Source: Isurus oxyrinchus
Taxonomy: Eukaryota
Length of the DNA: 64,000 nt
Assembly: GCA_026770705.1 (NCBI GenBank)
Contig: JANJGN010000010.1
Span: 17,546,001-17,610,000, forward strand
Reading direction: 5' to 3'
The position numbers and the translations under genes were made by a program. The notes under the pieces are model-generated. The model was not told the DNA's origin. It was given only the letters and a program-made list of their open reading frames with translations, and ran no database searches. Below are positions 1 through 64,000 of the stretch, in pieces; within the stretch, counting starts at the first letter, position 1; every line of letters begins with the position of its first letter.

Positions 1-1700
1 CAGATGCTCAAGAGGCATTGGGAATAACTAGAAGTGGAGGCCAATGTCAGGAGTGTTGCTCCAAGAACATTAAGATGCAGTGCAGGAAGAAGTTTAAGGA
101 TCCCACAAGTTATCAAGTTGAGTGAGTTCATCTTCAAATGGCACATCCTGCCCTACACCACTAGTTTCATCCACAGCTCAATTCACTAAATACTCATCAC
201 CACATCTATCAACATTCTCCACCATTCAGGGCTCAACCGTTGAATTTATTTTCCTTACCTCACCCTCACCACACTTAGCACTGTTGCAAACCTCACACCC
301 ACACCTCTTAGCTTAATATGCTGACAGCTTCCATTGCAACATAAACAATTTCCTTTAAAGATCTGAGTGGTACAGTAAAAACTCAGACTGCTGCCTGCCT
401 TTCATGCTCAAACTGATGCGGTCCTGGGTCTGCGTACCTTTGTTCAAAGGGGCTTCTAGGGCCCCACAGCGGTCCAAAGGTGCCACTCCAAGAGAGTGCC
501 AGTGGCCTCATGGAGCACAGATGGCTTTCCTCCCTCAGGATGACCACAACCAATTCTTGCTCCAACCCTTGCCACTGCCAGTGCCCTTACCTTGCTACTG
601 CTGTCAGCCAGCCACCCCAGACTGCTGCAGCCCAGGGCAAAATGGTGCAATTTGAAGCTTCTAGGCCTAGAGATGCTCCAGGCTACTGTTCAAGGCTGTT
701 TTCCATTTCCTCAGTTGGAAGTCAGCAGCCTTTCACCACCCATATTGCAGCAAGTGGAGGAACATCTCATGGGAGCACCAATATTTGCAAAGATATATGA
801 AAGATAGGCACTAAGAGAATACACAAAGGTGATTAGCTGTTTTGTAGGCATTATGCCATGATTGAAATTGTAAATTTGGAATGGAATGTGCATCTTCTGA
901 TGGTTTTTCTTTTTGCTTTGTCAGAAGGCAGATAATGCGATAGTTGCTGATAAGAGGGAAGGTAACAAAAGGAATTGGTGAACGGAGAGGAGTAGCAGAG
1001 GTTACTTGGTATCACTCATAATTTCATTACATAGAGTCCAGACAGAAAGGGTCTACATTGTGGCCTCCATTTCTCTTCCTATTCCTCCATTTCCTGTTGC
1101 ACTTCCCCCTTCTTCCCTCTTCAAGCAACTTGTCCAATCCTGTGGGCCTCTCTTCATTCTTGCAGTCATGCTCAATTCCAAGAGTAAAGTCTACCAGGCC
1201 ACCCATGTCTGGATGAAATGTATTTCAGCACAAGCATTTAAATGAGTAAAATGCACTTCAGCACCAGTCACACTACTCTCTGTAGATTATTGAAGCCAAT
1301 AGAAAAGCTCCAAAACATATTATTGCACCAGGAACCAGAAGAAGTAATGCAGTAACTAACCTGTAGGTACTTCATAATCCCTTTAAATAATGCTAGTGGG
1401 GGAACCTTTATGCAGTTTGATGTTGTGTTCAACTTAGAAAGGTGTTGGCTGGTGCATGGTGTTTGAATGGCTGTGCTGGTGTCAAATCTATGTTGTACAC
1501 TGATTAGCATCATAACTTGCCTGCTCTGGATGCTGTCGACAGGGGGGGTGGGGCAGTTATTAGATTCCTGCCATGTGGTTCTCTTTTGAGCTGTTTGGTT
1601 TAGAGCAAACTGGCTACCAGGGACATCTCTTTCAAGCAGGGTTCAGTTGAAATTCTGAGTAATGGCTAAAAAGGTTTAAAATCCTTCATAACTTAAGGTC
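1..1700. mobile_element. Highly decayed PIF/Harbinger remnant (Myb/SANT exon on +, possible transposase remnant on -); runs off the window edge
   Basis: 1-125 reads (with frameshifts) QMLKRHWE*LEVEANVRSVAPRT..MQCRKKFKD, the same W..V...R...QCRK.(M/F).D motif as the Myb exon at 11411-11650. Minus strand near 1330-1360 resembles the transposase VTAL..F.SGS motif. Right boundary approximate. Confidence 0.5.
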
Positions 1701-3944
1701 TCAACTCACAGTGGGATCACCAAGCTGAGGAGAGAGAGGGTTTTAGATGCTAGACTCCGGAGTTGAAGAACATTAGAACCAGGAGAGTACTGGCCCAAGG
1801 TGGCTACGCTCAAGATCCTAGCGTTGAACTGGGAGCTTAAAACCATGGGATGGTTGGAGGTGATGTGAAGAGACAACTTTACTGAAAGTAAGCAGAAGGT
1901 CCAAGAAATCTCAAGCTTTATACAAATTTTTGAAACAGTAGTCTTGTGACCCTCCCCCTCCCCCATCGCCATCACTCACTTGTGCCTGGGTCCCAACTTG
2001 ATCCAAGGCCTCAAGTGGGTCCATTACTGGCAGCAGCCACCACCTCTTGGGTGGCACTGCAAGGTTCTCATTGCCCAGTAGCTCTTCGTGGGTGAGATTT
2101 CCAGCCCCAGGGTCCTTGATCCTGGGGAAAGCCCGCTGGTGGCCTCTTAAGTGCTTGAGTGGCACATTGTCCGACGAGCCTTCCCAAACAAAGGTGATGT
2201 GGGGGTGGGGGGTTACGCTGGCCCTCTCATAATATTACAGTAATAAAGTTATCCAGGGTTTTTTTAAAACAATATTAATTGTGCATTGCAAAGAAAATAA
2301 TTTTAATAAATTTTGAACACTTTACTCCTGATTGCCTTGTCTACATTCATTCCTACATTCTTCTGAATTTTACTTTTATTTCTCAATGATAAAACCTATT
2401 CTATTATTTCTTGAGTGTTTAATGTGGATTAAATTACGTTTGTATTGCTCTGCCCATCAATCTTTTTGAAGGTGAAATTCCTAAGTATATTATATCTCAT
2501 TGCCAACTCAGACCGCTCCATTGTGCTCCATCAAAATAAATCATCAGCAAAGCTCTGGAGGTTAAACCATCCCCACCAATTGTGAATTTAACCTATCGCT
2601 GCTTAGTCTCCTTTGAATGATTTCTTTACTTATGACAAGCTGATTGTTCTCTACCTCCGCTGTTTTATAACAAATTGACAAGAAATGCACTGAGTAACCC
2701 AAGTTGGAAGAGGTATTATGACACAGCTGCAGTGTCCCTGCCTCTGAGCTAGAAGCTCTTGGGTACAAGTCCCACTATAGGACTTAATGGCCATGAAAGG
2801 TCTGTTCACTGTCAATGAGGTTGTGTATCAACTTGCATATCCTTCCAACATATGGCAATGGCAGGTGGCAAGAGTGGGAAAGATTCTTGGCCAGCCATTT
2901 GATGAAAGGAAAATCGGAGTCTCTGCCATCATTATTCATCGCTCTGGACTACTTCAATCATGTAAACGTGCATGTTGCCACAGTAACTTGCACTCCTTAG
3001 GGGTCCAGTTGGCTGGTGTGGATCATATTGGTGCCAACTGCACAGGGTTTGATCCCTGATCCAGCTGTGGTGGGTTCAGGATCTGCCTCCTTGCCCTACT
3101 CATGGCGGGGAGCACAAAGCTTTGTGCTCTCTCAGCTCTCTCCAATTTGGCAACTTGATCAAGATAGTGAATTTTCCAAGTGTCACTGTAACCTTTCCCC
3201 AATCTCAAGAAAATGTTTTAAAAAACAACGTATATGCAAGTATTTTTTATGCAACCTCTGACATATCATGAAAACTATTTTAAAGTATCACTCCACATCC
3301 ACAGCTTTTATAGGTGCGCGTTCTGAATGGTAATACAGGGTCACTCAGCATAGCCACACTCAGCGTTGAATGATGCAACAGCATTATGTTCCTACATAAT
3401 TATAATGTTCTTGGAATATCTCATGCCTTGTAGTCCAGCTCCACAATAGTCAAGCAAATAGTCGGCACTCATATAGAATCATACAGAATAGAAGGAGGCC
3501 ATATGTCCCAACGAGCAGCATCAAGTCTATAGCAAAAATGAGGAGATTGAACTGCCTGTAAAGGAAAAATAAAAGTATGAAAAGGCAGAAAACAATCCCA
3601 AAACAAGGCATTCACTGTTATATTAAATTTCAAAGAGCCATCCAATTGCTTTCATTCCCCTGCTCTTTTTCCTACAAAACTTTGTTCCCATTGAAGTGTA
3701 TATAATTTCTGCTCGAGTCTACTTCGACAACTCTTTTGGGAAGTAAGTGTATGAGCTTCAATAAGTATTCTAACTGCAAAATAAAAACGCCTTTTTACAT
3801 TCCACAGTGCAATCATATTGGTACAGTTGTGTGTAACTTGGTATTCAGTGTCAAAAATCCACAAAGCAAGTTGCCCATTGCCATTACAATTGAGTCTGGA
3901 ACAAGCAGACGCTCTTGTTCAAGCATAACCAATTCAAAAAGTAT

Positions 3945-4747
3945 GGGCTGGATTTTCATTACCGAGGCGAGTAGCTCAAGTTTGCTCCGAGGAGGTGGGG
4001 AAGGGATTAGAGTCGGGCCCACCAACCTTGAAAGCAGATCATAGGTGGCCACATGGACAGACGGGTGCCAAGGCAGGCTGGTTGGTAGGCCCACCTCAGT
4101 TCTCTGCGCCCTCTAACCCCCAACTCTCATACTCCCTCACCCTCTACCCCCCCACCGCACCCCCACCCCCTCACCCCCCCCCCCACCCCCCACCCCGACC
4201 CCCCACCACCACCCCCCCCTGCCCCCTTCCCACCATGGCCCCTACATGCCAACTCAAACTGTCAACTAAACTGTGAACTCTATTGAAACTGCAGGAACCG
4301 ATGGTACTTTTTTTCCTCTAGCCTACACTAGATGGCCTCTCAGTCACAACAGTCCAGTAGATTTTTTTTTATAGCTCTTACTGACATTTTAAGCATATAT
4401 TTTTCCAAGTTTGAAGAGCTGGAGATTGAAAAAAAGCTTCAGATCCTGATGCTTGAACAGACCTTGTCTGCCCTTTAAGACCATTTAATCTACTACCTCA
4501 ATTCCTGACACCCACACTGCAGGTTAAGGCTCTTGAAACAGTGAAATTGGGGGTCTGCTTGAGCTCAGCTCTAATTTTAAATGGCCCTGCCGAGTCCAGG
4601 TTTCCTGCCACTGTGATTCACGCCCCGCTCTCTTCACCCACCAGCAAAGATGGGATCTGCCAGAACCACCAAATTTCTGCAGCCGGGTCCTGTCCCCTTA
4701 CTTTTGAAGGCCTCAGAAGTCGGCCTGAGTCTGCAAAAATCCAGCCC
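3945..4747. mobile_element. Non-autonomous Harbinger-type element (MITE)
   Basis: TIR GGGCTGGATTTT (3945) / AAAATCCAGCCC (ends 4747); flanks tat/taa. A fragment of the same end recurs inverted at 16978-17035. Confidence 0.7.
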
Positions 4748-5350
4748 TAAGTCTAAGAATTAGTTAGGTGACTGCTTACCAATATAAAACACTGAGCTGA
4801 ACTTGCCATGCATAAGAATGAAGCTAAACGCATCTTTTAACTTTCATCTAGGTATCAATACCTCAGGCAGCAGATAATTGAGCTGACTGCAGCCAAGAAC
4901 AAAGCACTTCCTGCCTAGTGTCACTAATTTCTACAGATTGTGTTCATCACTAAAAAGGATCCAATTTGTTTTTATCTTGAAATCAGTCTTCTGTTATCTT
5001 TTCTGACCTTCCGCCCCGTTTTATTTTAAAACCACGTTTAAAATTTACATCTCAGCAATCAACTTTGAGGAGATACTTTAGCTGGTAAATTCAAATGATC
5101 TCATAAACGAGAAGCTTTTTTCTTACATTGCTTGGCAAGATATGCAAATTCTAAAATAAGAATTGTGCCTTTCATTCACTAAAGTATTCTTAATTTGAAC
5201 TGCAACTATGCATAACTCAGTCAATCTCTGGTGTGGGACAGAGATGCTGCTGGTAACTGAGGAAAAATTCCAATGCTGGCTGGATGACCATGTGATCTTG
5301 TTGGTTAAAAATAGAGGCATGATTTAATTGCTACAAGAGGTGTGACAGTC

Positions 5351-5650
5351 TAGGTGGCTATGTTGCTGAACTAACAATCCAAAGGTTTTGAGTTCATATT
5401 CCTAGCGTGACAAGTTATGAAACTGAATGCAAAAATCCTCAATAATTTGTGGGATCGCACCCAGAAAAAAATGATCATGACAGTCATTGTTTTATTATTA
5501 AAACTCCGATTTGTTCGCTGATGTAATTGAATGTGCCATTGCTACCGAGATTTGACCTACATGCAACTCCTATCCTGCACCATATGGTTGATTCTTAGGT
5601 CACTCAGAGGGCAATTGGGGATGCTGCCCAAAACCTTAAGAATGAATCAA
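5351..5650 (+). mobile_element. Diverged tRNA-headed SINE copy
   Basis: Degenerate match to 22250-22626 (gagttcatattcc B-box-like, tgtggttgactctta-like, gggcaattggggat tail). Confidence 0.55.
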
Positions 5651-5759
5651 GAAAGGGGCAAGGTTCTCAGGCCTTACCGAGGTTAGGAACGGAGGCAGAT
5701 GGGCCTGAAAAGATCGGCATTCACAGTCACCCTGAACCTGTTGCTCTGATGAAAGGTCA

Positions 5760-6073
5760 CGGCCTCACAGAATGGTTACTGTACATAAGGAGGTCATTCA
5801 GCCCATTGTGTCTGTGCTGTCTCTCCAAAGGGGCAATTTCCCTAATGCCACTCCATAGCCTGCACTCCTTAAAGCTGAAATATATTATTTTCAGATAGTA
5901 TTCCAATTCCCTCTTGAATGTCTCGATTGAACCTGCCTCCACCACACTCTCAGGCAGTGCATCCCAGATCCCAAACGCTCACTGCTTGAAAAAGCTTTGC
6001 CTCATGTCTCCGTTGTTTCTTTTGCCAATTACCTTAAATCTATGCCCTCTTGTTCTCAATCCTTACGCCAACA
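5760..6073 (-). mobile_element. CR1 LINE 3' fragment
   Basis: Matches the CR1 3' end seen at 23930-24240 (tcagcccatt, cctccaccacactctcaggcagtgcatcccagatc); MVEAGSIETFKRELE.YL is the CR1 ORF2 C-terminus. Confidence 0.75.
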
Positions 6074-7160
6074 GTAATGTTGGGCAGATGGGAGGGCAGG
6101 AATGTCCACCACATCGACAATGGGATCCAGGGTTGCTGGGGGAGGCTGAAGAATAACTGGAGGGAGGTTTAACTCTTGAGAGTACAAACATGTTTCCATC
6201 TGGTCCTATTGAGATGAAGTTACATTGTTTCATAGTTTGCCATTGTGAGATTTGAACTCTTGATCTTGGGATTACAAGTCCAGTACCATAACCACTTGGC
6301 TATTTAGGCCAAGCCGATTGGAGGGAGGTTTACCTGCACATCGTGAGATTCCAAGAAAATTAGAGGAACCTGAACACTGACAGGGGACAGTCGAAGCTGG
6401 TCTTCAAATAAAAGCCACCATCTTGAATCCACAATGTAATGGCACAGTTTGAAAATTGGAAAGGAATCTGCACAGGAGGGGTGTGAGGCAGTGTGGAAGG
6501 AGCACACAGCTGGACTGAGGGGCCCTTTCAGGGGGCACTTTCATCTTCTTAGAGACACAGCATTGAAAAAGAGGCAGAACTAAGAGAAAAGAGGAAGACT
6601 TCCTTGAGAAGGTGCCATTGGATCCAATGCCTTTATGCTGTGAACTAATGAGAGACTGCAGAAGTCATTGGCTTCACCATACACTTACTCCATTTGAGCA
6701 TTAACAGAGAGGAATTTGATAATGGAGAATGCAGGCAACCATTAAGGAGGCACAGCTACTGCATATTTCCTAGATGACAATGAAAGCCTCCAATGTGCTT
6801 TCTCCAATTGGAATGGATAACAGGCCAAAGGGCATCCACTCAATGCTCATGTGCAAGTTCACCTTAATTAGTATGCTAGATAAGAGGTTGCAGGAGTGAA
6901 TTTGGTAAAGTGGCACATTTCATGAGTTGCAAGCAAACTTCTTCCAACTTCTGTGATATTGAAGTGTCAAGTAACAGGATTGGCATCTTGGTCACTTCAA
7001 GCTGGGAGTTTGCACCTCAGCTACAAGGCTATATTAGCGAAAAGCTAGTAGTGCAGACACAGCTCTAGGGCATGACAGTGGCTTTCTGTAAGCGAATGGG
7101 AGTTTTACTATATTTGCCCAGTATTCATTAATCTGTTGCATCTATCAGTCCACAGGGAGA

Positions 7161-8341
7161 ATGATGAATAATGGAACTTCAGCTCAACGCTGCCTCCCTG
7201 ATGGTGCTGATCCAATCGTGCCACCCAGTGCAGCTTTTTGGAGGATTCCCCGCCTGAGGCCCATGCTCCAGGGGAGCCCCAGCAGGAACCAGAGGATGAG
7301 AAAGTTAGACCCATCCCATGGGTCTTTCCTATCTGGAGATGAGTAAGAGACAATGCCGCAAACTGTCCTTGTCCAGAAACGTGGTGGATCACATTCTGCA
7401 GCAGGATCTAATGCCCTGTGGACTGGGAGAACATCCCCTGCCAGTGCCCCTGAAAGTCACTGCCATGCTCAGTTTTTTTTCCTGTGGACCATTCCAGGGA
7501 TCGGTTAGGGGACCTATGTAACATCTCACAGTCCTCAGCACATAAATGTATCAAGGAGGTAACAGATGCCCTCTACAATAAGGCTTATCATGACGTGAAG
7601 TTCACACTTGATGAAGCTAGCCAGGCTGCTAGATTTAATGGGTTTGCAGCTGTCTCAATCTTCCCTGGAGTATAGGGAGCAATCAATTGTACACATGTGG
7701 CTTTGAGAGCTCCACAGCAGCAGCCGCTGATGCTCATTTATAGGAAAGGGTTCCACTCCATTAATGTTCAACTGGTGTGCAATCATCAGAAGTACATCGT
7801 GCACATTTGTGCCAGCTACCCTGGGAGTTCCCTTGACTCATACATCCTGAGTCATTCCCAGGTGCCTCATATATTCGAAGGGTCTCAGCAATTACAGGGC
7901 TGGCTTCTTGGGGATAAGGGGTTCCTGCTCAAATGATGGCTCATGACACCCATGCATCATTCTCAGAGTGTCTTGGGGGAGAAATACAATGCTTGACGTA
8001 ATCCAGCATTGAGCAGGCTATTGGCATCCTGAAGATGCGCTTCCGATGTTTGGACTGCTCAGGTGGGGCTCTGCACTGCCCTCCATAGAGGCTGCCCCCC
8101 CCCGCCCCCCCTTGTCATGGTCTGTTGCACCCTTCACCACATGGCGCTTCTAAGGAGGGATCCCTTGCCAGAGGGAGACGTTGGGGAGGCTGAGAGCTCC
8201 TCGGATGATGAAGAGCAAGAAGGGCAAGAAACTGAAGAGGGAGATGAGAGTCAGCTTCCACATGAGGATGCCATCAAAGAAGCACAACATGGAAGACTTG
8301 CCCATGCCAAATTGATAGCCACAAGATACCAGGAGGAGTAA
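7161..8341 (+). pseudogene. Harbinger (HARBI1-like, DDE_Tnp_4) transposase pseudogene
   Basis: Consecutive frames give LKVTAMLSFFSCGPFQ, GDLCNISQSSAHKCIKEVTDAL, FPGV*GAINCTHV (first catalytic D now N), YRKGFHSINVQLVC, YPGSSLDSYIL, WLLGDKGF, IEQAIGILKMRFRCLD, VCCTLHHMAL and an acidic tail. Several stops and frameshifts. Confidence 0.9.
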
Positions 8342-8531
8342 GGTACAGGCAACAGGTGATGGCCACATTCCTCCTGTCCCTTAGTACCATGTCAGTGCAC
8401 TGAAAGGCCTTTACAACCCAGTAAAATTGAGAGAAAGTTAAGTATTTGAACTTGCACCTTCAATCCTCATGATTCACCAGGCCCTAATCTTTGGAATGGT
8501 CAGCGGCGAACTCCGTATCCATGCGTACAGG

Positions 8532-9466
8532 TGTTACACAATTATAATAATTTTCATAATATTATTCTGGTTTGTTGTAATGTAGGTTTATGGGTGTGAG
8601 TGTAGATGGTTCTGATTGTGTGGTTTAATTACATTTGAAGTCAGGTAGACTACAAGCTTGACATTATCAAAAGAAGTTAGGTGTAGAAATGTACTTGAAA
8701 TGCTAATGAATAAACATGGCCGGGGGGTGGGGGGGTGGGGGGGTGGGGGGGTGGTCTTAGCATGGAAGGTGTGAAGGGAGTTTGCATTTTTAGTTAAGTG
8801 AAGGGGTTGTTTGGATTTCAAAGGGATGTTCGGCTGTTTAAAAATAACCAGGTAAGCAAAGCTAAGCAGTGAGTTTATTTTTCCCAAAGGTTACTGACAA
8901 TATTGGCAACATGAAAGATTTTTATATTATGGGAAAGGTAAAGTTCCAGAGACATACGGAACAATGGAAATTACATATTAAAGAGAGAGAAATATATATA
9001 AAGGAAAATGAAAAGTTATGTGTGGGGCCATGTAGGAGTGTGTGAAACAGCCTTTGGGAAGCCTCCAGCCATGTCTGCATAAGTCTGCTGTGTCCAGTAA
9101 CTAAAGTTGGAGAAAGCCATTTGGAATTCCACTGTCAAGTAGGTGCCGCAATAACTTGCTGGCTTATTTGTTTTAAATCTAAAATCTATTTTGGACTCTT
9201 GCCTTAAAGACGGTGTGTCAATTTAATTAGGAATATTAGGATTTGTTATAGTATTAAGTAATTGTAGTCTTATGTATGTGTTTGAAATCTTTTCTTTTGT
9301 TAATAAATATTTTAATTTTAAAAAATCTCTAAAGGTCTTAGCTGACCCATTTGCTCCTGAATTCAGTGCACACATCTTGTAATAAATACAAATTGCAAAA
9401 TTGTTGTGACAGCATGGCCAAGTTTCTCTTGTGGATTTGGTGCACATCACCTCCCACGTCATAACA
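8532..9466 (+). mobile_element. Solo LTR (gypsy/ERV-like) inserted in the Harbinger element
   Basis: Begins TGTTA (8532), ends TAACA (9466); exact 4-bp TSD cagg at 8528-8531 and 9467-9470; AATAAA at 9302 and 9381. Confidence 0.8.
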
Positions 9467-9999
9467 CAGGGAAGAGAAAGTCAGCACAACAGTGCAAACA
9501 TTGCGCTAAAGGACATGATGTGGTCATCGCCACTTTAATGAGAAACTTTTAGTGGATGCTTAATTGAAGAGACCATCATGGCTGCAGATCTTGAGGTTTG
9601 ACACTGCCAATGAAGAGATGCAATTGAAGCTAACCCTCCAAGGCTATTGAGCACACCTCCCTTCATGTTGTCTTGTAAGGGGTAGAGGTCACTAATGCAT
9701 TTTGCAAACACTTCCAATCAAGAGATTGAGACACCTCCCTGACATAACGCAAGGATAGAGCGACTATCATGAGTCAGGTAGACATCACATGAATTGGAAG
9801 CTCACAAAGGGAGACAATTACTGAGTGGGACCATGGCTCACTCATAATAAGAGGGAACACAGATACATGTGGATGACGCTTTCGAATGATGAGACCATTC
9901 TCATGAACAGCAAAAGTCTTTACATATGTGCATGATATATACAGTGACTGAACATCTATGACCCATAAGTGATGTCAAAATGTCGTAGTTTTTCTAACC

Positions 10000-11650
10000 C
10001 TACTGCTACGCCTAACTGAAGCCCTGACACCCACAGCAGAGGTGGAGGATGCATGCTGACTGCTATGGCCTGTTGTCTTTGATGACCGTGGTGGATGTTC
10101 TCTAGAGGCCCGAGGCCTCAAGAGCCCCAGCCACTTAGGGTCTCCTGCTCAGGGGCAGATGCACCCCCCTCAGCCTGACCAACTGGAGTTGATGGGGTCA
10201 CAGGCAGAGGGGATTTGGCACAGCTGCACAGCAGCAGTGTCCTGTGTTGAGGCCTCCAGAGTGTCCAACAGATGCTGATCCTCCGTTTTGGTGCCCAAGG
10301 GCTCCTCCCTGACTCCTTCAGGAGAAAGGGCACCTAGAGCCAGGTTGATGTGCCACACCCTCCTTTCGCCCAGCCATTGATGGGTCCCACTAATGCCTAT
10401 AGCGATGGAGTGCAGGTCTGAGTGCATCTCCGGTAGGATCTGGACCAAGATCTCCAGAGTGGTCGCCACCCTTCCCATGGAGACCTCAAGGCACTCGCAT
10501 GTCAGAGCCATGACATCAGTGGACAGACTCCTCCATCTTTCACTCTAGTCTGTTGACTGTCTCTCGAAACTCTGCCTGATATTCCCCTGCTTGTTGTTGC
10601 CTCTCCAATATGTGTGACATGGCCATTTTCAGAAGCTCACCATCTGACTTGTACTCAGCAGGTGTCTGATCTCCAGCAGTTCTACAAGTGCCAGAGACCT
10701 GGGCTATCACTGCCTCCAACTGCTGTGGGTGAGGTGTTCCCAGAAAGTGACCCCGAGCCTAATCTAGAATTATGAGCCACTGTCTCCGTGCTGGTGGAGG
10801 GTGCAGGTGAACACAGTGACAGACTTTCTTCCGATGGCACCCCAGCATCCTTCGCTGAGATAGGCTGGGGGTTGGGGCTTATGCTGGCCCTGCTGGTGCA
10901 CCTGGACCTGCTGCAGCCTGCAAGAGAGAGACGATAGATTTAGTTGATGAACAGGTCGAATACAAGAATGCATGTCACTCACCGTGAATGTCAGGATGTG
11001 ATCAACTGATGGAGAGCTCATCCATACTGGGTAGCTGGGAGAGGCCAGTCTCTCCTTCCCCACGGGAGCGATCTTTGTCCTCACCTGCCAGTTTAATGGC
11101 ACCCTCCTCCAGTCTGGGCAAGCTTGGCCTGCATGAAGACAAATGGGTAGAATGTGATGAGAATGGACGGAGGAGAAGTTGGGAAGCATGCGTGCCTGCT
11201 GTATGTGCTGAGCCCTCCTCAGTAAGGGCTGAGGATGGAGTTAGTGATGCACGGTAGATGAGATGCTGATGGTGACAAAGTGTCCATGGGAACAATCAGT
11301 GCTAATGTGCCCCTGCTAGCATTGTGTGAGATCCCTGAGCAGCGTAACCCTTTGAGTGCAAGATGCCCCGATGAGAATGTGAGATTGGAGTGAGCTAAAG
11401 GTTGACTTACCCGGGTAGAGCAGATGAGATCATTCATCCTCTTCCTGCACTGGATAGCATTTCTGGGATGGGTGCCTGCTGAACTGACCTCCCTTGCAAC
11501 TGCCTCCCAGGTTGGCAAGGTGAGGTTGTTGGGCTTTCTGGAACCAGTCTTGGGGTAGAGGACATCCCAGTATTGGCACACTCCTCTCATCAAAGCCTCA
11601 GGGGAGTCGGGCCTAAACCTTGGTGCAGCCTTCTTCTTGTGTGCAGCCAT
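10000..11650 (-). pseudogene. Harbinger ORF2 Myb/SANT-like (MSANTD/NAIF1-type) DNA-binding protein pseudogene, at least 3 exons
   Basis: Exon 1 11650-11411: MAAHKKKAAPRFRPDSPEALMRGV...WEAVAREVSSAGTHPRNAIQCRKRMNDLICSTR then gtaagt. Exon 2 ~11128-10983 (ttcatgcag|AKLAQTGGG...|gtgagt). Exon 3 from ~10917 (ctctcttgcag|). Downstream frames broken; 3' end approximate. Confidence 0.8.
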
Positions 11651-11844
11651 CTTGAGATGTTTCCTGAGGACAGCTGGGCTGGAAAGAGTGAATGGGAGTG
11701 TTCGAGTGGCATTTAAATATTGCACCCAGGCCTTCGACCCCATTAGGTAACAGCGGGGCTGGCTATTTGATTCTGAGAGATATGTGGCTTCCGAGTGTGA
11801 AATTAGGCACAAAATCCCACCACTCCAACCAGTGGGAAATGCAT

Positions 11845-11950
11845 TGTTAACTCTGTTTCTCTCTCCACAGATGCTGCCAAATCTGCTGTGTATTTGCAGC
11901 ATTTTTTATTTTTATTTCTGATTTCCAGCACACGCAGTATTTTCCTTTAC
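11845..11950 (+). mobile_element. Old Penelope-like element 3' end fragment
   Basis: gttaactctgtttctctctccacagatgctgcc...ttatttctgatttccagca..cgcagt is a diverged relative of the tail at 19890-19990. Confidence 0.65.
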
Positions 11951-12177
11951 AATTTCTCGGGATTTAGCTCACTGCACACATCAGAATCTTCTTCTTCTTG
12001 GCTGGCAAAACTCTCCCCAAAGTCCTGATTACTACCCAGAATCATGGTAGAAATGAATGCACATGGATAGCATGTTGGAGATAGACACAGCTATGTTGCA
12101 TTCAGTGGGAGAAATATTGTTTTTCTCACAATTACTGCTCAATCTAAGGTGTAAGAATAACCACTTGAATGACAGAG

Positions 12178-12423
12178 ATAAAAACAAAGAAAACTGCGGA
12201 TGCTGGAAATCCAAAACAAAAACAGAATTACCTGGAAAAACTCAGCAGGTCTGGCAGCATCTGCGGAGAAGAAAAGAGTTGACGTTTCGAGTCCTCATGA
12301 CCCTTCGACAGAACTTGATTATCAAGTTCTGTCGAAGGGTCATGAGGACTCGAAACGTCAACTCTTTTCTTCTCCGCAGATGCTGCCAGACCTGCTGAGT
12401 TTTTCCAGGTAATTCTGTTTTTG
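12178..12423 (-). mobile_element. Young Penelope-like pLTR insertion forming a perfect palindrome
   Basis: Arms 12217-12319 and 12321-12423 are exact reverse complements (1-nt spacer); unpaired tail 12178-12216; 15-bp TSD acttgaatgacagag at 12163-12177 and 12424-12438. Confidence 0.85.
12325..12363 (+). ncRNA. Minimal type I hammerhead-ribozyme-like motif with variant core (mirrored on - strand at 12277-12315)
   Basis: agtt-CTGTCGA-a-GGGTC-atgag-GACTC-GAAA-c-GTC-aact: stem I agtt/aact, stem II GGGUC/GACUC, GAAA box and GUC triplet. Core has U in place of conserved A6. Confidence 0.55.
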
Positions 12424-13013
12424 ACTTGAATGACAGAGTTTTGAGGGCTGCAGTTTCCTTTGAGTTAGACACCACAAAAGCTTACGCTTCCAGGAGTGAA
12501 GAGCTGCTGGGAGGGGAAGAAGACAAAAACTGAAGAGGTGGGAATCATGACATTTATCAAAAAGTCAGCACCAGCAACACATCAGGGGGTTGGGGAAGAT
12601 TGTGGGAGCATCGAAGAAAGTAACCGAGAAGAGATTGAAGTATGGTCATCTATTACAGAAAGAGAGAAGAAACGTGGTGAGGTAAGTGATGGAGACGGGA
12701 TTGCCAGGAAGGAGGAGAAGAGGAAGGCCTAAGCCCTGATGGATAGATGTGGTGGTGAGAGACTTCAACACAAGTGGTATTGGAAGAGGAATGCGTGACT
12801 GATAGGAGGAGGGTGATCAACTGCATTGCAGTGACCCCAAATAAAATGGAAGGAGCGAGGGCGGGGGCAAGGGAGNNNNNNNNNNNNNNNNNNNNNNNNN
12901 NNNNNNNNNNNNNNNNNNNNNNNNNNNNNNNNNNNNNNNNNNNNNNNNNNNNNNNNNNNNNNNNNNNNNNNNNNNNNNNNNNNNNNNNNNNNNNNNNNNN
13001 NNNNNNNNNNNNN

Positions 13014-13105
13014 NGGAGGGAGACAGGAAGGCAGGAAGGGATGGAGAAAAGAAGGATGGAAGGAAGGGAGAGAGGAAAGAAGGGAGGAAGTGAGGAAGGA
13101 AGGGA
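13014..13105 (+). repeat. Purine-rich (GGAA/GGGA)n low-complexity tract; similar tract at 14770-14882
   Basis: Direct inspection; both lie next to N gaps. Confidence 0.85.
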
Positions 13106-14549
13106 GAACATAAGAACATAAGAAATAGGAGCAGGAGTAGCTCAAGCCTGCCCCACCATTCAATAAGATCATGGCTGATCTTCCCCAGATCTCAACTCCT
13201 CTTTCATGCCAGCTCCTCATAACCCAATATTTCAAAAATCTATCTACCTCCTCTTTAAATACTTTCAGTACTACCTCCACAACTCTCTGGGGTAGAAAAT
13301 TCCAGACATTCACTACTCTCTGATAGAAGAAATTCCTTCGCATCTCAGTTTTAAATGAGTGCTCCTTTATTCTGTAACTATGTTCCTTAGTTCGAGATTC
13401 CCTCACTAATGGAAACAACTTCTCGCCACTTACCCTGTCAAGCCCCCTCAGAATCTTGTACATTTCAATAGATTACCCCTCATTCTCCTAAACTCTAATG
13501 AATAAAGGCCTAACCTGTTTAGCTGTTCTTGATAAGTCAACTCCTTCATCCCAGGAATCAGGCTAGTGAATCTCTTTTGAACTGTCTCTAATGCCAGTTT
13601 ATCCTTTATTAAATACAGGGACCAAAACTATACACAGTACTCCAGGTGTGGCCTCACCTACACCCTGTACAGTTGTAACAAGTCTTCCCTATTTTTAAAC
13701 TCCAACCCCCTAGCAATACAGGCCAAAATCCCCATTTGCCTTCTTAATTGCTTGCTGCACCTGCATGCTTTTTGTGTTTCATGCACAAGAGCACTCAGAT
13801 CCCCCTGTGCTGCACTTTTTTTGGAGTCTCTCTCCATTTAAATAATAGTCTGCCTTTTGATTTTTCCTACCAAATTGCATGACTTCACACTTCCTGCATT
13901 AAATTCCATCTGCCAAGTTTTTACCCACTCACTCAACCTATCTATATCCCCATGCAGATTCCTTATGTCCTCAGCACAACATGCCCTCCCATCTATTTTT
14001 GTATCATCAGCAAATTTGGATACATTACACTCTGCCCCCTCCTCCAAGTAGTAAATAATTGAGGCCCTGGGACTGATCCTTGAGGCACTCCACTAGTTAC
14101 GCCTTTCCAACCTGAAAAAGACCCATTAATCCCAACTCTCTGTCTGCTATGTGTTAAGCAATCCTCAAACCATGCTAATACATTACCTCCAATACTGTGA
14201 ACTCCTATCTTGTGCAATAACCTTTTATGTGGCACCGTAATGAATGCCTTCTGAAAATCCAAAAACATTACATCTACTGGGTCCCCTTTATCAACTCTGC
14301 TTGTTATACCCTCAAAGAACTCCAGCAAATTTGTTCAAACATGATTTCCCCTTTCACAAAACCATGTTGACTCTGTTTGATTGTGTTAAGCTTTTCTAAA
14401 TGTCCTGCCATTTCTTCTTTAACTCAAGCATTTTCCCAACAACATGCTAGGCTGACTGGCCTATAGTTTCCTGCTTTTTTGTCTTCCTCCCTTCTTGAAC
14501 AGGGGCATCACATTAGCTGCTTCCCAATCTGCTGGGAACCTCCTGGAAT
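13106..14549 (-). mobile_element. CR1 LINE ORF2 (RT) and 3' end, truncated by N gap
   Basis: LEFFEGITSRVDKGDPVDVMFLDFQKAF..VPHKRLL, GVPQGSVPGPQLF, SKFADDTK; (TTCTTATG)n tail at 13106-13122. Confidence 0.92.
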
Positions 14550-14899
14550 NNNNNNNNNNNNNNNNNNNNNNNNNNNNNNNNNNNNNNNNNNNNNNNNNNN
14601 NNNNNNNNNNNNNNNNNNNNNNNNNNNNNNNNNNNNNNNNNNNNNNNNNNNNNNNNNNNNNNNNNNNNNNNNNNNNNNNNNNNNNNNNNNNNNNNNNNNN
14701 NNNNNNNNNNNNNNNNNAAAAGTAAAAAGTGGAAAATAAGAGCACCGGTCTGAACTGTTCTTTCCTTCAGTGAAGGGAGGCAGAGAGGAAGGATGGAAGG
14801 AAGGGAGGGAGAGTGGATGGAAAGAAGGGAGAGGGAGGGAAAAGGAAGGGAGAGGGAGGAAAGGGAGGAAAGGGAGGAAAAGTGTAAACAAATAACATA

Positions 14900-15424
14900 G
14901 GTTGGAATTTTGTGCAAGTGGCAGGACTGAAAGCAGGGGGTGCAGCCCTGCGTCTGTAAGCAGGACTACATTTTACCAGTGGCAGCGAATTAAGAGGCTG
15001 CCATCAAGACTGCCGTCCTATTAAGGATGGCAACCCACCCCCCAAGAGGCCCCCTCTGATTGGGCTGGCAGCTCAGCAACCTCAGAAGCATCACTACCAG
15101 TGGTGGCCACTGCTGGGGCTGTACCTGAAGGAAGAGGATGCATCGATGGACATGAAACCCTCAAAGTAAGGTCAGTGGGATCTTGGGGCTCCGGGGCCTG
15201 TCAGACACACCTCATGGAGCGGTGCCGCCTGAGGGCATATGGCACCAATGCTGCAGGGGTAGCCATCGCCATCATTAACGCCCTTCATAGGTTATAAAGT
15301 GCCCAAAAAGCAGGGCCCCTTCCTGGAGACCGCTGGGAGGCTGCCAGGCTTTACCTGCGTTTACCTGTTAATGTGTCCACGTGGTGGACAGTTCTCCCAA
15401 CACTGGCTCTGTAAAATTCCGACC
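14900..15424. mobile_element. Harbinger-type MITE
   Basis: TIR GGTTGGAATTTT / AAAATTCCGACC with exact 3-bp TSD ata. Confidence 0.75.
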
Positions 15425-17034
15425 ATAGACTCATCTTGCTTATTCATCATTGCTGCTGTTTAATGTGTTCCAACCACAATTAGTTCAGGTATTTATACAG
15501 CAATGACTAAGCAAAATAACACTCCAAATAAATACAGATGGCCAAGGGTATAACAACATGAATTCACAGTTTATCTCTGCAGCCATCATCTAAACAAATG
15601 TATCCTCAAGCTCTCAAAGGGGGAGTGAACCATACAGACTTTGAATGAGCCAAGGGAATATTTGATCTCTACTTTTGGCATGCTCATTATGTAACATGCA
15701 ATAGTCACATCATCAGCTTTGCTTGCTCTTCATGGTTTTCAAACCAAATTAATTTTCATTGACATCAACTCATTTGGAGAATTCCAAATCTGAAGAGGAT
15801 GTTGACCTTTAGTAGCTGCAATAGCAGATAATTACTTAGTGCATTGATTATGCACCCTGGTTTCTCTTTTTGTATCCATTCTAAGGATTACGTTCACATC
15901 TAGTGACATTGGCATCAACAGATAAGAGTGACTCAGGTGAGATTGGATTACGTCTTGCAGATGAGTCCACATTCCCCACCACTCACGATCCAACCAATGT
16001 CACCAAGGGTACAAAAGCCTATGTCAGTTGCACACATAACAGCTCCCTTCTCTATCATTGATATTCATGAGTAAACACAGCTTGACTGTGCTCTTAAATG
16101 TCAGTGTGCAGATAGAACGCTTCAACCTTCTGTTTCTCCACGACATGTGGAATTGGCTTTCAAAGTTTAGTTTCAATTTTAGTAATTTTTTAAAGTTAAT
16201 TTTGGGTTGTTTCAAAAGTTATAGGTCACTCACTTCTCATCGTTGAACTTTTTCTGAGGTGATGGCATTTGTTTTGTTTATTTACAGTGCCATACGGTCA
16301 GTTAGTTAGATAGACCATTGAACCCTACTTCACCAGTTTCCAGATGCTCTATTGACACTGTCATTTCATTTTTTTTTTAGCAATTTTTGGTGCAAAAGTA
16401 ATAGGGTCTGAGGGGTGAAGGAATAAAACCCGCTCGTCACAACCTCTAGCAACTGCTGGACCATTGTCTTCAACTTTGGCAAGCATAACTCTGGGTGAAG
16501 CTTATGGATAAGTACCATCCTCATTCTGCATAGTCCATATGCGAGTCCAGTCCCCACACCAATATGATTGGCTTTTACCTTTCTCTGAAGTGACCTAGCA
16601 AGTCAATTACATCATTGCCTTCTCATTGGGCAATAAATGCTGACCATGCCATCAGCACCCAGAAAATGAATTTTTAAAGAACTATGAGAATCCGGATTTT
16701 TGGGGGCATAATGCAACCTACAATCTGGCCTTCTGTCTCAGTTGTTCAAGCTTGTGTTAAACTCACATTAACAGGGTTTTCCCTTTGGGCACAATTGGCA
16801 ATTCCAGCTCAAGTTTTGCCCTGGTTGAAAAGTGTTTCTTTTCTTTTCAAGCTCCCACCTAAATTCATTGCATGTCACCAAACAAAAAAAAATCAAACCA
16901 TGAACCATTGGAATTGGACAACTTTTTAAATTGTGCTTTAAAAGGTATTCCTTGATACATTTAAGAGTGACATCTTGGGGCTGGATTTTTGCAGAGTCAG
17001 GCCTATTCCAGAGGCCTTTAAAAATGATGGATGG

Positions 17035-17335
17035 GACTGGCATGCACAAGTCCCATTCCTAGTTCGGAGGGTCTAGAGAAACTGGAATTGTTCTCCTTAA
17101 AGCAGAGGAGGTTAAAGGGGGAATTTGATAGAGGTGTTTCCAAAAATCTGAAGGATTTTGATACAGTAAATAGGGATAAACTGTACCCACTGGCAGCTGG
17201 GTTGGTAACCAGGGGACCCAGTTTTAAGATAATTAGCAAAGGAACAAGAGGGGAGATGGGAATATATTTTACATAGCGATTGCTATGATCTGAAATGCAC
17301 AAAGCAGAACGTAACATTCAAAAGTGAATTGAATT
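17035..17335 (+). mobile_element. CR1 LINE 3' fragment
   Basis: LEKLELFSLKQRRLKG...VNRDKLYPL...TRG is the CR1 ORF2 C-terminus. Confidence 0.75.
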
Positions 17336-17502
17336 TATTCAGAAATTCTGTCACCCTCAGTATTCAGTGGGAGTAAGCACAATTGGCTATTGTTTAATAG
17401 GTGGATATCAGTTTACTGAATCAGGCAGCAGAAGGCATTCTGTGAATCACAACTGTTTTATTGTTAAACTATAGTTTACGACAAATACCAGTTCCCACTC
17501 TC

Positions 17503-19990
17503 AAAAACAGAATTACCTGGAAAAACTCAGCAAGTCTGGCAGCATCGGCGGAGAAGAAGAGTTGACCGTTTCGAGTCCTCATGACCCTTCAACAGAACTG
17601 ATTTTTCTTTACAATGAGAGGGGGTGAAATATAAGCTGGTTTAAGGTGTTGTAGGGACAAGCAAGCAGTGATAGGAGCAGATCATCAAAAGATGTCACAG
17701 ACAAAGGAACAAAAGAACACAGAGGTGTTGAAGTTGGTGATATTATCTAAACGAATGTGCTAATTAAGAATGGATGGTAGGGACTCAAGGTATAGCTCTA
17801 GTGGGGGTGGGGNNNNNNNNNNNNNNNNNNNNNNNNNNNNNNNNNNNNNNNNNNNNNNNNNNNNNNNNNNNNNNNNNNNNNNNNNNNNNNNNNNNNNNNN
17901 NNNNNNNNNNNNCCCCTCTCTCCCCACCCCACCCCTCTCTCCCCACCCCTCTCTCCCCACCCCACCCCTCTCTCCCCCACCCCTCTCTCCCCACCCCACC
18001 CCTCTCTCCCCCACCCCTCTCTCCCCACCCCACCCCTCTCTCCCCACCCCTCTCTCCCCACCCCACCCCCTCTCTCCCCACCCCTCTCTCCCCACCCCAC
18101 CCCTCTCTCCCCACCCCTCTCCCCCACCCCACCCCCTCTCACCCCACCCCCTCTCCCCCCACCCCCACCCCTCTCTCCCCACCCCTCTCTCCCCACCCCA
18201 CCCCTCTCTCCCCACCCCTCTCTCCCCACCCCACCCCCTCTCTCCCCACCCCTCTCTCCCCACCCCACCCCTCTCTCCCCACCCCCTCTCCCACCCCACC
18301 CTCCCCACCCCTCTCTCCCCACCCCACCCCTCTCTCCCCACCCCTCTCTCCCCACCCCACCCCTCTCCCCCCTCTCTCCCCACCCCTCTCTCCCCACCCC
18401 ACCCCTCTCTCCCCACCCCTCTCTCCCACCCCACCCCTCTCTCCCCACCCCTCTCTCCCCACCCCACCCCTCTCTCCCCACCCCTCTCTCCCCACCCCAC
18501 CCCTCTCTCCCCACCCCTCTCTCCCCACCCCTCTCTCCCCCCACCCCTCTCTCCCCACCCCACCCCTCTCTCCCCACCCCTCTCCCCACCCCTCTCTCCC
18601 CACCCCTCTCTCCCCACCCCTCTCTCCCCACCCCTCTCTCCCCACCCCTCTCTCCCCCACCCCTCTCTCCCCACCCCACCCCTCTCCCCACCCCTCTCTC
18701 CCCACCCCTCTCTCCCCACCCCTCTCTCCCCACCCCACCCCTCCCCCCCCACCCCCACCCCTCTCTCCCCACCCCTCTCTCCCCACCCCACCCCTCTCTC
18801 CCCACCCCTCCCCCCCCACCCCCCACCCCTCTCTCCCCACCCCTCTCTCCCCACCCCACCCCTCTCTCCCCACCCCTCTCTCCCCACCCCTCTCTCCCCA
18901 CCCCACCCCTCTCTCCCCACCCCACCCCTCTCTCCCCACCCCTCTCTCCCCACCCCACCCCTCTCTCCCCACCCCACCCCTCTCTCCCCACCCCACCCCT
19001 CCCCCACCCCTCCCCCACCCCTCTCTCCCCACCCCACCCCTCCCCCACCCCACCCCCTCCCCCACCCCACCCCTCCCCCATCCCTCTCTCCCCCACCCCT
19101 CTCTCCCCACCCCTCTCTCCCCCACCCCTCCCCCACCCCTCTCTCCCCCACCCCTCTCTCCCCCCACCCCACCCCCCCCCCCCACCCCTCTCTCCCCCAC
19201 CCCACCCCCCCCCACCCCTCTCTCCCCCACCCCACCCCCCCCCCACCCCTCTCTCCCCCACCCCACCCCCCCCCCACCCCTCTCTCCCCCACCCCACCCC
19301 CCCCCCACCCCTCTCTCCCCCNNNNNNNNNNNNNNNNNNNNNNNNNNNNNNNNNNNNNNNNNNNNNNNNNNNNNNNNNNNNNNNNNNNNNNNNNNNNNNN
19401 NNNNNNNNNNNNNNNNNNNNNNNNNNNNNNNNNNNNNNNNNNNNNNNNNNNNNNNNNNNNNNNNNNNNNNNNNNNNNNNNNNNNNNNNNNNNNNNNNNNN
19501 NNNNNCCCTCTCTCCCCACCCCACCCCTCTCTCCCCCACCCCACCCCTCTCTCCCCCACCCCTCTCTCCCCACCCCACCCCTCCCCCACGCCTCTCTCCC
19601 CACCCAACCCCTCCCCCACCCCCTCTCTCCCCCACCCCACCCCTCCCCCTCTCTCCCCCAACCCTCCCCTCCCCCCACCCCATCCCTCTCTCCCCCACTC
19701 CACCCCTCTCTCCCCCACCCATCTCACCCCCACTCCACCCCTCTCTCCCCCACCCATCTCACCCCCACTCCACCCCTCTCTCCCCCACCCATCTCACCCC
19801 CACCCCCCCTTAAACCAGCTTATATTTCACCCCTCTCATTGTAAAGAAAAATCAGTTCTGTTGAAGGGTCATGAGGACTCGAAACGACAACTCTTTTCTT
19901 CTCCGCCGATGCTGCCAGACCTGCTGAGTTTTTCCAGGTAATTCTGTTTTTGTTTTGGATTTCCAGCATCCGCACTTTTTTGTTTTTATC
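17503..19990 (+). mobile_element. Penelope-like insertion with inverted 5' arm and internal C-rich satellite
   Basis: Left arm 17503-17646 is the reverse complement of 19808-19951; tail 19953-19990; 15-bp TSD ccagttcccactctc at 17488-17502 and 19991-20005; ends near-identical to 12178-12423. Confidence 0.85.
17912..19808. repeat. C-rich minisatellite, (CCCCA)1-2CCCCTCTCT units
   Basis: Direct inspection; preceded by an N gap and interrupted by another at 19322-19505. Source of the long Pro-rich and Gly-rich pseudo-ORFs. Confidence 0.95.
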
Positions 19991-20839
19991 CCAGTTCCCA
20001 CTCTCCCCTTCTTGATCCTTTTCCTGTCCAGAATCAAAAACTCTCTTATGGGTTTGGGCGGTGTGGGGGAACCTAGCTCTTAAGTACAGGTTTCAATGAG
20101 TATCACCTGCTCTCAATTCACTCTGAAGCCTGGTCTTGGTTTACTCTTAAAAGGTACCTGCATTTCTAACATCGTCAGCAAAGTCCATTATTTTAAAATA
20201 CAAATTTGTGGTTAACAAATCTTTAACAATTTAACTTCAGCAGAAAACCTAGGTAACTCATGGGGGTTTTGATGAAGACAGTTTTATGGAGCTGTATTCC
20301 TTGAAACATTAGAACTGGCTTAATTTCAAGTTTGGGATTCCCTCAAGAAAGTTGCATATATTAATGTAATTGCTACTGCTCTAAAACTGTTTTTTCTTTC
20401 AAATGAATATGCTCGTCTGCCTTAATTACAAGAACTCATTATTTTGTCCTTACTTTTGTAGGCTAAATATCTGCAATATGAAACAAAAAATTGACAGGGC
20501 TTCAACAGATCCATCTCATTATTGAGAATATTAAGTTCATAAAGATTATTTTCTCTCAAATATCATTGCAGTTAAATCTCCCCTGGCTGGTAAAAAAGAT
20601 TTTCATAGAAGCTGGAACTTTTATTATGTGGTTGTACTAACTGGATTTTACATGATGGACTCTTTCTGCTTTGCTACATCAGCTCTGTGATGTGCATATT
20701 CCAAGGGCCCAACGTGATGCCAAACTAGTAATGATATAAAATCTCTAAATCCATGTATGCCATACGTGGTAGTAAAGTGACTTGATGGAATATGTTTTTG
20801 GAGCTCAAGTTATTGGACTTGTTCCTAGAGGTAGGTTGT

Positions 20840-21170
20840 ATTAAGAACATCAGAACAGGAGTAGGCTATTCAGCTCTTTGAGCCTGTTGTGTCAATTAGA
20901 TCGTGGCTGATCTGTGTCTTCATGCCATCTAACCATCTTGGTTCTGTAACCCTCAATATTGTAAAAAGGAGAATACATTTTCAACATAAGTAACAAAACC
21001 AGTGAAGCTGGTTCATGTTCTTTTACTCTACAATTAGAATGTTAAAGGTTATCGGGGTTAGGCAGAATGTGACATTGAGGCCTGAATCAGATCAGCCCTG
21101 ATCTTACTGAATGGCTGAGGAGGCTCAAAGGGCCAAATGGACTACTCCTGCTCCTAACTTGTATGTTCAT
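20840..21170. mobile_element. Two short CR1 3' fragments in opposite orientation
   Basis: taagaacatcagaacaggagtaggctattcagc (minus-strand tail) and gatcagccctgatcttactgaatgg...actcctgctcctaac (plus-strand tail). Confidence 0.6.
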
Positions 21171-22249
21171 AATTTCTTCAATTTTCCCATGGTCTAAACC
21201 TTCAGCCACTGGCACTGCCTCATCTTGTCTTGTCTAATTGATTCAGAAAAACACAGGTTTTCAATTCAGAAAATATCAAAGGTATCAAGGAAAAGGTGCA
21301 TCATTTATGTTGAAAGTCAACAGCTACTGCTTTCCTATGATCAATCTAATGTTTCTTCTAGGTGTAAACTGAAGGTCAATGTCCTGAGAAGTAGTCAGCT
21401 GCACACTTAGAACAGGAGCCTCTTGAGGTTGAAGTAGCCTTCATCTCATGACTGCAGTAATCTGGGAAATACCCCAAGGGTTGTATTTCTTGGGTGACCA
21501 CCTGGCTTTGCTTCATGCCTGATCAGTGGTCACTCTGACCCTGTGTCCCATGCCAGTGGCACTTAATGGTCCTCTCTCGCTAGATAGCAAGACAGTAGGA
21601 CATACCACGCTTTCTCTCATGTGAATTGCTTATGTCTACTAATTTGATCTGCCAGAGCAAAAATCTCTGAGTAAATGAAAAGGAGAGGGCAATTGCCTCA
21701 ATTAACAAGAGAAATTGGTCTTGGCCAGAGTTAGAGGGACCAGGCATTTCAGCATCATGAAAATCCTTCTCCTCTTGTAGGCCTTTTAGCTGAAATTAGT
21801 CTATGTAAGAAGAAGAAATGAACTAATAATGGTTATTCACCACCTAAACAGAGTGACGAGGTAGTGATAACAAGTTTCTGGACTTTTGTGGCACCAAACT
21901 TCACTAATGAGCTCCAGGAATTTCAAGCCTCTTACTCATCTACAGTTGGCACAGACCTGTTGAACTCTGTGTCCCACTTTCCCATTACTTTCTCATTTGC
22001 GCTAAAATGCCCTCAAGGTCTACTTGCGAAAAACTGTGCACTTTGTGCTTCGACCTTCTGAGTGTCAAAAAATAGGCTTTCAGCTGCTGCCACATTCGAT
22101 GATGAAGCTGCCTTGGTAAGCATTCAGTGCAGTTCAACTTGCTGACAAAAAGCTGGAGCAACAACACTGAGCTGCCGGCATTTAAGGAAGCTGGTGCCAC
22201 CTGCTGTTGCTGCAGGCTTCAAACCCCTCTCCCTCCATTAGTTTTATGT

Positions 22250-22626
22250 GGGGAAGGCAGTGGTGTAGTGGTGAAGTCACTGGGCAAGTAATTTGGAGTT
22301 CTGGGGCTATGGGTTCAAATCCCACCATAGTGGAATTTGAATTCAATTAATAATCTGGAATCAAAAAGTTAGCCTTAATAATGGTGACCATAAAATCATT
22401 GTTGGTTATTGTAAACACTCAACTGGATCACTAATCCTTTTAAGGAAGGAAATCTGCCATACTTGCCTGGTCTAGCCTACATGTGACTCCAAACCCACAG
22501 CAGTGTAGCTGACTCTTAATAGCCCTCTGAAATGGTATGGTAAGCCACTCTGTTCAAGGGCAATTAGGGGTGGGTGACATATGTTAGCCTTGACAGTAAC
22601 ACCCACATCCCATGGAAGAAGAAAAA
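22250..22626 (+). mobile_element. tRNA-derived SINE (LINE head + LINE tail), long-junction variant
   Basis: A box TGGTGTAGTGG 22261-22271, B box GGTTCAAATCC 22312-22322; body matches 56887-56590 (-); tail caagggcaattaggg...catcccatg matches the LINE 3' end. Confidence 0.85.
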
Positions 22627-23064
22627 GCACAATGCAACCTGGAAGAACAGAATCTCCTCTTCTTGCTGGTCACCCTATAGCCTGCTGGTTACAAAAACAA
22701 CTTTAGCAGCTTCAAGCCTCCATATCCCTCACAGCTGTGGGTGGTTCCAATGTCCGGAGAGTCTGTCTGTCAGTATCTGTGGAGCTTAGGGGGATCTTGA
22801 AGTTTTGGTCAGCCATTCTCCATCAAAAGTGTGCTAATGGAGGTTTGCAGCCAGGGATTGGGCCTGTTCTTATTCTCATCTCATGAATAGCATACTCACT
22901 GTGTTCTGGTTACATTTTCTGCTCTGTTTTAATTCCTGGTGTGGTTCAAGCCTTCTTTCCTTTCATTGTTTCTTGATTTCTCGTACTTTTGTTGTGCTCC
23001 TGTGTTTTAACCCTCCCCATTATTTGGGCATTCTTTAGTTATTTCTACATGCCTACCTCATGAA

Positions 23065-23710
23065 TAACAACAACAACTTGTATTTATATGGTGCCTTTAA
23101 TATAGTAAAACATCCCAAGTTGCTTGACAAGTGTTATAAGATGTAAGGAGATATAAGGGCAAATGACCAAAAACTTGTTCAAAGAAGTAGGTTTTATGGC
23201 CTGTCTTAAAAAGTGAGAGGCAGAGGCTTAGCGAAGGAATTCCAGATTTTGACCTATAGGCAACAAAAGAAATGGCCACCATTGGTGCAGTGATTAAAAT
23301 TGGGAATGCTCTAGAGGTTAGCATTGGCAGAGCACAGGGATCTCAGGGGGCTGTGAGGTGGAGGAGATTACAAAGATAAGGAGGAGCAAGGGATTTAAAA
23401 TCAAGGATGAGAATTTTAAATTTGAGGTGTTACTTAACTGGGAATCAATTTAGGTCAGCAAGCACAGGGGTCATGGGTGAATGGGACTTGTTACGCGTGA
23501 GGACAGAGGGGGCAGTGTTTTGGATAAGCTCAAGTTTGTAGAGGACAGAGCTAAGTGACGTCAGCCAAAAGTGCAATAGAATAATCAAGGGTAACGAAGA
23601 CAAAAATGAGTGTTTCAGCATCAGATAACTCTATGTAAGTATGGAGTTGGACAATGTTATGGACTTGGAAATAGACAATCTTAGTGACAGTGCAGGTATG
23701 TGGTAGCGAG
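23065..23710 (-). mobile_element. L2 LINE 3' fragment
   Basis: (GTT)n tail (aacaacaacaacttgtatttatat on +) and similarity to 41765-42478. Confidence 0.75.
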
Positions 23711-23928
23711 AGTTTTTATATCACTTACCCATCCTCCATTAAGCAGTTTTCAAGCTACCTGAAGCATTAATTCCTTTTCCGTGATTGGTTTTGTTGTATT
23801 ATGCCTTTAAGGGATAGCAACATACCATCACTAGAAGGGAAGTGTGTCATGTAATCCAGTCTCAGTGTCACTTTGACCTGTGAGCAGGAAACAGCATAAA
23901 CATCTGTTGCTGATGCCTTCAAGTTTTC

Positions 23929-25860
23929 TCATAGAGTCATAGAGGTCTACAGCATAGAAAAAGGCCCTTTGGCTCTTCAAGTCTGGGCTGGCGAAACAAG
24001 TACCTAACTTTTCTAATCCCATTTTCCAGCACTAGGCCCATAGCCTTGTATGCCATGGTATTGCAAGTGCACATCCAAATACTTCTTAAATGTTATGAGG
24101 GTTTCTGTCTCTACCACCCTTTCAGGCAGTGAGTTCCAGATTCCCACCACCTTCAGGGTGAAAAAAATCTTCCTCACACCCCCTCTAAACCTCCTGCCCC
24201 TTACCTTAAATCTATGCCCCCTGGTTATTGATCCCTCCACCAAGGGGAAAAGTTCCTTCCTGTCTACCCTCTTTATGCCTCTCATAATTTTATACACCTC
24301 AATCATGTCCCCCATCAATCTCCTCTGCTCCAGGGAAAATAACCCCATGCTATCCAAAGTTTCCTCATAACTAAAACTCTCCAGCCCAGGCAACACCCTG
24401 GTAAATCTTCTTTGCACTCTCTCTAGTGCAATCACATCCTTCCTATAAAGCCGATTCTAGAACTGCACACAATACTCGAGCTGTGGCCTAACCAGCGTTT
24501 TATATAGTTCCAACATAACCTCCCTGCTCTTATATGCTATTCCTCAGCTAATAAAGGCAAGTATCCCATACCACCTTATCTACCTGTCTTGCTACCTTAA
24601 GGGACTGGTGGACATGCACACCAAGATCCTTCTGATCCTCGGTACTATCCCAGGGTCCTACCATTCAACATGTATTCCCATGCCTTGTTTGTCCAAGTGC
24701 ATCGCCTCACACTTATCTGGATTAAATTCCATTTGCCACTGATCAGCCCATCTGACCAGCGCATCTATATCCTCCTGTCACCTAAGGCTATCCTCCTCAC
24801 TATTTACCACCAATTTTCATGTCATCCGCGAACTTACTGATCAACCCTCCTACATTCAAATTTAAATCATTTATATATACCATAAACAGCACGGGACCTA
24901 ACACTGATCCCTGTGGAACCCCACTGGACACAGGTATTCAGTCACAAAAGTACCCCTCGACCATCACCCTCTGCTTCCTGCTACTCAGCCAATTCTGAAT
25001 CCAATTTGCCAAATTGCCTTGGATCCCATGGGTTCTTACCTTCATTGTCAGTCTCCCATGTGGGACCTTATCAAAAACCTTGCTGAAGTCCAAGTAGACT
25101 GCATCAAATGCATTGCCCTCATCTACACACCTGGTCACCTCTTCGAAAAATTCAATCAAATTGGTCAGACATGACCTCCCCTTAACTAAACCATGCTGAC
25201 TGAATTTGATTAATCCCTGCCTCTCCAAGTGTAGAGTAATTCTGTCCCTCAGAATTGCTTCCAATAGTTGCCCCATTACTGAGGTTAGACTGACTGGCCT
25301 GTAGTTCCCTGGTTTATCTCTTCCTTCCTTCTTGAATAATGGCACCACATTGGCTGTTCTCTGGTCCTCTGGCACCTCTCCTGTGACCAGAGAGGTATTG
25401 AAGATTATTGCCAGTACCCCTAACTCCTCCTTTGCCTCACTGAACAGCCTGTAATACATTTCATTCCGGCCTGGAGATTTAGCTACTTTTAAACCTGCCA
25501 GATCACTTAGAACCTCCTCCCTTTCTATGCTAATTTATTTAATTATATCACAGTCCTTCTGCTTGATTTCCATACCCACATTGTCCCTCTCACTTGTGAA
25601 CACCAACACAAAGTATTCATTTAGATCCCTACCTACGTCTTCCAGCTCCACACACAAATTACCACTATGGTCTTAAATGGGCCCTAATCTTTCCCTTCCT
25701 CTTACTCTTAATGTACTTGTACAAGTACTTGTACAAAATAACTTTGGATTTACCTTTATTTTACCTGCTACTGTTTTTTCATGCCCCCTTTATGCTCTTC
25801 TGATTTCCTTTTTAAGTTCCTCATGACACATTCTATACTCCTCTAGGGCTTCTGAGGAGT
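23929..25860 (-). mobile_element. CR1 LINE ORF2 (RT) fragment with 3' end
   Basis: PGNYRPVSLTSVMGQLLE, QHGLVKGRSCLTNLIEFFEEVT, DAVYLDFSKVFDKVPHGRL, ALERVQRRFTRVLPG; catagagtcatagag tail. Confidence 0.92.
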
Positions 25861-26594
25861 TTTGAGCTATATATGTTCTCATGTGCCCAGTTTATGTAAA
25901 TGAACCCATAATATGTTTATACAATCCCTTATGAGTGATTGGTGTCTTTATACAATTATAGAAACATGACATGTTTATGAATAGGTTGCTCTGCCCTCTT
26001 GTTTGTTGCTTCATTTTTGCTCTTTTTTCCCCAACCTTAATGTCAGAAATCTTCAGTCTTATGAAGAGTAAGCACACAAAATTCATAGTTTCTTTCTTTC
26101 CTGATTGACCAACTCTGCATTTCCAGCATTCACCAATTGTATTGGTTCACTTGGACAGGCCCTCAACATCAAGCAATGGAGAAATACCCTCCACAGAATT
26201 TAGCTGAATAAAGACTCTGGTCAAACATTTCTTTAGATTAGATTATGAAAACTGCAAATGCCTTCTTTAGCAATTGTGACGCCTTTTTAGATTGATACTT
26301 TATCTCTAATCATTAATAAGCTAAAATCGATGAATTTTTAGGTTATGTGGAAACATGCACAGGCACTCAGAAATGCATCTAGAAAAACAGTTTTATTTCC
26401 CTCTTTGATAATTTTACTTTATCAATTGCCTGAGATGAGAAAACTGGACAACCTAGAGGTTTATTTTGGTAACCTGCTCTGCCAGCGAGAAGAGGTTTAT
26501 CAGCTGGAGATGCTACTTATAACAAGAATGGCAGAATGGTGTGGCATTGGCACAGTGACCAGTATAGGTAGATTTACAAAAGAACAGTTACCAT

Positions 26595-27960
26595 GGTAGA
26601 AAAATCCACATTTATTGTTAGATTATGCAACAAAGCAGATTAAAATGCACCATTCTTCGATATCCTGTCAAAGGCAGATATCAAAGTAAATAACCTTCAA
26701 ACACGTTTTTTAAATGGAAATATTCCCTCAATGTACAGATAGCAGCTCTTCATCACAGCACAATTCTATCAACACCCTTTATGTACATCAAATGATTCAG
26801 ACAAAAAAAACCTAAAATAAGATTGCAAGATCACAGCTAATGTTTGAATGAGTTATACAAATGACAGATTAAAACACAGGCAGTGCTGAACAACTGAAGT
26901 AAGTCACTTGTATTATCGTGATGGAATCTATTAACCTTTTATTCATAGCTCATTTCAAATTACCCACATGAGGGGTTAAGTTGATGATAACAAGAGTCAG
27001 TTTAAAACATTTCCAACTTGTTTCTCATTATTCTATTTGTTAGATTGCAAGACTTAGGTGATGAAATACAATTTACATCATGACAAATCGAACATTCCAT
27101 GAATCACATGACAGACAGCCTTGCAATATAAAAGTGTACAATATCACCTCGTCTGGAAAAGAAACCAACATACACAGTTCTTCGACCACGACCTTAAGAA
27201 GCATCAAGAAAACATATTGCACATTACATTAAAACCGATACTGAAAGAAAAGTAGCTTCAAACATAAAACAAACATTTGATCACTAATAACGTATAAGCC
27301 CAACAGCAATCTGGCTCATCATGAGAGCAGACGACACTCCTGCTACTGACAACAACTCATGTTTTTCTTCATAAAGTTTAAAAGCAACATCATGGAAATA
27401 TCAACATTATGTTCAATAATATCCTTGAAAGATTATACACAACGTAAATCTTTTCTAATATTTTGAAATGCAAGCAGATATTTGAGTACGATTTGGTTGC
27501 AACATTAGTCTCTGAAAGAAAGGAATGTTATTCACAGCAAATTAAATGTCAGAGAATTACGGTAGAACGTTCACACAAAAATAAAGATTAACATAAAGTA
27601 AGTTGAGCTCGTACAGAACAATTAGTGTCAGTGATTCAATATGCTTTAATGCTAATCATTCCGCCTTATAATATGCAGTACAAAACCTTACTTTATCAGC
27701 TGTTCAGTCATTGAGCAGTAGAAAGAGAATCCAGAGTACTCAGAGGGTTAAATAAGTGAAATAAACATCATGAACTGGAAATCTCCGGAAGTTATATTTC
27801 AGAACAGTCCTCAGTCATTGAATTGGATCATAATCACAAATGAACACAACAAATACATATTTTTGTATTAATGTTCATAAACTAATGGTCCAGGGACTGC
27901 AAATTGTGCAGCAGGTTAAATTGGATACTTTTGATCCCTCTCAAGGAAGATGAATTTGCA
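26595..27960 (-). other. Candidate terminal exon / 3' UTR of a minus-strand host transcript
   Basis: About 1.4 kb of repeat-free, AT-rich but CpG-retaining sequence between an acceptor (ttatttttgctgcag, 27975-27961) and AATAAA (minus strand, 26616-26611). Confidence 0.35.
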
Positions 27961-28031
27961 CTGCAGCAAAAATAACGTTTCTTTAAAATCTCATCATAAC
28001 TGGAGCCACATTGTGCAATAATACAATTCAA

Positions 28032-30026
28032 CAGGCACTCTAGGGCGGTGGGGGGAGAGGTGCGGGGGGGCAGGGGGAGTGGGAGGCTGAAGGTTGGGGT
28101 TGGGGGGGGAGACACAAAGTGGGGGTACCATCTTAGGGGGGCACATGGCATCTCCCCCCGACCAAAGGAGGTACCACCCCTTTCCTTCACGCTTTTAAAC
28201 ATGAGACAATTATAAACCGACAAATAATGATTTAGCCAATAAACATTGCTTCCTGTAGAATACTTTGTCTCCCACCACACAATGTGTCAAGCAATTTGCA
28301 TAACCTGACTATTTCATCTTCGCTACCTTTCTTTCTACAGCAACAGCCTGCACTTATGTAGCACCCCTAATGTTGTAAAACATCCCAATGTACTTTCCAG
28401 GAGGGATTATCAAAGAATGTTTGAAACCGAGCCACGTAAAGAGATATTAGGAGATGAGCTTTGTCAATGAGGTAGGTTTTAAGGAGTGTCTTCAAGGGGA
28501 CAGATAGACAGCGAGGTTTAGAGAGGGAGTTCTAGAATTTAGAACCACGGCAGCTGAATACATGCAGAATACACGTTTACATTTTTTTTTAACAAGAACC
28601 ACCTCCCATCATGTGTGAACAGATTCTGTGCTCTTTCTTTTTAGTTTTACACAAGCCCAACTCAAACCTGACCAGGACCATCACAGAATTCACCATCACC
28701 GGCATGTCCTCCCACATTTGCTTCTTCCTTCCTATTTTGTGGCACTACCCCTCCCACACCAGAAATGTGCCAGTGATGACCCCTAATGGACTTCGCCAAG
28801 GCTTGCTTCATCTATTTTGGTAAGATGTGATGCTCACTTCACAGCTGAATAGATGATCTGTCCGACTTCAATCATTGCTGGAATAAAAAATAGCCGTTCA
28901 AAATTTTCCGCTGTGTCATCTTATACCAAAAGTAAAATTGAGAAGATATTTAACAACACATTTTGAAGCTGAATGTCCTACTTTAAGAAAATGGAGTGAA
29001 TTGAAGAGATAAATTAACTGATAGCTAAAATCACAGGGGTTTCTGAAACATGCAGTTCCTGAATACACATTTGATTAATACTTGCAAAAAATGGAAGGAA
29101 ATCGTGACATGCCTGCAATAACAATCTTTATCACTTCATAAGATTTAACGAGCTATGATTGAAGTCAGACAGATCATCTATTCAGCTGTGAAGTGAGCAA
29201 TTATATTAGAAAAGTAGCTGAAAGCCAGCAGGAGAAACATCACATCTTAACAAAATAGATGAAGCAAGCCTCGGCGAAGTCCACTCGGGGTCATCACTGG
29301 CACATTTCTGGTGTGGGAGGGGTAGTGCCACAAAATAGGAAGGAAGAAGCAAATGTGGGAGGACATGCCGGTGATGGTGAATTCTGTGATGGTCCTGGTC
29401 AGGTTTGAGTTGGGCATGTGTAAAACTAAAAAGAAAGAGCACAGAATCTGTTCACACATGATGTGAAGTGGTTCTTGTTAAAAGAATGTAAAAATGTATT
29501 CAGCTGCCGTGGTTCTAAGTTCTGGAACTCCCTCGCTAAACCTCGCTATCTCTCTGTCCCCTTGAAGACACTCCTTAAAACCTACCTCATTGACAAAGCT
29601 CATATCTTAATATCTCCTTACGTGGCTCGGTTTCAAACATTCTTTGATAATCCCTCACAGAAAGTACATTCAGATGTCTTACAACACTGAGGGTGCTACG
29701 TGAGTGCAGGGTGTTGTTGTAGAAGGAAAGGTTGCGAACATGAAATAGCCAGGTTATGCAAATTGCGTGACACATGGTATGGTGGGAGACAAAGTATTCT
29801 ACAGGAAGCAATGTTTATTGGCTAAATCATTATTTGTCAGTCTATAATTGTCTCATGTTTAAAATCGTGAAGGGAAGGGGTGGTATCTCCTTTGGTGGGA
29901 GGAGGTGCAATGTGCCCATCAGGGGCACCCCTTCAAGATGGTACCTCCACTTTGTGTCTTCCCGCACCCCCTCCAATCCCAACCTCCAGCCTCCCACCCC
30001 CCCACCACCACCCCCTAGAGTGCCTG
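28032..30026. repeat. Large inverted duplication: arms 28032-28879 and 29151-30026, ~270-bp spacer
   Basis: Mirror ORFs 28611..28823(+)/29247..29459(-) and 27882..28280(-)/29774..30124(+) share near-identical peptide stretches. Outer ends caggcactctag/ctagagtgcctg. Each arm includes an L2 3' fragment. Confidence 0.93.
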
Positions 30027-30289
30027 ATCACTCCCCGATCAATAGCCCGGACTCATCTGTAATTCCGGTCCCCATGAATCTTTTCCTCGGGATTACTTAT
30101 AGTGCCAGCAGCGGCCACCACTGAGTTCTGGCACTGCTGGAACTACTCAGTTGCCGGCAATCAGATTGGCTGGAGCTCTTGTGGGTGGGACCTTTTTTCC
30201 CTGAGGGGCGGAGGTCCCAGCCCCAGCTCATTAATGCCAACTCCAGTGTATAGGGTAAACATTAAGATACTGCCTATGACAATATGACA

Positions 30290-31410
30290 GCATGGGATAG
30301 GAGAATGTCATTTGTACTGTATGTAGTTAGTTAATAGTTAAAATGTGTAGAATATTATAAGTTGTCACATTTTGGATAGTGTTTATAAAAACATATGATA
30401 GTGACGGGTTTTCATTTTCTTAGTGAAGAGGTATTACAATTTATTATGAGGTTTATATGATTGTTACATTTTGCAACTGTGTCTTTAAATTAAGCTAAAA
30501 TGGGGGGTCACGTGACATGTTCTGAAGTCTGCTTGACAACAGGTCTGGAGAGGCTAAGGATCAAAGGGAGGCCAAGATCGTGTTACTGAAACTATGGTGC
30601 AAGGTGTTCATGGTTGGATACAATGGCAGTGGTCTCTGAATTCACAATTTTCAGAGTGAGTCTTCCAAAGTCCAAGAAAGATGTTGAAAGTATTGAGTTG
30701 TAAACAGTTGTACTCCAAACTACCTATTTACTTCTAATATGAAAGCCAGTTAGGGTCAAGAATAGCTAATCAGCATTTCTATTTGGATACAAGGCTAATG
30801 TGTTACACACTGCCATTGGGAGTAGTGTAGAAGAATCCGGTTTTGAGACTAGATTATAGGTTTCCTTACAAATCAATGAATATCACAGGCAGTCAGCAGT
30901 TCTATATGGCCAGCAGAGAGGAGAGGCTGTTTAGTCTTTGCAAGCTACTACAGCTGGATGTGGGAAGGCAACAGTCTCTAGTCGAAGAGGTGGATCTTGC
31001 AACCATCTACTGATTCCGGGAGGTTCGTCCTAGCATGGCCAAGGAGAAGAAGAACCATTGGGACAGGATTTACTGCTGGTGGTGGGTTTAACAAACTCTC
31101 TGAAAACTGAGGAAAGCACCTGGAGATACCCTCTGGAAGGTGGAAGCAACTGTGTACTGTTTTCTGTAAGGACTGTAACTTTATGGAGAATGTGATGTGT
31201 GATATGTATAGACAAGAAATGTTCCTTCCTCTAGTTTAAAGTATAAGTTGCCGACAAGAAGAAAATAGTGTTTAGTCAATAGTGCTTTTTTGTCACTTGT
31301 TATAATGAAAGTTTTAAAATGTGAAAGCTTGACATGTCATTCTTTCAGCTACTAACTGGAAGTTTGAATTCCATTTTAAAAGTTATCAGTACGGGGGTTT
31401 GTGACGTTAC
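30290..31410 (+). mobile_element. Probable solo LTR, diverged
   Basis: Similar in length and composition to 8532-9466 and ends gggtttgtgacgttaca; no clean TSD found. Confidence 0.4.
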
Positions 31411-31624
31411 ATTACCAGTAGCAGCCACTGCTCCCACTGGCACTGCCGAGCAATGCCAAGCTTTTCACCTCTGATTGGTTGGCAGCACTCAGGGTCTTTC
31501 ATCCAAGGAGGGCCCGCTGCTGCCCAGTTAGGCACTTAATTCGGTGGGCCTTCCCAAAAAGAGATGATCCAGGGCTCTCCAGCTGGTAGGCAAGACCCCT
31601 GTCGCCTCCATTAAATACCGTCTG

Positions 31625-32362
31625 ACTGTATTCATTAGTCTATTATGGTTCCTTTTGAAAGTCCAGATAATTTACATCTACCGCTAAATTACATTGTTCA
31701 CTCTCTCTGTTACCTCCTCACAAAAAATTCAATAGCAAGATTTTCCCTTTTGAAATCCATTCTGGCTATTCATTGTTATTTATTTTTTCTTTTCTTGGTG
31801 TTCTTCTAATCTCTCCTTTGATAGAGATTCCATTATTTTTCCTGTCACTGATGCTCGGCTGACTGGTCTTAACTCCCTGGGTAATTTTTGCCCCTCCTTC
31901 TTAAATATAGGAATTATATTAACTATCCACCAATTCTCTGGCACTACACCTTATTCTGCCAAATTATTAAATATAAGTAGTGATGTGTCTACTATCTCTT
32001 CGTTAGATTCCTTTAAAAAATGCAGAAGTAATCTATCTGGTTTGGGATTTATCCTCTTTGAGTTTGGTTACTTTATTCAATACATCCCCTTCCTTTTATT
32101 TTAAGTGCACTTAGCTCACTGCTGAACTCAATGCCATGTGTACCTGTTCTATTTCTCTGGTAAATACCGAAGTAATATAATTATTTCTACCATCTCTCTA
32201 TTGTTACCTGTGGTATTATCCTGTCTACCCTTAATCTTATCCATCCCAGCCTTCCTTGTTCTATTATGTGCCTGTAAAATATTTTACTTTTGTATGCTCC
32301 TTGATAATTTAGTTTCTTGGTTAACCTTTGCCTTTCTAATTTTTTTTTGACTTATCTCCTAA
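31625..32362 (-). mobile_element. Old CR1 ORF2 internal fragment
   Basis: Degenerate match to CR1 RT region (gaaagtccagataatttacatctacc, aaattcaat, ggctgactggtct, ctccttcttaaatatagg). Confidence 0.6.
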
Positions 32363-32504
32363 TCCCGTGGGCGGTAACCTGCAGCCCGCGATCCACACGT
32401 GGCCCATCAGGGTTCTGAACGCAGCCTGTGAGACATTTTGCTGACCGTTGCCCACACACAGGGTTGCCAGATTCCACTAGTTTCCATCTGTGTAGTTTTT
32501 TTCC

Positions 32505-32670
32505 TACCAGCATTACTAAAGAGAAGTGCAATCATGGACTGCACACATCTCATGGACTGCAACAGTTCAAGAAGGCAGCTCACAACCACTTCCTCAAGGA
32601 CAATTAGGAATGGGCAATAAATACTGGTCTACCCAGCAAAGCCCATATCCCATGAAAGAATAAAAAAAAA
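32505..32670 (+). mobile_element. 3' end of the tRNA-headed CR1-group LINE family
   Basis: catggactgcaacagttcaagaaggcagctcacaaccacttcctcaaggacaattaggaatgggcaataaat...catcccatgaaagaataaaa. Confidence 0.75.
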
Positions 32671-32705
32671 ATGAGTGTGAATTGAGTGAAGGGCTGACAT
32701 CTACT

Positions 32706-32810
32706 GTAATAAAAACAGAAAATGTTGGAAAAACTCAGCAAGCCTGACAGGACCTGTGGAGAGAGAAACAGAGTTAACACTTCGAGTCTGTATGACCCTT
32801 CTTCAGAAAT
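32706..32810 (-). mobile_element. Old Penelope-like 3' end with canonical-core hammerhead-like motif
   Basis: Minus strand reads CTGAAGA-a-GGGTC-ataca-GACTC-GAAG-tgtt-aactctgtttctctctccacag... Confidence 0.65.
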
Positions 32811-34204
32811 TTACTGTGCAGATTTGCTCCTACCAAATTATTCGGGGATACTGATTCTAGTGACCCTACTCTGAGCCAGAGCTGGAACAACAGCAAAACT
32901 GTATATGGAGGGAACGAAGTATTGGCCTATGAGTATAATAGTGAAAGATGATCTGGGGATTGCATGGGGAGGTTGGGGGGGTTCCAACACCTGGATACAC
33001 ATTTTCATCTTCCTCTCAACAATAATGTTGCAGAGCAGTGGTCACCTGCTATCCAACTTTGAGTACATGGCAAAAAACTGTGACTTATAGAATGAAACCA
33101 TCAAATGTGCAGGCCATCAACACTGTAGGAGCATTGCTTGTGAACATTCTCACTGTTAGTACCGGGCTTTAGAGATCAAAGTTCAAGTTAGCATCAACTC
33201 AGTTCAGAAACAGATACAGGCAGGGAGGTTTATAAACTCATTGATGTTCACCATTCTATATTCAGTCAGAGCAGTATGTATAGTGAGCAAATGCCTTCCA
33301 GCATGGCATCTCTAAAGTAGCAGTGGAGTCGATGGTTGGCAACAATGCCAGTACAGTCATAGCTTGGGGGCATCAGGTATTCATGCATAAGTGACAGAGG
33401 CGCTGGCTCTAGCAGTAGTCTACAGCTACTCTAGGAAAGGAAATCAGAGTCAGTAAATCCTTTATATCCCCTGGAGTTGGAAATACAGACAACCACCCCC
33501 TCAGATAGGGGAAACAATGAATAATACAACCAGCATGGGGAAAATTCACAATACACAGAAGGGAAATTTAATATGTGTCCCACTGATTGTACATTGTGGA
33601 TAGTTAACTGTGCCTGCAGGTCATCATGGGCTAGGTGGCATTCTTGAGTCACAGCCTTGAACATGAACTAAGAAATGACTTTATTATAGATATCCATTAC
33701 CCACAGTGAATCATGCATCGCCTAAATCTTAGCTATTCTGAGTTGCTCACTCTTCAATTATAAGTCACCCTCCCAAGACTACACACAGTCCTTTCAGGCT
33801 CTCTGGGAAAGAACTGCTTTGTGCCATTTACTTTAGTTTTGTGGAGACACTTGAAAATTTGTGGGCTAACATCTCGTCCAAACAAAATAGAATAAAATAC
33901 TCGCTTTCCATTTTGAGCAGCTGCAGGTTGTTATAAAATTTACGATCGCTAACTGCCTATATTCAATCACGTTTACTGACATTGCCCAAGATATGGAGAC
34001 TACTGTCCCTCGGATATGCGCTATGGAATCCCTCAGATGTCCCAACACACGGACTCCGTAGGAATTGACTGGGAGCGTGAACTCCAGGACCCTCCGAAAG
34101 GGTTCCATCTCTGAGTTAGAGTCAGAAACTGTGGACAGTTCTGACTTACCTATCTGGATAGTTACCCAGGAAATGTTGGACAGAAAAATCCTAGTCTAAC
34201 TCCT

Positions 34205-34770
34205 GGGCTAGAATCATTGGGTTAGCGTGTGGGGGCGGTGACATCGGGCCTGTGTCCCGACATTACTGCGCGTCATTCCAATCTTCAATTTGGCATGCGC
34301 GTACCGGAGTCGGCTGTGCGCCTGCCGAACTGTCAAAGGCCTACTAAGGCCATTTAAAAACTAATTAAAATAATTAACCGAGCTGACCATCCAAACTTAA
34401 GGTTGGTGGGCAGACGATGAGCCCAGGCGGCCTTCGCATTTATCATGAAACCTCGGGATGATGTTTCATGAAGTGTTTATAAGTTGAATAAAAATTTTTA
34501 TTAAAGTTCATTGACATGAACCAGCTTATGTGACATGACATGAGGGGATGTCTTAAAATTTTTTTTCCCTTTATTTAAATTTTTGATAATCAGACTGATC
34601 TCCCTGAGGCAGCTCTGTGCCTGACTCAGCCTCTTCACCCGCCCGCACAGGGAGTGCTCAGCACTTCTGGGTGCACGTCATGCTGGGCGGGCCGTAATTG
34701 GCCCACCCATGTAAAATGGTGGTGCACAGTCGATCACGGGCGGCGATCAGCTGCGCCCCCCCCCACCGGG
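34205..34770. mobile_element. Harbinger-type MITE of the 41009-41637 family
   Basis: Starts gggctagaatc; shares ggagtcggctgtgcg, aaaggcct.ttaaggc, gaggcagctc.gtgcct blocks with 41009-41637. Followed by a C-rich low-complexity tract to ~35420. Confidence 0.65.
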
Positions 34771-37700
34771 TAACTATCCAACTGACTTCTCCAGTCACTC
34801 ACACTGACCCCCTGGCTCCCCCCTCAGCCTCTGACCAACCCCCTCAAAGCCCCAACTCCCCCCGACCAATCTACCTAGCCCCCACCACACAACTTGCCCC
34901 CTGAACCCGTGATCCCCATCTTACCCTGATCCCCAAATACCCCTTGACCCGACCTGACTAGCCCCCACCACTTGACTCTCCACCCGATCTGACCCGACTA
35001 CCCCCGATCCACCTACCCATTCACCCATCTGCGACTCTACCCAGCTCATCCACCAGCCACCATACTGCCTCACCCAGATAACCCACCTGCCATCTTACCA
35101 TACCTGCCTATCACCCTACTTATCTGCCAGCCTATTATACCTACCTACTGCTCTACTCATCTCATCCACCTGCCACCATACCTACCTCACCCTGCTAACC
35201 CACCTGCCACCCTTCCAAACTCACCTGCCCCCATACCCACCTGCCACTGTACCCCCTTAACCATTCAGCTTACCCACCCTGCCCCTTAGCCATCTTATCC
35301 CCTTACCTACTTACCTTACCCACTCCACTCCCTTACACACATTATTCCCTTACCCACTTATCTTACCCACCCCATTCCCTTACACACCCTGCCTCTTACT
35401 CCCTTATCCACTTACATTCTCTCTATAGCTTTGCAAAGGAGCTTTGGGACATTTAAACTTACCGGAATACGGCAGCTAGTGCCACACAAAGGGGTCATGG
35501 CTTGTCTTGCCCGACGATTCACTGCTATGAAAAACCAGCTCCATATCGGGTACCTTCCAAATTTCTGGAGAAGCCAGGACCAGAATTGTGGAATTCTAAT
35601 GTGAAAGAGGAAGGTAGGAGCAGGGTGGCAATCCGACAGTGATTGCTAATCCTCAGAAGATTTGGGCCATTGTTTTATAAATCGGCAAAGAGAGAAATTT
35701 CAGCACTTTTGTGAATTCTTCCAACCAGTTATAATGTCTTCCTCACTCTTTGGACATGGAGGCTGTTTGCCATTGTTCATTTCCTATACATCTTGTACAA
35801 GTTCAGGTAGCATCTTAAATGCAAGAAACCACCAGAATGAGAACCTACAGCCCAGTGTCAGAATTAATACATAGCTGATTGATTGGAAAATAACAGACTG
35901 CTTCAAAAAATGTAAATCAATAAACTCTTTGGACTAAAGATATTCACTCTATGTGGTGAAATTAACCACCGCCTTTATTACGCACAGATATGCAACATAC
36001 AGGGAAAATAGGGAACATATAGGGAAATAAGATTCCGACACTGTCTTCCAAGTCATGAGGTGCAATATGACTTCAGTCCAAATCAGCTGAGGTTGCCACT
36101 CAGCACTCACCGCTCCCAAAAAAAGTGTCAGATCAGTTAAAAGATGAGCCCGTGAACCGCAACGGTATTTATTATAAAGGACACATGTTGCAGTGTATCG
36201 CCTAGACGTAACATATCTGAGGGCTCAGGTAAAATTTACAAACTACCTCGAGTTTCATTTTCACAGTCTCGTTATCGAATGTGTTGCTGCATCTCAAGCT
36301 GTTGTGTTATTCTGAGTGAGACCTGAAGGATCACTACACCCAGGCTTGTCGAACACAAGTTGAGACTAAAAAAGTGCAAGAAAACTAAATTTACCACGAG
36401 GCACAAGCACAAGTTGTTTGGTGTTAGAATATCAAATGATCTCATCGCTTCCCAATTAAGACTTCCGAATTTTCCTTTTTAGGCCCAAAGCCTGTTCTTT
36501 CTCGGACGAAAACAAATCTAAAAAGCTAAAGCAAAGAAACCTAATTCACATTACTATTCCTTTCATTCCTTCATAAATGCTGGGACAAAATTCTGGAATC
36601 CCCTAGTCCAACAGTGGGAACACATGAGTACAAGGGCTGCAGCAGTTCAGGAAAAGGTCACATTCTCAGGACATCTCGGGATTAGTAATAAATGTGTTGT
36701 TTCCATCCCGATGATAAATTGAAACAAAAAACATTCTACAAGGTGTTCCATGAAATCGTCCTTGATAAAAGTGAAATAACAATGTGGCTGTAAATTTAAA
36801 ATAAAAATGCTTCACATATTTTGAGCAATAGAGCCAATCCATCAGAAACCTCCACTGTAACAATGAACATGGTCCATTTCTTGCTGAGCTACTGCTTTCA
36901 TGTAGTCATCACACGTTTTTTTTCTGAAGCTACATTATGGATTTCAAGGGTTACCATAAAGCTTTCATTTCAAGCTTCAAAATCACATCTTCCTTTCATT
37001 GTTGCAGGCATAGCTGCACACAATCAGTGGTCTTGACTGAAATGGCACTTTAGAAAGGTGCAGCAGATGTTAGTGTCTACATGCTTTCCCTTTTCAAAAT
37101 GCTCTGTCTTCAAGTGAAATCTGTGTTGAATTGCAGGCAATCCTGTGGTGCGGACACAAGTGCATGAGGAACTGTTAGAAAAGTACCAAGACTCAATTTT
37201 AGTTAAGGCCCTTATAACCGGCAGAGTTAGGAAATATCATTTCATGAGTTTGACTTAGATGTAGGCCCCAGGGATTAAACAGAAGTGGACTATCCTACGA
37301 TATCACTGCTTCCCCTGTTTTCAGAGCGATCACTCCAAAGTAATTTCCCGCATCGCTTCAATTAATTTAAAATTTAAGTCCATGTTATGTCAAAGAAATA
37401 TGGCACAGTTCTCAGTTGTAGCTCTTTGTTTTTCAGTTTGCATTAATTATCCAAGCAAGACTGCAGAAAACAACAAAGCACACCCTGGATAAATGCCAAG
37501 ACTGCAGGCTAAAGCATTAGCAGAGTGCCAGGGGAAACTCTTCACTGTTGGTATGCTGGCCTCCTAATGAACTGTGTCGTTATTAAATCGTAACATAAGG
37601 CAAAAAAAATCTGTCCCGTTAAAAGAAAAAGTAAAGCAAACCAAATCAAATTTGTTGTTGGCTAATACAGATGTTGGAGTTGAGAGAGTTTTTAATTACC

Positions 37701-37884
37701 TTTTCCCAGATAGGTCAGACCCTGAAAGAATAGATCACAGTATAACATGTTTTACCGAGGTGTAATTAAATATATATATTTTTAAAGCCAGAGACACCAA
37801 CATCAGTAACAATACCTCATGCGTTGAACGGTGTTAATGGACTTATGTACTGCCAGACATTAAACAAGTCCTAGCAAAACACAC

Positions 37885-39260
37885 AGAATCATTGAATAGT
37901 TACAGCACAGACAGAGGCCATTCGCACCATTGTGTCTGTGTCAGCTCTACTCAGCTTCCTGGAGCACTGCAATTATTTTCTCTTCGGGTTTTCTTATCCA
38001 ATTCCCTTTTGAAAGTCATGATTGAGTCTGCCTCCACCACACTCTCAGTCAGCACATTCCAGATCCTAACCATTCACTGTAGGAAAAGGGGAGGTGGTGG
38101 CATAGTGGTGTTGTCACTGGGGTAGTTCTCTAGGGTAAAAGCAAAAAAAAAGTTCTCTAGGGACTTGGGTTCAAGTCCCACCAGGGCCAATTCAGTTTCA
38201 ATTTAAAAAAAAATTGGAATTTAAAAGTCTGATGATGATTGTGAAACCATTGCTGATTGTCATGAAAATCCATCTGGTTTACTAATATCCCTGCTGGCCT
38301 ACACATGACTCCAGACCCAAAGCAATGTGGTTGACTCTAAAATGCCCTCTGAACAAGGGAAATAAATGCTGGCATAGCCTGCAATCCCATTGTTTCATTT
38401 GCCATTCACCTTAAATCAGACTCTTCTAGTTTGTGACCATTCTTCCAATGGGAGCAGTTTCAACTCTATCTATGCACTCCCATGATTTTGAATAATTCTA
38501 TCAAATCTTCTCTCAACCTTCCCTAAGGAGAACCACACCAGCTTCTCCAATCTCTCTACGTAAGTGAAGTTCCTCATCACAGGATTCATTCTTGGCATAA
38601 TTTCTGCACCCTCTCCAATGCCTTCACATCCTTCTTCAAATGTGGTGCTCAGAATTAGACACAATAATCTGGAAGAGGCTGAGCCAGAGTTTTCTGAAGG
38701 TTCACCATTATTTCTTGCTTTTATACTCTGTGTCACTCTTCATAAAACCCAGGGTCCCGTATGTCTTATCAGCCACTTTCTCAACCTGCCCTGCAAAACT
38801 GAATGGTTTATATGCACGTTCATCCCCAGGTCTCTCTGCTCCTGCCTCCCTTTTCAAATTGCATCCTTTATTTTATATTGCCTCTCCTTGTGCTTCCAAC
38901 CAAAATCTATCACTTCGTACTTCTGTGCATTAAATTTCATCTGCCCTATGTCCACCCATTCCACCAGCCTGTATTCAGTTGAAGTCTATGACTATCCTTC
39001 AAGCAATATTTCCAACCTTTATGTTGTCAGAAAATTTCGAAATTGTGTCCTACACACATAAGTCTTGGTCATTAATAATTACCAACAAAAGCAGTGGTCT
39101 GGTCTCGTACTGACTCCAGGGAAATCCCATTTTATACCTCCCTCCAGTCCGAAAAACTATAATTGATCACTTTTTGTTTCCTGTAATTAAGCCAAGTTTG
39201 TATTCAAGTTGCCACTGTCCTTTTTATTCCAGAGGCTTTAACTTTTCTGACCCACCATGG
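37885..39260 (-). mobile_element. CR1 LINE 3' region interrupted by a SINE
   Basis: cacagaatcattgaatagttacagcacag tail at 37885; RNFTYVERLEKLVWFSL; cagaaaatttcgaaatt corresponds to the KFADD region. Confidence 0.75.
38088..38385 (+). mobile_element. tRNA-derived SINE, short-junction variant
   Basis: A box tggcatagtgg, B box ggttcaagtcc, junction gccctctgaa|caaggg at 38353/38354. Confidence 0.75.
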
Positions 39261-39324
39261 AGCAATGGATATCTTCCATTTTGTGCACTATCGGCCAGCC
39301 ACTTGTATCCTTTCCTTATTTACA

Positions 39325-40935
39325 TTTTTGTTCATCGGATGTGGGTGTTGCTGGCTGGGCCAGCATTTATTGCCCATCCCTAACTGTTGTTGAGAAGGTG
39401 GTGATGAGCTGCCAACTTGAACTGCTGCAGTTCATGTGGTGTAGGTACACCCACAGTGCTGTTAGGGAGGGAGTTCCAGGAGTTTGACTCAGCGACAGTG
39501 AAGGAATGGCGATAATGTTCCTCAAGTCAGGATAGTGAGTGGCCTGGAGGGGAACATGCAGTGCTGGTGTTCCCATGTCTCTGCTGCCCTTGTCCTTCTA
39601 GATGGTAGTGATCGTGGGTTTGGAAGGTGCTGTCTAAGGAGCCTTGGTGAGTTCTTGCAGTGCATCTTGTAGATGGTATACACTGCTCCCACTGTGCTTC
39701 AGTGGTGGAGGGAGTGAATGATTGTGGATGGGGTGCTAATCAACTGGACTGCTTTGTCCTGAATGGTGTCAAGCTTCTTGAGTGTTGTTGGAGCTGCACT
39801 CATCCAGGCAAGTGGAGAGTATTCCATCACACTCCTGACTTGTGCCTTGTAGATGGCAGACAAGCTTTGGGGAGTCAGGAGGTGAGTTACTCACTGCAGG
39901 AAACATAAGACCATAAGACACAGGAGCAGAAGTAGGCCATTCGGCCCATCAAGTATGCTGTGCCATTCAATGAGATCATGGCTGATCTGATAATCCTCAA
40001 CTCCACCTTCCTACTTTTTCCCCATAACCCTTGATTCCCCCACTGATTAAAAATCTATCAATCTCAGCCTTGAATAGACTTAATGACTCAGCCTCCACAG
40101 CCCTCTGCATTAAAGAATTCCATAGATTGACTACTCTTTGAGAGAAGAAATTCCTCCTCATCTTTGTCTTAAGTGGGCACCTCCTTACTCTGAGATTATG
40201 CCCTCTACTTCTAGTCTCTTCCACAAGGGGAAACAACTTCTCAGCATTTACCCTTTCAAGCCCCCTAAGAATCTTATATGTTTCAATAAGGTCGCCTCTC
40301 ATTCTTCTAAACTCCAATGAGTACAGGCCCAACCTACTCAACCTCTCCTCATAAGAAAATCCTTCCATACCCAGAATCAGTGAACCTTCTCTGGACTGCC
40401 TCCAATGCTAGTATATCTTTCTTTAGATAAGGGAACCAAAACTGTTCACAGTATTCATGGTGAGGTCTAACCAGTGCCTTGTATAGTTTTAGCAAGACTT
40501 CCCTATTTTTATACTCCATTCCCTTTGAAATAAAGGCCAACATTCCATTTGCCTTACCCATTACTTGTTGAACTTGTATGCTAGCTTTTTGTGATTCATG
40601 CACGAGGACTCCCAAATCCCTCCGTGATGCAGCTCTCTTCAGTCTTTCTCCATTTAAATAGTATTCAGCTCCTCTATTCTTCCTGCCAAAGTGCATAACC
40701 TCACACTTTCCCACATTATATTCCATCTACCACGTTTTTCCTAACCTCTGACCTGTTCTTGTATCCATAGTATGTATATGGCTGGTCCAGTTCACTTTCT
40801 GGCCGATGGTAACCCCAGGATGTTGATAGTGGGGGAATTCAGCAATGGTAATGCCATTGAACTTCAAGGGGCGATGGTTAGGGTCGCTCTTGTTGGAGAT
40901 GGTCATTGCCTGGCACGTGTGTGGCACGAATGTTA
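39325..40935 (-). mobile_element. 3' portion of the tRNA-headed CR1-group LINE family, split by a CR1 insertion at 39901-40727
   Basis: 39325-39900 and 40728-40935 align colinearly with 53730-54480 (CQAMTISNK...FNGITIAE). Confidence 0.85.
39901..40727 (-). mobile_element. CR1 LINE 3' fragment (relatively young)
   Basis: MEYNVGKCEVMHFGRKN, LYKALVRPHHEYC, SYEERLSRLGLYSLEFRRMRGDLIETYKIL; cataagaccataagac tail. Confidence 0.92.
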
Positions 40936-41008
40936 GCTTCCAAGCGATCTAATGACCTGGAATTTTCTCAGGGGTGCTGCTCCTGTTTGGCTGATGTAAC
41001 AACACCAG

Positions 41009-41637
41009 GGCCAGAATTTTACATTCGGTGTGCAGGCACGCACCCGATTTTGCCGAAATGTAAAATGACGTGCGATGATGTCGTCGGGAATGCGTCCCGA
41101 CGTCATCGCGAACTCACGCAATATTTTGTTCAGCGGGCTCGCATTGGAGTCGGCTGCGCGCCCGCCGATAATTGAAAGGCCTATTAAGGCAACTAACCAG
41201 GTAATTAAGTTGAATTTTACGCTGCCCGTCCAGCCTTACAGTTGGTGGGCAGGCAATAAGGCCAAGCAGCCTTTACATTTTTTAGGAAACCTCACCCACG
41301 AGCGGGATGAGGTTTCCTAAAGCTAATACAAATTAAATCAAAACTTCCTTCTGCCATTAAAAGCATGTCCTATCTCATGAGGCAGCTCCGTGCCTCGGGG
41401 AGGCTGAAGCGCTCTTTCGCGCGCACACGCAAACTGCACGCTCGACCCGGATCTCCCTCCTCCTCCCACCCGCCCCCGCCCGCACAGGCAGCGCTCAGCT
41501 CTGCCGCTCGCGGTCCATGCAGGGCAGGCCTTAACTGGCCCGCCCGCGTGAAATCGTGGTGCGGAGCTGATCGCAGGCGGCAGACGGCACCCCGCCTGCC
41601 CTCACCGAGCCCGCCTGACAAATGCAGAATTCTGGCC
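41009..41637. mobile_element. Harbinger-type MITE, CpG-rich (young)
   Basis: TIR GGCCAGAATT / AATTCTGGCC; flanks cag/cac; relatives at 34205, 45105 and 62340-62733. Confidence 0.8.
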
Positions 41638-41764
41638 CACAGCTCCAAACCGGTTTTCTGCCACACACACAGTGATTTACACCAATGGAGCGGGGCAGCT
41701 CCGAACAGCTCCAGGCCAACATCTTATCAGAGCATACAGAGACAAATCGTGTTTGTTGGTGTAC

Positions 41765-43955
41765 TCAACAACAACAACTTATATTTATATAGCACATTAA
41801 ATGTAATAAAACATGCCAAAAGAGCAATATAAAAGAAACATGACAGTGGACCATATAAGGAGATATGAGGTCAGTTGACCAAAAGCTTGGCTAAATAGGT
41901 AAATTTTAAGGACTGTCTTAAGGAAGGAAAGTGAAGTAGTAAAGCAATGAGACATAGGGAAGAAATTCCAGAGCTTCAGGCCTAGGCCAACTGAAGGCAT
42001 GGCAACCTACGATGGAGTGATTAATATCAGGGATGCACAAGAAGCCAGAACTAGAGAAATGAAAATATCTCAGAGGGTAGTAGAGCTGGAGGAGATCACA
42101 GAGATAGGCAGAGTGAGGTCATGGAGGGAATTGAAAATGAGGATGCATATTTTAAAATCAAGTCTTTGCTTGAACAGGAGCCAATGTAGGTTAGGGGACA
42201 CAGGGTTAATAGGGGAGTGGGACTTGGTGTGTTTTAAGGCACAGGCAACAGTTTTGGATGACCTCAAGTTTACAGAGGGTAGAATATGGGGGACCAGCCA
42301 ACAGCGTATTGGAATATTCGAGATCTAGAGGTAACGAAGGCATGAATGAGGGTTTCAGTGGCAGGTGAGCTGAGACAGGGACAAAGTCAGACGATGTCAG
42401 GGAGGCGGAAATAGGTGGTCTTAGTGATGGCATGCACATGAAGTCAGAAGCTTATTTCTGGGTCAAATGTAACACCAAGGACAGAATCATCCCAGGTTTG
42501 CTCTAAGCACGGTAGTGGGCAGGAAAAGGGCATTTTAACTGCTGGCCACAATGGCTGCTTTTCACGTCCTATCGTCCCATTCCTGCCTCATTAATTATGC
42601 AGCCACAGGAAACACGCCGTCTTGCTGGCAAACGGCCTTCAAATTTGCCTCGCCGCTTCCTCATGCAGGGCGCCATATTTAAACTACAGCGGTGCGTACA
42701 CTTCTCAATGCTTGCAGTCTAGGAGGGCACTGGTGAAGACATGGTCCCAAAGGCTAAGAAGAGTGCAGCACCCCACCCCAACCCGATTCAGTGGCGCATC
42801 CCTGGGATGCCTTCTGGACATCATGGAGGCCTGCTGTGATGCGCTCTGGCCGCAGGAGGCCCATCAGTCTCACCACTCTGGCTCGGGAGGCGGTGCAGAG
42901 GTGGTCGGTGTCAATGCTGCACACAAGAGGTCGGCCATCTAGTGCAGAAAACGGATGAATGATCTCATCTGTACCGCCAGGGTAAGGCAACCATCTCATC
43001 ACTCTAAGCTCACACACTCATAAGGCCATCACACATTCACTGGCATTTCACTTACTGACATCACTACTCACTCTCACAGACACCCTCACATCTCCATCTC
43101 GTCTCATCTCCTCTGGGAACTGCCTCTTCAGCCCTCCATCTTGAGGTCACTTGCACAGAACTTGTGCCTCCACACACACCCTGGGATATCCCCCTTCCCC
43201 AGTACAGCCTTCGTCATGCAGTCTCTTCCCTTGCCTGAGGCCACTTCTCCCCTTTCCCCAAGCAAGCCCTAGCTCTGCAGCCATTGAAAGGCCATCCCCG
43301 CCTTATGGCTGGCCTGGTGGGTAGAGACCTGCCCGTGACCACTCCCCCCCCACAAAAAATGATGTGGTGCTGTGAAGCCTGGCACTAATGACCACAAGCC
43401 CTGTCCAAAGGAAGGTCTGCAAACAAACCTCGAAGTCCCAAGTGAAATGCAGTTTGCCCGATGCACGTCGTTTATGTACAGTTGTGAAACACACTGGCAT
43501 CCAATCACGCTGACATGATCCAGCGTGGGGGGACGATTCTGGTGAGCAGGGCTTATAATTAGATGCAAATGTATTAAAATGAAGTTCCTGACATCTGGAA
43601 GCAGGCAACGCTTGCTGCCACTGAAGACGGGGGTGGAGTGGATGATCACAAACTGCTTTCACAATGGTGTAAAAACGATTTTTGGCCTTCTCGCCATATT
43701 GTCTGCTCACACCCGCCATGACACCCGGTGCCAATGGCAGCAGAAAATTCCGGCCCAAGGACGTGAACAGATTGGCTTAATCTCAGACTGTTGCCAGTGA
43801 GAGGGATGGAGCTGGTAGCTAGGGGACGGAGTCCGGAGCAGGGAACGAAAACAATGGCTTCAGTCTTCCCAATACGTAATTGAAGGAAATTTCTGCTCAT
43901 CCAGTACTGAATGTTGGTGGTGAGGCAGAGCTGGGTGTCATCAGGGTACATGTGA
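41765..43955 (-). mobile_element. L2 LINE RT/3' fragment interrupted by Harbinger element 42479-43755
   Basis: MYPDDTQLCL..WMSRNFLQLRIGKTEAIVF (L2-type YADDTQL), LHWLLFKQRLDFKI, (GTT)n tail at 41767. Confidence 0.85.
42479..43755 (+). mobile_element. Non-autonomous Harbinger element carrying only Myb/SANT exon 1
   Basis: Ends GGACAGAAT / ATTCCGGCC with exact TSD caa (42476-42478, 43756-43758). 42741-42981 reads MVPKAKKSAAP..RFSGASLGCLLDIMEA...I*CRKRMNDLICTAR then gtaagg. Confidence 0.85.
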
Positions 43956-44415
43956 AAAAACAGTTAAGAACCAGAGTTAAGCATGTGCAGGATGTTAAGG
44001 TGGCATTGGCGTTCAAATTTCATGTTTACCTTATTTTCAGGATTATTCGCAGGTCCGTGTGCAATTTTCAGCTCGTGTAGGAAGCACACTGAATGGTAGG
44101 ATGGAAAATTGTGTGTAAATGAAATTTAACATGATGGGGACAGTTAAAGGAAAGTGCTGTAATGAGGTGCCAAAATACTGAAAGCCTGCAGCTTTCACAT
44201 AGCACCTGAACCTGTTAGCAAGCTTTGCCAAGGCTAAGAGGGCAAAAGATTGCATTGCAAATGATTGTGTCGTATGATTACCAGGATGATAGAAGGGAAC
44301 TTAGATGGACCTCAGTGTTATCTTGTCAGCAATTCCTCAATTCCTAAGATTATGAAGTCCGGGTAAAAACGAGGTTAAAGGAAACCCAAGATGTATGAGT
44401 CTGCAATCGCATGTT

Positions 44416-44754
44416 GGGGAAAGGCAGTGGCATAGTGGTATTGTCACTAGACTAGTATTCTAGAGACCCAGGGTAATGTGCTGGGGACTAAAGTTCAAAT
44501 CCCACAATAGCAGATGGTGAAATTTGAATTCAATTAAAAAAAAAGCTGGAATTAAAAGTCTGATGATAACAACAAAACCCATCACTGATTTATGCAAAAA
44601 CCCATCTGCTTCACAAATGGCCTTTAGGGAAGAAAATCTGACCCCTGAGACCCACAGCAAAGTGGTTGTAAATACCCTTTAAAATAGGGCAATTAGGGGT
44701 GGGTAATAAACACTGGCCTAGCCAGTGACACCTACATCCCATGAATGAATAAAA
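44416..44754 (+). mobile_element. tRNA-derived SINE
   Basis: A box tggcatagtgg, B box gttcaaatcc, tail gggcaattagggg...catcccatgaatgaataaaa. Confidence 0.85.
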
Positions 44755-45029
44755 TCTTAAAATGATATAGTAACCTGATTGGAGATGGTGGTTTGCTTTC
44801 TCTTGCCATTCTGAAAAGATGAAGGAAGTAAGACACATATAAAGGAAGTCTAGAGAAATGGTGCAGGAGGGAGGGCTTTATATCCCTGGGGAATTGGGTT
44901 TGTTGCAGGGGGAGATGGGATCCGCATAAGCCAGACTTGTTGCCCCCTTACCCAGGACCAGGACCATTATTTTAACAGGGACGTTTCCTAGTGCTGTTGA
45001 GGAGGATTTACAAACGGAAAAGAAAGCCT

Positions 45030-45890
45030 GTTATAACGCAGGAAATGCAGCAGCTAATTTGCGCACAGTTAAGTTTCCACAAACTGCAATGTGATAATGA
45101 CCAGGGGCAGAATTTTACGTCCCGTGGATGGGTGTAAAATCACGCGAAAATCACGATTGGGCAAGTGTCCTGACATCATCCCAAGCTCGCGCCATATTTC
45201 ACTCAACGGTCTGACAGGCGCAAAAGTCGGAATCGAGCCCACCGACAACTAAGAGGGCAATTACGCCCATTAACGGCGCAATTGTCTCTGACTTTTTGCT
45301 TGGCGGACAGGTGAATCGGCCAGGCGATCTTTGCATTTTTCATGAAACCTCATCCAAGACGGGATGAGGTTTTTGTTATTAAATTTTTTAAAAAAATCTG
45401 TGGAAAGCATTTTTATCGTCTGTACGTTCAGGTGCCTGATTGTGATGCTTGGATGTTTTTTTTCCTGTCTTTCGAAACTTTATATCATGGTTTTCGGGTC
45501 CGCAGCTCCCCGAGGCAGCTCTCTGCCTTCAGGAAGCTTTCCATCAGCGCTGGCCCACGCCCGTGCTGACATCATTGCCCGCCATCCTCCTGCCCCCTTC
45601 CCGGCAGCGCTGAGCTTTTCAGCGCGTGTTTCAGCATGTAGTCACAGTTGGGGACCAATCACAGTCAGCGGTCCGTTCCCCGACTGCTCCCGGGCCCACC
45701 GATCGTGCCCGCCCATCCAGCTTAAAATTCAGGCCCAGATAATCTGTTTTTTTCTTGTGATGTTGACTGACGGATAAATATCGGCCAGGACACCAGGGAT
45801 AACTCCCTTACGCAGCTTTGAAATAGTGCTACCTGAGACGGCAGGCGGGGCCTCAGTTTAATGTTTCATCCAAAGGATGGTACAGCACTC
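45030..45890 (-). mobile_element. DeuSINE (SacSINE1/AmnSINE1-like) fragment interrupted by a MITE
   Basis: Reverse complement matches the Deu domain (ggtgtcctggcc.atatttatcc, acagattatctggtcattatcacattgc, tgcgcaaatt.gctgc); empty site gaccagataatc restored on removing 45105-45738. Confidence 0.75.
45105..45735. mobile_element. Harbinger-type MITE
   Basis: TIR GGGCAGAATTTT / AAAATTCAGGCC with exact TSD cag (CWG type). Confidence 0.85.
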
Positions 45891-45899
45891 GGGTACAAG

Positions 45900-46060
45900 G
45901 TCTCCACTTCGCTCCAACTCTGACCTTTCAGTCCTTAGCCTGTTATACTGTTCCAATGAAGCTCAAGAAACAGCACTTCATCTTTCAACTGAGCACTTTA
46001 CAGCTACCTAGACTCAACATTGGGTTCAAACAATTGTAGGTCTTAATCTCTGCCCCCAGT
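45900..46060 (+). mobile_element. Penelope-like element fragment, end of GIY-YIG endonuclease domain
   Basis: aatgaagctcaa..aaacagcacttcatctttcaactgagcactttacag..gactcaacatt gives NEAQ..QHFIFQLSTLQ...LNI, resembling the E..FI..L.T..P.GLN end of PLE endonucleases. Confidence 0.55.
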
Positions 46061-46261
46061 TTGTTTCATGTCTTTTTTCACTAGTTAGGGCTTATATCTT
46101 GTTTCTTTCTTAATACCTTTAGATTGCATTTAGACAGCAACTATCCTCACAACCACACCTCCCCTAGACTCAAAATGGAGCTAGGCCTCAGATACAGAGC
46201 TCATATCAGGTCAGCCGGGATCTTACTGAATCTTGAACAGGCTCATTATGTTATGTTCTTA

Positions 46262-47660
46262 TGATATGTGAGAAGGATTCAAATGAGGTCGAACTGGGTT
46301 GAACTGTGGGAAAAAGTGGCGATCAGGACCCCCCTGGAGGGCAAAGACTATACAGAGGAGGATTAGGCAAAAGTAAAGAAGGTTATGCCTGATACTGAAA
46401 TCTCAAGACTACAGAAAGCCTACAGGTGTATTGGGACTGCAGAGATGAAATTAAAAAGGAAATTCAGAAAGGAGAGTGCATGAAAAAATATTGACAAATA
46501 AAATTAAGGAAATCTCAAGGATGTTTTATAAATAGCAAGAGGATAATTAAGGAAAGAGTAAGTCGATTAGAGATAATAATGTGTGGAGAAGATGTGGGCA
46601 TGATTTTAATTAATACTTTGTGTCTGTCTTCACAAAAGTGGAGGATGGTGCAAGCATTTTAGTTAAGGAAGAGCGTGAAATATTGGAGGTGATATACACA
46701 GCCAGAGAGGAATTATTAAGGAGTTTAGCATCATGAAAATGTATAAATAACCAAGTCTGAATGAAATTGTACCCCAGACTGCAAAGGGGCAAGTTGGATT
46801 CAAAATTGGCTCAAAGAAGCAGTGTGGATTGGAGGTCAGGTATTTTAGGATTGGAAGCTGTTTGCAGCGGAGTTCGGCAGGTCTCAGGTCCCTTGCTTTT
46901 CTTGGTATATATTAATGAGTTAAACTTAAACGTAGCGGTCATGATTAAGAAATTTGCAGATGATTCAAAAATCAGTTGTGTGCTTATAGTGAAGAAGAAA
47001 GCTATAAACTGCAGGGAGATATAAATGGGCAGAGCAGATGGCAGTGGATGGCAAATAGAATTCAATCCAAAGGTGTGTAAGGTGATGCATTTGGGGATGG
47101 CAAACAAGACATGGGAATAACAATAAATGGTCGGATATGGAGAGGTGCAGAGGAACATCAGAATGTATGTCCACAGATCCCTGAAGGTAGCAGGATAGGT
47201 AGATATGGGGGTTAAGAAGGTATGTGGGATACTTTCCTTTATTAGCAGAGGAATAGAATATAAGAACAGATAGATTATGCTAGAACTATACTATTTACTT
47301 GATGTTTATAAAATTGAGTGGACTCGATAGAGTGGATAGATTGTACCTTTTTCCCTTAGCAGAGAGGTCAATAGCCATGGGGCTTGGATTTAAAATAACT
47401 GGCAGAAGGATTAGAGGGAAGTTGGGGAGAAATGTTTCATTCAAAGGGTGATGGGGATCTGAAACTTACTGTCTTAAAAGGTAGTGGAGGCAGAAACCTT
47501 AAAAAATACTTGGGTGTGCACCTGCAGTGCTGTAGACCTACAGGGCTATGGACCAAAAGCTGGAAAATGCAATTAGGCTGAATAGCTCTTTTTCTTCTGG
47601 CATTGACACGATGGGCTTAATGGCCTCCTTCTGTGCTGTAAAATTTCTGTGTTTCTATGT
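46262..47660 (+). mobile_element. CR1 LINE ORF2 fragment with internal deletions
   Basis: SGVRQVSGPLLFLVYINELN...IKKFADDSKI, WQIEFNPKVCKVMHLG, ending tggcctccttctgtgctgta. Confidence 0.85.
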
Positions 47661-47914
47661 TTTGTATCATGTAGTGCCTTCCAAAGCCTCTGGATGTCCC
47701 AAAAGCACTTTTTAGCCAATGAACATATGCCATTATTACAGCATGCCTGGCTAGAGTGGAGGCGTACTTGAGGCTACAAAGCTGAGCTGCACTGTGCCAG
47801 CTGTATGGTGCATGTTAACAACAGATGCTCCTTTTGCTTTTGGCACAGCTCTGCCGCCGGACTTTCTGTGGGGAGCTGTCATCACAGCCTTCAGGCCAAG
47901 AGTCTTTGGCAGAT

Positions 47915-48445
47915 AGGCATGACAATGCCTTTTCAGGTGTTTATCCCATTTTCTTTCGGAAGCTGCATCTGTTTCCACCATCCGTTCAGGCACTGCATAA
48001 TAAAACATTCCAATTCCGGTTCTTTTGCCAATCACATCAAATCTTTGTTCTCTGGTTACTGACCTTTCCACCACTGGAAAATTGCTCATTTTTATTTACT
48101 CTATTAAAGGCTTTGAAGACCTTTACCAAGTCTCCCCTTAACTTTCTTTGCTTTGAGCAGGTCAACTCCAGTTTCTCTAAGTTGCTTGACATAACTGAAG
48201 GGCGGGGTTTTCTGGGCCCCGCCCATTGCAGGGATCGACCCGCCCCCCCCAAAAATCAATGGACTTTTGGCTGGGCCGCTGTATCCTCCACGGCCGATCC
48301 CACCACAGCGGGGCCGGAAAAACCCAGCCGAAGTCTTTCATCCCTGGTACCATTCTAGTAAAGCTCATCTGCAGCCATCCTAAGACTTTGACACCCTTAA
48401 AGCTGGTTTCAATCTGAAACCACTTGGTGCCCACACAGCAATAGC
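47915..48445 (-). mobile_element. CR1 3' fragment with a 130-bp Harbinger-type MITE inserted at 48200-48329
   Basis: LEKLELTCSKQRKLRGDLVKVFK; MITE TIR GGGCGGGGTTTTC / GAAAAACCCAGCC with TSD gaa. Related short MITEs near 48668-48798 and 51468-51578. Confidence 0.75.
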
Positions 48446-49019
48446 TGGGTATAGGTATGACTAACAATTAACACATTCAACGAGAGTGACAAGTTTAAAT
48501 GAGTTTCTTTTATTATTGCCTAACTAACTAACAATTAGCTAACAATTGACACATTTTACAGGAGTGACGAGTTTAAATGTGCTTAACCCAATACTACATG
48601 AGGTTCTTTCATTATTGCCTTCTTTTATTGGAAAACCAAACAGAAGGAAAGAATTTGCCTTTATACGCTGGGTGGGATTTTCCAGCCCCACCTGCCACTG
48701 GGATTTCCCAGTGCTGCCGAAAGTCAACAGACTTTTGGCTAGGCCTCCGCAGCTCCTGTGATGTGTCCTGCCATGGTGGGACCAGGAAATACCGGCCACT
48801 GTCTCTCACAACCTCAGGACTTATGGTACAGTCATGGTTGTCATGTAGGAAAAGGTGCAGACAATTTTCAACCAGCAAGGTTCAGATCATCTGTTTATGC
48901 TATTGCACAGGGATAATTGTTGGGCCAACACTAATGAGAACAATGGGAGGGTTTTGGGGGCGGTTTCTGCCTTGTCCCACTAGAGAATGCCCTGTGGGAA
49001 CTCCTCCAATATTTTAGAT

Positions 49020-50144
49020 AGTCATTGTTCTTCAATCTTTCTGCTATTCTGCAACTCGGCTGATAAATCAATTAATGAATGTTTGAGTAACTCGAGGAGT
49101 GTTACTCAATCTGTGACAACTTGAGCATGTGCCTCTGTTAGATCTTGCAACTATCTAAAATTAGAAATAAATACAACGACACAAAAGGAATGCACAGAAA
49201 GTACAACTTGAACAAAAAATGCTACTTTTGAAAAATCGAACAGCTTTTGTACAAGCTTTAAGTCAATTGTTTAATTCTGAGTGTTTTTGCAGAATACAAC
49301 AAAATCAAACTTCTGCCTTTTTAGACATGCCTTAATTAGCCTTGACCACAACAACACCAGAAAAGAGACTGACTGCCACTTTAGACATGTCCTACCTTTC
49401 AGTTGTGTTAAAAGAGAACGTGCATCCTGAGCTTGGTACTGTAGCTGCAGGCTATTCTATCTTTAAAGTACTGTGGAACTATCTGCCATTATATTTTCGT
49501 AACCGAAATTGAAAATGTAAAATTGCTACACTGCAACCATTCTGGGTTCTTCGTCTGCAAAAACATAAATACAATTAAAGTACACGTTCCATAGTTTCCT
49601 GTCTTTGCACAACTGTTTTCTCCATGATGTTCAGCATTGGACTTGATTAGAAGGTGATTTGTTCAGTTGCTTGACAGGGAAATGCATGAATTTCAAAAGC
49701 GGCAAAGGACATTCAGTACTCAAAGGGTTAATACACAATATTACAGATAATTGCTTTACTTAAAAACAGGACAACAAATTTGGACAGCTATTTAACTGTA
49801 AGGTCAGATAAAACAATCCAATTTTCCACTTACAGCTCGCAAAATGCTGTAAAAACTATCGAAGTGTTGTTTTCTAACAATATGGTAATGGAAGCTCCCA
49901 ACCTTGAGTTGAAAGTGAAAGATTTCGAACTGACAGCCACAAAAGTGCAGGACAGCTCAACGACACACAAACTCTTGGATATCTTGCTCCATTTGGTAGC
50001 TTTTGGTTCTACAATGTGAGGGCCTTTTTGCAGTATGTTTCGTGAATACCTGCACCGTCTGTACAGGAAGTAGACTAGTCCATTGAAAGAGCATCAATTG
50101 TTGTAGAGGCACTCCACATCAACTGAGCAGCAAATGTTCCCATT
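49020..50144 (-). ncRNA. Candidate exons of a spliced, apparently non-coding transcript: 50144-50050, 49554-49396, and from 49154
   Basis: Acceptors ttttcttgtctag, tttatgtttttgcag, tttatttctaattttag; donors CAG|gtattc and AAG|gtagga. The first two exons have stops in all three frames. Confidence 0.4.
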
Positions 50145-50364
50145 CTAGACAAGAAAAGAGAAGTTCACGTTACTCAAAATTTTCTACATTGGAGCTGAGC
50201 AAATAATCTTCATTCACCCAAAAAATACCCTCCATTTCGTTGCAGAGAAACGTATTCAAAACTTCTTATAGAAACGTATGTGCATATTATAATCATCAAT
50301 AATGTACTATGCCAGAAATTATATAATGAAACAAGCTATGTGTACACAATAGGGAATGAGAGCT

Positions 50365-50703
50365 GTCATTGAACTAATCATCCAGAGACCCAGGGTAATG
50401 CTCCGGGGACTTGGGTTCGAATCCTACCATGGCAGATGGTGGAATTTGAATTCAGTGAAAATCTGGAATTAAAATTTAATGATGACCATGAAACTATTGC
50501 TGATTACTGTAAAAACCCATTTGGTTCAGTAATGTCCTTTAGGGAAGGAAATCAGCTGTCCTTACCTGGTCTGGCCTACTGGCGACTCCAAACCCACAGC
50601 AATGTGGTTGACTCTCAAATGCCCTCTGAACAAGGGCAATTAGGGATGAGCAATAAATGCTGGCCTAGCCAGTGATGCCCATATCCCATGAATGAATAAA
50701 AAA
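50365..50703 (+). mobile_element. tRNA-derived SINE, short-junction variant
   Basis: B box ggttcgaatcc, junction gccctctgaa|caagggcaattaggg at 50630/50631, tail catatcccatgaatgaataaaaa. Confidence 0.85.
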
Positions 50704-50754
50704 CACTTATTTTTGTTAAGCATGGAAGCCCATTACAATGATTAAGAGCTTATT

Positions 50755-51390
50755 TGATTCATTTGTGAGATGTGGGCATCTCTGGCTAGATCAGCATTTA
50801 TTGTCCATCCCTAAGTGCCCTTGAGACGGTGCTGGCAAGCTACCTTTTTGAACCACTGCAGTCCATGTGGTGTAGGTACACCCACAGTGCTGTTAGGGAG
50901 GGAGTTCCAGGATTTTGACCCAGCAAATTGAAGGAACGGTGATATATTTCCACATCAGGATGGTGAGTGACTTGGAAGGGAGCTTGCAGGTGGTGGTGTT
51001 CCCAGGCACCTGCTGCCCTTGTCCTTCTAGATGGTAGAAGTCCCATGTTTGGAAGCTGCTGTCGAAGGAGTCTTGGTGTGCATCAGTGGTGGAGGGAGTG
51101 AATGTTAAAGGTGATGGATGGGGTGGCAATTGAGCGGGCTGCTTTGTCCTGGATGGTGTTGAGCTTCTTGAGTGTTGTTGAAGCTGCCCTCATCTAGACA
51201 AGTGGAGAGTGTCCCATCACACTACTTACTTACGCTTCGTAGATGGTGGACAGGCTTTGGGAAGTTAGGAGGTGAGTTACTCTCTGTAGGATTTCCAGCC
51301 TCTGACCTGCGCCTGAAGCCACAGTATTTATATGGCTAGCCTAGTTCAGTTTCTCATCAATAGTAACCCCCCCAGGATGCTGATAGTCTC
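50755..51390 (-). mobile_element. 3' fragment of the tRNA-headed CR1-group LINE family
   Basis: Colinear with 53730-54375 apart from an internal deletion. Confidence 0.85.
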
Positions 51391-52181
51391 TGAACCCAAT
51401 GGGAAATTCAAACGTTAAAGGTGAAATTGGTCTTTAGAGATGGTGAAAGTGAGCCTGTTTTACACATTGGCTGAACTTTTCCAGCCCCACTGCGGGCGAA
51501 GCATCAGCCCAACCAAAAGTCCATTTTGACGGAACTGGGCGATCCTAGTGGTGGGCAGGGCCAGAAAATCCCACCCACCACTGTGGAGAAGAAAATCATG
51601 CTGGGTGTTAAATGAGCTGCTGGTTCACCCTCCACAGCTTTGCGCTCCCATCTAAGGCCAATTTCAGTCCAAGTGTTCTCTTTGTGCCCAAAACTGGAGG
51701 GTGCTTTACATTTAAATAAATCTGTGGAGCTTAAATTCTGATAAGCAACAGCCAAGTCTTAAAGTTCAAAACCATTTTTGTCCCCCACAGACTAACAACC
51801 AATAACAACTAATTATAGACATGATTGTGCTTTGTCATTCAAAATTCAGATCCACACTTCAGATCAATGTAAATTCACTGGCTGGCAAGATAAATTAAAA
51901 GGGTAGGCAATAAACTTTGTTACTTTATTGCTAATATTCAGTTCGTACTAAAGCCTGCTTAGTATTGCTAACACATTAATCTCTTTTAAATACCTCATCA
52001 CAGTAGGATCTTTCCCCCATCTTAATTCAGTATTTATATATGTGAATGAATAATAAACACTAAATTTATATGTGCAATAGCAGTTCTGACAAACTTACTG
52101 TGAAGTAAAGTGAGTTCTATTTAACATGGACCTATTTCTGTGATTCAATGTTGTGCACCTGTTACTATGTTACTAAATTTA

Positions 52182-52942
52182 GGAAGGAATTCTCCCATGC
52201 CTCCATGGCAGATTTAATGGTGGGGGGGGGGGGGGGGGAGTGGGGGGAATGTGGCGGGTAGCCCGAAAATTGATTTCACACTGGTGTAAAATGACGGAGG
52301 GATCTTCTGCTCCCGGCCGCCATGGCGGGTCACAATCCCTACCATAGGCCGGCGTGAAACCTATTTGCATCCCACTAATGGGATGGAGGTGAAGGCCCGA
52401 CCAGATTCGCACCGATCAATGCCAAATCGCCCACGGAGCAAGAGGGAAATCAGGTCAGTCCAGAACATATCTGGACTGATGCAGTGTCTACATATTGGGG
52501 CTTACATGAAGGCAGCCTGGAGCTGCCCCAGGGGTTCTGGATGGAGGCTTCCAGTGACCCTGGACCCTGGAAGATGCAGCAGTATGTGGGGAGAGCATCT
52601 ATCAGGTGGATCTCCCAGTTCCAGTGTCTTCCAGGAGGTCCATCTTCCAACTTAAGACTGTTCCTGGAGGTCTATCTTCTTTCTTCAGGAGGTCCATCTT
52701 CATTCTACAATGGTGGATTAGTGGTACCTGGATGCCTTTTAAACATGGCGCCCGGATATGGTGGCAGGGCGCGAGCCATCAGCCGGCCCTGCTGTGGGAA
52801 ACGTTGGGAGATCCCCGACTGCATAATTAATCAGGAGGGGGTCACGTGATACAGTGGCATTTCCAGGTAGCCTGCACGATGAGAAACACTGCCTGCCCCC
52901 ACACCCGTGAGGGACTTAGTCCCGAATTTGAGAATCCCACCC
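52182..52942. mobile_element. Harbinger-type MITE
   Basis: TIR GGAAGGAATTCTC / GAGAATCCCACCC with exact TSD tta. Confidence 0.75.
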
Positions 52943-53726
52943 TTAGTTATTAGTTGAGGGAATGTTGCCACAGAATAAGATAAATTAGCAGAGACTTGCA
53001 AAACAACGCAAAAGCGCTTCTTTAAATTCCCATCCCATGCCATTTCATTCTTCCTGTGCTGTCCCTCTCATGCCTTATCCATCCCAGTCCTTACATCTCA
53101 CTCATACCAACCCCGTCCCATCCCACCCTCCTTCCTATAGAATCGCTATCCCCCATTCCGTTCCTCCCATGTCATCCTATCTCAGAATCCTATTACATAC
53201 GTCCCATGACGTCTTCCCCACTTCCATACATTCCCTCCTCCTATTGTTGCTCCTCTGTCAAAAGGACCACTTTATTGTTGTGGCATTCTCTATGGTTGGT
53301 CAGGTTGTCCTGTACTTAAGTAGCTGACGATTGGTTAATCAGCTATTTTAAAACTTTAATATAAAATTCAGGAACAGAGTGTACCCAGGCACTGCCCATC
53401 AAATGAGCCCACCAATAGATGCCCCCCCCCTTTAAATGAACAATTAAAAGAGTCTGGAGAGACAAAAACTGCATATTATTATAGATAACATCAATATCAG
53501 TGTTTTGGAGTGTATGACAAAAGTATTACTATTCTGGATACTTCTGATCTTTTCAAATAAATGAATAAATCAAATATTAGAAAATAGCTAACACATTCAT
53601 TAAAGCTAATTGGAATTTTTCAGTTAAAAATTAATTAATTAATTTAGCAGCAGTAGTATGAAACCAGTATCATTAGGTACTAGATGTTACAATGTTAATC
53701 TTTTAATCACAGATGTCACCATTATA

Positions 53727-56700
53727 ATTTTTTTGTTCATTTTTGGACCTAAGCATCGCTGGCAAGGCCAGTATTTATCATTCATCCTTAACTGCTCTTG
53801 AGACGGTGAGTCAACTTCTTGAATGGCAGCAGTCCATGTATTGTTAGTACACACACTGTGCTGTTAGGGAGGGGGTTGAAGGATTTCGACCCAGAGACAG
53901 TGAAGGAATGGCGATATATTTCCAAGTCAGGATGGTGTGTGGCTTGGAGGGGAACTTCCAGGTGGTGGTGTTCCCATGTGTCTGCTGCCCTTGTCCTTCT
54001 AGATGGTAGTGGTCATGGGTTTTGGAAGGTACTGCCAAAGGAGCCTTGGTGAGTTCCTGCAGTGCATCTTACAGATGGTATACACTGCTGCCACTGTATG
54101 TCGGTGATAGAGGGAGTGAATGTTTGTGGATGGGCTGCCAATGAAGCCAGCTGCTTTGTCTTGGCCAGTGTTATTGGAGCTGCACTCATCCAAGTGGAGA
54201 GTATTCCATCACACTCCTGACTTGTGCCTGTAGATGGTGACAGGCTTTGGGGAATCAGGAGGTGAGTTAGTCTTCACAGGATTCCTAGCCTCTGACCTGC
54301 TCTTGTAGCTACAGTATTTATATGGCTAGTCCAGTTCAGTTTCTGGTCAATGGTAACCCCCAGGATGTTGATAGTTGGGGATTCAGCAAAGGTAATGCCA
54401 TTGAATGTCAAGGGGCAATGGTTAGATTCTCTCTTGTTGGAGATGATCATTGCCTGGCATTTGTGTGGTGCAAATGTTACTTGCCACTTGTCAGCCCAAA
54501 CTTGGACACTGTCCAGGTCTTGCTGCATTTGGACATGGACTGCTTCAGTATCTGAAGAGTCGTGAATTGTGCTGAACATTGATGATTGCACAATGAACAT
54601 CCCCACTTCTGACCTTTTGATGGAAGGTAGGTCACTGATGAAGCAGTTGAAGATGGTTGGGTCTAGGACACTACCCTGAGGAACTGAGACAATGAACTAG
54701 CAGCAACTACAACCATCTTCCTATGTTTTAGATATAACTCCAACCAGTATTGAGTTTTCCCCCTGATTCCCAGTGATTTCAACTTTATAAGGGCTCCTTG
54801 ATGCTACACTTGGTCAAATGCTGCCTTGACGTCAAGGGCAGTCACTCTCACCACACCTCTGAAGATCAGCTCTTTTGTCCATGTTTGAACCAAAGCTGTA
54901 ATGAGATCAGGAGCTAAGTGACCCTGGCAGAGACCAAATTGAGCATCAGTGAGCAGGTTAGGCAAGTGCCGTTTGATAGCACTGTAGTTGACCCTTTTCA
55001 TCAATTTACTGATGATCGAGAGTAGGCTGATGGGGCAGTAATTGGCCAGGTTGGATTTGTCCTGCTTTATTTTTGTGTACAGGGCATTCCTGGGCAAATT
55101 ATCACATAACTGGGTAGATGCCAGTGTTGGAACAGCTTGGCTAGGGGCACAGTAAGTTCTGGGGCACAAGTCTTCAGTACTATTGCCAGAATATTGTCGG
55201 GGCTCATACCCTTTGCAGTATCCAGTGGCTTCAGCCATTTCTTGAAATCAGTTGGAGTGAATTGAATTGGCTGAAGACTGGCATCTATCTTGCTGGAGGT
55301 CTCCGGAGAAGGCCGAGATGGATCATCCACTCGGCACTTGTGGCTGAAGATGCCTGCAAATGTTTCAGAATTAATCTTTTGCACCGATGTGCTGGGCTCT
55401 CTCATCATTGAGGATTGAGATATTTTTGCAGCCTCCTCTTCTAGTGAGTTGTTTAATTGTCCACCACCATTCACGACTGGATGTAGCAGGACTGCAGAGC
55501 TTAGATCTGATCATTGGCTGTGGAATGCTTAGCTCTGTCTATCGCATGCTGCTAATGCTGTTCGGCATGCAAGTAGTCCTGAGTTGTAACTTCACTAGAT
55601 TGACACCTCATTTATAGGTATGCCTGGTGCTGATCCTGCCATGCCCTCCTGCACTCTTCATTGAACCAGAATTGATCCCCTGGCTTGGTAGCGGTAATGG
55701 TTGACTGGGGATATACCGGGCCCTGAGGCCGCTGATTGTGGTTGAGTACAATTCTGCTGCTGCTGACGGCCCCCAGCACCTCATGTCCAGTCTTGAGTTG
55801 CTAGATCTGTTCAAAATCTATCCAATTTAGCATGGTGGTACTGCCACACAACACGATGGAGGATTCCCCCAGTGTGAACGTGGGACTTTGTCTCCACAAA
55901 AATTGTGTGGTGGTCACTCTTACCGATACTGTCATGAGCAGGCAGGTTGGTGAGGATGAGGTCAAGTATGTTTTTCCCTCTTGTTGGTTCCCTCACCAAC
56001 AGCGCAGACCCAGTCTAGCAGCTAAGTCCTTTAGGACTCAACTAGCAGTGGTTCAACTGAGCCATTCCCCACCCAGAGTACATTTGTGCCCTTGCCACCC
56101 TCAGTGTTTCCTACAAATGGTGTTCAACATCGAGGAGTACTGTTCCATTAGCTGAGGGAGAGCAGTATGTGGTAATCAGCTGGAGGTTTCCTTGCCCATG
56201 GTTGACCTGATGCCATGAGATTCATGGGGTCCAATGTTGCTGTTGAGGACTCCCAGGGAAACTCTCTCCCAACTTTATATCACTGCGCTGCCGCCTCTAC
56301 TGGGTCTGCCCTGCAGGTGGGACAGGACATTCCCAGGGAAGAAGATGGTGGTGGGGGACATTATCTGTAAGTTCTGATTCTGTGAGTATGACTGTGTCCG
56401 ACTGTTGCTTGACTAATCTGTGGGATGGCTCTCCAAATTTTGGCACAAGCCCCAAGAAGTTAAATGTTAGTAAGGAGCACTTTGCAGGGTCGACAGGGCT
56501 GAGTTTGCTGTTGTCGTTTCCAGTGCCTAAGTCAATGCCGGGTGGTCCGTCCGGTTTCATTCCTTATAGGCTTTCTAGTGGTTTGATACAACTGAGTGGC
56601 TTTCCAAGGCCATTTCAGAGGGCATTTAAGAGTCAACCCCATTGCTGTGGGTCACATGTAGGCCAGACTAAGTAAGGATGGCTGATTTCCTTCCCTAAAG

Positions 56701-56887
56701 GACACTAGTGAATCACATGCATTTTTATGATAATTGACAATGGTTTCATGGTCATTTGACTTTCAATTCCAAGTTCCCATTGATTGAATTCAAATTCCAG
56801 AGGGATTTGAACCCAGGTCCTCAGAACTCTGCCTGGGCCACTGGATTACTAGTCCAATGACAATACCACTACACCACCACCTCCCCC
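53727..56887 (-). mobile_element. Near full-length single-ORF (APE endonuclease + RT) CR1-group LINE with a tRNA-like 5' head, pseudogenised
   Basis: GLVPKFGEPSHRLVKQQSDTVILTES (APE), PTRGKNILDLILTN..GKSDHHTI, NYCPISLLSIISKLM, ALDVKAAFDQV, MQQDLDSVQVWADKWQVTFAPHKCQ, ILGVTIDQKLNW. A box 56876-56866, B box 56813-56803. No room for ORF1. Confidence 0.88.
56803..56876 (-). promoter_or_regulatory. Type 2 RNA polymerase III internal promoter (A and B boxes)
   Basis: Minus strand TGGTGTAGTGG ... GGTTCAAATCC, tRNA-like spacing. Confidence 0.7.
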
Positions 56888-57945
56888 AAGTTAAAACAAG
56901 CACTATCACTGAAGAGGAAATACCAGGCAAACTAATGGCACTGTAAGCTGACAAGGCTCCTGGACCTGATGGCCTGCATCCTAGAGTCTTAAAAGAAGTA
57001 CTTGCAGAAATAATTGATACAGGAATTCACCAAGGCTCCTTTGACAGCACCATTCAAACCCACGATCACTACCACCGAAAGACAAGAGCACTAGATAGAT
57101 GGGGAACATCACCGCCTGGGATTTCCCCTTCAAGTCACTCACCATCCTGACTTGGAAATATATTACCGTTCCCTTCACTGTCATTGGGTCAAGATCCTGG
57201 AACTCCCTTCCTAACAGCACTGTGGGTCTACCTACACCACATGGGCTGTAGCGGATCCATGTGTCCTAGTGCATGGAGAAAAGGTTTGCATGGAGATACA
57301 GCTAGTAATTGGGAAAGTTAATAGACTGTCATCGTTTATTGTGAGGAGAATTGAATATAAAAGTAAGGAGGTTATGCTTGAGTTGTACAGGTGAGATCAC
57401 ATCTAGAGTACTGTGCTTGGCATTGGTCTCCTTATTTAAGGAAGGATGTATACGCGTTAGAAGCAGTTCAGAGAAGGTTTCTCGACTAATACCAGGAATG
57501 GGAGGCTTGTCTTTTTAGGAAAGGCTGGACAGGCTGGGCTTGTAACCACTGGGGCTTAGAAGAGTAAGAGGTGACTTGATTGAAAACTTTAAGATCCTGA
57601 GGAATCTTGACAGCATGGATATAGAAAAGACGTTTCCTCTTGTGGGAGAATCTAGAACTAGGGGTCACTGTTTAAACATAATGGTTTGCCCATTTAAGAC
57701 AGAGATGAGGAGAAATTTTTTCTGAGGGTTATGGCTCTTGCAACTCTCATTCTTAAAAGGCAGTGGAGGCAGAGTCTTTGAATATTTTTAAGGCAGACGT
57801 AGATAGATTCTTAATAAATAAGGGGGTGAAAGTTTATGGGGGGTAGGTGGGAGGTTACAAACAGATCAGTCATGATCTTATTGATTGGCTGAGGAAGTTT
57901 GAAGGGACAATGGTCCTACTCATGCTCCTAGTTTCTATGTTTGTA
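56888..57945 (+). mobile_element. CR1 LINE fragments with a nested piece of the tRNA-headed LINE (57028-57255)
   Basis: gacaaggctcctggacctgatggcctgcatcctagagtc (KAPGPDGLHPRV), gaagcagttcagagaaggttt, 3' end gatcagtcatgatcttattg. Confidence 0.8.
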
Positions 57946-58099
57946 TGCTGGTAGTTTGTGGAAGCAGTCTCACAGCATGGATCCTATGATGATAACCCTC
58001 AGGCTTTTGTCAACAAATATCTATTTAAATTGTGAGCACCAAGTTTTTTCAACTGAGAGTCACAGCAAGCTGTTATGTTTACAAAATTTAAAAAACAAG

Positions 58100-58524
58100 T
58101 GATTCTGACCCAGCGACAGTGAAAGAACGGTGATATATTTCCGAGTCAGGATGATGAGTGATTTGGAGGGGAACATCCAGGTGGTGGTGTTCCCATGTAT
58201 CGACTGCCCTTGTCCTTCTAGATGGTAGCGGTCATGGGTTTGGAAGGTGCTGCCTAAGGAGCCTTGTAGTGCATCTTGTAGATGGTACTCACTGCTGCCA
58301 CTGTTCATCGGTGGTTTGTGGATGTGGTGCCAATCAAGTGGGCTGTTTTCTCCTGGATGGTGTCAAGTTTCTTGGGTGTTGGAGCCACACTCATCCAGGC
58401 AAGTGGAGAGTATTTCATCCCGCTCCTGACTTGTGTCCTGCAGATGGTGGACAGGTTTTGGAGAGTCAGGAGGTGAGTTACTTGCCGCAGGGTTCCTAGC
58501 CTCTGATCTGCTCTTGTAGCCAAA
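58100..58524 (-). mobile_element. Fragment of the tRNA-headed LINE family; resumes at 59769-59797 after a Harbinger insertion
   Basis: ATRADQRLGTLRQVTHLLTLQNLSTICRTQVRSGMKYSPLAW; gctcttgtagcc...agtattcatatggctggtccagttc is split by 58525-59768. Confidence 0.8.
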
Positions 58525-59768
58525 GGGTGGAATGTTCCGTGCCCACGTGTTCAGTGGTGTGAGTGGGCAATATGGCAAGATGTCATGAAACCAGTTTGCA
58601 ATCATCTGTTCAGCCCGTCAATGGTGGGCCGCGTTTCCCACACATTATGTAATAAATCTGCATATCATTATAAGGCCAGCTCGCCAGACTCATCTCCCCA
58701 TGCTGAATTGTCCACCCATGCCAGCATGATTGCATGGCGACATATTTCACAGCTGCACATAAGTGCCGTGTACCTGGCGAGCTGCACTTTGAAGTTTGTT
58801 TGCCTATCTTGCTTAGGGCAGCACTTGCAGTCATCAGTACCAGGTTTCACAGACAGCACCACATCACTTTTAGGGGGGCACGTGGGCAGGTCTCTACCTA
58901 CCAGACCAGCCGTAAGACAGGGATGGCTTTGTACAGCTGCAAAGGCTTGCTTGAGGAAGGGGGTGAAGTGGCCCCAGGCAAGGGAAGAGGCTGCAGAGTG
59001 AGGGCTGAACTGGGGAAGTGGGGTATCCCAGGGTTTGTATGGGGGCACAAGTTGCTCTGTGCAAGTGGCGTCAAGATGGTGAGGGCTGAGGAGGCTGTCT
59101 CCAGAGGAGATGAGGCCAGATGGAGATGTGAGGGTATGTGTGAAAGAGTGAGTGGTGATGTCCCTTGAACTGGCAGTGGGTGAGATGCCAATGAATGTGT
59201 GATCGGCTTGACTGTGTCAGTTTAGAGTGATGAGATGGCTGCCATACCCTGGTGGCATGGATTAGGTCGTTCATCCTCTATCTGCACTAGATGGCCAACC
59301 TCTTCTGTGCAGCATTGGCGCTGATCACTACTGCCATCACCTACAAAGCTGGAGTGGTAATGATGCTGACCCTTGTGCAGCCAGAGCGTGGGTAGGGGAC
59401 AGCACGGCGGGCCTCCACAGCATCCAAAAGGCACGCGAGGGACGCATCACTAAACCTGGGGGCTGCAGTCTTCTTGTCTTTCGGGGCCATGTCTTCTTTG
59501 CAGCAGCCCTGGGCTGGAAGCACTGAGAAGTGTGCACACAGCTGTACTTTCAATGTGGCGATGGCATGATGAGGTGGCAAGGTGACGGCGTTGCGGGTGA
59601 ATCGGAGGCTGCCTGCCATCAAAGGAAACATGTTTCCTGGGAATACATAATTAATGCGGCGGGTTTGGGGCGTAACAGCGTGAAAAGTCGCCATTGCGGC
59701 CGGCGAGTGAAATGTTCCTTTTACCCGCCCACTACTGCACTTAGTGCAAATCTGGGATGTTTCATCCT
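58525..59768 (-). mobile_element. Second copy of the Myb-exon-1-only non-autonomous Harbinger element
   Basis: Reverse-complement homolog of 42479-43755; 59490-59248 reads MAPKDKKTAAPRFSDASLACLLDAVEARRAVPYP...MNDLIHATR then gtatgg. Confidence 0.85.
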
Positions 59769-59797
59769 GCAGTATTCATATGGCTGGTCCAGTTCAC

Positions 59798-60925
59798 TTG
59801 TAATTTTACGGAGATCCCCCCTCCCTTCCAATTCCTGATTTACAGCTATTTCGGGGATGTTTCTTGTATCCTCTTTAGCGAAGACCGGTGCAAAATACCT
59901 GTTCAATTCATCTGCCATCTCCATAATTTCAATTATTAATTCCCCAGGCTTTCTATAGGACCAACACTCACTTTGTTAACTCTTCTTACTTAAATATCTA
60001 TAGACACACTTCCTATCCATCTTTATATTTCTAGCTTGCTTTCTCCTGTATTCTAATTTTTTCCCTCTTTATTAATCTTGTCATTCTTTGCAGTTGTTTA
60101 ATATTGTGTCCAATGTTTTGACTTGCCACCCATCTTTGTGCGATTCTATGCTTTTTCTTTAAGTCTGATACTGTCTTTAAATTTTTTAATTAACCAAAAA
60201 TGGTGGGTCCGCTCCTTGGAATTTTTCTTTCTCGTTGGAACGTAACCCATTCTGTGTATTCTGAAACATCTCTTTAAATATCTGCCTCTGAATCTCTATT
60301 GACCTATCCCTTAACCTCATTTGCCAATTCACTTTAGCTGGCTCTAGTTTTCATGCCCTCATAATTGCCCCTATTTAAGTTTAAAATACTGGTCTTGGAC
60401 TCACTCTTCTCTCCCTCAAACTGAATGTAAAATTAAATCATATTATGATCGCTGCTACCTAGGGGTGACTTCACTACCAGGTTATCAATTAATCCTATAC
60501 CATTGTACAATACCAGGTCTGGTATAGCCAACTTTCTGGTTGGCTCCAGAATGTGCTGTACTGAGAAATAACCACGAAAACATTCTATGAACTCGTCTTC
60601 AAGGCTACCTTTGCCCATTTGATTTCTCCAGTCTGTATGTAGATTAAAATCCCCCATGATTATCACCATACCTTTCTGCCAAACTCCTATTATCCCTTCC
60701 TTTATACTTTATCCTACCATGTGGTTGCAATTAGGGGGTTATATGCCACTCCCACAAGTGACTTCTTGCCTTTATTATTTCTCATCTCAACCCAAACTGC
60801 TTCTACATCCTGCTTTCCTGTACTTAGGTCATCCCTCTCTAACGTACTAATAACATAATTAATTAACAGAGCCAACCCTCCACCTTTTCCTAGCTTCCTG
60901 TCCTTCCTAAATATCACATACCCAT
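59798..60925 (-). mobile_element. CR1 LINE ORF2 endonuclease region
   Basis: IFRKDRKLGKGGGLALLI, VVIIMGDFN, PLGSSDHNMI, MADELNRYFAPVF. Confidence 0.88.
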
Positions 60926-61905
60926 CAAATGGAGAAAGATTAAAGAATGCTGCAGTACAGCATTGCCCTTATCCATGAAACAGAAATAGTTATCGTGCAG
61001 GTACATCAAATAATCAGTAAAGTGATTGAAGATATCATCAACAGTACTATCAAGCGGCAGTTGTTCAGCAATAACCTGCTTACTGATGCTCAGTTTGGGT
61101 TCCGCCGGGTCATTCAGCTTCTGACCTCATTACAGCCTTGGCTCAAATGCTTCAGCCAGCATTCATTGCCCATCCCTAATTGTCTTTGGCAGTGGTGTGG
61201 GCAATTGGGGATGGGCAATAAATGCTGGCCCAGCCGTGAAGCCCACATCCCATAAATGAATAATAAAAACATGCCAAGTGGACTTCTGGCCTTTACTGCA
61301 AGTGGAAATATAAAAGTAGGGAAGTCTTGTTACTTCTTTACACAGTTTTGGTGAGACCACATTTAGAGTATTGTGTGTAATTCTGGTCTCCTTAGTTAAG
61401 GAAGGACGTACTTCCATTAGAAGGAGTTCAGAGAAGGTTCACTAGGGCTGATTCCTGGGATGAAAGGGTTGTCTTAAGAGGAAAGGTTGAGCAGGTTGGG
61501 CTGATACTCAGAGGGTAAAAGGATGACAGGTGGTCTTGTTGAAAGGTTCTGAGGGGACGAGACATGATAGATGAGGATGTTCCCCCTCATTGGGGAATCT
61601 AGAACTAGAGGGCATAGTTTCAGAATAAGGGCTCTCCCATTTAAGATGGAGATGAGGAGGAATTTCTCCTCTCAGATGTTCGTGAATCTTTAGTATTCTC
61701 TGTCCATGAGCAGTGGAGGCGAAATCATTAAATATATTCAAGGCTGAGTTAGACAGATTTCTGAACTATGAGGGTTATGGGGAACAGACAGGAAAGTAGA
61801 GTTGAAGTCAAGACCAGGTCAGCATGATACTATTGAATAGCAGAACAGGCTTGAGAGGCACAATGGCCTAGCCTACTCCTGCTCCTATTTCTTCTGTTCT
61901 TATGT
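60926..61905 (+). mobile_element. CR1 3' fragment containing a rearranged insert of the tRNA-headed LINE family (61010-61270)
   Basis: ggtgagaccacatttagagtattgtg, gaaggagttcagagaaggttcactagg, tail actcctgctcctatttcttctgttcttatg. Confidence 0.8.
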
Positions 61906-62339
61906 TTCTTGAAGTTGCTAATGTAAGTCAAATATTTGTTGCAAGTCCATCATGTCGTTACGGAAGCATTCCATCATAATACATATGCAGATTATGGATG
62001 TGACTACCACAATACACTTCCTCTAAAGAAATTTGTCTGCAGATACTCCAGAATCTGTAACAAGGTTTGTGATCTGCAACCAGTTGTGGCTGGGAAGTCT
62101 CTTCTAACAGTGGCACAGATGCAAGTAGCGTTTGCAAAAGAAACAGAAACTGCAAATGCATACAACATGTTGCAAACCTTTTGAGAATAGCTTTGCCTGC
62201 GTTTTCATCACTATTAACTGTAAATCACTGCTGGTTATAATCATCACAGAAACAGCTTTCAAATCCAGAAAATGAATTGGAACTGATAATATCCATTTTT
62301 ATTCAGTAATTCTAATCTTCAACTATGTACCAGTTTTAC

Positions 62340-62733
62340 ACATTTTACAAACGTAACACATACATTTGTCACATGAGCAGGGACATGTCAGAAATTAGTT
62401 TGAAAAACTTTTTTTTAAAATCACTGATCAAAACCTCATCCCGCTTGTGGATGAGGTTTTGCAAAAAATGCAAAGGCCGCCTGGCCAATTCGCCTGCCCG
62501 CCAACCGTAAGGTCGGCAGGGCAGCGAAAAATTTCTTTTAATGATGACTTTAATGGCCTTAATAGGCCACTTAATTGTCAATGGGCGCGCTGCCGACTCC
62601 TGAGCGTGCGCGCCAACAGAAATATCGCACCAGTGTGTGATGATGTCAGGTCACTTGCCCGATGTCATCGCGCGTCATCTTACGCTCGTTTGGGTCAGGC
62701 ACACACCCGCCCGACGAGCGAAATATTCTGCCC
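62340..62733. mobile_element. Partial Harbinger-type MITE (41009-41637 family, inverted)
   Basis: Reverse complement of 41009-41370; ends aatattctgccc. Confidence 0.7.
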
Positions 62734-62859
62734 CATGAGAAATTATGTACTAATAAAAGGACAGACAAAGAACAAATGTAGCAGTTCAAAACTGGGCATC
62801 GATGAGACACTTTGGACCACCGTTAGCAGGAGAATTATATTCCACCACAATTTGTAACC

Positions 62860-64000
62860 TCAGGGCCCAGCATATTTCTCACTTTTCTATTATGATCAAA
62901 CCAGGCGTATTGCCCCATGGAGAGTATGCTGGAGCAGCACCAGACACACCTAAAAATGAGGTGCCAATCTGGTGAAGCAGCTACAGGGGCCACATGCTTG
63001 CTAAACAGCAGAAGCAGCAAGCTACGTTCAGAGTTAATTGATCGCACAAACAATGAAGCAGATTAATCCTGCAGTAGTCCTGCTGCATCCAGTTGTGAAT
63101 GGAGGTGGACATTTAAACAACTTACTGGAGGAAGAAGCTCCACAAATATCCCCATCCTCAATGAAGGAACCCAGCACAAGAGTCCAAAAGACAAGGCTTA
63201 AGAATTTGCAACCAGCTTCAGCCAGAAGTGCCGAGTGGATGATCCATCTCTGCCGCCTCCTGAGGTCCCACCATAAGAGAAGCCAGTCTTAAGCCAATAA
63301 GATTCATTCCACATGATATCAAGAGATGGTTGAATGCAGTGGATATTGCAAGGGCTGTAGGCCACAACAACACCTTAGCTATAGAGATCCATCACCAACT
63401 ACACCTCTAACCAAACTAAAAACAGAATTACCTGGAAAAACTCAGCAGGTCTGGCAGCATCGGCAGAGAAGAAAAGAGTTGACGTTTCGACTTTTCCTTC
63501 TCCACTGCTGCTGCCAGACCTGCTGAGTTTTTCCTGGTAATTCTGTTTATGTTTTGAATTTCCAGCATCCGCAGTTTTTTGTTTTTACACCTCTAACCAA
63601 GTTGTTCCAGTAGAGCTACAGCATTGACATCTACCTGACAGTGTGGAAATTGCCCAGATATGCCCTGTCCATTATTACCCTGTTAGTCTACTCTCAATCA
63701 TCAGTAAAGTGATGGAAGGTATCACCAACAGTGCCATAAGTGGCACTTACTCAGCAACAACCTGCTGACCAATGATAGGTTTGGGTTCTGCCAGGGCCAC
63801 TTGTCATCAGGCTCCAGTCATCATTACAATCTTAATCCAAACATGGGCAGAAGAGCTGAGTCCAGACGTGAGGTGAAAGTGACCACCCTTGACACCAAAG
63901 CACCTTTTGACTGAGTGTGGCATCAAGGAGCCCATTCAAAACTGAAATCAATGGGAATCAGGGGGAAACTCTCCAAAGGTTGGAGCCATACCTAGCACAA
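62860..64000 (+). mobile_element. Internal RT-region fragment of the tRNA-headed LINE family, running off the window
   Basis: Reverse-complement homolog of ~54790-55720; gtgaccacccttgacaccaaagcaccttttgactgagtgtggcatcaagg matches the LD.K.AFD.VWH motif. Confidence 0.85.
63415..63585 (+). mobile_element. Short Penelope-like inverted-repeat insertion
   Basis: Inverted arm from aaaaacagaattacc (63418), forward arm and tail to 63585; TSD tacacctctaaccaa at 63400-63414 and 63586-63600; removing it restores the host LINE. Confidence 0.85.

Follow-up and report, generated by a model that had tools for sequence, protein, structure and literature searches.

A 3.16-kb element (also given as about 3.15 kb) on the minus strand of a 64,000-nucleotide stretch of Isurus oxyrinchus DNA, here called the window, is identified as a decayed, near-full-length copy of an elasmobranch CR1-Zenon LINE. 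It occupies positions 53728–56887 and consists, in order, of a tRNA-derived head, a body, an APE endonuclease and reverse transcriptase (APE-RT) region and a tail. That a tRNA-like head and body are truly joined to APE-RT in this element is almost certain. Judged from the consensuses compared below, the tRNA-derived head is the fixed 5′ end of the elasmobranch Zenon lineage, in sharks and a ray alike. It suggests, without showing, that RNA polymerase III (Pol III) makes a retrotransposon that codes for protein. The usual division assigns LINEs to Pol II, as mRNAs, and SINEs to Pol III, as short RNAs that do not code (PMC10886601, PMC5786205). Pol III transcription combined with cap-independent translation is the leading explanation for elasmobranch Zenon, and one that we hold to be slightly favoured.

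Layout and identity of the element

The features discussed here are collected in Table 1. Downstream of the head and body, a profile made from full-length relatives covers positions 56452–53803, its collinear segments scoring E 1e-9 to 1e-68, and Pfam RVT_1 also matches the element, in two pieces. A Pfam search of this broken copy did not detect the APE; the local profile did. The copy is dead: the profile match shifts frame at least six times, stops are numerous and the RT active-site motif is damaged. A reading of the same DNA made without database searches (the sequence-only reading) had followed the SINE body to 56590 and from there, without a tail, into APE and RT, a course now confirmed by the SINE alignment, the profile and Pfam RVT_1. 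It had also placed the end of the element in a shared tail near 53730, where an A-tract indeed lies (53734–53728).

A single ORF with APE and RT is a Zenon feature, as is a poly-A tail, represented by A-tracts of about 4–7 nt in the focal copy and in other tails of the window. ORF1 is absent, since only about 300 nt separate the 5′ end from the ORF, which is too little space. The earlier observation of its absence stands; the view that this is unusual does not, because Zenon, found in five elasmobranchs, has a poly-A tail and no ORF1 in all sequences surveyed in PMC13343379, a work of 2026 on CR1-group elements. The same source already catalogues the family, which had been thought possibly uncatalogued. 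Assignment to the Zenon lineage comes from the 5′ 400 nt of the focal copy, which are collinear with seven consensuses classed as Zenon by RT phylogeny in that work. A tree of 35 hand-picked RT rows groups the focal RT with shark fragments (100/99); it was dropped as a clade assignment, having no labelled references and a bootstrap that had not settled.

The close protein matches that carry a name belong to gene models of four sharks, Heptranchias, Pristiophorus, Rhincodon and Cetorhinus. None of 57 candidates was confirmed in a protein search with the N-terminal 88 codons, and further protein searches confirmed 3 of 399 and 1 of 198, all of them shark gene models and none a full-length ORF. 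A GTDB scan with the junction motif returned no match; when the query was a protein from a shark gene model, there were 80 pattern matches, none confirmed. In agreement with the sequence-only reading, no convincing TSD was found at any of eight ends in the window; the copies are 70–87% mutually identical, so that short TSDs may have decayed. The sole candidate, an 8-mer, stands at distances of 15 and 27 nt from the two ends of the SINE at 38088.

Table 1. Features of the focal Zenon element, the SINEs and the other Zenon copies in the window
Feature	Position	Strand	Basis
tRNA-derived head, ~93 nt; anticodon arm and T arm separated by an extra stem-loop; acceptor stem unpaired	56795–56887	-	same head in 7 consensuses
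Pol III A box	56866–56876	-	motif search
Anticodon-like arm: 5-bp stem, 7-nt loop, middle triplet AGT	56841–56857	-	folding
Pol III B box	56803–56813	-	motif search; 52 nt from A box
Body (5′ leader) common to SINEs; 9 upstream ATGs; best-conserved, probably structured block at ~56700–56590	56590–56794	-	alignment
True 5′ end of the long ORF (likely), with A-rich linker, Arg-rich extension and first APE motif but no ATG in frame	56463–56589	-	frame starting 56639
Conserved ATG, out of frame with endonuclease	56558–56560	-	same offset by eye in HypSab_Zenon-1 (stingray)
APE endonuclease, broken	55763–56480	-	profile E 8.5e-20; whale-shark gene model P0167
Linker, RT and C-terminal region, disrupted by frameshifts and stop codons	53788–55762	-	profile, Pfam
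3′ tail common to SINEs: small hairpin and short A-tract	53728–53800	-	window comparison, folding
SINE, long junction, Squalus-type variants in head and body	22249–22625	+	alignment
SINE, short junction, degraded	38088–38385	+	alignment
SINE, short junction	44414–44755	+	alignment; internal deletion
SINE, short junction, 5′-truncated, no A box	50364–50703	+	alignment
5′-truncated Zenon copy split by CR1 insertion (39902–40737)	39338–40935	-	alignment
5′-truncated Zenon copy	50750–51387	-	alignment
Zenon 3′ fragment	57020–57250	+	alignment
Zenon fragment	58101–58520	-	alignment
Zenon fragment with tail	61010–61270	+	alignment
Internal Zenon fragment, interrupted by palindromic insertion, cut by window end	62770–64000	+	alignment

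The tRNA-derived head

The A and B boxes read earlier at the minus-strand 5′ end were confirmed, and with their workable spacing they give the head the box arrangement of a type 2 Pol III unit; in the stingray consensus the B box is degenerate. Likeness to tRNA models is weak. ARAGORN called no tRNA gene, Rfam at its gathering threshold gave no match in the window and no ribozyme or IRES family in the head, and the Rfam tRNA match reached 12.6 bits (E 4.2) in one homologous SINE copy and covered the T arm only in the focal copy. That same SINE copy folds into D-like, anticodon and extra arms; folding z-scores ranged from -1.3 to +1.1, none significant. Read by eye, the loop triplet would indicate a Thr isotype. 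By eye too, the extra arm of the Squalus rows nearly duplicates the anticodon arm, and that of the Carcharodon row shows paired changes that preserve the stem. In the consensuses, again by eye, the 3′ strand of the acceptor stem has a possible alternative partner in the body, some 110 nt downstream. The pattern is that of a SINE head bearing a promoter and not that of a tRNA destined for processing.

Behind the head, the leader contains a block that is probably structured, as the consensuses read by eye indicate; RNAalifold on four decayed copies found two-sided change in 3 of 47 pairs. An excess of tRNA calls, including intron-containing and long-arm selenocysteine types, has been described in sharks (Squalomix preprint 10.1101/2025.06.08.657570). 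Zenon and SINE heads with the extra arm could yield some of these calls. The loop triplet of the focal head, however, is AGT and not the Sec anticodon.

Conservation of the head-ORF junction

The head-ORF junction occurs once in the window, where the other Zenon fragments lack a 5′ end, and was compared with the first 400 nt of each consensus in Table S2 of PMC13343379. Head, body and APE-RT junction are collinear, by eye, in all seven elasmobranch Zenon consensuses, which span five orders (CarCar_Zenon-1, HypSab_Zenon-1, RhiTyp_Zenon-1, ScyCan_Zenon-1 and SquAca_Zenon-1 to -3), and the tRNA-like head and body are missing, again by eye, from all three hagfish and coelacanth Zenon consensuses. 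Exact body motifs match only those seven elasmobranch rows in the same table. Six B-box variants, sought in the first 400 nt of 1,003 CR1-group consensuses, matched five rows, all of them elasmobranch Zenon. A Rhincodon (whale-shark) gene model translates through the linker into APE and so spans the junction.

Because all seven consensuses and the whale-shark gene model carry it, the junction is regarded as a family trait of sharks and a ray, not a chance product. The worry that it might be unique to this locus is not borne out, and the full-length forms carry the same head and no ORF1. A chance SINE insertion, a one-off recombination or a consensus artefact arising from abundant SINEs could be argued from the single occurrence in the window, the lack of an enclosing TSD and the way in which the consensuses of PMC13343379 were built, by automatic extension and manual curation. 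That account is scarcely credible and largely refuted, since the junction is common to seven separately built consensuses, the focal genomic copy and the whale-shark gene model.

Zenon makes up 0.7–6.8% of five elasmobranch genomes, a figure that probably includes the SINE (PMC13343379). Denominators in its Table S3, taken as near-full-length copies, run from 59 to 2,313 per family, and not all of these copies need keep the head. Copies scored there as ORF-intact number 3 of 612 in the stingray, 1 of 1,419 in the whale shark and probably 6 of 3,750 in the spiny dogfish. The last count was read from the SquAca_Zenon-1 row of Table S3 (PMC13343379), where the value 675852 equals the spreadsheet date June 3750, so that 6/3750 was probably meant.

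SINEs in the window and their descent

The first ~300 nt of the LINE, head and body, are 65–74% identical to four SINE copies in the window. The match extends to 56590 for the long-junction SINE (22249) and to 56614 for the short-junction SINEs (50364, 38088); the BLAST match to the copy at 44414 ends at 56684 because of that copy's internal deletion. The SINEs thus consist of the first ~275–300 nt of the LINE followed by its last ~70 nt, with the jump to the tail after 56614 (short type) or 56590 (long type). All four combine a tRNA-derived head, of weak Rfam tRNA similarity, with a LINE-derived tail in the manner of SINE2 elements, a class that is short and non-coding and from which the long element differs in its 3.16 kb and APE-RT remnants. 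Being built from the 5′ and 3′ ends of a partner LINE, they also resemble SIDEs of the Persaeus type, but those have no Pol III promoter, whereas A and B boxes are present in three of the four copies.

By eye, the long-junction SINE carries variants of the Squalus rows of Table S2, and the short-junction SINEs those of the Carcharodon and Scyliorhinus rows (PMC13343379). It is strongly suggested by these alignments that the SINEs are internal-deletion derivatives of the LINE that kept its promoter and tail, and the two break points, each tied to its own LINE type, favour repeated LINE-to-SINE derivation. The proposal that the LINE is parent to the window's SINE is upheld to that extent.

The reverse course would begin with a headless Zenon that gives rise to an internally deleted element; this would gain a tRNA head as a SINE and return it to the LINE by recombination through the shared body. 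Its first two steps follow the published SINE route (PMC5786205), lepidopteran Zenon yields such deletion derivatives (PMC6740152), and other Zenons have no head, so that the head was gained at some point. Two SINE types with different break points, each bearing the variants of another LINE subfamily, nevertheless fit derivation after the head had been fixed, and we consider the reverse course rather unlikely as an account of these SINEs; it and the LINE-to-SINE route can both hold at different times, and the LINE may first have acquired its head by way of a SINE intermediate (PMC5786205).

Start of the APE-RT reading frame

The sequence-only reading had the coding frame begin at about 56560. 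The ATG at that position was rejected as the start codon, since its frame differs by 2 (mod 3) from that of the first APE motif (56480–56463), which matches the N-termini of the full-length relatives P0040 and P0070. It looks in frame in the focal copy only because of a 7-nt insertion at about 56463–56457, absent from the SquAca_Zenon-3 row, that joins the two frames. In four consensuses the APE frame is open upstream to about 56589, through an Arg-rich stretch and an A-rich linker, with no ATG; in the focal copy the same stretch has one stop, at a CpG-type change. Two rows speak against this when read by eye: the SquAca_Zenon-1 linker is out by one base, and in the gappy SquAca_Zenon-2 the ATG is in frame. 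The open frame starts where the conserved block ends, which is also the break point of the long SINE. The nine ATGs that precede the out-of-frame ATG in the leader make a poor fit to cap-dependent scanning.

On this evidence the ORF probably starts without an AUG, and we infer internal non-AUG initiation as the simplest reading of its start. The 'Top_ORF2_length' values of PMC13343379 were rejected as a clue to the start codon, the ORF definition given with them being unclear. The conserved block itself contains an upstream ORF of about 25–28 codons (56643–56561, minus strand) that stops at, overlaps or enters the out-of-frame ATG, depending on the species (by eye).

A Pol III RNA might instead be translated from the conserved AUG at 56560, or from an upstream AUG, with a ribosomal frameshift into the APE frame. 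The ATG is kept in six of the seven consensuses with a purine at -3, and in most of them the upstream ORF ends at it or enters it (by eye). However, no slippery heptamer is conserved across species, the frame relation between upstream ORF and APE varies among the consensuses, and in four consensuses and the window copy the linker upstream of the ATG can be read through in the APE frame (by eye), all of which makes frameshifting unlikely and leaves non-AUG initiation the preferred reading.

Transcription of the element

In the proposed mechanism the head would serve as an internal promoter, with TFIIIC on the A and B boxes, and Pol III would transcribe the whole RNA of about 3.3 kb, stopping at the first T-run in the flank. 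The uncapped RNA would be translated by internal, non-AUG initiation just past the conserved structured block into one APE-RT protein, which would bind the 3′ hairpin and A-tail and copy the RNA by target-primed reverse transcription, the established mechanism of LINEs. SINEs would arise from it by internal deletion, with promoter and tail retained.

Vertebrate Pol III terminates at four or more T. Runs of this kind (T4+) on the sense strand number 4 in 6,601 nt of Zenon (ten segments) against 28 in 6,595 nt of CR1 (seven segments). For Zenon, shuffling single bases predicts 12.4 (P 0.003), shuffling dinucleotides 9.2 (P 0.027) and permuting synonymous codons, the strictest null, 8.1 (P 0.053). 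A4 runs are low in Zenon too (21 observed against 35.8 expected, P 0.003), which makes it doubtful that the deficit is specific to T4. Phe codons show no avoidance of TTT (16/43 vs 100/273, P 1.0), and their bias was rejected as evidence of terminator avoidance. Neither of two testable T4 sites is common to Zenon copies, compared with 5 of 20 A4 sites and 3 of 9 CR1 T4 sites, in a test that covers the copy overlap of 1,907 of 3,150 nt, about 40% of the element (1,243/3,150 nt) being single-copy in the window. One of the two T4 runs of the focal copy coincides with a nonsense codon and hence arose after insertion. When decay was simulated, a T4-free start ended with 3–6 runs and a shuffled start with 14–16. 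The seven consensus 5′ ends, which are not independent of one another, have no TTTT, against 2,750 in the 1,003-row file (~2.7 per row; PMC13343379). The T-run data are compatible with a terminator-free ancestor, selection for such an absence being not proved.

The main competitor treats the head as a fixed passenger or chromatin element: Pol II would make the full-length RNA, starting at a promoter within the body or reading through from the host, and Pol III would yield only the short RNAs of the SINEs or LINE transcripts that abort. As a rule LINEs are Pol II units (PMC10886601, PMC5786205), the scarcity of T-runs may stem from a general bias towards C-ending codons, and several tail copies have an AATAAA hexamer at the A-tract. 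On the other hand, the head stands exactly at the 5′ end of all seven consensuses, in five orders, with A and B boxes mostly intact; a promoter within the body would not regenerate it; and the unpaired acceptor stem (by eye) makes RNase P processing of a read-through RNA unlikely. We regard a passenger head as a minority possibility to be taken seriously. Among the points against transcription of the LINE by Pol III is size, since known retroelements with Pol III promoters are shorter than about 1.3 kb (PMC10886601).

Pol III transcription remains the reading that we prefer. In its fullest form, Zenon would be transcribed by Pol III from end to end with terminators purged over 3.3 kb, its uncapped RNA would be translated in an IRES-like, non-AUG manner, with the SINEs derived from it by deletion it would occupy up to ~7% of shark genomes, and part of the excess shark tRNA calls may be due to its long-armed heads. 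That combination is tentative, falling somewhat short of an even chance.

Relation to known elements

The elasmobranch Zenon consensuses (PMC13343379, Table S2) and the whale-shark 'CR1-Zenon like LINE' (bioRxiv 10.1101/443036) belong to the same family as the focal element, mostly about 3.2–3.3 kb long with a single APE-RT ORF, no ORF1 and an A-tail. The word 'tRNA' has no match in the main text of either paper, and a tRNA head, a partner SINE or an out-of-frame ATG does not appear in their available sections. Lepidopteran Zenon is likewise ORF1-less and about 3.3 kb long, with a short element, Persaeus, made from its 5′ and 3′ ends; unlike the shark SINEs, Persaeus is stated to have no tRNA homology and no Pol III promoter (PMC6740152). 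A precedent for LINEs containing tRNA-like sequence is given by RTE-1_DAn and relatives, which differ from Zenon in belonging to the RTE clade and are mentioned in passing, with no position, promoter role or mechanism in the passage concerned (PMC5786205).

A small-RNA-derived Pol III promoter is shared with tRNA-headed SINE2 elements with bipartite LINE parts (Bov-tA, hagfish SINE2-1_EBu) and with TRIMp3 elements (Cassandra, Helenus), but these are short and non-coding, whereas in the shark Zenon the LINE itself carries the head. R2, Ingi/L1Tc and RTE are ORF1-less LINEs with structured 5′ ends and unusual 5′ processing, and R2 has AUG-independent translation. These elements rely on HDV-like ribozymes and on Pol I or Pol II, in contrast to the shark element, in which Rfam found no ribozyme.

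No tRNA-headed shark LINE and no Pol III-transcribed autonomous LINE was found in the mostly open-access literature searched. The parts available of PMC7245038, PMC6685494, PMC5499810, PMC1513397, PMC10886601 and PMC11481361 hold no match to the focal element. The Zenon family is known; its tRNA head and AUG-less ORF start appear to be unreported, and the head or the SINE may be annotated elsewhere.

Other repeats in the window

The two halves of the Zenon copy at 39338–40935 are collinear, so the CR1 3′ fragment that interrupts it was inserted later. At 50364–51387 a SINE (plus strand) and a truncated Zenon (minus strand) face each other with their tails, some 45 nt separating them. Upstream of the focal head, the flank (56890–57950) holds an antisense CR1 ORF2 piece, then a Zenon 3′ fragment, then another CR1 3′ end. 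Five short palindromic elements (12177–12431, 17502–17646, 19808–19990, 32711–32811 and 63411–63590) are 77–97% alike in pairwise pieces, two of them with clear terminal direct repeats of 13 and 15 bp. We take this family to be possibly Penelope-derived; one member lies inside a Zenon copy and is therefore younger than that copy. The arms of an inverted repeat (28073–28879 / 29151–30003), each ~800 bp long and 89% identical to one another, enclose an AT-rich spacer of 270 bp; this may be a DNA element of the foldback kind. Three more interspersed families are 65–75% alike: 42484–43576 / 58650–59763; 23066–23618 / 41767–42358; and 34235–34744 / 41060–41581 / 45134–45396 / 62367–62683.

Implications

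With the Zenon head in place, a single deletion leads directly from LINE to SINE. As a few copies scored as ORF-intact exist, the Pol III model is testable. If it is true, a LINE lineage with a fixed tRNA promoter would blur the divide between Pol II LINEs and Pol III SINEs, and elasmobranch Zenon would be a natural case of an ORF of about 1,000 codons expressed from a Pol III transcript.
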